From Gammaproteobacteria bacterium (GTDB lineage: Bacteria > Pseudomonadota > Gammaproteobacteria > Eutrophobiales > Eutrophobiaceae): a DNA stretch of 64,000 bases. Each line of letters starts with the position of its first letter. Position 1 is the stretch's first letter. Shown in pieces: positions 1-64,000 of the stretch. The position numbers were made by a program, and so were the translations under genes. A model generated the notes under the pieces. The model was not told the origin of the DNA. It saw nothing but the letters and a program-made list of their open reading frames with translations, and ran no database searches. The stretch is from contig OZ244905.1 of the NCBI GenBank assembly GCA_965221695.1, positions 1,920,001-1,984,000 on the forward strand. Direction: 5' to 3'.

Positions 1-718
1 GTCGGCGCCGCCGCCCGCGGTGCTGCAGGCCATGGAAGAAATGAACTTCCCCGTTACCCACGTGTACGGCCTGACCGAAGTCTACGGCCCGGCGGTCGTC
101 TGCGCCTGGCGTGACGAATGGAACGACCTCCCTATAGAAAAGCAGGCTGAAATCAAGGCAAGACAAGGTGTGCGCTACCCGCTGCAGGAAGCCGTGATGG
201 TGGCAAACCCGGAAACACTGGAACCGGCGCCAAAAGACGGCGAGACGGTCGGAGAGATATTCCAACGCGGCAACATCGTGATGAAGGGCTACCTGAAAAA
301 CCCCAAGGCAACAGAAGAGTCATTCAAAGGGGGCTGGTTCCACAGCGGCGACCTGGCCGTCTGGCACGAAGACGGCTACGTGGAAATCAAGGACCGTTCA
401 AAGGACATCATCATTTCAGGCGGCGAGAACATCTCCAGTATTGAGGTGGAAAATACGCTGTATCGCCATCCGGCCATCCTGGAAGCTGCGGTCGTCGCCA
501 GACCCGATGAGAAATGGGGCGAAACCCCTTGCGCGTTCGTGACCCTGAAGGACGGGGAAACGCTTTCCGAAGAAGAGGTATTGGCATTCTGCCGCGCCAA
601 CATGGCCCGTTTCAAGGTACCAAAAACAGTTGTCTTCGGCCCGTTGCCCAAGACCTCTACCGGCAAAATCCAGAAATTCATCCTGCGCGCCAAGGCGAAT
701 GAATTGGGGTCTGAATGA
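1..718 (+). CDS. Acyl-CoA synthetase / AMP-dependent ligase, 5' part outside window
   Basis: Motifs HVYGLTEVYGP, GWFHSGDL, DRSKDIIISGGENISS, LPKTSTGKIQK; the frame is open from the window start. Confidence 0.9.
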   Translation, partial: SAPPPAVLQAMEEMNFPVTHVYGLTEVYGPAVVCAWRDEWNDLPIEKQAEIKARQGVRYPLQEAVMVANPETLEPAPKDGETVGEIFQRGNIVMKGYLKNPKATEESFKGGWFHSGDLAVWHEDGYVEIKDRSKDIIISGGENISSIEVENTLYRHPAILEAAVVARPDEKWGETPCAFVTLKDGETLSEEEVLAFCRANMARFKVPKTVVFGPLPKTSTGKIQKFILRAKANELGSE

Positions 719-1197
719 GCGCCTTCCACGTCACCACCCATGAATTGATGGAGATCCTGTCAACCTGCAAGCGGGTTGCCCTGGTGGGCTTGTCGAACGA
801 CCCGATGCGGCCCAGTTACTTCGCCGGCAAGTACTTGCAGGAACATGGCTTTGACATTGTGCCGGTAAATCCCAACTACCGGGAGATCCTGGGAGAGACC
901 TGCTATCCCGATCTGCTGTCCATACCGGGAAAAGTGGATGTGGTCGATCTGTTTCAAAAACCAGACCGCGTCATGCCGTTCGTACGCCAGGCTATCGATA
1001 TCGGCGCGCGCGTGGTGTGGATGCAACTCACCATCGTCAACGAAGAAGCCGCGGAGTTGGCGCGCAGCGCCGGCTTGAAAGTCGTCATGGACCGCTGCAT
1101 GAAGATTGAATATGCCCGCTTGTACGGCGGATTGAACTACGCCGGCGTGAATACCCGGGTGATCTCGGCCAAGCGCCCCCTTTTCGTAAACCGGTAA
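715..1197 (+). CDS. CoA-binding Rossmann protein (YccU-like)
   Basis: VALVGLS..P.RPSY, PVNP, VVWMQL, VVMDRCMKIE; ATGA overlap with the upstream gene. Confidence 0.85.
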   Translation: MSAFHVTTHELMEILSTCKRVALVGLSNDPMRPSYFAGKYLQEHGFDIVPVNPNYREILGETCYPDLLSIPGKVDVVDLFQKPDRVMPFVRQAIDIGARVVWMQLTIVNEEAAELARSAGLKVVMDRCMKIEYARLYGGLNYAGVNTRVISAKRPLFVNR

Positions 1198-1331
1198 TTT
1201 TGCCCCAGGGGATATCCAGATCAAGGAATTATCCGCAGATGGCGCAGATACGCTTGAAAGCAGCGAGACAGCTCTTTTGACACTCGCATTACATGTTTCA
1301 ATATCCTATATATCCTGTACATCCATGTTAA

Positions 1332-2627
<1,296 letters not shown>

Positions 2628-2663
2628 ACAAGAACCGGTATAGCCGGTACTGTTCCAATTTCA

Positions 2664-2755
2664 GGAACCTCTGCTTCAGTCAGAGGATCCTTCAATTTAC
2701 AGAATATAGCCTGTAGGTATATTATTTAGGAAGCTCTGACTTAATCAGAGGCTCC
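2664..2755. repeat. Two short palindromes built from IS5-like ends
   Basis: GGAACCTCTG-N7-CAGAGGATCC (2664-2690) and GGAAGCTCTGA-CTTAA-TCAGAGGCTCC (2729-2755); the same motif occurs at 61516 and 62975. Confidence 0.55.
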
Positions 2756-2818
2756 TTTTATACAAAGTCAGCATAATCTGACTGTTTGTCAAGCATTTTA
2801 CGAAGTACTGTTCTGACT

Positions 2819-4582
2819 ATGACAACGACAGCAGACACTATCGGGGAAGCGCTGGTAAGGGACAATAAGCTACAAGCGGCAGAGCTTGAGCGGGCGCTGA
2901 TTGTCAATGACCGTCGCAGAGACGGCATCGGCCCGTTACTGGTGCGCCTTGGCTTGGTGTCGGAGAAAGACCTGGCCCGTTCTTATGCCGAACGCCATGA
3001 TCTGCCGATACTGCAAGACGATGAATGGCCGGAAATGCCCGTTACTATCGATAACCTGTCTCCCAGGTTTTTGAAGAACGCACGCGTGGTGCCAATCCAA
3101 GAAGACGATGAGCAGGTGACTCTGGCGATTACCGATCCGGAAGATCAGTTTACCGTCCAGGCTTTGGAATTGGCCTGTGATAAACCGTTGGCAATAAAAC
3201 TTGCAACGGTCAGCCAGGTGGAACGCGCCCTGGACCGGCTCTACGGCGGAGACAAGTCCCAGATGGAAGGCATCGTTGAGGAAATTCAGCCGGAGAGCAA
3301 TGTTGCCCAATTTGATTCTATCGAGGAGTTGCGCAACCTGGCGGCGGAAGCGCCCATCATCCGGCTGGTTAATCTCATCATCAACCGGGCGATGACGTTA
3401 CGCGCCTCGGATATACATATTGAACCTTTCGAAAACCGGCTGATAGTTCGTTATCGCATCGACGGCGTTCTGCAGGAAGGGGAAGCGCCGCCGGTACATT
3501 CCGCAGCGGCGGTGGTCTCCCGGATCAAGATCATGGCAAAGCTGAATATTGCCGAACGCCGCCTGCCACAAGATGGCCGCATCCAGATAAGAGCGCAGGG
3601 CAAACCGATTGATTTGAGGGTGTCGACCGTACCCACTTTGTATGGCGAGAGCATGGTATTGCGCATCCTGGATAAGGAACAGGTAGCGCTGGACATGGAC
3701 ACGCTCGGGTTTGATGGCGCCGGCAGGCAACGCTTTCAAGGCTTGCTTGCCCAGCCCCATGGCATCATCCTGGTAACCGGGCCGACCGGCAGCGGCAAAA
3801 CCACCACCTTGTATGCGGCATTGCAGACGCTTAATACTCCCGGTAAAAAGATACTCACGGTAGAAGATCCGGTGGAGTATCAATTGGAGAGAATCAACCA
3901 GATCCAGGTAAAACCCCAAATCGGTCTTGATTTTGCGAGCGCGTTGCGGTCGATCGTGCGCCAGGACCCCGATGTCATCATGATCGGTGAAATGCGCGAC
4001 CTGGAAACCGCGCGCATCGCCGTGCAATCAGCGCTCACGGGCCATTTGGTCTTGTCAACGCTGCATACTAACGATGCGGGTAGTTCGGTTACTCGTCTGC
4101 TGGATATGGGCGTGGAAAACTACCTGCTCACCTCAACCCTGAATGGCATTGTGGCGCAGCGGCTGGTGCGAACATTATGTCCGGATTGCCGGCAAATGTA
4201 TCAGCCGCCCCGCGCGCAGTTGGATGAGTGGCAGCGCTGGTTGACCGCGGAGAACAACCCCGATCAGGAATGCGACCTGCTTGCAGTATTGAATAAAGAA
4301 GCGCCGTCGGATCAACATAAAACCACCGACGACCTGGTTTTCTACCGGCCGGGCGGATGCAAATCCTGCTCAAACACCGGTTACCACGGGCGCACCGTGA
4401 TCAGTGAATTGTTGATGTTGTCCGAGTCGGTGCGCCGTTTGATCCTGTCTCACGCAGATGGCAGGGAAATACAGAATGCGGCAATAAAAGCCGGAATGGA
4501 CAATATGAAAATCGATGGGTTGAGAAAGGCGTTAAAAGGAATTACCACCGCCGAGGAAGTAGCGCGGGTAACCGAAGTGTAG
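2819..4582 (+). CDS. gspE: T2SS ATPase GspE
   Basis: ASDIHIEP, Walker A GPTGSGKT, RQDPDVIMIGEMRD, CPDC...CKSC; ATG at 2819 preferred to TTG at 2786. Confidence 0.95.
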   Translation: MTTTADTIGEALVRDNKLQAAELERALIVNDRRRDGIGPLLVRLGLVSEKDLARSYAERHDLPILQDDEWPEMPVTIDNLSPRFLKNARVVPIQEDDEQVTLAITDPEDQFTVQALELACDKPLAIKLATVSQVERALDRLYGGDKSQMEGIVEEIQPESNVAQFDSIEELRNLAAEAPIIRLVNLIINRAMTLRASDIHIEPFENRLIVRYRIDGVLQEGEAPPVHSAAAVVSRIKIMAKLNIAERRLPQDGRIQIRAQGKPIDLRVSTVPTLYGESMVLRILDKEQVALDMDTLGFDGAGRQRFQGLLAQPHGIILVTGPTGSGKTTTLYAALQTLNTPGKKILTVEDPVEYQLERINQIQVKPQIGLDFASALRSIVRQDPDVIMIGEMRDLETARIAVQSALTGHLVLSTLHTNDAGSSVTRLLDMGVENYLLTSTLNGIVAQRLVRTLCPDCRQMYQPPRAQLDEWQRWLTAENNPDQECDLLAVLNKEAPSDQHKTTDDLVFYRPGGCKSCSNTGYHGRTVISELLMLSESVRRLILSHADGREIQNAAIKAGMDNMKIDGLRKALKGITTAEEVARVTEV

Positions 4583-4586
4583 AAAA

Positions 4587-5813
4587 ATGCCAAGTTTCAG
4601 GTACAAAGCGATTTCATCCGAGGACGGAAATATGCTGGAGGGTGTGCTGGATGCGCCAACCCGGGAGATGGCTATTGTTCAATTGCAAAATGCCGGACAC
4701 CTGCCCGTCAGCGCGGTTGAAACAAACGCCGGTGTAACGCTTGATTTCAGTCGACTACTGGAGTGGCGGCGCCCGCGTAACGTGACCCAAAAAGATGTAA
4801 CGCTGATGACCCGGGAACTGGCTACACTATTGCAGGCCGGCTTGCCCCTGGACCAAGCGCTGCGTAACATGGAACGGCTGCGCCACAAGCGACCCATGCA
4901 ACAATTACTGCGCAAACTGTCCGACAGTCTGCAAGCCGGCCTCAGCTTTTCGGACGCGCTGGCGAAGCAGTCGGGGGTGTTCAGCAACCTGTATGTAAAC
5001 ATGGTTCGGGCAGGCGAGTTCAGTGGCTCTTTGGAAAATGTTATCAGGCGCCTGGCCGACTACCTGGAACACATTGCCTCGTTGCGGGCGCATGTGATCA
5101 CTACCCTCATTTATCCCGCGGTCCTGTTCGTGTTTTCCGTTTTGTCATTGGTCATTCTGATGACATTTGTAATACCCGAGTTTATTCCCTTGTTCGAGGA
5201 TGCCGAACAAACACTGCCGCTGCTGACAAGGGTCATTTTTGCGCTCTCTTACCAGTTTCAGCAGTACTGGTGGGGGGTGTTGCTGGCATTTCTCCTGTTA
5301 CTGCTGATCGTGGAAAAATGCTTGCAACGCCCCCTGTATCGGCGTTATTTTGATGCATGGTGTCTGCGCCTGCCATGGGTGGGCGAGATCATCAGGCAAT
5401 CGGAAGTGGCGCGCTTTGCTCACAGCCTTAGCGCTGCCATTGGCAATGGCGTGCCGTTGCTGACCGGAATGCGCCTGGTGAAGGAGGTAATAGGAAATAC
5501 CCGGATTGCAGAAGATATTGAAGCGGTATACGCTAATCTTGAGCAAGGCATGTCTATGGCCGGCCCGTTGAAAGAGTCGCCGGTTTGGCCGGAACTGGCT
5601 GCGCAACTGATAGAGGTAGGCGAAACCAGCGGGCAGTTGGAAGTCATGCTGGTGAAAGTTGCAGATATCTATGACAAAGAGGCGCAAACCGCCATAAAAC
5701 GTCTCCTGGTTGTCCTGGAGCCGGCGTTGATCCTGGGACTTGGCGGGTTGATAGCAGTCATCATTGCCTCGGTGCTGCTTGCTCTCTTGAGTTTAAATTC
5801 ACTGGTGATATGA
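4587..5813 (+). CDS. gspF: T2SS inner-membrane protein GspF
   Basis: MPSFRYKA start, LYVNMVRAGEFSGSL, LIYP, VGETSGQL, LEP. Confidence 0.95.
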   Translation: MPSFRYKAISSEDGNMLEGVLDAPTREMAIVQLQNAGHLPVSAVETNAGVTLDFSRLLEWRRPRNVTQKDVTLMTRELATLLQAGLPLDQALRNMERLRHKRPMQQLLRKLSDSLQAGLSFSDALAKQSGVFSNLYVNMVRAGEFSGSLENVIRRLADYLEHIASLRAHVITTLIYPAVLFVFSVLSLVILMTFVIPEFIPLFEDAEQTLPLLTRVIFALSYQFQQYWWGVLLAFLLLLLIVEKCLQRPLYRRYFDAWCLRLPWVGEIIRQSEVARFAHSLSAAIGNGVPLLTGMRLVKEVIGNTRIAEDIEAVYANLEQGMSMAGPLKESPVWPELAAQLIEVGETSGQLEVMLVKVADIYDKEAQTAIKRLLVVLEPALILGLGGLIAVIIASVLLALLSLNSLVI

Positions 5814-6244
5814 ATATGTTAGCAAACAAACAGAAAACCCAAACGGGCTTCAGCCTGATTGAATTGTTGGTGGTATTGACAATTATTGCCCTGCTGGGGG
5901 CCGTAGTCGGTCCGCAGTTGATAACTAACCTGGGTGGGGCCAAATCAGATACGACAAAATTGCAGATCGAAGATTTTGGCGCGGCCCTGGATATGTTTTA
6001 CCTCGATAACGGTCGTTATCCCACTACCGACGAAGGATTGAGCGCGTTGATCACAGAGCCTGACGACCTGGATAACTGGAACGGGCCTTACCTGAAAAAA
6101 AGCAACCTTCCCAAAGACGCCTGGGGTAACGATTACCGATATGAAGCGCCCGGAGATAACGGACTCTACGATTTATATTCCTATGGCGCGGATAATTCCT
6201 CCGGGGGCTCCGGTGAAGACAAAGACATTGTCAGTTGGAAATGA
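5810..6244 (+). CDS. gspG: T2SS major pseudopilin GspG
   Basis: Prepilin site G|FSLIELLVV, LDMFYLDNGRYPT, WNGPYL, DAWGNDY. Confidence 0.95.
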   Translation: MNMLANKQKTQTGFSLIELLVVLTIIALLGAVVGPQLITNLGGAKSDTTKLQIEDFGAALDMFYLDNGRYPTTDEGLSALITEPDDLDNWNGPYLKKSNLPKDAWGNDYRYEAPGDNGLYDLYSYGADNSSGGSGEDKDIVSWK

Positions 6245-6677
6245 ACATGGCATCACCCTGATCGAATTGTTATTGGTGATGATCATCATAATGTTACTGG
6301 CGACCTTGGTTCCGCCGCTACAAATTGACATGATTGAGAGCGCCAGATACAGGCAGGCAAAGCAGGAAATCATTGCCGGACTGCGGTTTTCCAGGAGCAA
6401 GGCAATCAACAATCAGGCATCTGTCAGGTTCGCCATCAATACGGAAGACGGAACAATGACGATAACCGACAAAATACGGAACTTGCACATACCGGACGAT
6501 GTAACGATTACGATGAACTCCGCGCCGTCGGAACAGGTATCGGAAGGTGAGAGCGCGATCCGTTTTTTCCCCGACGGGAGCTCAACCGGCCTGGAATTAC
6601 TTTTCCAAAGAGGAGAACAGAATGTCCGCATCCATGTGGATGAATTGACCGGACGAGTCAGCAACGTTGAAGAATAA
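6228..6677 (+). CDS. gspH: T2SS minor pseudopilin GspH
   Basis: G|ITLIELLLV and IRFFPDGSSTG; the probable start is TTG 6228, overlapping the gspG end. Confidence 0.85.
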   Translation: MSVGNEHGITLIELLLVMIIIMLLATLVPPLQIDMIESARYRQAKQEIIAGLRFSRSKAINNQASVRFAINTEDGTMTITDKIRNLHIPDDVTITMNSAPSEQVSEGESAIRFFPDGSSTGLELLFQRGEQNVRIHVDELTGRVSNVEE

Positions 6678-7071
6678 CATGATGCGCTGCCAGACCGGCA
6701 TCACCTTGATCGAGGTGGTCGTGGCGTTTTTTATTACCACGTTATCGCTCGGCATCATTTTTCAAATCTATGCGAAAGGCGTCACCGCGGTTGTTCTCGC
6801 CAATGAGTACGCCTCAGCCCTGTCCATCGCCGAGTCCAGGTTGGCCGAGGTGTCCAGGGGCGCGGAAATGCGCAACTATAAAAGCGAGGGTAAAGAAGAA
6901 AACCGGTATGATTGGACAATAGAAACCACCGACCACATGATTGCGGACCCGAGCGACACTGCGCGCACTGCATACTCCCTGGTACAGGTCGATGTGAATG
7001 TCAGTTGGCAAAGCCGCGGCAAAACGCGCAACATTGACCTGCAAACACTGAAACCGATCATAGTTCAGTAA
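6667..7071 (+). CDS. gspI: T2SS minor pseudopilin GspI
   Basis: G|ITLIEVVVAF; position in operon; the start may be an ATG near 6679. Confidence 0.85.
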   Translation: MKNNMMRCQTGITLIEVVVAFFITTLSLGIIFQIYAKGVTAVVLANEYASALSIAESRLAEVSRGAEMRNYKSEGKEENRYDWTIETTDHMIADPSDTARTAYSLVQVDVNVSWQSRGKTRNIDLQTLKPIIVQ

Positions 7072-7757
7072 TGTCATATCCCAGGTTCCAATGCCGCATG
7101 CTTCCCGTGAACGCACGCGCGGCAAACGGTTTCACGTTGCCGGAAATGCTGCTTGCGCTGTTATTGTTCAGCATGGTGTTGCTGATGCTCTACGGCAGCC
7201 TGTTCCAGGCCGGCAATTATTGGCGTGCCAGCGAGATTCAATTACGCAAAAACGATGATAAACGTTTCATCCTGTCGTTCATTCGCAAACGCATAGAACA
7301 GGCGCGTCCGATTATCCAGGAACTGAGCGGAAACGACCGCGTAATCTTTCGGGGAGACGCCCACAGTGTGGAATTTGTATCAACGTTGCCGTCCTATGCA
7401 ACTGACGATGGTCTGTATTTTCTGAAGTTTGAAATTCAGGAAAATATACTGGTTCTCAATTATCTACCCCTGGCCAGGGATGTAAATATGTTCAGTAGCA
7501 ATATTTTTGCTGATGCTGAACAAATCAACCTGGTGGAAGATGTCGAGCAGGTGGACCTGGAATATTTCGGGAGGCATACGCCGGGTAGTCAGCCCGTGTG
7601 GCGAGATGCCTGGAATAACACGCATTGGTTGCCCCAGCGGTTGCGGATCAGTTTTGAAACCAATAACCACCATCCCTGGCCACAACAAGTCATCGCGCTA
7701 CGGTCACAAGCCGAATGGAGACCGCCGCAACTGGTCATTTACCTGGAAGGAGCTTAG
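7071..7757 (+). CDS. gspJ: T2SS minor pseudopilin GspJ
   Basis: G|FTLPEMLLAL, W.D.W....LP; position in operon. Confidence 0.85.
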   Translation: MSYPRFQCRMLPVNARAANGFTLPEMLLALLLFSMVLLMLYGSLFQAGNYWRASEIQLRKNDDKRFILSFIRKRIEQARPIIQELSGNDRVIFRGDAHSVEFVSTLPSYATDDGLYFLKFEIQENILVLNYLPLARDVNMFSSNIFADAEQINLVEDVEQVDLEYFGRHTPGSQPVWRDAWNNTHWLPQRLRISFETNNHHPWPQQVIALRSQAEWRPPQLVIYLEGA

Positions 7758-7760
7758 CCG

Positions 7761-8669
7761 GTGGCGCTGTTTGAACATGGCTGTTGCTTACACCCGGCCC
7801 GGCATAAGAGGCAGGACGGGATCGCGCTGGTCCTGGTCCTCTGGCTGGTAGCGCTGCTGTCCATTATGGTTGCGGGCTTCAGTTACGCCATGCGAACGGA
7901 AACCTGGTTGACCATACATGGTATTGAATCGGCGCAAGCCCGCAGTCTGGCTGAAGCGGGTTTATGGTTGGCTGTGGGAGACTTGTTGAGTCCTGAAGCG
8001 GAAAGACGCTGGTCGGCTGACGGCACGGAGGTTGAAACAGAGTTCGATAACGAAAAAATCAGACTGCGTATTCAGGATGAAGCCGGCAAAATTGCTCTGA
8101 ACGAGGCAGACGATGAACTTCTGCTGGGCCTGTTAAAAACCGCCACAGCAACGGATAGTAAAGCGCTGTTCCTGCGCAATGCGATCCTGGACTGGCGCGA
8201 TGCCGACCAACAGGCGCGCAGCCCGGGTACCGAGGATAACCCTTCCACCGGTTACAACGCCAAAGATGGCCCGTTCAACAGCATAGAAGAATTGCGCCGT
8301 GTTGCCGGCATGACCGATAAAATATACGGCAAAATCAGCAAGGCCCTGACGATTCACTCTTTGCAACCGGGCTTCAACCCACTCCTGGCTCCGCGCAGCG
8401 TCCTAGATGCCGTGCCCGGCAGCAACAGCGACCTCATTGATGAATACCTGGCCAACCGCCACATACCAGGAGTAAACGCCACCATAACGGACCAGGATCA
8501 CCTCTATTTCAATGCCGACCAAGGGCGCGCCTATACCATTACCAGCACAGCCAGAGCAGGACGAAGCAGACTGGCGCTGACTGCTGTTATTGAACTGGAC
8601 AGGAATGTGACGCCCCCTTATTCGGCGCTCACCTGGCAGGAGTCTAAGCTGCATTATGAACACCCGTAA
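7761..8669 (+). CDS. gspK: T2SS minor pseudopilin GspK
   Basis: G|IALVLVLW, IQDEAGKIALN, ILDWRDAD, F.SIEELRRV.GM. Confidence 0.9.
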   Translation: MALFEHGCCLHPARHKRQDGIALVLVLWLVALLSIMVAGFSYAMRTETWLTIHGIESAQARSLAEAGLWLAVGDLLSPEAERRWSADGTEVETEFDNEKIRLRIQDEAGKIALNEADDELLLGLLKTATATDSKALFLRNAILDWRDADQQARSPGTEDNPSTGYNAKDGPFNSIEELRRVAGMTDKIYGKISKALTIHSLQPGFNPLLAPRSVLDAVPGSNSDLIDEYLANRHIPGVNATITDQDHLYFNADQGRAYTITSTARAGRSRLALTAVIELDRNVTPPYSALTWQESKLHYEHP

Positions 8670-9762
8670 AGCGTCAAAACAGAACAGGTCATTGCCGGCG
8701 ATGACGCTAACGTCCCGCGCCGGGGATTTTCTGAGTTGGTGGTGGGAGGGACTGTTGCTGGCTCTGCCTGAACGTTGGGCGGCGAGCTTGCGCCATGTTC
8801 CCGATATTGTGACAGTGGAAGCACAGGGGCATCTGCTGACTTTCAAGCTCTACGACGGCGCCGAGCAACATCTACGTGAAGAACGCGCCATCGACGCGCA
8901 GGACATCAGCGCGCAAGCAGAGATAAATCACTGGCTTGATAATCATGAGAATGCAGCCGATCTCATCCTCCTGATACCGCCCGACAAGCGCTTGACTAAA
9001 AATCTTACTTACCCGCTGGCTTCAGAGAAAGACCTGCGTGCGGTCCTGGGCCATGACATGGACAAACAAACACCGTTCACCACTGGCCAGGTATACTTTG
9101 ATTACACGATAGCGCGTAAAGACAGGGAAAGCGGTAAGTTACGTGTTGATCTCCATCTGGTTTTGAAAAAAACCTTGCGTGACCTGCTTGGCGTTCTGTC
9201 CTTTCTCACCTTGAGGCCAAAAGCGGCGGCGGCGGATATTGACACGCTTGCAGATGGCATCAATTTTCTTCCCGTGGAGGAGCGCCCGATTAAGGATTCT
9301 TTCTATCAGCGCGTGAAACTGACGGCCTTGTTCTCGATAATCCTGATTTTGGTTGCGCTATATCTTCCGCTGGCGCGCTATAATGCTATTGCCAAAGAGC
9401 TCGAAAGAGACGTGGGGGAAAACAGAACGCAGGCTATGCAGGCGCAAACGCTTATCGACAGAAAGCGGGTCATCCTGGAAAGAGCTGATTTTTTGCAGAA
9501 CCAGGTTCGTTATCAGACCCCTTTCATACGCCTGCTGCACGAAGTCACCCGCAGCTTACCGGACGATACCTGGCTTACCCAATTCATCATTAACGAGGGT
9601 CAAATGCAAATTCGGGGCGAAACAATTGCTGCCGCTTCGGTGATCCGTCTGATTGAACAATCGGATTATTTTGAGAACGCTGAATTCCGTTCGCCGGTTA
9701 CCAAGAGCAGTGGCGGGACAAGAGAAGAGTTCCATATCACTGCCCGGCTGGAAATGAAATGA
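8656..9762 (+). CDS. gspL: T2SS GspL (PilN-like C-terminus)
   Basis: FLSWWWEGL, DKQTPF..GQVYFD, one TM helix, LPDDTWL, F.NAEFRSPV. Confidence 0.85.
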   Translation: MNTRKASKQNRSLPAMTLTSRAGDFLSWWWEGLLLALPERWAASLRHVPDIVTVEAQGHLLTFKLYDGAEQHLREERAIDAQDISAQAEINHWLDNHENAADLILLIPPDKRLTKNLTYPLASEKDLRAVLGHDMDKQTPFTTGQVYFDYTIARKDRESGKLRVDLHLVLKKTLRDLLGVLSFLTLRPKAAAADIDTLADGINFLPVEERPIKDSFYQRVKLTALFSIILILVALYLPLARYNAIAKELERDVGENRTQAMQAQTLIDRKRVILERADFLQNQVRYQTPFIRLLHEVTRSLPDDTWLTQFIINEGQMQIRGETIAAASVIRLIEQSDYFENAEFRSPVTKSSGGTREEFHITARLEMK

Positions 9763-10337
9763 ATAAGGCAAAGTTAAAACGTCTGCTGCACAGCTCGATT
9801 TCTGTCAGCTTGACATTGCTGGGAGTCGGAGCATTATTTTTCTTCGTGGTCTGGCCGGCATTATCAAGTCGGGCGGCGTTACAGGAACGTTTGCAGGCAT
9901 TACAGCTTCAAGAGCAAAAATTCGGTCTGGCCACGTTGCGAACGCCTGCCCTGGAAAAAGAACTTGAGGAGCTGGCCGCGCGGGAAATAAACCTGGAAGG
10001 CTTTCTCGAAGAAAAACCGCTTGCCCTGGCAGCAGCCGACCTGCAACAGATGATTGGTTCGTTCGTCGAAGAGGCTGGCGCATCACTGATCAGCGCCCAG
10101 GTTCTGCAGGAAGCAGATAATGACAGCCCGTTTCCTGCCATCATCGTGAAAGTCAATCTTCACGGCAATACTGATTCGTTGCACAAGATACTGTACCGGA
10201 TAGATACCAGTCGGTTGCAGTTATTGGCGGACAATCTGCGTGTGCAAAAAAGGCAATCAGGCGGCAACCCGTCTGTTGACGAGCTGGGGATACGGTTTGA
10301 CGTCACTGCGTTTATCTACCGGCCGGAATCCTCATGA
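9759..10337 (+). CDS. gspM: T2SS GspM
   Basis: N-terminal TM, coiled coil, AAADLQ motif; position after gspL. Confidence 0.8.
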   Translation: MNKAKLKRLLHSSISVSLTLLGVGALFFFVVWPALSSRAALQERLQALQLQEQKFGLATLRTPALEKELEELAAREINLEGFLEEKPLALAAADLQQMIGSFVEEAGASLISAQVLQEADNDSPFPAIIVKVNLHGNTDSLHKILYRIDTSRLQLLADNLRVQKRQSGGNPSVDELGIRFDVTAFIYRPESS

Positions 10338-10852
10338 AACTGAAGCGGCAGCCATTACACCGATTTCAGCGCGTTTTGCTGGCGCTGTGTGTAGTCCTGT
10401 CCGCATATACCATCTATGAGCTGTTCAGGCCACAGCAGGCGTCAGAGTTTGCGCAGACTACCGAACAGGATACACAAACCATAGCCGCTTTGTTGCAGCA
10501 GGCGGGCGTAGACATCCCGCCTATAGAGACATTTGTAGAGATCATCGAACGGCCGTTATTCATGCAAGACAGGCGACCCTACGTGGCGCCGGCGCCGGTC
10601 GTCATCCGTGAGCCTGAGCCACAGGCGCCGGCTGCGCCGGATATTACCGAGCAGATTTCATTGCGCGCGACCATCATCATCGGCGAAAAACGGATCGCGC
10701 TTATACAAGAACTTGCAAACGGCAGCCAACTTCGTTTAAATCAGGGTGAAGCGTATAACGGCTGGACCCTGACCGGTGTGGAAACCGGAGAAATATCCAT
10801 GAAAAAAGGAGAAGAAGTCAAACAGATACAACTGAAGAAGGGCCAGTCTTAA
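10334..10852 (+). CDS. T2SS GspC/XpsN-like protein
   Basis: N-terminal TM, RPLF..DRRP motif, GE.YNGWTL; lies between gspM and gspD as in Xanthomonas xps. Confidence 0.7.
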   Translation: MKLKRQPLHRFQRVLLALCVVLSAYTIYELFRPQQASEFAQTTEQDTQTIAALLQQAGVDIPPIETFVEIIERPLFMQDRRPYVAPAPVVIREPEPQAPAAPDITEQISLRATIIIGEKRIALIQELANGSQLRLNQGEAYNGWTLTGVETGEISMKKGEEVKQIQLKKGQS

Positions 10853-10866
10853 CGGGAACCTTGCAC

Positions 10867-13026
10867 ATGAGGAAACACTTGCTTCACATTCTGCGCCTGC
10901 AGGCGCTGCTGGCATTGTCTGTGACTGCCTGCAGCCAACTTCCTGCCGTTCAACCAACGACGGTAGCTACTCCTGCAACAGTGACGAGCACGGTGCCTGA
11001 TCCTGCTGTAGCGCCGAACGAAGCGGAGGCAGGCGTCGCCAATGCGCTTCCTCCCAGCGACAATCGCCTTGCGTTTGTTGAGCCGGGCGACGGCAGCTTT
11101 ATCGGCGGTAACATAGCGCGGGAAGGGCAACCCCAAGTTAGCGAAGACGGCGGCATCAACCTCAATTTTCAGGATACCGACATACGGGAATTTGTGCAGA
11201 TAATTCTGAACGACGTATTGAGTGAGAACTACATCATCGACCAGGATGTGTCAGGGACAATCACGATAAACACTGTCAAACCGGTCAATAGCGAAGCTGC
11301 GCTGGTCCTGCTGGAAGATATTCTCGACATGCACAACGCGGCCCTCATCAAAAAAGACGACTTGTACCGAATTGTCCCGAAGCACAAAGTTGTCGGAGAG
11401 TTGACTCCAACCTTGGCACACCAGACTGCCGATGGACATTCGGTACAGATTATTCCCTTGCAATACATCGCTGCCGCCGAAATGCAAAAAATTCTCGAAC
11501 CGTTTATGGAGGAAGGCGCCAATGTGCGTATTGACACCAAACGAAACCTGATCATGGCTTCCGGCACGCGGCAGGGGATTGCCACAGTGAAAGACACGGT
11601 TGCGATATTCGATGTGAACTGGTTGCGCGGCATGTCAGTAGGACTTTACCCGCTTGATTACGTAACACCAAACACGATGAAGCAGGAATTGGATACTGTT
11701 TTGAACGCCCTGGACACGGAAGGAACTGAAAACCCGCTGGGCGGATTGGTGCAAGCCATTGCCATTGAACGCTTACAGTCGATTTTGCTGGTCAGTTCAA
11801 CCCCCACAGCGCTCAGAGAAGCGGAACTCTGGTTGCGTCGTCTGGACCGGCCCGGACAAATTGTGGAGAAACAGCTATACGTATACCGCGTTCAAAATGC
11901 CAAGGCCGACGAACTGGGCAATACATTGCAGCAGATCTTCGATATTAACACCACAGCAAACGCCGAAGATGCGGAAACTATTACAGGGTCCGGCGGCGCT
12001 CGCAACCTTTTGCCTGGCGGTTACCCGGCTGCCGCCCTGGCACAGAGGTTGATGCAACAAGATCTTGCCGAAGGCGCGGACAGCGTGGGGATCGCGCTCC
12101 CATCAGGGCAGTCTCTGGACATCATTGCAGACAAAACGCGCAACGCATTGGTGATACTGGCGACCCCGCAGGATTACAAAATGGTACAAACGGCCTTGGC
12201 CTTGCTGGATACCATTCCCTTGCAGGTGCTGATAGAAGCCAGCATTATCGAAGTCAGTTTGAAAGACGAGCTTGACTTTGGCGTAGAATGGTTTTTCAAG
12301 AACAGTTTCGAGACCGGCAACATCGTAGGCGGACGCGGCTCTCTGGACCTGGGTAGTACGGGCATATCCGCCTTAAGCCCGTCCTTTTCCTACACCGTAC
12401 TGGATAACGCCGACCAGGCCCGCATCGCCTTAAATGCCCTGGAGCAGGAAACACAGGTAAATGTCCTGTCATCGCCTTCGCTGATGGTGTTGGACAACCA
12501 GACGGCATATATCAATGTCGGCGATGAGATTCCCGTGCCGGCCCGCCAATCGACCAGCAATATCAACCCGGATTCGCCCACGGTGAATGAGATTCAGTTT
12601 CGGCAGACGGGTATTTCCCTGTCGGTGACGCCCCGTGTGAACAGTAGCGGACTGGTGACCATGGAAATCGACCAAGAGGTCAGCAATGCGGTAAGCACGA
12701 CATCATCGAACATTGATGCGCCGACCATACAACAGCGCCAGCTTCAAAGCACGGTGGCAGTTCACTCCGGGGAAACCCTGGTATTGGGCGGTTTGATCCA
12801 AGAGACCACGAGTAATGCCGAGAGCGGCGTGCCGTTGCTGCGCCGGATTCCGTTATTCGGCAAGCTGTTCGGCGAGACCCGGGAAGAACAGCGGCGCACG
12901 GAGTTGCTGGTATTGATCACGCCGCGGGTAGTGGGCGAACCAGGCGAGGCGCGTGAGATCACGGAGGAGTTCAGGCGCAAGCTAAGGGGGGTTGAGACGG
13001 CGGTTCTGCCAGAGCCGGCGTCCTGA
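10867..13026 (+). CDS. gspD: T2SS secretin GspD with lipoprotein signal
   Basis: LNFQDTDI, QVLIEASIIEV, VLSSPSLMVLDNQTA.INVG, GVPLLRRIPLFGKLF, ELLVLITPRV; lipobox VTA|C. Confidence 0.95.
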   Translation: MRKHLLHILRLQALLALSVTACSQLPAVQPTTVATPATVTSTVPDPAVAPNEAEAGVANALPPSDNRLAFVEPGDGSFIGGNIAREGQPQVSEDGGINLNFQDTDIREFVQIILNDVLSENYIIDQDVSGTITINTVKPVNSEAALVLLEDILDMHNAALIKKDDLYRIVPKHKVVGELTPTLAHQTADGHSVQIIPLQYIAAAEMQKILEPFMEEGANVRIDTKRNLIMASGTRQGIATVKDTVAIFDVNWLRGMSVGLYPLDYVTPNTMKQELDTVLNALDTEGTENPLGGLVQAIAIERLQSILLVSSTPTALREAELWLRRLDRPGQIVEKQLYVYRVQNAKADELGNTLQQIFDINTTANAEDAETITGSGGARNLLPGGYPAAALAQRLMQQDLAEGADSVGIALPSGQSLDIIADKTRNALVILATPQDYKMVQTALALLDTIPLQVLIEASIIEVSLKDELDFGVEWFFKNSFETGNIVGGRGSLDLGSTGISALSPSFSYTVLDNADQARIALNALEQETQVNVLSSPSLMVLDNQTAYINVGDEIPVPARQSTSNINPDSPTVNEIQFRQTGISLSVTPRVNSSGLVTMEIDQEVSNAVSTTSSNIDAPTIQQRQLQSTVAVHSGETLVLGGLIQETTSNAESGVPLLRRIPLFGKLFGETREEQRRTELLVLITPRVVGEPGEAREITEEFRRKLRGVETAVLPEPAS

Positions 13027-13241
13027 CAGGGTAGCACTGACAGACAGGTGGGGGCACCGCAAAGAACAGCTTGCATAGTGTCCGGTGTTGTACTAATTTT
13101 AATAGTGTAGTCTTTTTGTCGTGAGGGGCAAACATGACGTTAACCTGTTGGGTTATTCTATGACGCGCTGCCGGCAAGGCGTGCGTTTGTTGGATATATC
13201 GCTGCGCTGGTTGAAGGCGCCTGGTGCGATGTCTGGGTAGC

Positions 13242-16200
13242 ATGAAGCACAGCGTCTATCATCGCTCTGTAGTGCTTGCGGCCTGCCTGCTGATCCAGTG
13301 GCTGTTATCGGCGGCGGCATGGGGATGGACATTACCGTCGCCACCGACGGCGAGCCTCAGTTGGAGTCCGACCTCAGTGCCCTACGGAGGCACCTCGACG
13401 CTGTCCTGGAATTCCACGGGCGCCGTATCTTGCACGGTGGACGGCAGTAATGTGAGTACGAGCGGTAGTGAGCAGCGAACCAACCTGACGCAGGGAACCT
13501 CAGCCACTTTGTCGTGTTGGAACCTAGGCGGCACAAGGATCAAGACGGCAAGTGTAACGGTGGGTCAGCCGCCCTCGGCGCCGACCGCGAGTCTCAGTTG
13601 GAGTCCGAGCACGGTGGCCTACGGAGGCGCATCGACGCTGTCCTGGAATTCTACGAATGCCACGAGTTGCACGCTGGATGGTGTCAGCAAGGGCACGAGT
13701 GGTAGTGAGAATAGAACCAACCAAACGCAAACAACCACGGCCTCACTAACGTGCACGGGGGCGGGCGGCTCGGCGTCGGACTCGGCGACATTGACGGTGG
13801 GTCAGCCGCCCTCGGCGCCGACGGTGAGTCTCAGTTGGAGTCCGGGCACGGTGGCCTACGGGGGCGCTTCGACACTGAGCTGGAGTTCCACGAATGCCAC
13901 GAGTTGCACGCTGAACGGATCGAGTCGTTCGACGAGTGGCAGTTGGACGGCGACGAACCAGACGGCGTCACGAACAGACACGCTGGCATGCACGGGGCCG
14001 GGCGGCTCGGTGTCGGACACGGCGAGTTTGACAGTAAATCCGCCACCAGACCCGGCGCCGACGGCGAGTCTCAGTTGGAGTCCGAGCACGATAGCTTATG
14101 GGGGCAGCTCGACACTAAGCTGGAGTTCCACGAATGCCACGAGTTGCACGCTGAACGGATCGAGTCGTTCGACGAGTGGCAGTTGGACGACGACGAACCA
14201 GACGACGTCACGGACAGACACGCTGGTATGCACGGGATCGGGCGGTTCGGCGTCGGACACGGCGACGCTGACGGTGACCTCACTGTCGGGGTCATTGTCG
14301 GTGGCGCCGACGACGAGCACGGACGGCAGCTACACGGTGAGTTGGAGCGCGCCGGCGTATGCCAGTGCAGAAACCCGGTTGTATGAGAAGGTGGGGACAG
14401 GGAGTTGGTCGGTAGTGGGCACGTATGCCTCGACGGTGACACAGCGGGCATTCAGCGGCAAGGCAAACGGCGTCTACCAATACAAGACGGCGCAGTGTAT
14501 CATGGTATTTAGCTCGACCAGTTGCTGGGATGTGGCGGGTCCGGTGAGTGTGACGGTGGCCACAACAGCGCCGGCGCCGACGGCGAGTCTCAGTTGGAGT
14601 CCGAGCACGGTGGACTTTGGGGGCAGTTCGACGCTGTCCTGGACTTCCACGAACGCGACGAGCTGTACACTGGACAATGTCAGCAAGAGCCTGAACGGCA
14701 GCGAGCAGCGGACCAACCTGACGCAGAGCGTCACGGCCACATTGGTGTGCACGGGCTCGGGCGGCGCTGTGACAAAGACGGCGGTTTTGACGGTGACCTC
14801 GCCGTCTGCGTCATTGTCGGTGACGCCGACGACGAGCGCGGACGGCAGCTACACTGTGAGTTGGAGCGCGCCGGCGTATGCCGCGACTAAAACCCGGTTG
14901 CATGAGAAGGTGGGGACAGGGAGTTGGTCAGTAGTGGGCATGTATGCTTCGACGGTGACTCAGCGGGCATTCAGCGGCAAGGCAAACGGCGTCTACCAAT
15001 ACAAGACGGACCATTGCATCACGGTATTTGGCTCGACCAGTTGCTGGAATGTGGCGGGTCCGGTGAGTGTGACGGTGGGTGCAACAGCGGCGCCGACGGC
15101 GAGTCTCAGTTGGAGTCCGGGCACGGTGGCCTACGGAGGCGCATCGACGCTGTCCTGGACTTCCACGAACGCGACGAGCTGTACACTGGACAATATCAGC
15201 AAGGGCACGAGTGGCAGTGAGAATCGAACCAACCAAACGCAAACAACCACGGCCTCGCTAACGTGCACGGGGGCGGGCGGCTCGGCGTCGGCCTCGGCGA
15301 CGTTGACGGTGGGTCAGCCGCCCTCGGCGCCGACGGCGAGTCTCAGTTGGAGTCCGAGCACGGTGGACTTTGGGGGCAGTTCGACGCTGTCCTGGACTTC
15401 CACGAACGCGACGAGCTGTACACTGGACAATGTCAGCAAGAGCCTGAACGGCAGCGAGCAGCGGACCAACCTGACGCAGAGCGTCACGGCCACATTGGTG
15501 TGCACGGGGGCGGGCGGCGCTGTGACAAAGACGGCGGTTTTGACGGTGACCTCGCCGTCTGCGTCATTGTCGGTGACGCCGACGACGAGCGCGGACGGCA
15601 GCTACACTGTGAGTTGGAGCGCGCCGGCGTATGCCGCGACTAAAACCCGGTTGCATGAGAAGGTGGGGACAGGGAGTTGGTCAGTAGTGGGCATGTATGC
15701 TTCGACGGTGACTCAGCGGGCATTCAGCGGCAAGGCAAACGGCGTCTACCAATACAAGACGGACCATTGCATCACGGTATTTGGCTCGACCAGTTGCTGG
15801 AATGTGGCGGGTCCGGTGAGTGTGACGGTGGGTGCAACAGCGGCGCCGACGGCGAGTCTCAGTTGGAGTCCGGGCACGGTGGCCTACGGAGGCGCATCGA
15901 CGCTGTCCTGGACTTCCACGAACGCGACGAGCTGTACACTGGACAATATCAGCAAGGGCACGAGTGGCAGTGAGAATCGAACCAACCAAACGCAAACAAC
16001 CACGGCCTCGCTAACGTGCACGGGGGCGGGCGGCTCGGCGTCGGCCTCGGCGACGTTGACGGTGGGTCAGCCGCCCTCGGCGCCGACGGCGAGTCTCAGT
16101 TGGAGTCCGAGCACGGTGGACTTTGGGGGCAGTTCGACGCTGTCCTGGACTTCCACGAACGCGACGAGCTGTACACTGGACAATGTCAGCAAGAGCCTGA

Positions 16201-19200
16201 ACGGCAGCGAGCAGCGGACCAACCTGACGCAGAGCGTCACGGCCACATTGGTGTGCACGGGGGCGGGCGGCGCTGTGACAAAGACGGCGGTTTTGACGGT
16301 GACCTCGCCGTCTGCGTCATTGTCGGTGACGCCGACGACGAGCGCGGACGGCAGCTACACTGTGAGTTGGAGCGCGCCGGCGTATGCCGCGACTAAAACC
16401 CGGTTGCATGAGAAGGTGGGGACAGGGAGTTGGTCAGTAGTGGGCATGTATGCTTCGACGGTGACTCAGCGGGCATTCAGCGGCAAGGCAAACGGCGTCT
16501 ACCAATACAAGACGGACCATTGCATCACGGTATTTGGCTCGACCAGTTGCTGGAATGTGGCGGGTCCGGTGAGTGTGACGGTGGGTGCAACAACGGCGCT
16601 GACGGCGAGTCTCAGTTGGACTCCGAGCACGGTGCCCTTTGGAGGCAGCTCGACGCTGTCCTGGAGTTCCACGAACGCGACGAGTTGCACGCTGAACAAT
16701 ATCAGCAAGGACACGAGTGGCAGCGAGCAGCGGACCTACCTGACGCAGAGCAGCGTCATGGCCACATTGGTGTGCACGGGCTCGGGTGGCACTGTGACAA
16801 AGACGGCGAGTTTGACACTTACTGCGCCGTCGGGATCATTATCGGTGGCGCCGACGACGAGCATGGACGGCAGTTACACGGTGAGTTGGAGTGCGCCGGC
16901 GTATGCCGTAATTAAAACCGTGTTGTGGGAGGTGGCGCCGACGGGGAGTTGGTCAGTAGTGGGCATGTATGCCTCGACGGTGACTCAGCGGGCATTCAGC
17001 GGCAAGGCAAACGGCGCCTACGAATACATAACGAATCATTGCATCATGATATTTGGGAGCCAGTGCTGGAAAGTGGCGGGTCCGGTGAATGTGACGGTGG
17101 CTGCAACAACGCCGCCGACCTTATCGGGGCCGTCGACCAGCGATGGCGAGCACATGCTGAGTTGGGGGGCAGTGACGGGGGCGAGCGATTACACGGTGCG
17201 CGAGCGCCAAGGCAGCGGCTCCTGGACGAAATACAGTGTCAGTACGTTGAGTAAGACGTTCAGCGGCCGGTCGTCCGGGTCCTGGTCGTACCAGGCGCGG
17301 GCATGCAACGGTGACAGTTGCGGTGCCTGGAGCAACACGGTGACGGTAACGGTAACGGGGGTCTCGGTGAGCATCAGTCCTTCGCCGAGTCCGGACGGAC
17401 AGTACACGGTGAGTTGGACCGCGCCGGCGTATGGCAACACTGTCAAGTTGTACGAGAAAGCGCCGGGCGGGAGCTATACGCTGGCGGGCACGTATGCGCT
17501 GACGACGACCTCGCAGGATTTCGACAAGGACACGGCGGGCGCCTACTGGTACAAGACAGAGCGCTGCCAGGGGGGGTATTGGGGGATCTGGAACTGCCAG
17601 CCCATGGGGAACGCGGCAAGCGTGATGGTGACGCTGGCAGACCCGCCGGGCGGGACAGACCCGCCGGACGCGCCGCTGCCGCCGACGCTGGCGACGGGCA
17701 CGGGGGAACTGACGGCGAGTTGGGCGGCGCCGGCGGACAACGGTTCAGCGCTGTTGGAATACCGGTTGCGTTACAAGCGCATGTTCAGCTTCACCTTCGG
17801 CATCTCATGGTCATTTCCCTTGCTTTGGACGCAGACCGATGCGGTTGACAGCGCGACCACGAGCCTGGCGCTATCGGGTCTGACGAATGGGTTGACGTAT
17901 CAGGCGCAGGTGCAGGCGCGCAATGCCGGCGGCTGGTCGGCGTGGAGCGGCTCGGCGACGGGCGTGCCGCTGGCGGCGCCGGTGATATCGGAGTCGTCGA
18001 GCAGTTTGGGCCAGTACACGCTGAGTTGGGTTGCGATATCGGGCGCGACCGTCTACGAGATACGAGAGCGCGAGGGCGATGAGGATGCGGGCAACCCGTG
18101 GACGACGCATCTGCTGGGCGCGGCGACGAGCAAGTCGTTTACCAAGTCGGAGAATGGCCTATGGTCGTACCAGGCGCGGGCATGCAACAGCGGTGGCTGT
18201 GGCGACTGGAGCGACACGCATGAGGTGACGGTCCAGACGACGTTTATCACCATCGACCCCTCGCCGAGCCTGGACGGGGATTACACGGTGAGTTGGTCCG
18301 CGCTGGCCGGCGTGTCGGTCAAGTTATTTGAGAAGGCGCCGGGCGGGACTTGGTCGGAGATAGGCGAGTATAACGCGACGCAGCGTGAAGAGTCATTTGT
18401 CGGCAAGGCGCCGGGCACGTACGAGTACAAGCTGTCGGTGTGCTATGGCTCTGTCACTGGCCTGTTCGGCTATGAATGCGCGCAGTTGGGCGGCTCGGCC
18501 AGCGTGGAGGTGCTGCCGCCGGTGTGGCTCAGATGGGACCCGAACCCGGTGGATTATGACGGCGACGCGACGCTGACCTGGAGTTCGCTCAACGCCACGA
18601 GTTGCAGCTTGACGGTGGGCGATGACCTCGTCCTGACAGACCTGAGCGGCACCCGTGTGGAGCCTAACGTGACGGCGGACATCCTAGCCACGTTATCCTG
18701 CGATATCAACGGGGACACGGAGACGGCGAGCGACACGCTGACGGTAGATCCGACGACGATACCGACATCGCCCATGAGTCTTGAGTGGGACCCGAACCCG
18801 GTGGACTATGGCGGCGATTCGACGCTGACCTGGAGTTTGCCGATGAACGCCACAAATTGCAGCTTGACGGTGGGCGGGCAAACCCTGACGGACCTGAGCG
18901 GCGCCTATGAGGCGACCAACGTGGCGGCGGACATCCCGGCCACGTTATCCTGCGAAGTGCCCGGGGAGACGGACATGCAGACCAAGACGGAGGAACTAAC
19001 CGCGAACCTGGTGGTGCGCCCGCTGCCGCCGGACAAGCCGACGGCCACGGCGCCGGATGCGTCGGGGGGTTACACGGTGAGTTGGACATCGGTGGCGCTG
19101 GCGACGAGCTACCGACTGGAAGCGTATCACGTGCCGGCGGATGCGGGGACGTTGCATACGCTCGGGAAAGTATTCAGCAAGGCGTTTGCCAGTCCTGCGG

Positions 19201-22200
19201 CGGGGGTCTGGCGCTACCGGGCGCAGGCGTGCATTGATGCCGACGACTCAGATCCCGACGGCACGACCGTGTGCAGCGTCTGGAGCGAGGCGCTGACGGT
19301 GGGTCCGCCGGACGCCCCGGCGGCGCCGGCGCTGACGTCGGGCGACGAGGCCTTGACGGTGGACTGGGAGGCCCCGGCGGAGAATAACAGTGAGATTACT
19401 GCGTACAGTGTGGGTCACCGGCAGGCGGACAGCGAGGCGGCGTGGGACCTGGAGGCGGTGGACGGCACGGACCTGACGCTGGAGATTGAGAGTCTGACCA
19501 ACGGGGTGGAGTACGAGGTGCGGGTGCGGGCCGCCAATGGCTATGGGGATTCGGACTGGAGCCCTGTGGCGCGCGGCGTGCCGGGCGAGCGCCTGCCGGC
19601 GCCGAAGGGGTTGCGGGGGCCGGCGGGCAGCCTGGGCTCGCACACCTTGCACTGGGGGCCGGTGATAGGGGCGGTCCGCTATGAGTTGGCGGCGCGCCAG
19701 GGCGAGGAGACAGACCCGGAGGAACAAGATGATACGGCGTGGACTGTGTATGACACGGGCGCGGCGACCCGCAAGGCATTCTCGGCGCTGGCGCACGGGA
19801 ACTGGCGTTACCGGGCGCGCGCCTGCGCCGGTCCTACTCCCGAGAGCTGCGGCGACTGGAGCGATGTGTTGGAGGTGGTCGTAGGGTATGGCAGCGTGCC
19901 GGGCGCGCCGGCACCCGAGCGCACATCGCTCTCGGTCATCGTCCCGCCCGCGGCGCGCAAGGGCCATGACACGGTGGGCGCGCTGGCGGGCGAGTTCCGG
20001 GTGACGGAGAGCGGCGCGGCGAGTTACCACATTGCCCTGCCGCTGCCGCCGGGCACGGCCGGGGCGACCCCGCCGTTGGGGTTGCAGTACAACAGCCAGC
20101 GCGGCAACGGCCTGTTGGGGGTGGGTTGGGCGCTGTCGGGGCTCTCGGCCATCACCCGCTGCCGGCAGACCTATGCCCAGGACGGCGCCGCGCGCCCGCT
20201 GACGTTTGGCGAGAACGACCGCTTTTGCCTGGACGGCGAGCGTCTGCTCATTGTGAGCGATGACAACTACGGCGCCCCGGGCAGCGAGTACCGCACCGAG
20301 ACGGACAGTTTTGTGACGGTGACGGCCAAGGGCGGCAGCGCCGGCGCGCCGGATTATTTTGAGGTGCGGCGCAAGGACGGCTCGGTGTCGACCTATGGCG
20401 ATGTGACCGGCTCGACTGGGCCTGCCCGCCACAGCGAGCACCGGGTCTACGACCCGGCGACCGATGCGGCCATCGACAAGACGCTGACCTGGGCCTTGCA
20501 GGAGGTCAAAGACAGCGTGGGCAACCGCATTGCGTATGAATACGCCGCGGATGCGGACGGCCACCGGATTACGCAAATTAACTATGCCTTCGGCAGCATT
20601 AGCAGCGCCAGCTCAGCGCGGGCAGCCGTGCGCTTTGCCTATGACCCGCGCGCGGACGCCACCTTGGGTTACCTGGCCGGCTACCGGCTGCAGAGCGTCA
20701 AGCGGCTCTCGCGCATCACCGTGGAAGGGGCTGGCGCCAGCGGCGGCCGGATGGCCTTGCGCAATTACCGCTTGCGTTACGAGGGCGGGACCGTGACGGC
20801 GGGCGGGCTGTCCCGGCTGGTCGGGGTGAAGGAGTGCGTGGGGTCCGGGACGAATGCCTGCCTGCCCGAGACCCGGCTTGACTGGTCGGCGGCGACGCCG
20901 GGGTTTGCGGCCAACAAGGCGGCGAGCTTGGAACTGAACAATAAAAAGTCATGGCGGCCGGTGGATTTCACGCCGGCGGATATTAACGGCGACGGGCTGA
21001 CCGACCTGGTGTGGACTGAGACGGACGACGACGAGCATCGCATCAGCTATGCGCTGGCCAAAATGAGCGACAGCGGGGCGCTGACGCTGAAGGCCGAGAT
21101 GTTTACCAACAGCCAGAAGTACTTAATGTATCAGGACGATTATGGCGAGTCGGATTACGGAGACAACCTGCGCGTGCACACCGACGCGCTGGACTACAAT
21201 GCGGACGGGCGGCTGGACATCGTGATTTACAGCGAGGGAACAAACCAGACCAAGGTGCATCTGTCCGTGCCGCAGAACGGCGGCGGCTGGAAGCTGGACA
21301 GCAATGGGATTGCGCTGTTCAACGGCCGCTACCGCTACGCCGACATCAACAGCGACGGGTTGCTGGACGCCTACCAGTTGGTGAAGGAGGTGGCGGGTGA
21401 CACGGACGCCAATCATGATAATATACTGGTGCCAGCGACCGGCTATCACCTGGCGATACGCTACCTGCGCCGCGACACGTCAAAGGCTGTGTCCTCAAGC
21501 CAGTACTATGCGTATGGCGCGGTTGAGACGCTGTCTGTGTCGTTTACCCAGTTGGATACGGCGAATAGCGTGCCGAAAATCTGGAAGCAACTGGAGCGGG
21601 CAGACGTGCCGTTAGTGGACGTAAACGGTGACGGGCGCGCCGATTTGATTACCTGGGGGCGGTCATTTTCGTTTACTACACATCTGAATACACCTCAGCG
21701 CCGGCTGGAGGTGTTTTTGCAGACGGACGACGGGTTTGAGCGCTACGGGGACTCGGGCGGTATCGTTGTCTCGTCCGCTACAGCGGGGTCTCAGCCGAAG
21801 GGCGTGCGGGTCGCGGACTTGAACCAGGACGGGCTCTCGGACCTGCTGTATTTTGTGGGGCGCTGGTACGAGGAGTCCAAGAAGAACTGGCAGTGGACAG
21901 GCAACTGGCATTACCGGTTGGGCACGGGGACGGGTTTCACCGACGCCACGCAGTTGACCTTTGTGGCGGACGGCGTCCAGGCGCCGCGTTCGCCCTCGCT
22001 CTACGATGACGACGGCGACGGCTATGCGGACTTTCTCTGGCACGATGTGCCGGCCGAGCGGTTGCGGGCGCGCCGCTGGTCGCCGGCGGACGGCGGTTTT
22101 GCGAGCGCCGTGATTAACCGCCGCATCACGGAGGGCAAGGACGACGGGGCGTATTTCACCGCCGACATGAACGGCGACGGCAACGCGGACCTGCTGCGCG

Positions 22201-25200
22201 TGGCCGTGTCGGGCAAGAAGGAGACGCTGGAGATGTACCCGCACAAGACAACCGCGCGCCCGCACCTTGCGACCCGGGTGACCAGCGGGCTGGGCGCGGT
22301 GACAGAGATTAGCTATGAGTCCTTGAGCCGCACCGAGGCCTATGGCCGCATTGCCGGATTGCGCCCCGGCGCGCCGGTGCGAAACTGTTTTGTCTTGGGA
22401 GATGATGAATTCTGTTATGATTTACCGTCCACGCAAGCGGATGCGACGGATTTCTACACGGCCTTAAACGATCCCTGGCCCACTGACGAGAACGACCCGA
22501 GCGATGTGGACCTGACCGACCCGCTGACGGCGACGGCGGGGGACACGCCGGTGCTCGAGCTGATGGGGCCGCTGTACGTGGTGACCCGGGTCGATTCCAG
22601 CGCCCCGACCGCGGGCAATGCGGGCGCCAAGAGCGGGGTGGCCTACGTGTACGAGCGCGGCAAAGTGCAGGCCGCCGGCCGGGGTCTGCTGGGGTTCCGG
22701 GCGCTGACCACGGTGGACCTGCAAAGCGGCGTGCGCACGACCACCACCTACCGCCAGGACTTCCCCTACATCGGCGCGCCGTTGCGCACTGAGGTCAAGA
22801 CCGAAGACGGCCACCTGCTGCGTTGGGCGCAGAACACCTGGCGCTTGCAGGGGTATGACGCCAGTTGGAATGCGCGCGCGGCGGCCAGCGGGGATAAGGC
22901 CGGCACGGGCAGCGCCCGGCTGGGGCCGTTGCAGCCGCACATTGCCGAGGCGGTGGAAGAGGAGTATGACCTGCCGGAGCCGGACAGCAGTGGCGACCTT
23001 AAGGCGGGGGCGAAGCTGACCACGGTGAGCACGGAGACGACCTACGACGGCTGGGGCAATCCGAGCGAGCTGACCACGACCACGGTGGACCATGCCAACG
23101 GCAAGCGTTTTCAGCAGGTGACCGAGAACGCCTATGCGGCGAGCGCCGCCGGCGAGGCGTCGACCTGGGCGCGGCAATATGGCCGCTTGACCCGGACGGA
23201 GGTGACCCGGCGCCGGGACGAGTCCTATATGGCTGAGGACGAGACCTATGAGTCCAGCGCCAGCCGGGCCTCGTCGTTTGCTTATTACACCAGCGACAAG
23301 AAGAAGGGGTTATTGAAGAGCGAGACCCGGGAGGCGGCCACCGGGACAAACGCGGTCCCGGCGCAGGTAACCACCTACAGTTATGACGCCTTCGGCAACC
23401 GCGTGCGAGCCAAGCTCAGCGCGGGGTCGGCCACCCGCTGCGACACGGACACGGCGGTCTATGACAGCGCCGGGCGCTTTGTCGTGGAAGAGCGCGATTG
23501 TCTGGGCCGCACGGTGCGGGAGCTGGGCGGGCACAACGGCTGGGGCCAGCCGACCTGGAGCAAGCGGGCGCTGAGCGCCGCGGGCGCGACTACGGCGGAC
23601 GCCGACTACCACTACACGCCCGGCGGGCGCCGCTATGCGAGTCGCGAGGCGGACGGGAGCTGGACGGGCTGGCTGCGGGCCTGGTGCGCGTCGGGCAACG
23701 GCTGCCCGGCCACGGCGGTGTACTACACCGAGACCCGCCAGGCGGGCGGGGGCCGGGCCCGGGAGTACCGGGATGCGCTGGGCCGGGTGACGCGTACTGC
23801 GACCATGGGGTTCGATGGCAGGTGGGTCTACACGGACACGGACTATGACGAAAACGGCCGGGTGGCCCGGCGCAGCGAGCCGTATAAGGCGGGCAGCGCC
23901 TCCGCCGTGTACTGGACGCGTTACACCTACGACCTGCTCGGCCGGGTGGCGCGCGCCGAGTTGCCGGATTATGCGGCCAACGGCGCGAACAGTGTGGTGA
24001 CCACCGCCTACGGGAGCTTGACCACGACCACGGCGAACGGGAAAGGCCAGCGCCGGCGGGTCACGCGCAACGCCTTGGGCGAGACGCTCACCAGCGCGGA
24101 GCTTGTCGAGGCCAACGAGACGGCCGGCCCCAACAAGGTGGACAAGGCCACGGTCACGCACCACTATGACGTCTGGGGCCGGACAACCAAGAGCGTGACC
24201 ACGAGCACGGACAACAAAACAGCAACTATCACGCGCCACTACGACCTGTGGGGCCGCATGACCAAAGAGACCGACCCGGCCCGGGGCGCGTGGACTTATT
24301 CGTACAACGGCTTTGACGAGCTGGTCGAGCGCGCCGACGCCGTGGGCAACCGCCAGACCCGCGCCTACGACGGGTTGGGTCGCCAGACAGTCCGCAAGGA
24401 CTACGCGCCCGGGCCGACGAGCGCCGTTGCCGACGATGTGCTGGCGGGGACGACCGCCTGGACCTATGACGCGCTGGCGGGGCAACCGGCCTGCGCGACG
24501 GCGCTGGGGCAGTTGTGCCAGGTCGCGCACAGCGCGGCCCGCGCCGAGACCCGCACCTATCACTACGACAGTCTCGGGCGCGTAACCCAAACCACGCAGG
24601 ACCGGGGCGCGGACGGGACTTATTACAGCAAACAGACCTACGATGAATACGGCCGGCCCTACCAGCGCTTTGACGCCGCCCGCGCGGGGTCGGCGACCCT
24701 GCGCTGGCAGGACAACGTGGTGGAGACGCGCTATAACGCCAACGGCTATGCGCACCGATGGGTGGACGGGATGTACGTGGGCGGCCAGCCACGCCGCACC
24801 TACCGGGAGATTGCCGGCATCGACGCCCGCGGCAACGTGACCCGGGAGAACCTCGGCGCCGGGGCGGTCAGCGTGCGCCGCGCCTATGACGCCAAGACCG
24901 GCCGGCTCGCCGGCATCACCGGCGAGGACCCCTTGGAGCGCACGCTGCAAGACCAGACCTATACCTGGGATATCGTGGGCAACCTGACCGAGCGCGCGCA
25001 GACCCTCGGCAAGACCACGTTAGAAGAGACCTTCGCCTATGACAGCCTTAACCGGCTGATCCAATCGAAGGTTGCCGGCGAGACGGCGCGAAACGTGACC
25101 TACGACGGGCTGGGGAATATCACCGCCAAGACCGGGGAGGATGGCTTGTTGGAGCAGTATGTCTACGGCGACACGGACCGCCCGCACCGGCTCACCCAGG

Positions 25201-26924
25201 CCGACAGCGCCCACTTTGTCTACGACGCCAACGGCAATGTCATCCAAGAGCACGAGACCGGCCAGGCCGCCAACCCGACGCGCAGCTTCGCCTACACGCC
25301 GTTTAACAAGGCGGCGTCCATCAAGCAAGGCACGCACACCACCGAGTTCGAGTACGGCCCGGACCGCAGCCGCACGCGCAGGGTGGACACCGTGAACACC
25401 GGCGCCGGGACCAGCGTGACCACGACCCTGTATTTCGGGGGGGCCGAGAAGGTCATCGCCCCCGATGGCAGTTACACCTGGAAACGCTATGTGGCCGACG
25501 GCTTTCTCATTGAGCAGACCTATAACAGCCATGACACCCTCACTAAGGAAGATACCCGCCACCTGCTCAAAGACCACCTCGGCAGCATTGCCCTCATCCT
25601 CGATGAGGCGGGCCTCGACAAGGACCTGCTGCCGCTGCAACGCTTAAGCTACGACGCCTGGGGCCAGCGCCGCGCCCCGGATGACTGGACCCTCCTGGCC
25701 CGCCTGACCCTGAGCAGCCCCACCCATGGGGCGGTGACCCCGTATGGCTACACCGGCCATGAGATGCTCGACGCGGTGGGCATCATCCACATGAACGGGC
25801 GCATCTACGACCCTAAGCTCGGCCGCTTCTTGCAGGCCGACCCGGTGATTCAGTTCCCGAACGCAGCCCAGAACCACAACCGCTACAGCTATGTGCTCAA
25901 CAACCCGCTTGCCTATGTGGACCCGAGCGGGTATTTTATCGGGAAGTTGCTGCGCAAGGTGGTGGGCCTGTTCATCAACGGACCCTTTGAGTTGCTGTTC
26001 AGCTTGGTTCCCCAACTGCGACCGCTCTCCACCCTGTTCGTCTGCGCCAGCGGCAATCCGGCGCTGTGCGCGATGGCGGCGGCTGGCAATGCGTATGCGG
26101 GCGGGGCGTCGTTGAAGCAGTCGTTAAAAGCGGGGGTGTTTGCGTATGTGTCGGCGCAGGCGTTTGCGGCGGTGGGCGACTATTTTACCGGCATTGAGGC
26201 GGTGGGCGGCGTGGGGCACTGGGGCGCGCATGCGCTAACGGGCGGGATATTGGCGGAGTTGCAGGGCGGGGAGTTCGGGCACGGGTTCTTAGCCGCTGGG
26301 GTGGCCTTTGGGGTCGGACGCTTGGGCGAGAGCCAGAGCTGGTCGGTGGAGACGCAGTTGGCGGCCAGGGCGGTGAGCGCCGGGACGGTGAGCGAGGTGA
26401 CCGGCGGCAAGTTTGCCAACGGGGCGATGACCGCGGCGTTTGCGTATATCTTTAATGAGTTGGCGCATTCCGATATCAAATATGAATACCAAACAAAAAT
26501 ATGCAACCGCTCTAAGTCTGCTTGCACAGAGGAGATTGTTTGGCCCTCCGTCAAGAGAAATTCGCTGCCACTTCATAGGGGTATGTTAGAACATAAAGAT
26601 GTTAATAACATACCGGGTATTGGTGAGGTTCGAACGCTGATAGATGATGAGATGTACACCCTGACCAATGAGACAACAGAAAATCATTTGTTTAGAACAG
26701 GCAGCGTCACCCGCTCTCTAGTGGTGACAGACGATGCCATATACGTCAGGACAGTGGGTAGGGGCGCTAATATCAATTGGGGTATAGAAAAACTCAATTA
26801 CGCCGCGTCAAGTTACTTTCCGGCTGTCGCAGACATGATTGTGAAGATGGATATTCATTTTCAGCAACATGCGCATAATATTATGGACGGCAATTATTAC
26901 ATGTTACATTTAGGGCAATATTAG
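13242..26924 (+). CDS. Giant Rhs/YD polymorphic toxin: Sec signal peptide, Ig/FnIII-like stalk, SpvB + FG-GAP region, RHS core, variable C-terminal toxin
   Basis: MKHSVYHRSVVLAACLLIQWLLSAAAWG leader; FnIII motifs (LTNGxxYxxxVxAxN); GEFRVTESGAASY...YNSQRGNGLLGVGW from ~19970; DINGDGLTD-type repeats; YD repeats; GYTGHE...HMNGRIYDP.LGRFLQADP...NRYSYV.NNPL.YVDPSG (DPSG at 25920). Confidence 0.92.
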   Translation: MKHSVYHRSVVLAACLLIQWLLSAAAWGWTLPSPPTASLSWSPTSVPYGGTSTLSWNSTGAVSCTVDGSNVSTSGSEQRTNLTQGTSATLSCWNLGGTRIKTASVTVGQPPSAPTASLSWSPSTVAYGGASTLSWNSTNATSCTLDGVSKGTSGSENRTNQTQTTTASLTCTGAGGSASDSATLTVGQPPSAPTVSLSWSPGTVAYGGASTLSWSSTNATSCTLNGSSRSTSGSWTATNQTASRTDTLACTGPGGSVSDTASLTVNPPPDPAPTASLSWSPSTIAYGGSSTLSWSSTNATSCTLNGSSRSTSGSWTTTNQTTSRTDTLVCTGSGGSASDTATLTVTSLSGSLSVAPTTSTDGSYTVSWSAPAYASAETRLYEKVGTGSWSVVGTYASTVTQRAFSGKANGVYQYKTAQCIMVFSSTSCWDVAGPVSVTVATTAPAPTASLSWSPSTVDFGGSSTLSWTSTNATSCTLDNVSKSLNGSEQRTNLTQSVTATLVCTGSGGAVTKTAVLTVTSPSASLSVTPTTSADGSYTVSWSAPAYAATKTRLHEKVGTGSWSVVGMYASTVTQRAFSGKANGVYQYKTDHCITVFGSTSCWNVAGPVSVTVGATAAPTASLSWSPGTVAYGGASTLSWTSTNATSCTLDNISKGTSGSENRTNQTQTTTASLTCTGAGGSASASATLTVGQPPSAPTASLSWSPSTVDFGGSSTLSWTSTNATSCTLDNVSKSLNGSEQRTNLTQSVTATLVCTGAGGAVTKTAVLTVTSPSASLSVTPTTSADGSYTVSWSAPAYAATKTRLHEKVGTGSWSVVGMYASTVTQRAFSGKANGVYQYKTDHCITVFGSTSCWNVAGPVSVTVGATAAPTASLSWSPGTVAYGGASTLSWTSTNATSCTLDNISKGTSGSENRTNQTQTTTASLTCTGAGGSASASATLTVGQPPSAPTASLSWSPSTVDFGGSSTLSWTSTNATSCTLDNVSKSLNGSEQRTNLTQSVTATLVCTGAGGAVTKTAVLTVTSPSASLSVTPTTSADGSYTVSWSAPAYAATKTRLHEKVGTGSWSVVGMYASTVTQRAFSGKANGVYQYKTDHCITVFGSTSCWNVAGPVSVTVGATTALTASLSWTPSTVPFGGSSTLSWSSTNATSCTLNNISKDTSGSEQRTYLTQSSVMATLVCTGSGGTVTKTASLTLTAPSGSLSVAPTTSMDGSYTVSWSAPAYAVIKTVLWEVAPTGSWSVVGMYASTVTQRAFSGKANGAYEYITNHCIMIFGSQCWKVAGPVNVTVAATTPPTLSGPSTSDGEHMLSWGAVTGASDYTVRERQGSGSWTKYSVSTLSKTFSGRSSGSWSYQARACNGDSCGAWSNTVTVTVTGVSVSISPSPSPDGQYTVSWTAPAYGNTVKLYEKAPGGSYTLAGTYALTTTSQDFDKDTAGAYWYKTERCQGGYWGIWNCQPMGNAASVMVTLADPPGGTDPPDAPLPPTLATGTGELTASWAAPADNGSALLEYRLRYKRMFSFTFGISWSFPLLWTQTDAVDSATTSLALSGLTNGLTYQAQVQARNAGGWSAWSGSATGVPLAAPVISESSSSLGQYTLSWVAISGATVYEIREREGDEDAGNPWTTHLLGAATSKSFTKSENGLWSYQARACNSGGCGDWSDTHEVTVQTTFITIDPSPSLDGDYTVSWSALAGVSVKLFEKAPGGTWSEIGEYNATQREESFVGKAPGTYEYKLSVCYGSVTGLFGYECAQLGGSASVEVLPPVWLRWDPNPVDYDGDATLTWSSLNATSCSLTVGDDLVLTDLSGTRVEPNVTADILATLSCDINGDTETASDTLTVDPTTIPTSPMSLEWDPNPVDYGGDSTLTWSLPMNATNCSLTVGGQTLTDLSGAYEATNVAADIPATLSCEVPGETDMQTKTEELTANLVVRPLPPDKPTATAPDASGGYTVSWTSVALATSYRLEAYHVPADAGTLHTLGKVFSKAFASPAAGVWRYRAQACIDADDSDPDGTTVCSVWSEALTVGPPDAPAAPALTSGDEALTVDWEAPAENNSEITAYSVGHRQADSEAAWDLEAVDGTDLTLEIESLTNGVEYEVRVRAANGYGDSDWSPVARGVPGERLPAPKGLRGPAGSLGSHTLHWGPVIGAVRYELAARQGEETDPEEQDDTAWTVYDTGAATRKAFSALAHGNWRYRARACAGPTPESCGDWSDVLEVVVGYGSVPGAPAPERTSLSVIVPPAARKGHDTVGALAGEFRVTESGAASYHIALPLPPGTAGATPPLGLQYNSQRGNGLLGVGWALSGLSAITRCRQTYAQDGAARPLTFGENDRFCLDGERLLIVSDDNYGAPGSEYRTETDSFVTVTAKGGSAGAPDYFEVRRKDGSVSTYGDVTGSTGPARHSEHRVYDPATDAAIDKTLTWALQEVKDSVGNRIAYEYAADADGHRITQINYAFGSISSASSARAAVRFAYDPRADATLGYLAGYRLQSVKRLSRITVEGAGASGGRMALRNYRLRYEGGTVTAGGLSRLVGVKECVGSGTNACLPETRLDWSAATPGFAANKAASLELNNKKSWRPVDFTPADINGDGLTDLVWTETDDDEHRISYALAKMSDSGALTLKAEMFTNSQKYLMYQDDYGESDYGDNLRVHTDALDYNADGRLDIVIYSEGTNQTKVHLSVPQNGGGWKLDSNGIALFNGRYRYADINSDGLLDAYQLVKEVAGDTDANHDNILVPATGYHLAIRYLRRDTSKAVSSSQYYAYGAVETLSVSFTQLDTANSVPKIWKQLERADVPLVDVNGDGRADLITWGRSFSFTTHLNTPQRRLEVFLQTDDGFERYGDSGGIVVSSATAGSQPKGVRVADLNQDGLSDLLYFVGRWYEESKKNWQWTGNWHYRLGTGTGFTDATQLTFVADGVQAPRSPSLYDDDGDGYADFLWHDVPAERLRARRWSPADGGFASAVINRRITEGKDDGAYFTADMNGDGNADLLRVAVSGKKETLEMYPHKTTARPHLATRVTSGLGAVTEISYESLSRTEAYGRIAGLRPGAPVRNCFVLGDDEFCYDLPSTQADATDFYTALNDPWPTDENDPSDVDLTDPLTATAGDTPVLELMGPLYVVTRVDSSAPTAGNAGAKSGVAYVYERGKVQAAGRGLLGFRALTTVDLQSGVRTTTTYRQDFPYIGAPLRTEVKTEDGHLLRWAQNTWRLQGYDASWNARAAASGDKAGTGSARLGPLQPHIAEAVEEEYDLPEPDSSGDLKAGAKLTTVSTETTYDGWGNPSELTTTTVDHANGKRFQQVTENAYAASAAGEASTWARQYGRLTRTEVTRRRDESYMAEDETYESSASRASSFAYYTSDKKKGLLKSETREAATGTNAVPAQVTTYSYDAFGNRVRAKLSAGSATRCDTDTAVYDSAGRFVVEERDCLGRTVRELGGHNGWGQPTWSKRALSAAGATTADADYHYTPGGRRYASREADGSWTGWLRAWCASGNGCPATAVYYTETRQAGGGRAREYRDALGRVTRTATMGFDGRWVYTDTDYDENGRVARRSEPYKAGSASAVYWTRYTYDLLGRVARAELPDYAANGANSVVTTAYGSLTTTTANGKGQRRRVTRNALGETLTSAELVEANETAGPNKVDKATVTHHYDVWGRTTKSVTTSTDNKTATITRHYDLWGRMTKETDPARGAWTYSYNGFDELVERADAVGNRQTRAYDGLGRQTVRKDYAPGPTSAVADDVLAGTTAWTYDALAGQPACATALGQLCQVAHSAARAETRTYHYDSLGRVTQTTQDRGADGTYYSKQTYDEYGRPYQRFDAARAGSATLRWQDNVVETRYNANGYAHRWVDGMYVGGQPRRTYREIAGIDARGNVTRENLGAGAVSVRRAYDAKTGRLAGITGEDPLERTLQDQTYTWDIVGNLTERAQTLGKTTLEETFAYDSLNRLIQSKVAGETARNVTYDGLGNITAKTGEDGLLEQYVYGDTDRPHRLTQADSAHFVYDANGNVIQEHETGQAANPTRSFAYTPFNKAASIKQGTHTTEFEYGPDRSRTRRVDTVNTGAGTSVTTTLYFGGAEKVIAPDGSYTWKRYVADGFLIEQTYNSHDTLTKEDTRHLLKDHLGSIALILDEAGLDKDLLPLQRLSYDAWGQRRAPDDWTLLARLTLSSPTHGAVTPYGYTGHEMLDAVGIIHMNGRIYDPKLGRFLQADPVIQFPNAAQNHNRYSYVLNNPLAYVDPSGYFIGKLLRKVVGLFINGPFELLFSLVPQLRPLSTLFVCASGNPALCAMAAAGNAYAGGASLKQSLKAGVFAYVSAQAFAAVGDYFTGIEAVGGVGHWGAHALTGGILAELQGGEFGHGFLAAGVAFGVGRLGESQSWSVETQLAARAVSAGTVSEVTGGKFANGAMTAAFAYIFNELAHSDIKYEYQTKICNRSKSACTEEIVWPSVKRNSLPLHRGMLEHKDVNNIPGIGEVRTLIDDEMYTLTNETTENHLFRTGSVTRSLVVTDDAIYVRTVGRGANINWGIEKLNYAASSYFPAVADMIVKMDIHFQQHAHNIMDGNYYMLHLGQY
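14572..16592 (+). repeat. Intragenic tandem repeat, 753-bp (251-aa) unit, ~2.7 near-identical copies
   Basis: Units start at 14572, 15325 and 16078; identical shadow ORFs recur at 14924/15677/16430. Confidence 0.95.
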
Positions 26925-26926
26925 CG

Positions 26927-27400
26927 ATGGTAAAACAGATTCTCAGTCTTTGTGTTATCAGTGTCCTGCTGCTTTGCTCTTGTACTGCCGGGCCACCGAA
27001 GGGAAAGATGAAGTCGATGGATTTGCACTTGGGCGAATCCAGTTACGCTGAGTTGGTGGATTTTTTGTATGAGTTTGCCCGAAAGCATCGTTTAACGGTG
27101 TTGTGGTTTGGCGCCTACGAGGTGGAGAACCCGACGCATTGGTTTGAGTATGCGAAAGAAGCGCTTGATGATCCTGAGTATGGTGGGTTCACGAGATTTA
27201 AGATCAAACTGGAGTTGTTGACTGAGGAAAATGGTTATCTGTTCTTCTCTAGTCACTATAATGTAAAACTGGCTGGCGCTGTCATAGACTACGGCGATGA
27301 GAAAGCCGTGTGGCTTGAGATCGTTGACGAGTTTGAACAAGCGTTGGCAGATCGCGGGTGGTGGTTGGGGGAGGGCAAGAGATATGGTTCGTGGGAATAG
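26927..27400 (+). CDS. Putative immunity lipoprotein for the main toxin tip
   Basis: Starts 2 bp after the toxin stop; hydrophobic leader ending LLCS|C; paralog at 32851. Confidence 0.75.
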   Translation: MVKQILSLCVISVLLLCSCTAGPPKGKMKSMDLHLGESSYAELVDFLYEFARKHRLTVLWFGAYEVENPTHWFEYAKEALDDPEYGGFTRFKIKLELLTEENGYLFFSSHYNVKLAGAVIDYGDEKAVWLEIVDEFEQALADRGWWLGEGKRYGSWE

Positions 27401-27470
27401 GGTTGAACCGACCAAATTGTTTGCTGCCTTTTGACCTTCCATACGTTTAAGGTCGGGGTAAAGGATTACA

Positions 27471-27502
27471 GAAGCAGGGCCGGACCTACCTAAAACTCTT
27501 TC
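27471..27502 (+). repeat. Cassette-boundary element copy 1 (5' part only)
   Basis: GAAGCAGGGCCGGACCTACCTAAAACTCTT resembles consensus GAAACAGGGTCGGACCTGCCTAACTCTT; Rhs homology starts at 27504. Confidence 0.7.
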
Positions 27503-27503
27503 A

Positions 27504-30112
27504 CCGACGCCGTGGGCAACCGCCAGACCCGCGCCTACGACGGGTTGGGTCGCCAGACAGTCCGCAAGGACTACGCGCCCGGGCCGACGAGCGCCGTTGC
27601 CGACGATGTGCTGGCGGGGACGACCACCTGGACCTATGACGCGCTGGCGGGGCAACCGGCCTGCGCGACGGCGCTGGGGCAGTTGTGCCAGGTCGCGCAC
27701 AGCGCGGCCCGCGCCGAGACCCGCGCCTATCACTACGACAGTCTCGGGCGCGTAACCCAAACCACGCAGGACCGGGGCGCGGACGGGACTTATTACAGCA
27801 AACAGACCTACGATGAATACGGCCGGCCCTACCAGCGCTTTGACGCCGCCCGCGCGGGGTCGGCGACCCTGCGCTGGCAGGACAACGTGGTGGAGACGCG
27901 CTATAACGCCAACGGCTATGCGCACCGATGGGTGGACGGGATGTACGTGGGCGGCCAGCCACGCCGCACCTACCGGGAGATTGCCGGCATCGACGCCCGC
28001 GGCAACGTGACCCGGGAGAACCTCGGCGCCGGGGCGGTCAGCGTGCGCCGCGCCTATGACGCCAAGACCGGCCGGCTCGCCGGCATCACCGGCGAGGACC
28101 CCTTGGAGCGCACGCTGCAAGACCAGACCTATACCTGGGATATCGTGGGCAACCTGACCGAGCGCGCGCAGACCCTCGGCAAGACCACGTTAGAAGAGAC
28201 CTTCGCCTATGACAGCCTTAACCGGCTGATCCAATCGAAGGTTGCCGGCGAGACGGCGCGAAACGTGACCTACGACGGGCTGGGGAATATCACCGCCAAG
28301 ACCGGGGAGGATGGCTTGTTGGAGCAGTATGTCTACGGCGACACGGACCGCCCGCACCGGCTCACCCAGGCCGACAGCGCCCACTTTGTCTACGACGCCA
28401 ACGGCAATGTCATCCAAGAGCACGAGACCGGCCAGGCCGCCAACCCGACGCGCAGCTTCGCCTACACGCCGTTTAACAAGGCGGCGTCCATCAAGCAAGG
28501 CACGCACACCACCGAGTTCGAGTACGGCCCGGACCGCAGCCGCACGCGCAGGGTGGACACCGTGAACACCGGCGCCGGGACCAGCGTGACCACGACCCTG
28601 TATTTCGGGGGGGCCGAGAAGGTCATCGCCCCCGATGGCAGTTACACCTGGAAACGCTATGTGGCCGACGGCTTTCTCATTGAGCAGACCTATAACAGCC
28701 ATGACACCCTCACTAAGGAAGATACCCGCCACCTGCTCAAAGACCACCTCGGCAGCATTGCCCTTATCCTTGATGAGGCGGGCCTCGACAAGGACCTGCT
28801 GCCGCTGCAACGCTTAAGCTACGACGCCTGGGGCCAGCGCCGCGCCCCGGATGACTGGACCCTCTTAGCCCGCCTGACCCTGAGCAGCCCCACCCATGGG
28901 GCGGTAACCCCGTATGGCTACACCGGCCATGAGATGCTCGACGCGGTGGGCATCATCCACATGAACGGGCGCATCTACGACCCTAAGCTCGGCCGCTTCC
29001 TGCAGGCCGACCCGGTGATTCAGTTCCCGAACATGGCCCAGAACCACAACCGCTACAGCTATGTGCTCAACAACCCGCTTGCCTATGTGGACCCGAGCGG
29101 GTATTTTATCGGGAAGTTGTTCAACAAGGTGTTCCGGGGACTGAACAAGCTGCTCGGGGACTTCGCCCCGTTCTTGAGCATTGCCTTGTTGGCCATCCCG
29201 GGGATGCAGCTTTGGGTGATGGAGTCCTGGATGCGGGCGTTTGCGTTCGGGTTTGTGACCGGCGGCATTGCCAGCGGCTCGTTCAAGGGGGCGTTATTCG
29301 GGGGTATCAGCGCCGCGGCGTTCTATGGGATAGGGCAGAAGTTTGTGAAGCCGACGGGGTTCTTCAAGCAGGGCGGTCTTGGGCATGTGCTGGCGCACGG
29401 GGTAACCGGCGGCATTATGGCAGAGATACAGGGGGGTCAGTTCGGTCACGGGTTCCTGGCCGCTGGCTTGACCAAGGCGGTGATGGGCCGGTTTGACTAT
29501 GCCGACCTCAGCGCCTCGGCGGTGACGGGGCGCGTGGCGATTGCCGCCATTGTCGGCGGCACCATCTCCCGCATCACCGGGGGCAAGTTTGCCAACGGGG
29601 CTTTGACTGCGGGCATGGCGCAGTTGTTGAATAATGAGACGCATGCCGCGGAGCAAGCGAAGAAGAGAATTCCAGTTTCAGCAAAAGCACAAGGAAACGA
29701 TGTTATTATTGAATATGGTGATGGTTCTATGGAGGTGCGCACTGGTGGAACAAGGGCGTGGCGTAATAATAATCCAGGCAATCTTGAAAATTCGGCCTTT
29801 TCTATTCGCCACGGCTCACTCGGAGAGGCTGGTGGTTTTGCGATCTTTGCCAGTGAACAGACGGGGAAAGATGCATTAGTTAATTTGTTGAAGGGTGGTA
29901 GCTACAAGAACTTAACTATTGCTAAAACTATTGAAAGATTTGCGCCTCCAATAGAGAATGATACGCAACATTATCAGAAGTTACTAAGGGGTTTTACTGG
30001 CCTTGATGGAAGCACTATCATGAATTCCCTTAATGACCAACAATTCAATAGTGTCGTAAACGCGATCATACGAGTAGAGGGTTGGCGTGAGGGAGACGTT
30101 ACTCTGAAATGA
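27504..30112 (+). CDS. Orphan Rhs-CT module 1 (truncated core, type-B linker, RNNNPGN lysozyme-like tip)
   Basis: 27504-29119 is near-identical to 24334-25949; no signal peptide or credible start; tip has AWRNNNPGNL and FAPP.END. Confidence 0.85.
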
Positions 30113-30585
30113 AGACGCATATCATTATAGTATTAGTTGGTTTGTTCCTCCTGCCAGGCAACTATTCATATGGATTTGACGAGTATCCATTCGAACCGGA
30201 GCTTGTTGAGCTTGAAGGGGTGTTTGAACGAGAAAAACATTTCGGGCCACCAAATTATGGTGAAACGCCTCAAGAAGATATATTATTAACTGTTTACGTC
30301 CTCAACCTGAACTCGCCGATCACTGCGGGAACCGCTGATACACTATCTGAGTTGAATACTGTCCCAGTGACTAACGTTAAAAAAGTCCAGGTTGGTTTCA
30401 TTGATCGGGAAGCAACTGAAAAGCGGATTGAAAAAATTGACAATCTGATTGGAAAAACAGTCCGGCTTAGAGGTAGTTTGTCTACTGGCATCACAGGCTA
30501 TCACTTTTATCGAATCTTATTTTTTGTATCAGAAAAAGAATTATTGTCACGAGTTATTGTACAAATCTGGTGTGCGGCCTCATAG
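30109..30585 (+). CDS. Putative periplasmic immunity protein, DUF4431-like
   Basis: ATGA overlap with the toxin stop; signal peptide; GPPNYGETP..D, L.L.SPI, VQV, LIGK.V.L.G.L...ITG.H motifs recalled for DUF4431. Confidence 0.7.
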   Translation: MKTHIIIVLVGLFLLPGNYSYGFDEYPFEPELVELEGVFEREKHFGPPNYGETPQEDILLTVYVLNLNSPITAGTADTLSELNTVPVTNVKKVQVGFIDREATEKRIEKIDNLIGKTVRLRGSLSTGITGYHFYRILFFVSEKELLSRVIVQIWCAAS

Positions 30586-30632
30586 TCAGGCGGCCCGCTG
30601 GTGTTGATAGGGCACGGAACAGACGAAAAGAC

Positions 30633-30762
30633 GAAACAGGGTAGGACCTGCCTAACTCTTCGTTTCCATTGAGTTGATTTGTTGCAGGAGTCTGCTCTGC
30701 TCCCTTAAACCCCACTTTTTGCTGTCAAAACCGAGGGTTTAAGATTCTTTTCCCTGTTTAAC
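30633..30762 (+). repeat. Cassette-boundary element copy 2 (full length, 130 bp)
   Basis: GAAACAGGG...CCCTGTTTAAC; colinear with copies at 33404, 41029 and 42714(-). Confidence 0.9.
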
Positions 30763-30796
30763 GGTATGCTTCTATACGATCTTTAATTTCACACGC

Positions 30797-32848
30797 CGCT
30801 GGCAGGACAACGTGGTGGAGACGCGCTATAACGCCAACGGCTATGCGCACCGATGGGTAGACGGGATGCACGTGGGCGGCCAGCCACGGCGGACCTACCG
30901 GGAGATTGCCGGCATCGACGCCCGCGGCAACCTGACCGAGCGCGCGCAGACCCTCGGCAAGACCACGTTAGAAGAGACCTTCGCCTATGACAGCCTTAAC
31001 CGGCTGATCCAATCGAAGGTTGCCGGCAAGACGGCGCAGAACGTCAGCTACGACGGGTTGGGGAATATCACGGCCAAGACCGGGGTGGGCGACTATGTCT
31101 ACGGCGACGCCAACCATCCGCACCGGCTCACCCAGGCCGACAGCGCCCACTTTGTCTACGACGCCAACGGCAATGTCATCCAAGAGCACGAGACCGGCCA
31201 GGCCGCCAACCCGACGCGCAGCTTCGCCTACACGCCGTTTAACAAGGCGGCGTCCATCAAGCAAGGCACGCACACCACCGAGTTCGAGTACGGCCCGGAC
31301 CGCAGCCGCACGCGCAGGGTGGACACCGTGAACACCGGCGCCGGGACCAGCGTGACCACGACCCTGTATTTCGGGGGGGCCGAGAAGGTCATCGCCCCCG
31401 ATGGCAGTTACACCTGGAAACGCTATGTGGCCGACGGCTTTCTCATTGAGCAGACCTATAACAGCCATGACACCCTCACTAAGGAAGATACCCGCCACCT
31501 GCTCAAAGACCACCTCGGCAGCATTGCCCTTATCCTTGATGAGGCGGGCCTCGACAAGGACCTGCTGCCGCTGCAACGCTTAAGCTACGACGCCTGGGGC
31601 CAGCGCCGCGCCCCGGATGACTGGACCCTCTTAGCCCGCCTGACCCTGAGCAGCCCCACCCATGGGGCGGTAACCCCGTATGGCTACACCGGCCATGAGA
31701 TGCTCGACGCGGTGGGCATCATCCACATGAACGGGCGCATCTACGACCCTAAGCTCGGCCGCTTCCTGCAGGCCGACCCGGTGATTCAGTTCCCGAACAT
31801 GGCCCAGAACCACAACCGCTACAGCTATGTGCTCAACAACCCGCTTGCCTATGTGGACCCGAGCGGGTATTTTATCGGGAAGTTGCTGCGCAAGGTGGTG
31901 GGCCTGTTCATCAACGGACCCTTTGAGTTGCTGTTCAGCTTGGTTCCCCAACTGCGACCGCTCTCCACCCTGTTCATCTGCGCCAGCGGCAATCCGGCGC
32001 TGTGCGCGATGGCGGCGGCCGGCAATGCGTATGCATCCGGGGCGTCGTTGAAGCAGTCGTTAAAAGCGGGGGTGTTTGCGTATGTGTCGGCGCAGGCGTT
32101 TGCGGCGGTGGGCGACTATTTTACCGGCATTGAGGCGGTGGGCGGCGTGGGGCACTGGGGCGCGCATGCGCTAACGGGCGGGATATTGGCGGAGTTGCAG
32201 GGCGGGGAGTTCGGGCACGGGTTCTTAGCCGCTGGGGTGGCCTTTGGGGTCGGACGCTTGGGCGAGAGCCAGAGCTGGTCGGTGGAGACGCAGTTGGCGG
32301 CCAGGGCGGTGAGCGCCGGGACGGTGAGCGAGGTGACCGGCGGCAAGTTTGCCAACGGGGCAATGACCGCGGCGTTTGCGTATATTTTTAATGAGTTGGC
32401 GCATTCCTATGAATACCAAACAAAAATATGCAACCGCTCTGAGTCTGCTTGCACAGAGGAGATTGTTTGGCCCTCTGTCAAGAGACAATCTGTGCCATTT
32501 CAGAAGGGTATGTTAAAGGACGGCGATGTTACTAAAATACCGGGGGTTGGTTCAGTCCGGACGCTAGTGGATGATGCCAATTACAGGCTTACTAATCGAA
32601 CAGAAGACGATCATCTGTTCAAAGGGACTGTCACCCGCTCTCTAGTGGTGACAGATGATGCCATATACGTCAGGACAGTGGGTGTGGGCGCTAACACCAG
32701 TTGGGGTATACGAGCGCTGAATTACGGCGCATCAAGTTACTTTCCGGCTGTCGCAGACATGATTGTGAAGATGGATATTCATTTTCATCAACATGCGCAG
32801 AATATTATGGACGGAAATTATTACATGTTCCATTTAGGGCAATATTAG
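30797..32848 (+). CDS. Orphan Rhs-CT module 2 (type-A linker; tip is a diverged allele of the main tip)
   Basis: Homology to the main gene starts at 30797 (=24702); in-frame 147-bp deletion; ends ...GNYYMFHLGQY like the main toxin. Confidence 0.85.
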   Translation, partial: RWQDNVVETRYNANGYAHRWVDGMHVGGQPRRTYREIAGIDARGNLTERAQTLGKTTLEETFAYDSLNRLIQSKVAGKTAQNVSYDGLGNITAKTGVGDYVYGDANHPHRLTQADSAHFVYDANGNVIQEHETGQAANPTRSFAYTPFNKAASIKQGTHTTEFEYGPDRSRTRRVDTVNTGAGTSVTTTLYFGGAEKVIAPDGSYTWKRYVADGFLIEQTYNSHDTLTKEDTRHLLKDHLGSIALILDEAGLDKDLLPLQRLSYDAWGQRRAPDDWTLLARLTLSSPTHGAVTPYGYTGHEMLDAVGIIHMNGRIYDPKLGRFLQADPVIQFPNMAQNHNRYSYVLNNPLAYVDPSGYFIGKLLRKVVGLFINGPFELLFSLVPQLRPLSTLFICASGNPALCAMAAAGNAYASGASLKQSLKAGVFAYVSAQAFAAVGDYFTGIEAVGGVGHWGAHALTGGILAELQGGEFGHGFLAAGVAFGVGRLGESQSWSVETQLAARAVSAGTVSEVTGGKFANGAMTAAFAYIFNELAHSYEYQTKICNRSESACTEEIVWPSVKRQSVPFQKGMLKDGDVTKIPGVGSVRTLVDDANYRLTNRTEDDHLFKGTVTRSLVVTDDAIYVRTVGVGANTSWGIRALNYGASSYFPAVADMIVKMDIHFHQHAQNIMDGNYYMFHLGQY

Positions 32849-32850
32849 CG

Positions 32851-42713: not shown

Positions 42714-42844
42714 GTTAAACAAGGATAAAGAATCTTAAAACCCCGGTTTTGACGGCAAAAAGTGGGGTTTAAGAGAGCACAACAGACACCTGCAACAAAT
42801 CAGCTCAATGGAAACAAAGAGTTAGGCAGGTCCGACCCTGTTTC
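42714..42844 (-). repeat. Cassette-boundary element copy 6 (full length, inverted)
   Basis: GTTAAACAAGG...GTTAGGCAGGTCCGACCCTGTTTC is the reverse complement of copies 2, 3 and 5. Confidence 0.9.
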
Positions 42845-42846
42845 TC

Positions 42847-42999
42847 TCAGCATATCATCATGAAGTATTTGAGGAATATGGATTGCCTGCTAACACTTTT
42901 GGCGGCACGCCGCTAACAGGCGCGCTTTGGGAGGCGGATATTAATTTCGGCAAAGCGTTGGGCCTGCCCTATTGGTGCGAAGGGTGTGCGCCGAAATGA
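42847..42999 (+). pseudogene. 3' remnant of a toxin C-terminus
   Basis: Start-less frame SAYHHEVFEEYGLPANTFGGTPLTGALWEADINFGKALGLPYWCEGCAPK*; stop overlaps the next ATG (ATGA). Confidence 0.55.
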
Positions 43000-43715
43000 A
43001 CGCATTAGTGAACCTGGTTCGTGCCTTCTGCCTGTTTCTGGCAGTTATTTCGATGAGCGCTGATGCGTTTGATATGGATACCGTCAAGATCAAGGTTGGC
43101 AAGCATCATTTGACTGTTCCAGAACGCTATATGATAGAGCCTCAGATACCAATCTGGTTGCGTTGGGTGCCGGGACTGGCGCCGAGCGAGGGGGGCATCA
43201 TACTTGATATAAAAGCGGAAGACATCGCTGCTGAAGTGCCGGGTTATCAAATCTATGACGGCCGATATAAGGCGGATTGCATACTGCTTATCCAGGTCAA
43301 GGGTGAAAAAGAATTAAAGACATACCTGGACCCGCATTGGCATTATTATAGTGACATGTGGTACGGGCGCGGTTTTTACAGCAATCGAGTTGTTGAAAAG
43401 CATGCGCGCTCTGGATTTTATAAATTATATGACAAAGGCATTGAATCATCTTGGCGTGCTGTAAGAATTTACCCGGATGCCAGCCAACCGATACCCGATG
43501 ACCCGTTTGCTTTTTGGGTGGCGAGCTGTCTAAATGGGACTTCTCCCAGAACGCGAAGTGGCCGGATAACGAGGTGCAAGACCAGGATAATATACGATGA
43601 CCTGCTCTTGGATTTTGGCGTGGCTGAATTTAATTTGCATTTGATTGATGAAGTCAGAGCGATGATGCTTAGGCAGTTGTTGCTATGGAAGGGTGAAATG
43701 GTAGCAGTGGAGTAA
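42996..43715 (+). CDS. Exported protein, putative orphan immunity protein
   Basis: Signal peptide MNALVNLVRAFCLFLAVISMSADA; coupled to the CT remnant; followed 4 bp later by the boundary element. Confidence 0.6.
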   Translation: MNALVNLVRAFCLFLAVISMSADAFDMDTVKIKVGKHHLTVPERYMIEPQIPIWLRWVPGLAPSEGGIILDIKAEDIAAEVPGYQIYDGRYKADCILLIQVKGEKELKTYLDPHWHYYSDMWYGRGFYSNRVVEKHARSGFYKLYDKGIESSWRAVRIYPDASQPIPDDPFAFWVASCLNGTSPRTRSGRITRCKTRIIYDDLLLDFGVAEFNLHLIDEVRAMMLRQLLLWKGEMVAVE

Positions 43716-43719
43716 CAGC

Positions 43720-43737
43720 GAAACAGGGTCGGACCTG
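43720..43737 (+). repeat. Cassette-boundary element copy 7 (5' 18 bp)
   Basis: GAAACAGGGTCGGACCTG, exact match to copies 4 and 5. Confidence 0.8.
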
Positions 43738-43911
43738 AATAAATGCAAGCTTACCAAAGACGCCTGGGGCAACGACTACCGATATGAAGCGCCTGGAAAA
43801 AACGGACTCTATGATCTATATTCCTATGGCGCGGATAATTCCTCCGGGGGCTCTCGCGAAGACAGGGATATTGTCAGTTGGGAGTAAAAGTGGCATCACC
43901 CTGGTCGAATT
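43733..43911 (+). pseudogene. Relic of a gspG 3' end / gspH 5' start
   Basis: Ungapped alignment to 6090-6268, 23 mismatches in 179 bp counted by eye; reads KDAWGNDYRYEAPGKNGLYDLYSYGADNSSGGSREDRDIVSWE*. Confidence 0.9.
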
Positions 43912-43982
43912 ATCGTTTATCTATACGACAATCTGTATAGATTTCCGGGATTGTTTGAATATAACAGAACGAGGGCGAAGCG

Positions 43983-46900
43983 ATGGCAACTGCAAAAGAA
44001 AAAAACGATGCGCCTGACAACATGTCCACCCCTTACGAGATGGATTTAAGCGCCGACGAGTATACGTTTGAAGGGTGGATTGACGATAACAAGGACCAGG
44101 ACTGGGTCAAAATCCAGCTCACAAAAGGAATATTGTACACCATTACGCTTCAGGGAAAAGGCAGCAAAAACGTTCAGGCTGCCGATCACACCGTGCTGAT
44201 ACTCTACGACGCAAAGGGAAATGAAATCGCTCGCTCGGATGCGAGTTCACGTTCTTCCTCAAGTTCAACAATAGACTTTACTGCGCCGGCAAATGACGTA
44301 TATTTCCTCAGCGCCGGCGTCAATGCAGTGGATAAGAAAAAGGATTATTCGGGTCATTATGAAATTAAGGTTTATGAGTCCAAGCCGCAGGATAAAGATG
44401 AGGGGATAATATTCAAGGGCACAGCGGCCCCTGAGGTAATAGAAGGCGGGAAAGGCAACGATCTGCTCGACGGCTTGGGAGGTGACGATACGATATACGG
44501 TTATGGCGGCGACGACACGATAACAGGCGGCGATGGCGATGACGTTATCGTTGGTGGGCCGGGGGCTGACAAACTCGATGGCGGAAATGACATTGATTTA
44601 ATTGCGTATTTCGATTCACCGGCAGCAGTCAAAATAAACCTGCTCTATCGCACAGCCTGGGGCGGTGATGCCGAGGGAGATAGGATAGGTCCGGATATTG
44701 AAGGGGTGGCAGGATCCGACTTTGAAGACGAACTGGCGGGAAATGATGGGTTCAACATTATCTTGGGCGGCGCCGGTGATGACATCATATACGGATTGGG
44801 AGATGTTGACTTATTACTCGGCGAAGCAGGTGACGACAGGATAAACGGCGGCAAGGGTCCTGATTATATTGTTGGAGGTGAGGGTGACGATTCTCTATTC
44901 GGCGAGGATGGCGATGATCAGTTGATAGGAGAGGCCGGCAATGACAAGCTGTATGGTGGAGCTGGCGATGATTGGCTGACAGGACAGACCGGTGATGACA
45001 AGCTGAATGGCGGCGCTGGCGGTGATGCGCTTGAAGGAGGCGCCGGCAATGATACTCTGGATGCTGGTGCTGGCGATGATACGCTAGAAGGAGGCGTCGG
45101 CGATGATACTCTGGATGGTGGTGATGGCGATGATCATCTGGCAGGAGGGGCCGGCGATGATAAGCTGTATGGTGGCTATGGTAATGATAGGCTGACGGGT
45201 GGGCCAGGCGCTGATGATCTAATCGGTGGTCCTGGCAGGGATGTTGCCTCATTCCATTATTCGAACGCGGTGACAGTGCGGCTACATTCATTTGAGTTGA
45301 GCGGCGGCGATGCCGAGGGCGATACTTTTGGTGGCAGGGGCGATCCAATAGTATATACAGACGAGGACGGCAACGAGAAAACGTTCATACCAGCCGATAT
45401 TGAGGATCTTCAGGGATCCACTTCTAATGACACTCTGGCCGGCGATATCAGAGCTAATTTCATCGATGGCGGTTCAGGGGACGACAACATCCAAGGTATG
45501 GCTGGCGATGACTTCCTGGATGGCAATGATGGTGATGACATTCTTGATGGCGGCGCTGGTGATGATACGCTGCGAGGCGGTTCAGGTAGTGACCATGTGA
45601 CAGGCGGAGGTGGCGCTGATACGCTCGAAGGCGGCCCCGGCTGGGATACATTATCGTATTATGATTCACCCGAAGCAGTTGAGGTGAACCTGTCATCCGG
45701 CTTAGCCAAAGGTGGTGATGCTGAGGGAGATACATTAGGGCTGGGTTTTGAATATCTGGAAGGTTCCCAATTTGCTGACAAACTGACGGGCAACAGCGAC
45801 CGTAATACGATATGGGGTCGCGCTGGTGATGATGTTCTTGAAGGAGGCGCGGGCGATGACCTTCTGGATGGTGGCGTGGGCGACGATTCGCTGAATGGCG
45901 GCGCTGGGTATGATTTGTTGAGAGGTGGACCCGGCGCTGATGAGCTGATCGGTGGTCCTGGTGGGAATATGGCCTCTTTCTATTTTTCTGACGCTGCGGT
46001 GACAGTGCGTCTGCATTCCTTCGAGTTAAGTGGTGGCTATGCCGAAGGCGATACATTTGGTGGCAGGGACGACCCCATAGTGTATACAGACGAGGAGGGC
46101 AACGAGAAAACGTTCATCCCTGCTGATATTACTAGTCTCCGAGGCTCTGAATGGAATGACATTCTGGTTGGCGATATCAGAAATAATTTCATCGGGGGAG
46201 TTGGTGGTGATGACAAGATTCAAGGCATGGCGGGCAACGATTACCTATATGGTGGCGATGGCAATGACATCTTGGATGGCGATGATGGTGATGACTTTCT
46301 TGATGGTAGGCAAGGCAATGATACTCTGAACGGTGGCGCTGGTGATGACTGGTTAGAAGGCGACGCGGGTGATGATACGCTGCGGGGTGACGCAGGCAAT
46401 GACCATGTGGCAGGTGGCGCGGGCGCTGATACGCTCGAAGGCGGCCCGGGCTGGGATAGATTATCCTATTTCGATTCACCCGAAGCAGTAGAGGTGAACC
46501 TGTCATCCGGTTCAGCCAAAGGTGGTGATGCCGAAGGGGATACGATAGGGCTGGATTTTGAAGTTCTGCATGGTTCTGAATTTGACGACAAACTGACGGG
46601 AAATAGCGGCAATAATTTCATATGGGGTTACACCGGCAATGATGCTCTTGAAGGAAGCGATGGCGATGACCTTCTGGAGGGTGACGCGGGCGACGATTCA
46701 CTGAAAGGCGGCGATGGCAATGATGAACTGAGAGGCGGAGCTGGCGCTGATGAGCTGATCGGTGGTCCTGGCAGGGATGTTGCTGCATTCTATTATTCGG
46801 ACGCGGCAGTGATAGTGCGTCTGCATTCCTTTGAGTTGAGCGGCGGCGATGCCGAGGGCGATACCTTTGGTGGCAGGGACGACCCCATAGTGTATAGAGA

Positions 46901-49166
46901 CGAGGAGGGCAACGTGAAAACGTTCACACCAGCCGATATTGAAGGTCTGATTGGTTCTAAATGGAATGACGTTCTGGTTGGTGATATCAGGGATAATGCC
47001 ATCCGAGGCTTTGATGGTCATGACAACATCGTAGGCATGGCTGGCAATGACACTTTGGATGGCAATGATGGTAATGACATTGTTTATGGTGATGCTGGCG
47101 ATGATACGCTGCGAGGCGGCGCAGGGAATGACTTTTTGGAGGGTGGCGCAGGCGCTGATACGCTCGAAGGCGGCACGGGCCGGGATACACTATCCTATTT
47201 TAATTCACCTGAAGCAGTTGAGGTGAACCTGTCATCCGGCTTAGCCAAAGGTGGTGATGCCGAGGGTGATACCTTAGGTTTGGATTTTGAGAAGCTGGAA
47301 GGTTCCGAATTTGCTGACAAACTGACGGGGAACAGCGGCAGTAATTTCATATGGGGTTATGCAGGCGATGATGCTCTTGAAGGTGGCGCAGGCGATGATG
47401 TTCTGGAGGGTGGCGCGGGCGACGATTCACTGAAAGGCGGCGATGGCGATGACGAGTTGAGAGGCGGCGCCGGTGATGATCATGTGACAGGTGGCGCAGG
47501 CGCAGATACGCTCGAAGGCGGCCCGGGTCTGAATACACTATCCTATATTAATTCACCCGAAGCAGTTGAGGTGAATCTGTCAACCGGTTTGGCCAAAGGC
47601 GGTGATGCTGAGGGTGATACCTTAGGGCTGGATTTTGAAAGTCTGATTGGTTCCAAATTTAATGACAAACTGACCGGAAACAGTGGTAATAATTCGATAC
47701 TTGGTGGCAGGGGTAATGATACGGTGCATGGCGGCGCTGGCGATGATACGCTGGATGGACACGATGGCGATGATGATCTTAGAGGTGGAGCGGGCAATGA
47801 TGGTTTGTACGGCGACTCTGGTGACGATTCGCTGAATGGTGGTGATGGCGATGATGATCTTTGGGGATATCCCGGCAATGATACCTTGATCGGTGGCGCC
47901 GGCGATGATCTACTGCACGGCGGCAGTGGTAACGACAATCTGGAAGGTGGTCCTGGCGCGGATGTGCTCTATGGTAGCGTCGGTGGAGATTCGCTGCACG
48001 GCGGCATTGGTAATGACTATGTGGAAGGTGGCCCTGGCGCGGATGTGCTTAATGGTGGCGCTGGCGTTGATAATTTGTCTTACATTGGCTCGATGGAAGC
48101 GGTCGAAGTCGACCTGTCATCGGGTTCAGCCAAAGGTGGTGATGCAGAGGAAGATACATTGGGACTTGATTTTGAAAATGTTCAAGGTTCTCAATTTGCT
48201 GACAAGCTGACCGGGAACAGTGGCAATAACGTGATACGAGGCCAAGGCGGTAATGATACGCTACGTGGCGGCGCCGGCAATGATGAGCTTCACGGCGGGA
48301 AGGGAGAAGATATATTGTGGGGTGACGCTGGCAATGATACGTTTTATGGCGGCGAGGACAATGACATCATCTACGTTGACGGTATGGATGATGATGCAAA
48401 TATTGATGGGGGCAGTGGCCATTTTGATATTGTGTCCTACGAACATGCAGGATTGAGTGAAGGTGTTACAAAAAACATCAGTGATTTTAATGGCATCGAA
48501 TATATCATCGGCACGAGCCACGCTGACACGCTAACAGATGACATTGATATGGGGAATAACTATCTTGAAGGCGGTCCGGGCGCTGATACTCTTGACGGTG
48601 GCGATGGATATGATTATTTAGCGTATAGCCAATCCAGTGAGGGAGTAACAGTAAATCTATCGACGAATATCACCAGTGGCGGTGATGCTGCCGGCGATAC
48701 CGTGAAAAACTTCGAGGCTATCGCCGGGTCTGAGCATAATGATAATTTAACCGGTAACGATAGTGATAATAATTTATTTGGCCTGGGCGGTGACGATAAT
48801 CTTGCGGGTGGCGCCGGCCCGGATCTTATTTTAGGTGGACAAGGCGATGACACATTGACGGGTGGGAGTGGCAATGATCTTTATTTGTTCTTCCCCGGTG
48901 ACGGGGATGACGTCATCACGGATTTTGGTGATGGTAGTGATGTGATCATACTCGCCGATTTTAACTCTAGTATTGAGAGTGTGGATCTTAAAACTATTAT
49001 AAGCCAAGAAGGCGATGATGTGATTTTTGATCTGGAGGACTTTGGCGGCGGGTCAATAACAGTGCAAGCTAGCGAGGACAATACCGTAAGTGTTTCTGAT
49101 TTTATTGATGAGAACGGAGAGACAACGGATGTTTTGCTCATTTCATACTCTGAATCTGCCGCTTAG
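43983..49166 (+). CDS. Large RTX (hemolysin-type Ca-binding repeat) protein with N-terminal PPC-like domain
   Basis: Many GGxGxDxL nonapeptides; repeated SY.DSPEAVEVNL..G.AKGGDAEGDT blocks; N-terminal D.DWVKIQL..G..YTITL; no Sec signal; C-terminal G.DVITDF. Confidence 0.9.
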   Translation: MATAKEKNDAPDNMSTPYEMDLSADEYTFEGWIDDNKDQDWVKIQLTKGILYTITLQGKGSKNVQAADHTVLILYDAKGNEIARSDASSRSSSSSTIDFTAPANDVYFLSAGVNAVDKKKDYSGHYEIKVYESKPQDKDEGIIFKGTAAPEVIEGGKGNDLLDGLGGDDTIYGYGGDDTITGGDGDDVIVGGPGADKLDGGNDIDLIAYFDSPAAVKINLLYRTAWGGDAEGDRIGPDIEGVAGSDFEDELAGNDGFNIILGGAGDDIIYGLGDVDLLLGEAGDDRINGGKGPDYIVGGEGDDSLFGEDGDDQLIGEAGNDKLYGGAGDDWLTGQTGDDKLNGGAGGDALEGGAGNDTLDAGAGDDTLEGGVGDDTLDGGDGDDHLAGGAGDDKLYGGYGNDRLTGGPGADDLIGGPGRDVASFHYSNAVTVRLHSFELSGGDAEGDTFGGRGDPIVYTDEDGNEKTFIPADIEDLQGSTSNDTLAGDIRANFIDGGSGDDNIQGMAGDDFLDGNDGDDILDGGAGDDTLRGGSGSDHVTGGGGADTLEGGPGWDTLSYYDSPEAVEVNLSSGLAKGGDAEGDTLGLGFEYLEGSQFADKLTGNSDRNTIWGRAGDDVLEGGAGDDLLDGGVGDDSLNGGAGYDLLRGGPGADELIGGPGGNMASFYFSDAAVTVRLHSFELSGGYAEGDTFGGRDDPIVYTDEEGNEKTFIPADITSLRGSEWNDILVGDIRNNFIGGVGGDDKIQGMAGNDYLYGGDGNDILDGDDGDDFLDGRQGNDTLNGGAGDDWLEGDAGDDTLRGDAGNDHVAGGAGADTLEGGPGWDRLSYFDSPEAVEVNLSSGSAKGGDAEGDTIGLDFEVLHGSEFDDKLTGNSGNNFIWGYTGNDALEGSDGDDLLEGDAGDDSLKGGDGNDELRGGAGADELIGGPGRDVAAFYYSDAAVIVRLHSFELSGGDAEGDTFGGRDDPIVYRDEEGNVKTFTPADIEGLIGSKWNDVLVGDIRDNAIRGFDGHDNIVGMAGNDTLDGNDGNDIVYGDAGDDTLRGGAGNDFLEGGAGADTLEGGTGRDTLSYFNSPEAVEVNLSSGLAKGGDAEGDTLGLDFEKLEGSEFADKLTGNSGSNFIWGYAGDDALEGGAGDDVLEGGAGDDSLKGGDGDDELRGGAGDDHVTGGAGADTLEGGPGLNTLSYINSPEAVEVNLSTGLAKGGDAEGDTLGLDFESLIGSKFNDKLTGNSGNNSILGGRGNDTVHGGAGDDTLDGHDGDDDLRGGAGNDGLYGDSGDDSLNGGDGDDDLWGYPGNDTLIGGAGDDLLHGGSGNDNLEGGPGADVLYGSVGGDSLHGGIGNDYVEGGPGADVLNGGAGVDNLSYIGSMEAVEVDLSSGSAKGGDAEEDTLGLDFENVQGSQFADKLTGNSGNNVIRGQGGNDTLRGGAGNDELHGGKGEDILWGDAGNDTFYGGEDNDIIYVDGMDDDANIDGGSGHFDIVSYEHAGLSEGVTKNISDFNGIEYIIGTSHADTLTDDIDMGNNYLEGGPGADTLDGGDGYDYLAYSQSSEGVTVNLSTNITSGGDAAGDTVKNFEAIAGSEHNDNLTGNDSDNNLFGLGGDDNLAGGAGPDLILGGQGDDTLTGGSGNDLYLFFPGDGDDVITDFGDGSDVIILADFNSSIESVDLKTIISQEGDDVIFDLEDFGGGSITVQASEDNTVSVSDFIDENGETTDVLLISYSESAA

Positions 49167-49378
49167 AGACTTTAACAAAAACTGTGTAAACCGCCCATCA
49201 TTAACCTTAACGTCGCACCTGGTGTCAACGCTGGCAAAACCTGAGCGTCCTGTTCCGCTACCCGGATGACATTCGCAAGGCGACTTATACGACAAACGCC
49301 ATCGAATCCCTGAACTGCGTAATCCGCAAGGCCGTCAAGAAGCGCAAGCTGTTCTCGTCGGACGATGCGGCGGCCTTC
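49166..49378 (+). mobile_element. Internally deleted IS256-family remnant
   Basis: IS256-like end GAGACTTTAACAAAAACTGTGTAA at 49166; 49232-49375 translates WQNLSVLFRYPDDIRKATYTTNAIESLNCVIRKAVKKRKLF. Confidence 0.8.
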
Positions 49379-49412
49379 CGCGGACAGGAAGTTAAATGCC
49401 CTACAGGCAGTG

Positions 49413-49937
49413 TTATCCAGGCAAAAGAAACAGCTTGAAGGCGGTGAACAGCGAACCCGTGAATGCAGCTTGAATCAGGACAATTTTTACCATCAGTCGT
49501 AATTCCAGATTCTTGAGCCGGTGGTCCATCGATATTTCCTGCTTCTCCATCTCGTGGCGTAGCGATGTTTCCATTTTCTCCATATCGCTACGAAGGGATG
49601 TTTCCATGCTCTCCATATCGCCCCGCAGATTCTCGATGTCACCGCGAAGCGATGCTTCCATCTTCTCCATATCGCTACGAAGCGCTGTCTCCGTCTTCTC
49701 CATGTCGCCCCGCAGGGATGTTTCCATTTTCTCCATGTCGCCGCGAAGCGCGGTTTCCATGCTCTCCATATCGCTACGAAGCGTAGTCTCCGTCTTAGCC
49801 AGATCAGCCTTGGTCGCTACTCGCTCATTAATCGCATCTTGCACCAGTATCACCACCGATTCCGCTTGTTTGGCCTCCATGCCGGAGTCCTTCAAGCCTT
49901 GCGCCATCTTCAGCGTATAAAAAGCTACATCTGTCAT
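49413..49937 (-). CDS. DUF1640/CCDC90-like coiled-coil membrane protein with 33-bp repeats
   Basis: F.TLK....L..SG....QAE, ATKADL, repeated DMEKMETSLR(G/S), C-terminal TM helix. Confidence 0.8.
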   Translation of the reverse strand: MTDVAFYTLKMAQGLKDSGMEAKQAESVVILVQDAINERVATKADLAKTETTLRSDMESMETALRGDMEKMETSLRGDMEKTETALRSDMEKMEASLRGDIENLRGDMESMETSLRSDMEKMETSLRHEMEKQEISMDHRLKNLELRLMVKIVLIQAAFTGSLFTAFKLFLLPG

Positions 49938-50159
49938 TTTTCCGTCTCCGATCTTGTTGTTCATTTCACTTGGCCGGAACGCCGACCTATGCTCCGCAGG
50001 TCATAAACCCAGCGGGAGGCAGCCCGGATTATTGTTCCCTTTGCATCACTGCCGCATCCGGCGACAGTTCGGGACTGCTCTCAGGTGTTACTCTATCTGC
50101 AAGTCTTCGAGGTTGTCAAATCAAAGTGTTTTTCAATATGAAATGAGCCTAAAAACTAG

Positions 50160-50176
50160 AATTAGGCAGGTCCGAC
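50160..50176 (-). repeat. Cassette-boundary element copy 8 (17-bp fragment)
   Basis: Reverse complement GTCGGACCTGCCTAATT is identical to part of copy 5. Confidence 0.55.
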
Positions 50177-50261
50177 TATGAATTCTGGATATCGTAATTC
50201 AGTTGTGTCTCGCTGTTTCCCCTCCAAGGTGACAGCCTTTGCTACGACACAGCTTACTCCG

Positions 50262-50627
50262 TTACCCCAAAGACAATGTTGCCAGAAAGTCTTTGGCAGG
50301 TTCGATGCGCGCGCCGTCAGGAAAGGATTTGCTCTGATTAAGCTGGGCGACGACCTGGGTTCGGGCAATCGATTGGTCAGCAAGAAATTTTGGGTTCCTT
50401 CAACAGGGCGCGGGCTATGTTTTTATGGTATGGCTTCAATTTGAAAATCACATAAAGGTCTTCCAGTAATTGCAGCCAGTGTCGGATCGTATTTGGGCTT
50501 TTTTGCAAATCGCGGGCGAGCGAGTTAGCAGAGACAGAGTAGTCTTGCCACACTGGCGAGGGCCGGTCAATAACAGGATTTTTTTGCCCAACTCATCTGC
50601 AAGCGCGACGTTCAAGTACCTTTCCAT
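50262..50627 (-). pseudogene. AAA_14/DUF4143 ATPase reduced to three fragments
   Basis: MERYL...LTGPRQCGKTTLS; then SANSLARDLQKSPNTIRHWLQLLEDLYVIFKLKPYHKNIARALLKEPK; then KSFPDGARIEPAKDFLATL. Confidence 0.8.
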
Positions 50628-50789
50628 TATGGAATAGCCTGATTGATATTCTCTGTCAGTAGGGTGACAATTAGTCAAATACTTGCGCTTACTACTCGCG
50701 CAACAGCGGGAGCTCAATCAAATACAGTGTCGCCTGAAAAGCGGCCCTGTTCTGGTGAATTTGCAGGTGTCGTGAGAAGTGATGCCGGC

Positions 50790-51698
50790 TCAGGCTGCTT
50801 TCGCTGCGGGAAACACGCCGGCGCGGGTGAGCATGGCCGGCATGGACGCGCCCAGCGGACCTTCCAGCCATTTTGCGGTGTCGATGATCCTGTTGATGTC
50901 GATGCCGGTCTCAAAACCCATACGCTGGATCATGTACAGCAGGTCTTCCGTGGCCACGTTGCCGGTCGCAGCCGGGGCGAACGGGCAACCGCCCACGCCG
51001 CCGCAGCTCGCATCGAAGGACCTGACGCCTTCCTGTATGGCCGCATAGGTGTTTGCCACCGCCGTGTTGCGGGTGTTGTGGAAATGGCAACCCAGGATCA
51101 GATCAGGTTCAAGGCTGCTGATGCGGCTTATCATCGCGGCAACGTCCGAAGGGCCGGCGGCGCCGATGGTGTCCGCCAGGGAAATTTCGTTATAACCCAT
51201 AGCCGCCAATCGCTGGACCAGGCCCACGACCTTCTCCATCGGCATTTCGCCCTCGAAAGGACAACCGAATGCGGCGCTGATTGTGACTGCCTTGCCGATG
51301 CCGGCGGCTTCAACCTCCCGAGTAATCTGCGCGACCAGCTCCATGGTCTGCTCCGTGGTCGCACCCTGGTTGCGCAAACTGAATGTGTCCGAGGCCACCA
51401 CAGCACATTTCACTTCATCGATCTTGCAGGCCAGCGCGCGCTCGAAACCCCGCAGGTTCAGCGCCAGCCCGATATAGGACACATCATCCCGTTGCGGCAG
51501 GCCGCGCGCCACCTCTTCCGCGTCCGCCATCTGCGGGACCCGCTTCGGGTTGACGAAACTGACTACTTCCATGCGCCGGATGCCGGCGTCTACTAGCCGG
51601 TTGATTAACTCCAGTTTGTGCTCGACGCTCAATACCACAGGCTGGCTCTGCAGGCCATCGCGGGGGCTGACGTCAACGATTTCGATAAAATCCGGCAT
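50790..51698 (-). CDS. Hydroxymethylglutaryl-CoA lyase family
   Basis: VSPRDGLQ, SFVNPKRVPQMAD, SLADTIG, HFHNTR, GGCPFAPAATGNVATED. Confidence 0.92.
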   Translation of the reverse strand: MPDFIEIVDVSPRDGLQSQPVVLSVEHKLELINRLVDAGIRRMEVVSFVNPKRVPQMADAEEVARGLPQRDDVSYIGLALNLRGFERALACKIDEVKCAVVASDTFSLRNQGATTEQTMELVAQITREVEAAGIGKAVTISAAFGCPFEGEMPMEKVVGLVQRLAAMGYNEISLADTIGAAGPSDVAAMISRISSLEPDLILGCHFHNTRNTAVANTYAAIQEGVRSFDASCGGVGGCPFAPAATGNVATEDLLYMIQRMGFETGIDINRIIDTAKWLEGPLGASMPAMLTRAGVFPAAKAA

Positions 51699-51905
51699 GG
51701 CGCTCTCAAATCTCCAAGGACGCTCTGACATAATGCCAGAGGTTCCCAAGGTTTTCCCGGGGCAAGTCCCGGGCAGTCTTGTTCATTATTCGCCGTATAA
51801 TATACCATAGTCCGGCGAGCCGCTTGAGCGGGAGTTGCTCAGCAGACGACAACTAAAACCCCGACGGGGTATTGCTCATTTTCCCGGGGCGTTTACAGAA
51901 ACAGA

Positions 51906-52928
51906 ATGAAGATTTGCGTGATCATGCTCGCCAGGAAGTTCGGCGGGGCGGAAAGGTTCTACGTCGATTTGACCAACGGACTGGCCCGGCGCGGCCATCA
52001 GGTTCTTGCCCTGTCACACAGTCGTTCCAAGGCGGCGTTGCGCCTCGAGCAGCGCGACAACCTGGATCAGGGAGCGGTCGGAGTTCTGGGTCCGTGGGAC
52101 CTGCTGGCGGCGCGGAAAATCCTGAAACGGGTCCGGGATTTCGCGCCGGAGATTATACAGACGTCGCTGGGACGCGCGGCTCACCTGGCGGGCCCGGCGG
52201 CGCGCCGCCTCAACATCCCGCTGGTTGCCCACACCCATGATTTCGTGGACCTGAAGTATTTCCGCAATGCGACCGTTTTTACGCCTACCACCCAGGCACA
52301 ACGGGATTACCTGGTGAATCACGGCGTTGCCGCCGGAAAGGCCTGCTTAATTCCCAATTTTTCCAATTTCTCCGCTGTAACCAAAGTCCACTGCAAACCG
52401 GAAGTGACAAAAATAGTGGCGCACGGCAGGTTCGTGCACAAAAAAGGCTTCGACCTGCTGCTGCGCAGTTTCAGCCGCGTGGCGAGTGATACTATCCACC
52501 TCTATCTTGCGGGGGACGGCGTCGAGCGGCGCCGGCTCATGGGCATTGCCGCGGAACTCAAGCTGGGTGACAGGGTCCGTTTTGTCGGCTGGCAGGAAGA
52601 CATCCGCAACTTCCTGCTGCAAGGTGACCTGTTCGTACTGCCGTCGAGGTATGAACCATTTGGCATAGCCGTGCTGGAGGCAATGGCCTGCGGGCTGCCT
52701 ATCATCGCAACGAAATGCCATGGCCCGGTGGAAATCCTGGATAATAACAGCGCTTGGCTTTGCAATGCCGATGAAGATGCGTTGACTGATGCACTGAACA
52801 CCGCGCTGAATGATCCGGATGGCCGCCAGCGGCGCGCGCAAAAGGCATGGACATTATTTCGGGAGCGCTATGCCGCCGAGAAAGTGATCCCGCGTTTTGA
52901 AAACCTGTATGAAAGTATCCGCAGATAA
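51906..52928 (+). CDS. GT4-family glycosyltransferase
   Basis: GGAER, GRFVHKKGFD, PSRYEPFGIAVLEAMACGLP. Confidence 0.9.
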   Translation: MKICVIMLARKFGGAERFYVDLTNGLARRGHQVLALSHSRSKAALRLEQRDNLDQGAVGVLGPWDLLAARKILKRVRDFAPEIIQTSLGRAAHLAGPAARRLNIPLVAHTHDFVDLKYFRNATVFTPTTQAQRDYLVNHGVAAGKACLIPNFSNFSAVTKVHCKPEVTKIVAHGRFVHKKGFDLLLRSFSRVASDTIHLYLAGDGVERRRLMGIAAELKLGDRVRFVGWQEDIRNFLLQGDLFVLPSRYEPFGIAVLEAMACGLPIIATKCHGPVEILDNNSAWLCNADEDALTDALNTALNDPDGRQRRAQKAWTLFRERYAAEKVIPRFENLYESIRR

Positions 52929-52960
52929 CGCGGTTCGTTCAGGGATAGGTCGCCTTATCA

Positions 52961-54220
52961 TTAATCTACGCTGACCCGTGGATTATTCTGCGCGGCGAGC
53001 ACACACGCTATCAGCAACCACAAAAAACCGCTCCAGTAGGAACCGTAAAACGCGAGGTGCGTATTTAACGGGAAGCTCGCGGTCAGCAGCGCCGCGGCCC
53101 AAGCGACTTGGGTGGTGGAGCGTCTTCCTCGCCACCAGTATCGCAGTATCACCAGATAAAACAGGATAAACCCGGCCAGTCCTATCACACCGGTCTCGAC
53201 CGCGATCTCCAGGATCACCAGGTGCGGATGGGTCTGCCCATCGTGCCCCTCGCGCATAAAATAGTTGCCTTCATCTGCATAGACATCGTAAGCGTAACGG
53301 AAACCTCTTGGGCCGACCCCGTTCAGCCAATTGTCCTGAAACATGTGCCCGGCAGTATCCCAGATCTCCGTGCGCAAGGAGGTTGCGCGTTCGGCCTGGT
53401 ATTCGCTGTCGAGTATGCCGGTCAGCAATACGATGCGGCGGTTGATGTCCGGACTCTTGAAATACACGGTGACCGTCAGCGCCGCGGCAACGCACAACGC
53501 GCCCGCGATGATATATCTTGCCTTGGATGACAGGGAGATCAAAACCAGGGGCAGGTAGGCGGACAAACTGATGATCAGCATCAGCCATGCGCTCCGCCTG
53601 CCGCTCAGCAGTACCACCACGGTGAACGGGATCAGCAACAACCATGGGTATGGGCTGTCCCGGTTGATCTGCCTGACGGTTTCCAGGGCAATGGGAACCA
53701 GCGCCGCCAGGATAATGCCCAGGCGCAGCTTCGGGTAGAACATGCCGCTCAGCATGCCGTCCTGGTACGGGTATCCGAACAGGTTTGTCCCGGTTGCGTA
53801 TTGCAACAGCGCATCCACGCACCAGAAAACAACCACCAACAGCAGCGCGATGGCGACGCGGGAGAGATTGCCGGGGCGCGCCAGTTCCAGCGTGATAAAG
53901 ATCCCGCAAAACAGGTACAACGGGTATAACGCGGCGATTTTTGCCGATCGTTCCAGGTTCACCGCATCGGCCAGTGAGACAAGTTGGGGCAGCCACAGGC
54001 ACAAGAACAAAACCAGCAATATCCGTAATGTCCTGTCCCGGTAGATGGCCTGCGGTTCCCGCCCGATACGGTAAACCCCCAGCGCCGCCATTATGCCCAG
54101 CGGGGCAAGCGACAAGGTATCGGTGGATAACAGCAACAATGCGGCCGCAACCAGTATCCACGCGTGGTTGTCGGCGACAAACCGGCCGGCGGAGTTGATG
54201 CTGGTAGTTGGATATGCCAT
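52961..54220 (-). CDS. O-antigen ligase family (Wzy_C) membrane protein
   Basis: Multiple TM helices, LSGRRSAW, R.EIW, GVGPRGF, HPH....IAVETG.IG. Confidence 0.85.
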   Translation of the reverse strand: MAYPTTSINSAGRFVADNHAWILVAAALLLLSTDTLSLAPLGIMAALGVYRIGREPQAIYRDRTLRILLVLFLCLWLPQLVSLADAVNLERSAKIAALYPLYLFCGIFITLELARPGNLSRVAIALLLVVVFWCVDALLQYATGTNLFGYPYQDGMLSGMFYPKLRLGIILAALVPIALETVRQINRDSPYPWLLLIPFTVVVLLSGRRSAWLMLIISLSAYLPLVLISLSSKARYIIAGALCVAAALTVTVYFKSPDINRRIVLLTGILDSEYQAERATSLRTEIWDTAGHMFQDNWLNGVGPRGFRYAYDVYADEGNYFMREGHDGQTHPHLVILEIAVETGVIGLAGFILFYLVILRYWWRGRRSTTQVAWAAALLTASFPLNTHLAFYGSYWSGFLWLLIACVLAAQNNPRVSVD

Positions 54221-54269
54221 CTGCTTTATCCCGAATGGTATCTCTCAGCGGGCCAGGTGATCTCTGCGG

Positions 54270-55424
<1,155 letters not shown>

Positions 55425-56465
55425 TCAATCTGTCCCCTGCCGCTGACGGGTTATGAACATCGCGTCACCATAACTGAAAAATCGATACTCAGCCTCTATA
55501 GCATGTTGGTATGCCTGCATAATATTGTCACGGCCCGCAAACGCACACACCAGGAGCAGCAGCGTTGAGCCGGGCAGGTGGAAGTTGGTGATCATCGCAT
55601 CCACGGTGCGAAATTCAAAGCCGGGATAGATAAAAATATCCGTCTCCCCCTGGAATGGCTGCAAGCGGCCGTCCACCGTGGCTGACTCCAGGCACCGGAC
55701 CGCCGTCGTGCCGACAGCGATGACTCGGCGGCCTTCCTGTTTTGCCGCGTTGACCTGGCTACACACTGCCTTGCTTACCTCGAACCACTCGCTGTGCATC
55801 CGGTGTTTCTCGATAACTTCTTCACGAATAGGTTGGAAGGTCCCGGCGCCGACATGCAGCGTAACATGCACACACTGCACACCACTGTTCGCCAGTTCCC
55901 CGATCAGTTCCCGGGTAAAATGCAGTCCGGCCGTCGGCGCCGCCACTGCGCCGGGCTTGCTGGCGTACACGGTCTGGTAACGTTCCTTGTCCAGCGCCTC
56001 GTCGGCGCGCCGGATATAAGGCGGCAATGGAGTGTGACCCTGCTGTTCCAACACCTGCGCCAGGGACTGGTCGCCCGTCAAGGTCAATTCAAACAAGTCA
56101 TCACTGCGGCCGCAGACTTGCAATTCTGTGTCACCATCCAAGATGAGGCGGCTGCCTTTTTTCGGCGTTTTGCTCGCCTGTACGTGAGCCAAACACCTGC
56201 CCCTGTCCAGCATGCGTTCCACCAGGATTTCAACTCGGCCTCCGGTCTCCTTGCGCCCGAACAACCGGGCCGGCACCACCCGGGTATCATTAAATACCAA
56301 TAAATCTCCGGGGTTCACCAGGGAGATCAGGTCGCTGAACTGCCGGTCGGCATATCCACCGGTGACGCCATCGAGCAGCAACAATCGCCCGGAATCCCGC
56401 TTGGTCGCCGGATACTGGGCAATCAGTTCTTCAGGCAGGTCAAAGTCAAAATCCTGGCGTCGCAT
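55425..56465 (-). CDS. queA: S-adenosylmethionine:tRNA ribosyltransferase-isomerase
   Basis: [40 protein letters not shown]. Confidence 0.97.
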
Positions 56466-56531
56466 GGCAGGGGAGTCTAACGTAGAATTACGGTTTCTGT
56501 TATACTCAGCGCCCCATTCGTTGATAACCCA

Positions 56532-56618
56532 GCCGGGGTGGCGGAACTGGTAGACGCGCCGGATTCAAAATCCGGTTCTGGCAACAGAGTGAGAGTTCGA
56601 GTCTCTCTCCCGGCACCA
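56532..56618 (+). tRNA. tRNA-Leu (anticodon CAA)
   Basis: Acceptor GCCGGGG/CCCGGC, anticodon arm CCGGA-TTCAAAA-TCCGG, long variable arm, GTTCGAG T-loop, encoded CCA. Confidence 0.95.
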
Positions 56619-56782
56619 TTCAGCGCTTCAGAATGATGTACTGAAATATCCGTGTTAGCGGCGACGTTGGCGGTTGATATTGTCCTGGCGATGTGCAAGC
56701 CAAGCCATGAATAGGCCCGCGGCGAAGACCAGTCCACCAGCAACCAACAGTGTGGTGTTCATTTGTTTAATTTTGCTAACTG

Positions 56783-56828
56783 ACCGGTGCGGGATAGAGC
56801 ACGCATCATAAACAACTGTGAGGCCCAT
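56783..56828 (-). pseudogene. 5' stub of a PIN-domain toxin
   Basis: TGATG overlap with the upstream gene; MGLTVVYDAC then frameshifted LYPAP, matching the PIN N-terminus YDACVLYPAP. Confidence 0.65.
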
Positions 56829-57280
56829 CAATAGCCGAGATTGTTTTCCTGGGCGATCTTCACCAGTTCATCCATGGCGTCTGAGCTTTGCTGCCTGATT
56901 TCGTTCTTGTACGCCACCACATCCCTGAAACGAAGGCACCGGTGGGTTCCCACTTTCGTATAGCGTAATTCGCCTTTCTCCAGCAGCGTAATCAGGTAGG
57001 GCCTGGACACATTCAGGTAATCGGCCGCCTGTTGTGTCGTCATTTCCGCATGAAGGGGGGCAATGGCAAACGCAGCGCCCTGCGACATGCCAGCCAGCAG
57101 GTCCCTGAGTAGGACAAGCGCTCCGCGCGGCAGGACCACTTCTTGTCCGTCCAGTTTAATACTGGTTTTATCCATATCCGGCAATTTGTTCAATAAGCGC
57201 TCCAGCTCGGACGCGCCAGCACGGGCGAGCCGTACCGTTTCCTGGTCCGGCAGTTGCTCATGCACTCGTTCAATCGTCAA
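56828..57280 (-). CDS. Excisionase-like HTH DNA-binding protein (antitoxin partner of PIN)
   Basis: EMTTQQAADYLNVSRPYL..LLE.G, KVGTHR, C-terminal LGY. Confidence 0.85.
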   Translation of the reverse strand: MTIERVHEQLPDQETVRLARAGASELERLLNKLPDMDKTSIKLDGQEVVLPRGALVLLRDLLAGMSQGAAFAIAPLHAEMTTQQAADYLNVSRPYLITLLEKGELRYTKVGTHRCLRFRDVVAYKNEIRQQSSDAMDELVKIAQENNLGY

Positions 57281-57461
57281 TGTAGTTCTCCAGCGCGGCT
57301 AGTTCAGATGTGAAATTCCGCAGATTAATCTGGCGATTCAGTACTATTAATAGAGTCAATAATCGAAATAAACGCAACAAGGAAACGCTCACCCCGAAAT
57401 TGACAAACCCTTCAAACGTATTACTGTATCAAGTAAGCTTTTTACAACCCAGGAACGACAG

Positions 57462-57578
57462 ATGCGTATTACCAGTAAAGGCCAGGTGACAATACCCCTT
57501 GCCATCAGAGAACAGGCCGGCTTTCTTCCGGAAACGGAAGTGGAGTTTATTATGTCCGGTTCCGTCGGCAGAAAATGA
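57462..57578 (+). pseudogene. Truncated AbrB/MazE-type antitoxin
   Basis: MRITSKGQVTIPLAIREQAGFLPETEVEF then stop after 38 aa; no toxin follows. Confidence 0.75.
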
Positions 57579-57591
57579 CCCGCGTCTTCGA

Positions 57592-59718
57592 TTAAACCCT
57601 GCTTACCTCGCACATCAGTCCTTTCAGGTTGGTTGATCCGGATTCGGGGCCGACGTTGAGGTCGTCGGTGAGGAAATTGATGTTGCATTCCCTGAAGCCG
57701 TAGTCCGGCGCTTTGCGTTCCGGGTACCACCAGGCGAATTCGGCCGCGACTACGCGCGGGTCGACGCCATCAGTGACTTTTGCCTTGTGTTTCACCTTGC
57801 CGCGCGGGCTTTCGATATAAACCCAGTCGCCGTGCTGGATGTTTCTTGCCGCGGCGGTATCCGGGTGGATGGACAACAGCGGGTCCGGGTGTGTTTTGCG
57901 CAATAGCGGGCTTTGCCGGTGTTCGGAGCCGAAATATTCCTGTACGCGTGTGCCTGTCGTCAGTATCAACGGGTATTTTTCCACAAATTCCGCTTCCCTG
58001 ACCGGACTCTCCGGGGGCTCCTGGTGCGCCGGCAGCGGGTCGTAGCCCCAGTCCGCATTCTGCTGTATGTAGAAATCAAGCTTACCGGATTCGGACTTGA
58101 AGCCCTCGGTCTCGTATTTTCGGTACCGGGGCTCGTTGCGCAGGTATTCCATGTTCTTGAATTCTTCCCAGGTGACGCCGGCAGGCTCAAGAATATAATC
58201 CAGGGAATCTTCATAGTTCTCCCAGAACGAATCCTCAAACCCCAGTTTCTTGCCCAGTTCGTTGAGAATCTCGACATCGGCCATAGCCTCGCCCGGCGCA
58301 TCCACGATCTTGGGCCTGGGGAAGATATAGCCATGGGATTTCCAGTAGTCCGCAATATTATCGAACTCGATCCAGGTCTTTGCGGGCAGTACGATGTCCG
58401 CAAGCTCCGTTGTCGGGGTGGGAAAGATATCCGCCACCACCAGGAATTCGACCTTCTTCAGGGACTCATAAACCCGCGAGGTATTCGCCCTGACCACCAG
58501 CGGGTTGCTGCCCATGATGATCATTGCTCTGACCGGGTAGGGTTCGCCGGTCTCAATGGCGTCCCAGATAACATGGGGCGTGATGCGGTTGATCGACGCG
58601 GCAAGGCGATAACGCGTGCCGCCGAGCATTTTGTCGACATTATCGAGGAACTGGTTGCCGCAGAATTCCATGCGCGGCAGCCCGGGCGGGGGGCCGAACA
58701 TGACATTGCCGCCTGGGGCATCCAGGTTGCCGGTCATTGCGGACATGTAGATGAGCACACGATCCGAATTGGCGCAGTTAACACCGTGTTCGATGCCGAC
58801 GCCCCACTGGATGGCGGCGGGTTTGGTCTCTGCAAACATCCGCGCCGCGTCGATGATCTTCTCCTTCGGCACCCAGGAAATCTCTTCGCCAACCTCGGGC
58901 GGGTACTCTTCCAGGCGTTCGCAGAATTTGTCGAACCCGGTCGTGTAGTTCTCGACGAAATGGTGGTCGTACAGATCTTCCTTGACCATTACATGCATCA
59001 TGGCCATGGCCAGCGCAACATCCGTGCCGGGGCGAAGTTGCAACCAGATATCGGCTTTTTCCGCCAGTTGGGTACGCTGCGGGTCAACCACGATATACTT
59101 CGGTTTGCGCTTGAGGCTCAAACCCAGGTTGACGCCGATGTATTCATCGGGATTGGATTTTATCGTGTTGCTGCCCCAGGACATCACGCACTGCGGATTG
59201 CTGTCATAGTCCACGATCGGCACCGACATGCCCAGTTGCTTGGAGACCGCCAACCGGGGCAGGTAACAGACATGGCCGTTCGCCAGCACATTGGGGGAGC
59301 CGAACATGTTTGCAACCCGGTAGACAAAACGATGATGGCTGCGGCCGGTGCCGTGCCCGAAGATGACGGACTCAGGCCCATTCTCCGCCTTGATCGTGTT
59401 GAATTTGTCGGCGATGGTAGTCAGGGCTTCGTCCCAACTGATGCGTTCCCACTTGCCCTCGCCGCGCTCACCGACCCGTTTCATCGGATACAACAGGCGA
59501 TCCCTGTGGTATTGCAAATCGGCGATGAACCCTCTTGCTTTTCTGCATAGGTACCCTTTGCTGATGGGGTGATCCTTGTCGCCCCTGATATTCACGGCTT
59601 TGCCGTTTTCAAGCGTGATGAAGACACCGCAGCCGGCATGGCCGCAGGCGCGGCAATTGGTGTGGACAACTTTTGTCTCGGTTTCAGACTTAACTTCTGG
59701 GGTTACTTGCATGTCCAT
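57592..59718 (-). CDS. Molybdo/tungsto-bis-PGD oxidoreductase, acetylene-hydratase-like clade
   Basis: CRACGHAGC...YLC cluster motif, DRLLYPMKR, ISWDEAL, GHVCYLPR, LADIVLPA, HPDTA; no Tat leader; GAGG upstream of ATG 59718. Confidence 0.85.
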   Translation of the reverse strand: MDMQVTPEVKSETETKVVHTNCRACGHAGCGVFITLENGKAVNIRGDKDHPISKGYLCRKARGFIADLQYHRDRLLYPMKRVGERGEGKWERISWDEALTTIADKFNTIKAENGPESVIFGHGTGRSHHRFVYRVANMFGSPNVLANGHVCYLPRLAVSKQLGMSVPIVDYDSNPQCVMSWGSNTIKSNPDEYIGVNLGLSLKRKPKYIVVDPQRTQLAEKADIWLQLRPGTDVALAMAMMHVMVKEDLYDHHFVENYTTGFDKFCERLEEYPPEVGEEISWVPKEKIIDAARMFAETKPAAIQWGVGIEHGVNCANSDRVLIYMSAMTGNLDAPGGNVMFGPPPGLPRMEFCGNQFLDNVDKMLGGTRYRLAASINRITPHVIWDAIETGEPYPVRAMIIMGSNPLVVRANTSRVYESLKKVEFLVVADIFPTPTTELADIVLPAKTWIEFDNIADYWKSHGYIFPRPKIVDAPGEAMADVEILNELGKKLGFEDSFWENYEDSLDYILEPAGVTWEEFKNMEYLRNEPRYRKYETEGFKSESGKLDFYIQQNADWGYDPLPAHQEPPESPVREAEFVEKYPLILTTGTRVQEYFGSEHRQSPLLRKTHPDPLLSIHPDTAAARNIQHGDWVYIESPRGKVKHKAKVTDGVDPRVVAAEFAWWYPERKAPDYGFRECNINFLTDDLNVGPESGSTNLKGLMCEVSRV

Positions 59719-59824
59719 AACAGCCTCGATAATGTTCTGTTCTGTCAGGTTTTTCCGGCGCTTGTCTTTTCCGCAATTGCGGGATTCCTTACTAATAATA
59801 CTCCAAATAATGAATAATTGCTTA

Positions 59825-59914
59825 CTGGATTCCCGCTTTCGCGGGAATGGGATGGGGGGCGCTCTCGCGGGTATGGGGGGCGCTTGTGCGGGGATGGGGG
59901 GCACTTGCTCGGGA
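59825..59914. repeat. REP/dRS3-like palindrome plus three 21-bp G-rich tandem repeats
   Basis: ATTCCC-GCTTTCGC-GGGAAT (59829-59848); units GG(G/T)ATGGGGGGC(G/A)CT.. at 59849, 59870, 59891. Confidence 0.8.
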
Positions 59915-59935
59915 GTATTAGAGAAGCAACCCGTT

Positions 59936-60646
59936 CTACTTGATGGCCAGGAAGCCTTCAAAACTGACGTATTTCATTACCGTCATCACGTCGGTGAAGC
60001 CGGCACGGTTCAACAGGCCCAGGTTGCCGGCGGTGGAGAAGGGTTTCAACACACCCTTCAGGCTGAGTTCCTTGTTCAGGATCTCATCGGAACTGAAGCC
60101 GTTGCGCTGTTTGAACTCCCGGTACAAGCAGGACATCATGTCCTGGAAGCGCGCATCGGGCGCGCCGACTTTTTCGAACAGGATGAAGGCGCCACCCCAG
60201 TTCAGGGCCTGGTGGATCCTGTCGAACATCGCCTGACGATGCCGTTCCTCCAGGAATTGGATCGTGTAATAGGCGATGATCATGTCGGCTCCCTCAAGTT
60301 CGCCGGTCAGGATATCCTGGTGTTGCAGTTCCACGTTCTCAACACCGGCGCAGGTCTCGCGGGCGCGCTCGATCATCGCCTGCTCCCGGTCCAGACCAAT
60401 CCAGCGCACGCCCGGTTTATGCTTGTTGTGCGCAGCCAGTCGCTGCAGCAGCTCACCGGTTGAACACCCCAGGTCATACACGGTACTGTCCGGCGCCACG
60501 AAAAAATCACTCAGGTAGCAGATGAGTTCGTGCCCGTCCCGGTAGCAGGGAATGGCGCGCTCAGCGTGATCGGAAAACGCTTCCGCAACGCCGTCGCCGA
60601 AGGACCAGGCTGATCGTTCTGCAGTGATGCCGGCGTCGATCTTCAT
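59936..60646 (-). CDS. CmoA-like SAM-dependent methyltransferase
   Basis: WSF...VA..F..H..R.IP.Y, YDLGCSTG, YTIQF, GGAFILFEK. Confidence 0.8.
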   Translation of the reverse strand: MKIDAGITAERSAWSFGDGVAEAFSDHAERAIPCYRDGHELICYLSDFFVAPDSTVYDLGCSTGELLQRLAAHNKHKPGVRWIGLDREQAMIERARETCAGVENVELQHQDILTGELEGADMIIAYYTIQFLEERHRQAMFDRIHQALNWGGAFILFEKVGAPDARFQDMMSCLYREFKQRNGFSSDEILNKELSLKGVLKPFSTAGNLGLLNRAGFTDVMTVMKYVSFEGFLAIK

Positions 60647-61413
60647 TTGGGGCTGTGGTTAAACACCACGCCCTTGAGGCGTATGATCGCGTCCGCCAGA
60701 TCATCAGCGGCGGCGTTCATCCTGGCCGCGTCCGTACTGCGCAGCACCAGGTTCAATCCCAGTTTTCCTTTTCTGAAGTAGGGATAGCTCCCCATGCCGA
60801 CATCGGGGTATTTTTCCTGCAACGCGCCCAGGTCGTCGGCCACCTCGCTTTCGGGAAGATTGGTGGTGACGTTGGCCGTGAGTATCGGGTCGCCCCCCAC
60901 AAGCCTGTCGGTCAGACCGTCGAACATGGCTTCCATAATGGACGGCACACCAGGCAAAACAAACACATTCTCGAGCTGGAAACCGGGCGCGCCGCTTACC
61001 GGGTTATCAATCAAGCGGGCGCCTGCCGGTATATCCGCCATTTTGAGCCTGGCATCGGTCAGGCGTCCCGGCTCGTAATACCGGTCCAGCGCGTTCACGG
61101 CCTCCTCGTTACGCAACAGATCAACAGCGAATGCGTTGGCAAGAGCGGACGCGGTGATATCGTCATGGGTGGGCCCGATGCCGCCGGTCGTGAACACATA
61201 GGTAAACATCTCGCGACAGGTGTTGACGGTTTCGACGATATCCGCTTCCACATCCGCAATAATCCGCGCCTCGGTCAAGCGGATACCCAGGGCATCGCAT
61301 TTTTTGCCGATTATCTCCAGGTTCGCATCTCGGGTCCGGCCGGACAGGATTTCATTGCCGATAATGATCAGGCAGGCGGTAATCCGATCTGGTTTTTCCA
61401 CCACTGAAGTCAT
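60643..61413 (-). CDS. CinA-like molybdopterin-binding-domain protein
   Basis: IIGNEILSGRT.D.N, TTGGIGPTHDDIT, LPGVP, GSYP. Confidence 0.9.
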   Translation of the reverse strand: MTSVVEKPDRITACLIIIGNEILSGRTRDANLEIIGKKCDALGIRLTEARIIADVEADIVETVNTCREMFTYVFTTGGIGPTHDDITASALANAFAVDLLRNEEAVNALDRYYEPGRLTDARLKMADIPAGARLIDNPVSGAPGFQLENVFVLPGVPSIMEAMFDGLTDRLVGGDPILTANVTTNLPESEVADDLGALQEKYPDVGMGSYPYFRKGKLGLNLVLRSTDAARMNAAADDLADAIIRLKGVVFNHSPK

Positions 61414-61515
61414 CGGACCAGCTTATCAGATAATTACCGCAGACGAGAAAAAATAGAGCGCCTTAACCGGCTACGCCGGCATTCCCGCTTGTGTGCTAGT
61501 ACTCTTTCAACTTAA

Positions 61516-61668
61516 GGAACCTCTGATTAAGTCTCAGAGGTTCCTACGATACAAGGATGTATCGTCAATATCAATGACTGTAAGGCATTGATATTGTGAG
61601 GAAAACAAAAATCGCATTTTTGTTTTCCGTACTCTGACAAGTCCAGGATGGACTTGTTCAGAGTTTCC
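61516..61668. mobile_element. IS5-derived MITE (153 bp)
   Basis: Imperfect terminal IRs GGAACCTCTGATTAAGTC / GACTTGTTCAGAGTTTCC, TTAA on both sides, no coding capacity. Confidence 0.7.
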
Positions 61669-61756
61669 TTAATTTTGACATATTCAGCGGGTCGGGAAGC
61701 GGTTGAGCGCAATGCGCGGCGCGCAGCGGTTGAAAGAGTACTGTCCGGTTATACCT

Positions 61757-62845
61757 TCAAAATGCGTATTGCCACCCGGCGGTTACAGTCCAGTCGGTTT
61801 CCATCTGAGGGCCGTTCAGGTCGCGCCGCAACGGTAGACTCAGTTCTACTGCCAGGCGCTGGCCCGTCAGGACTCCGGACTGCCCCATTAGATTGACGCC
61901 GATATTCAGGTCCAGTTCTTTTCCGCCGTAGTGGTCAGGGTTGGCAGTCTGTACCGGTCCGGCAATGCCTGGATCAATGCCGCTTATTGTTCCCAGCGTC
62001 TCGTATTGTAAGCGCGCTGATGTGCTGATGGATGGCTGCCACTGGTAATTCAGCCAGGCGCTCAGGGTATGCTTATCGCCCAATGAGTAACCATTGTCCT
62101 TGCCCAACCTGAACGCGCCCAGATACTGGCTGCCCCAGTACCAATTGCCGGCATGGCCGTTATAGGTAATGCCGGGCAAAAGGTCATATGTGCCGGAACC
62201 CAGTTGCATGGCATACGGCGCTCGAACCGTGGGGCGCGCGCCCATCGGGGTGAGTATCTCGTGGGTCTTTGTAGTGGAGCCGGTGGGAAAACTTATTCCG
62301 GCATTCAAGTGCAAACGATGCGTGCGGTCGTCATACAAACTGATCAAGCCGGACAAGCGGGTATCGCCGATACCGTCGGTCTTTACCCTGAAGTTGCCGC
62401 GCGCGGTTGTTCCGCTTCCCCCCATGTAGGTCGTATGCTCCATATCCTTTTCAATAAACATGCTCATCGCCATCAGGGTCAGCCAATCCGTCGGCGCGTA
62501 CATGGCGCCGAACATATGCATGTCCATGCGCATTCGGGTGGGCGCGATGCGCAAGGTGGGGGGTTGCATCGGACGGCCAAAAAATCGGTTAGGGACAGTG
62601 GTCACGATAGTGTCCGCGTCGATGCTGTCCGTGCCCGCGCGGCTGCCCTGCATTGCCATGTGCATGAACCGATAGCTCAACATGAATTCACCCTTCTGGT
62701 GCATATGGTCGCCCATCATGCCAATAGGAGCATGGTCCGCAGCATTGTTGATGGAGGAGCCGGGCGCGTCCGCGTGCGCTGGTATAATGGAACAGGTCGC
62801 TATCAATAGCGTCAGGGCAATACTTGTATGTGATACGGGTTTCAT
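61757..62845 (-). CDS. Outer-membrane beta-barrel 'transporter' family protein with His/Met-rich N-terminus
   Basis: Signal peptide, DHAPIGMMGDHMH, PY.MQLGSGT.D, C-terminal WQYAF. Confidence 0.75.
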   Translation of the reverse strand: MKPVSHTSIALTLLIATCSIIPAHADAPGSSINNAADHAPIGMMGDHMHQKGEFMLSYRFMHMAMQGSRAGTDSIDADTIVTTVPNRFFGRPMQPPTLRIAPTRMRMDMHMFGAMYAPTDWLTLMAMSMFIEKDMEHTTYMGGSGTTARGNFRVKTDGIGDTRLSGLISLYDDRTHRLHLNAGISFPTGSTTKTHEILTPMGARPTVRAPYAMQLGSGTYDLLPGITYNGHAGNWYWGSQYLGAFRLGKDNGYSLGDKHTLSAWLNYQWQPSISTSARLQYETLGTISGIDPGIAGPVQTANPDHYGGKELDLNIGVNLMGQSGVLTGQRLAVELSLPLRRDLNGPQMETDWTVTAGWQYAF

Positions 62846-63013
62846 GATCCTCTGCGTTAACTGAGACTTGTGATTGATTCTAATCATTGTCAGCCGGAAC
62901 GGGAATGCGACAAATTGTCGCAGGACAGAAACAGGGTAGCGGGGACAAGCTGAGCGGAAATAAGGTAGTATTCAGGAAGCTCTGACATAATCTGCGTCTC
63001 CTTTATTGTTCCC

Positions 63014-64000: not shown

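Follow-up and report, generated by a model that had tools for sequence, protein, structure and literature searches.

The Rhs array and its spacers

The window, the whole 64,000-nt stretch of DNA analysed here (contig OZ244905.1, positions 1,920,001 to 1,984,000, of a genome we call G000), carries a main Rhs gene followed by 5'-truncated Rhs cores, each bearing a new tip and having a small ORF behind it, which is the layout that defines an Rhs orphan array. The cores of the orphan units (27512-30112, 30812-32848 and 33658-36273) map to amino acids 3694-4566 of the main Rhs protein, with truncation points at residues 3705, 3825 and 3694. A decayed syntenic counterpart of the locus (L052) is present in the sister species G008. 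Copies and fragments of a ~130-bp repeat lie among the genes as follows.

13224..26924, plus strand: main Rhs gene (4566 aa), with the first tip of the array (ORF list)
26927-27400: immunity candidate of the main Rhs gene (ORF list)
27466..27501, plus strand: partial left end of the repeat, ~36 nt (nhmmer E 0.21, profile positions 5-38)
27512..36273, plus strand: three orphan Rhs units with downstream small ORFs (RHS_repeat matches)
30633..30762, plus strand: short-form (left-arm) copy (nhmmer E 1.2e-46)
33404..33535, plus strand: short-form copy (nhmmer E 1.9e-40)
37044..37106, plus strand: copy with an internal deletion that joins its first 27 nt to its last 37 nt
38065..40644, minus strand: IS21-family insertion sequence within the array, not part of the repeat (IstB_IS21, rve, Mu-transpos_C_2)
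41029..41160, plus strand: short-form copy (nhmmer E 2.7e-44)
42714..42844, minus strand: short-form copy, inverted (nhmmer E 4.2e-45; inverted pairs I1 and I2)
43714..43742, plus strand: partial left end, ~20-28 nt (nhmmer E 0.099)
50157..50177, minus strand: left-end fragment, 17-18 nt (nhmmer E only 3.4)

The original prediction had described eight copies or fragments of the repeat here; nhmmer and reading of the sequence located all eight, and an nhmmer scan of the window gave no further convincing copy. The four full copies (E 1e-40 to 1e-47) are 73-86% identical to one another, compared with 95-100% for the Rhs cores, and for three of them a copy in G008 is no more distant than the other window copies. 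The insertion sequence was assigned from its IstB_IS21 match (252 bits) and terminal inverted repeats (I3-I6). A 203-aa ORF preceding copy 41029 consists mostly of terminal sequence of IS21 and was rejected as a gene.

The sharp ends ascribed to the element hold for its left end, GAAACAGGG, and fail at the other, where the sequence continues or the junctions vary. Copies 30633, 42714 and one at genome position 2234980 run on for ~25-40 nt with sequence belonging to a longer element of related genomes; in copy 30633 this extension reaches about 30790. Similarly, a truncated core had been said usually to follow a copy, and a core or Rhs-like fragment follows four of the eight (27501, 30762, 33535 and 41160). 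The partial left end at 27466 is fused directly to the truncated core of the first orphan, with core homology from 27506. Copy 33404 runs immediately into an Rhs fragment corresponding to residues 3270-3299 of the main protein, after which comes the core of the third orphan; this copy shares with copy 41029 an Rhs-like downstream flank, about 55 nt past the element. The internally deleted copy is preceded by a 72-nt Rhs fragment. Copies 41029 and 42714 (inverted) bracket a ParE/RHH pair and two small ORFs, the partial left end at 43714 sits right at the stop of a 247-aa ORF, and the fragment at 50157 is by eye identical over 17 nt to 41037-41053 in copy 41029.

Outside the window, nhmmer found further G000 copies at 2234980-2235137, 2237417-2237568 and 2237504-2237626 and diverged ones at 42885-42994 and 563056-563176. 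Contexts of G000 copies include positions downstream of a sulfatase gene and of an AAA_14 ATPase gene, as well as between oxidoreductase and sulfatase genes, and one copy lies between ppiD and two tRNA genes, next to lon. The repeat is not specific to toxin loci.

Complete elements and a transposase unit in related genomes

Surveying 23 genomes of the genus, we found complete 309-bp copies with sharp ends in relatives. These are bounded by a 17-bp inverted repeat (CAGGATAGGGTCGGACC / GGTCTGACCCTATACTG, two mismatches) whose two ends lie ~275 nt apart. The whole element is spanned at 11 places in G001, and none of the 12 distinct complete copies listed has a target-site duplication in its flanks. 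The 11-mer AGGGTCRGACC occurs 38 times in G019 and 65 times in G001, against 2 and 5 for the reversed control.

In G019 (L101) and G013 (L102), the left arm (profile positions 5-181) and right arm (176-318) flank a 261-aa ORF that scores 32.1 and 33.9 bits on Pfam Y1_Tnp, for which the cut-off is 23. Among NCBIfam families it best matches the REP-associated tyrosine transposase (RAYT), a 146-position model (NF047646) on which the two proteins reach 69.5 and 66.6 bits, below the 80-bit equivalog cut-off; the NCBIfam IS200 model gives 17.5 bits for the G019 protein and no match for that of G013. Proteins of this 261-265 aa type have a single match each in G019, G013 and G006. G019 and G013, the two genomes compared, share 75% identity along 1.4 kb upstream of the transposase gene, and tandem arms are seen at the RAYT-like gene. 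The link to HUH Y1/RAYT-like transposases made in the original prediction is borne out by this Y1_Tnp gene between the element arms, although the gene is absent from G000, where no Y1_Tnp match was found and tblastn with the 261-aa protein gave no hit below E 2. Tn3-type transposases are represented in the genus by one fragment only, in 1 of 23 genomes.

Window copies align to the relatives' left arm across the 3' end of this ORF. These results show that the family is derived by internal deletion from a ~1-kb unit comprising a left end, a Y1/HUH RAYT-like transposase gene of 261 aa on the opposite strand and a right end. The short form in the window retains the terminal inverted repeat (...AGGGTCGGACC...) and, in antisense, a remnant of the transposase gene covering about its last 36 codons; the gene itself has been lost from G000.

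Distribution across the genus and origin of the copies

Nine of the 23 genomes carry both element and Rhs genes, seven the element only, three Rhs only and four neither. Left arms lie inside or beside an Rhs locus in six of the nine (G000, G004, G008, G014, G018 and G020), all assemblies of six contigs or fewer; the other three are fragmented, so that adjacency in them is not judgeable. The proposed enrichment at Rhs loci is real in six species. Copies also occur in non-toxin contexts, adjoining, for example, CoA-transferase, ion-channel and ADP-ribosylglycohydrolase genes in G019 and G020. Genome-wide scatter and shared flanks, named in the original prediction as the findings that would count against it, were largely observed: copies lie in non-toxin contexts in G000 and are scattered in G019 and G001, and some array copies share flanks. 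Three G020 array copies have a common junction and up to 1329 nt of common flank. Core truncation points in G020 fall at 576, 281, 357, 89, 96, 162, 211 and 96, and junctions between element and truncated core differ in most units, so simple copying of one junction does not account for them. An orphan array can also form without the element: G005 has nine Rhs-core matches in 28 kb, with neither the element nor a common junction repeat.

Orthologous and overlapping extracts aside, homology between copies extends rightwards and ends at the left end. Copies consisting of the left arm only have a lineage-typical length and occupy several loci per genome, which suggests that the left arm spreads as a unit even without the right end. 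The short form stops earlier in G004, G014 and G018. Of 72 left ends, 19 have a stutter of the terminal heptamer upstream, compared with 6 of 72 in the control.

Taking this evidence together, we consider it probable that the ~130-bp repeat represents the left arm of a non-autonomous repeat family specific to the genus and that its copies in the array are relics carried as passengers. The copies would be old and now immobile, lodged in spacers behind immunity and TA genes, which may be the sole expendable stretches in an Rhs orphan array and accessory island that are themselves old. HUH-type insertion, leaving no target duplication, could have seeded them, and the recombination events that build orphan arrays may later have carried them along, duplicated them and truncated them on the right. 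The repeat would then be no dedicated capture site and at most a patch of homology. Consistent with this reading, copies are not toxin-specific, look older than the cores and show signs of co-duplication (the Rhs fragment shared by 33404 and 41029, the G020 flanks). Several observations sit less easily with passenger relics: the differing junctions, the rightward-only homology, the lineage-typical left arms and the bias towards co-oriented ORFs before left ends. In addition, the enrichment at Rhs arrays is far above what neutral passengers need, and contigs from other samples reveal structural variants with breakpoints at element edges.

Those breakpoints bear on an unlikely but more active role, in which left-arm direct repeats and the conserved core act as portable RecA substrates, allowing units of core fragment, toxin tip and immunity gene to loop out, reinsert or swap. 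Cassettes would then be shuffled without a dedicated recombinase, including by exchange between strains, and models of homologous replacement or displacement for such arrays are presented in the cited portions of PMC5361080 and PMC3967940. Co-oriented copies flank each unit in G000, G020 and G004. A contig from run X2 departs from the reference where the conserved core ends (29641) and returns at 30629, 4 nt before the element, as fits a swap of tip and immunity gene between two conserved anchors; other joints fall at 30634, 33534, 41159, 42816 and 42848, all element edges. However, these contigs were assembled from short reads, and such assemblies break at repeats, which by itself would place breakpoints at repeat edges; an X2 joint from 27400 to 30634 with six foreign letters is not a product of element-by-element recombination. 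Furthermore, 73-86% identity over ~130 nt makes a poor RecA substrate, and the G005 array was built without the element.

It is less likely still that the short form has been co-opted as a REP/BIME-like 3'-end element, kept for the upstream transcript as a terminator, mRNA 3' stabiliser or inter-unit insulator. In 36 of 54 short forms the left end lies no more than 150 nt from the 3' end of an upstream ORF in the same orientation, against 4 with an opposed ORF and 14 with none; the downstream neighbour is unbiased (20 co-oriented versus 24 opposed). This bias mostly reflects the usual preference for convergent gene ends: 16 contexts are convergent, and the orientation-informative tandem contexts within the 36 versus 4 number 14:3, from copies that are not independent. 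The predicted plus-strand fold has an internal hairpin in all four full window copies; two have z of -2.7 and -1.9, whereas the other two (+0.8 and +0.7) fold no better than shuffles. No conserved structure emerged from 18 copies in nine genomes, for which the RNAalifold consensus (-2.56 kcal/mol) does not predict the internal hairpin. Terminator-like sites number 21 against 18.9 in shuffles; the scan placed no plus-strand terminator or promoter in the element, its sole overlapping site being on the minus strand (30653-30634). An Rfam search of 26000-52000 returned only two chance-level snoRNA rows. The conserved blocks of the repeat are, in addition, explained by its being a relic of coding sequence.

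We regard as quite improbable a scheme in which a Y1/HUH enzyme uses the left end as its nick or entry site, with one-ended, rolling-circle-like events mobilising the left arm and the DNA to its right. The preferred target of such units would be the left flank of copies already in place, and a RAYT-like enzyme could build head-to-tail arrays of left arm, truncated Rhs core, toxin tip and immunity gene, or of left arm and TA genes. Such a process would explain the always-sharp left end, variable right ends and rightward-only homology, as well as the tandem arms at the RAYT-like gene, the heptamer stutter and the six-species Rhs enrichment. If true, it would be a counterpart of the integron driven by an HUH enzyme.

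It is scarcely credible that the repeat is an attC-like site where a tyrosine recombinase or other integrase, acting in trans, adds and removes cassettes one at a time. The array layout invites the idea (gene-then-repeat units in one orientation, TA genes included), and in two of four window copies (30633 and 33404) the predicted plus-strand fold pairs the two ends of an 8-bp terminal inverted repeat (AAACAGGG/CCCTGTTT). Core sites of attC follow the consensus RYYYAAC ... GTTRRRY; the 5' end of the G000 repeat reads GAAACAGGG, and its 3' end, GTTTAAC, fits only partially. Both the 3' boundary and this GTT-like motif differ between species, the homologous position reading GTCTGACC in G020 and being missing in G004, G014 and G018. 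A search of all 23 genus genomes for an integron integrase (E <= 1e-30) found none; the control genomes, none a known carrier, were also blank. On TIGR02249, which has a cut-off of 265 bits, G000 scored at best 81.9, and the matches were two ORFs of XerC/D size that lie far from the window. The repeat is moreover a demonstrable deletion derivative of a Y1 transposase unit, and its copies are scattered across housekeeping contexts. With no integrase, an unconserved site and an element-free orphan array in G005, the proposal of a trans-acting recombination site that captures Rhs tips is unsupported.

Reading the copies as passenger relics removes a false lead, in that an integron-looking toxin array is punctuated by transposon relics and not by recombination sites. 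The presence of the arm in Rhs spacers of six species raises a testable question: do repeat relics help polymorphic-toxin loci to grow or exchange tips?

Comparison with known systems

The array resembles integron attC arrays in its same-orientation gene-plus-repeat units, its TA genes and a repeat size close to that of long chromosomal attC sites; it differs in having no IntI, unconserved core motifs and a repeat of transposon origin. Classical DDE-type MITEs with terminal inverted repeats are likewise short, non-coding and multi-copy, arise by internal deletion and cluster in accessory regions. We rejected this class, given the missing target-site duplication and a parent unit whose only gene is Y1/HUH, not DDE.

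Orphan toxin-immunity arrays of Rhs/CDI systems, with displacement models for them, are described in the cited portions of PMC3150448, PMC3967940 and PMC5361080. The window shares with them a main Rhs gene and, behind it, 5'-truncated cores that carry new tips and immunity genes, and its variable truncation points fit homology-facilitated illegitimate recombination. As set out in those portions, the published models need no punctuating repeat, whereas here a transposon relic occupies the spacers in six species. Our literature search found no paper on such a repeat in Rhs arrays.

REP/REPIN repeats with RAYT genes are documented, in the sections cited, for Pseudomonas fluorescens SBW25 and E. 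coli (PMC3116915, PMC3337134, PMC5581495). The family described here is similar in having a Y1/HUH gene with RAYT as its best NCBIfam match and the repeat on both sides (G019 and G013), one gene of the type in each of G019, G013 and G006, and a left flank syntenic between two species. The flanking repeat is also over-represented genome-wide, its copies are extragenic and mostly at gene 3' ends, and they persist in genomes without the gene. The protein differs, being 261 aa and below the RAYT model cut-off. A REP is a 20-40 nt imperfect palindrome, paired with another into a ~100-nt hairpin doublet; it carries a GTAG or CGTC tag (tags as defined in PMC3733652). The present element has no 20-40 nt palindrome, no ~100-nt hairpin doublet and neither GTAG nor CGTC at its ends, which fold at -2.1 kcal/mol (left, z +0.73, no better than shuffled sequence) and -5.8 kcal/mol (right, z -1.5).

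Likeness to IS200/IS605 elements lies in a Y1_Tnp match above the Pfam cut-off, a single small ORF in a ~1-kb unit, the absence of target-site duplication at 12 complete copies and the existence of non-autonomous deletion derivatives. IS200/IS605 elements have subterminal hairpins, no terminal inverted repeats and no target-site duplication. Here, by contrast, a 17-bp terminal inverted repeat is present, the left end has no convincing subterminal hairpin and the coding unit, with one match each in G019, G013 and G006, is single-copy, not multi-copy. Since the repeats are 130-309 bp long and contain relics of transposase coding sequence, they are best classed as IS-derived deletion derivatives and not as REP doublets. 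The family is unusual in combining a RAYT-like Y1 gene, in a unit with true inverted ends, with deletion derivatives and one-armed relics across the genus. Its position is intermediate between IS200-type elements and domesticated REP/RAYT systems, and it is therefore relevant to the transition from one to the other.

Copies of the repeat in the Rhs island and around the genome

By profile search and reading of the sequence, we recovered all copies and fragments of the ~130-bp repeat that the original prediction had listed in this stretch (G000:C1:1920001-1984000) of the source genome, G000 (a single 3.54-Mb contig). Each copy starts with (G/T)AAACAGGGTCGGACC.

Copies of the repeat in the window
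30633-30762, plus strand: full copy
33404-33535, plus strand: full copy
41029-41160, plus strand: full copy
42714-42844, minus strand: full copy
37044-37106: copy with an internal deletion
27466-27501: left end, partial
43714-43742: left end, partial
50157-50177: fragment of 17-18 nt

Sharp ends had been proposed on both sides. The left end is a true boundary; the right is not, as shared sequence extends 25-40 nt past it in three copies (30633, 42714 and genome 2234980) and a common Rhs-like fragment lies right of copies 33404 and 41029.

The gene map likewise matched its earlier description: a 4566-aa Rhs gene with an immunity candidate (26927-27400), three orphan Rhs units whose 5'-truncated cores start at main-Rhs aa 3705, 3825 and 3694, a nucleotidyltransferase gene, an IS21 insertion, a ParE/RHH pair with two small ORFs, a 247-aa ORF, an RTX protein and a CCDC90-like gene. 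Within the giant Rhs gene runs a long 237/516/753-bp tandem coding repeat array (13339-17057 and 18515-18858), some repeats of which are 99-100% identical. At 41029-42844, two inverted short-form copies with left ends outward bracket 1.8 kb holding an Rhs fragment, the ParE/RHH pair and the two small ORFs, a composite-element-like layout; 41978-42815 of this segment is absent from one contig of public sequencing run X1. Genes for CCDC90-like coiled-coil proteins, carrying 33-bp tandem repeats, reappear beside element copies at both source-genome loci and in the sister species G008, as do, within a few hundred nt of copies in these two genomes and G001, IS21-family ends with repeated GGGTGGCAGC motifs, which may reflect a shared preference for the same islands.

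Recurrent neighbours of the element (window or extracted locus)
Window 49413-49964, minus strand: CCDC90-like gene
L011 13313-13705, minus strand: CCDC90-like gene
L052 5883-6494 and 8536-9235: CCDC90-like genes
Window 38065-40644; L032/L052, L056 and L057: IS21-family ends

A genome-wide search with a profile built from six copies uncovered more copies away from the Rhs region.

Copies elsewhere in the source genome (genome coordinates)
2234980-2235137: copy whose start coincides with the stop of a sulfatase gene
2237417-2237568: copy overlapping the end of an AAA_14/DUF4143 ATPase gene, an inverted partial copy adjoining
42885-42994: diverged copy flanked by oxidoreductase and sulfatase genes
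563056-563176: diverged copy between ppiD and two tRNA genes adjoining lon

These sulfatase, ATPase, oxidoreductase and ppiD/tRNA neighbours show that the repeat spreads beyond toxin loci; the original prediction had noted no copy outside the Rhs region. A right-end core motif at genome 562952 suggests that the copy at 563056-563176 is a complete old one; insertion borders were not definable in an empty-site comparison at ppiD/tRNA/lon, where intergenic DNA is too diverged. The genus has an insertion hot spot in the spacer from ppiD to two conserved tRNA genes near lon (L013 = G000:C1:556000-569999, 6870-7400): going by match coordinates, the gap measures ~50-130 nt in G005, G006, G010, G012 and G014, and ~3-20 kb in G002, G003, G004, G008, G013, G018, G020 and G022. 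GC skew places ori near 1.83 Mb and ter near 0.38 Mb in the source genome, and 10 of its 14 copies and fragments share replication fork direction, a sample too small to judge strand bias.

The complete 309-bp form and its parent unit

The element was matched in 15 of the 22 other genomes of the genus and in none of the 18 genomes compared from other genera. In G019, G001, G003, G015 and others, homology spans ~309 bp, is sharp on both sides and terminates in a 17-bp inverted repeat (CAGGATAGGGTCGGACC and GGTCTGACCCTATACTG) with a palindromic core, GGTCNGACC; the flanks of 12 complete copies revealed no target duplication. End 11-mers number 38 in G019 (control 2) and 65 in G001 (control 5), and about ten 11-mer pairs spaced 280-330 bp are scattered around the G019 chromosome. 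Among the genes next to the relatives' copies are some of TA and defence type and others for a CoA-transferase, an ion channel, a nuclease and an ADP-ribosylglycohydrolase. Because complete 309-bp copies are scattered in relatives, we identify the ~130-bp repeat as the left arm of a longer dispersed repeat.

BLAST of a plasmid collection with the 309-bp and 151-bp forms gave no match. The exact left-end 22-mer occurs in one record among genome contigs, a G008-like MAG, and in one metagenome contig (L099), where the match is limited to the first 26 nt. At ~280-365, L099 carries two copies of the left end's first ~26 nt, ~50 nt apart with the upstream one diverged, in an unrelated context (MFS transporter and DUF4174 genes adjoining) and with the rest of the element absent. 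The variable heptamer immediately outside GGGTCGGACC recurs (≤1 mismatch) within the 25 nt upstream at 19 of 72 distinct left ends (examples: G000 genome 2234965-2234995; L020 ~1480-1500; L055 ~10680-10705); a reversed-heptamer control gives 6 of 72, and right ends have similar stutters of 5-25 nt.

The coding unit was located solely through a Y1_Tnp search of the genus, which matched in 15 of 23 genomes and found no Y1_Tnp gene in the source genome or G008; exact 11-mer pairs 0.7-3 kb apart disclosed no long unit in four genomes. In G019 and G013, one type of hit, a 261-aa ORF on the opposite strand, sits exactly between two arms, the left one matching profile 5-181 and the right one 176-318, and the flank upstream of the gene is syntenic between the two.

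Units with the 261-aa Y1 gene
L101 (G019:C1:2383000-2387000) 1264-2640: ORF with two left arms in tandem on one side and three right arms in tandem on the other
L102 (G013:C3:1355000-1359000) 1302-2277: second unit

Against Pfam Y1_Tnp the protein scores 32-34 bits, above the cut-off of 23, and its top NCBIfam model is REP-associated tyrosine transposase, at 67-70 bits and so below the 80-bit equivalog cut-off. Its sequence contains H-I-H and, further on, R-Y-H, which we take to be the HUH motif and the catalytic tyrosine. A PDB sequence search returned no relevant match, and the source genome has no homologue of the protein.

Window copies, the 309-bp form and the units' left arms all align across the last ~36 codons of this ORF. 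Because the arms flank the ORF and align over its 3' end, the 309-bp form is an internal-deletion derivative of the ~976-bp unit; by the same alignment, the 130-bp form consists of the left end of that unit and an antisense remnant of its coding sequence, which explains the conserved blocks and apparent internal hairpin of the repeat.

Left arms in Rhs arrays and their age

Enrichment at Rhs loci held: in 6 of 6 well-assembled genomes having both features (G000, G020, G018, G014, G004 and G008), arms lie inside or beside the Rhs locus. The remaining three genomes with both are fragmented assemblies, with element and Rhs on separate contigs. Arms in the six are co-oriented with the Rhs genes, each placed after an immunity-type ORF and ahead of the next truncated core. 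G020 has ten arms so placed within 47 kb, with core truncation points at 576, 281, 357, 89, 96, 162, 211 and 96; three of its units have a single junction and up to 1.3 kb of flank in common and are therefore co-duplicated, and the others have no common junction. Inside this array, a Y1_Tnp fragment with an HVH motif (G020:C1:1070824-1070994, L051 6824-6994; model positions 2-58) stops 4 nt short of an array copy's left end; it represents a transposase gene cut off at this boundary of the element.

Gene-plus-arm arrays also exist without Rhs, such as the seven left-arm-only copies of G004 locus L061, whose units are partly duplicated and where one arm with its downstream flank is fused to differing upstream genes. 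Among 79 distinct left ends (ORFs crudely called, copies non-independent), the preceding ORF was co-oriented with short-form ends in 36 cases, opposed in 4 and absent in 14; for complete copies the counts were 5, 7 and 13. The joint table, with 16 convergent contexts and orientation-informative tandem contexts at 14:3, shows that much of the short-form bias reflects the common tendency towards convergent gene ends.

Pairwise identity among the four full window copies is 73-86%, against 95-100% for the Rhs cores, and three of these copies match a G008 copy equally well or better. Traces of this neighbourhood survive at G008 locus L052 (an RTX gene, CCDC90-like genes, Rhs fragments, an IS21 end and arms). 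Low identity among arms, closeness to G008 and these traces together indicate that the arms predate the split of the two species; the Rhs cores have been homogenized after it. Elsewhere in G008, a homologue sharing 74% identity with the immunity candidate of the main Rhs gene (L053 = G008:C2:230000-249999, 7789-8223, minus strand) stands alone in the sulfatase/ATPase island, 135 nt from a short-form copy, and resembles an orphaned immunity gene with no Rhs core nearby.

Cassette capture, array recombination and known families

Integron-like capture at a site used in trans, as originally predicted, finds no integrase partner: no integron integrase was found in the source genome or in any of the 23 genus genomes. 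Nor is the 3' site conserved, reading GTTTAAC in G000 versus GTCTGACC in G020 and lying ~10 nt earlier in G004, G014 and G018. Element and Rhs occur together in nine genomes, the element alone in seven, Rhs alone in three and neither in four, a tally that shows no dependence. G005 shows that Rhs arrays can be element-free, with nine core matches over 28 kb, no element copy and no alternative repeat common to its Rhs junctions. A Tn3-type partner, sought after what we took for a resemblance to a Tn3 end, was rejected, with one fragment in 1 of 23 genomes. Rfam (26000-52000) matched nothing beyond two chance-level snoRNA rows; the element yielded no consensus RNA structure, no promoter and no plus-strand terminator, the single overlapping scan row being a terminator-like site at 30653-30634 on the minus strand, in copy 30633.

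Contigs of four public runs, compared with 26000-45900, contain structural variants.

Variant joints in public-run contigs
X2: 27400 to 30634, six other letters in between
X2: departs from the reference at 29641 (conserved core end), rejoins at 30629
X2: 41159 back to 40402
X1: 37037 back to 33534; 41977 to 42816

Several variant ends are element edges, short-read contigs break at repeats, and at least one joint comes from a second locus; we take these contigs as evidence that the region is polymorphic and not as evidence for a mechanism.

A literature search found nothing specific on a repeat or MITE in Rhs orphan arrays. Published array models invoke homology-facilitated illegitimate recombination and homologous replacement (PMC5361080). 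We favour a reading in which the window copies would be immobile relics sitting in dispensable spacers, carried along and shortened by the recombination events from which orphan arrays arise. That the arms instead serve as homology patches helping recombination seems improbable to us; variant ends do fall at element edges, and the X2 joint 27400 to 30634 differs from the product expected of copy-by-copy recombination. Bolder, and less probable still, is a left end that supports one-ended HUH-type mobilization of adjacent DNA.

As relics of a Y1 unit, the copies belong to a family nearest to REP/REPIN-RAYT systems and IS200-type elements, without fitting either definition in full. It has true inverted ends and repeats containing transposase coding relics; it lacks the REP palindrome, and its longer protein scores below the RAYT cut-off. 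A RAYT-like Y1 gene inside a unit with 17-bp inverted ends is an uncommon arrangement, intermediate between IS200-type elements and REP/RAYT systems.
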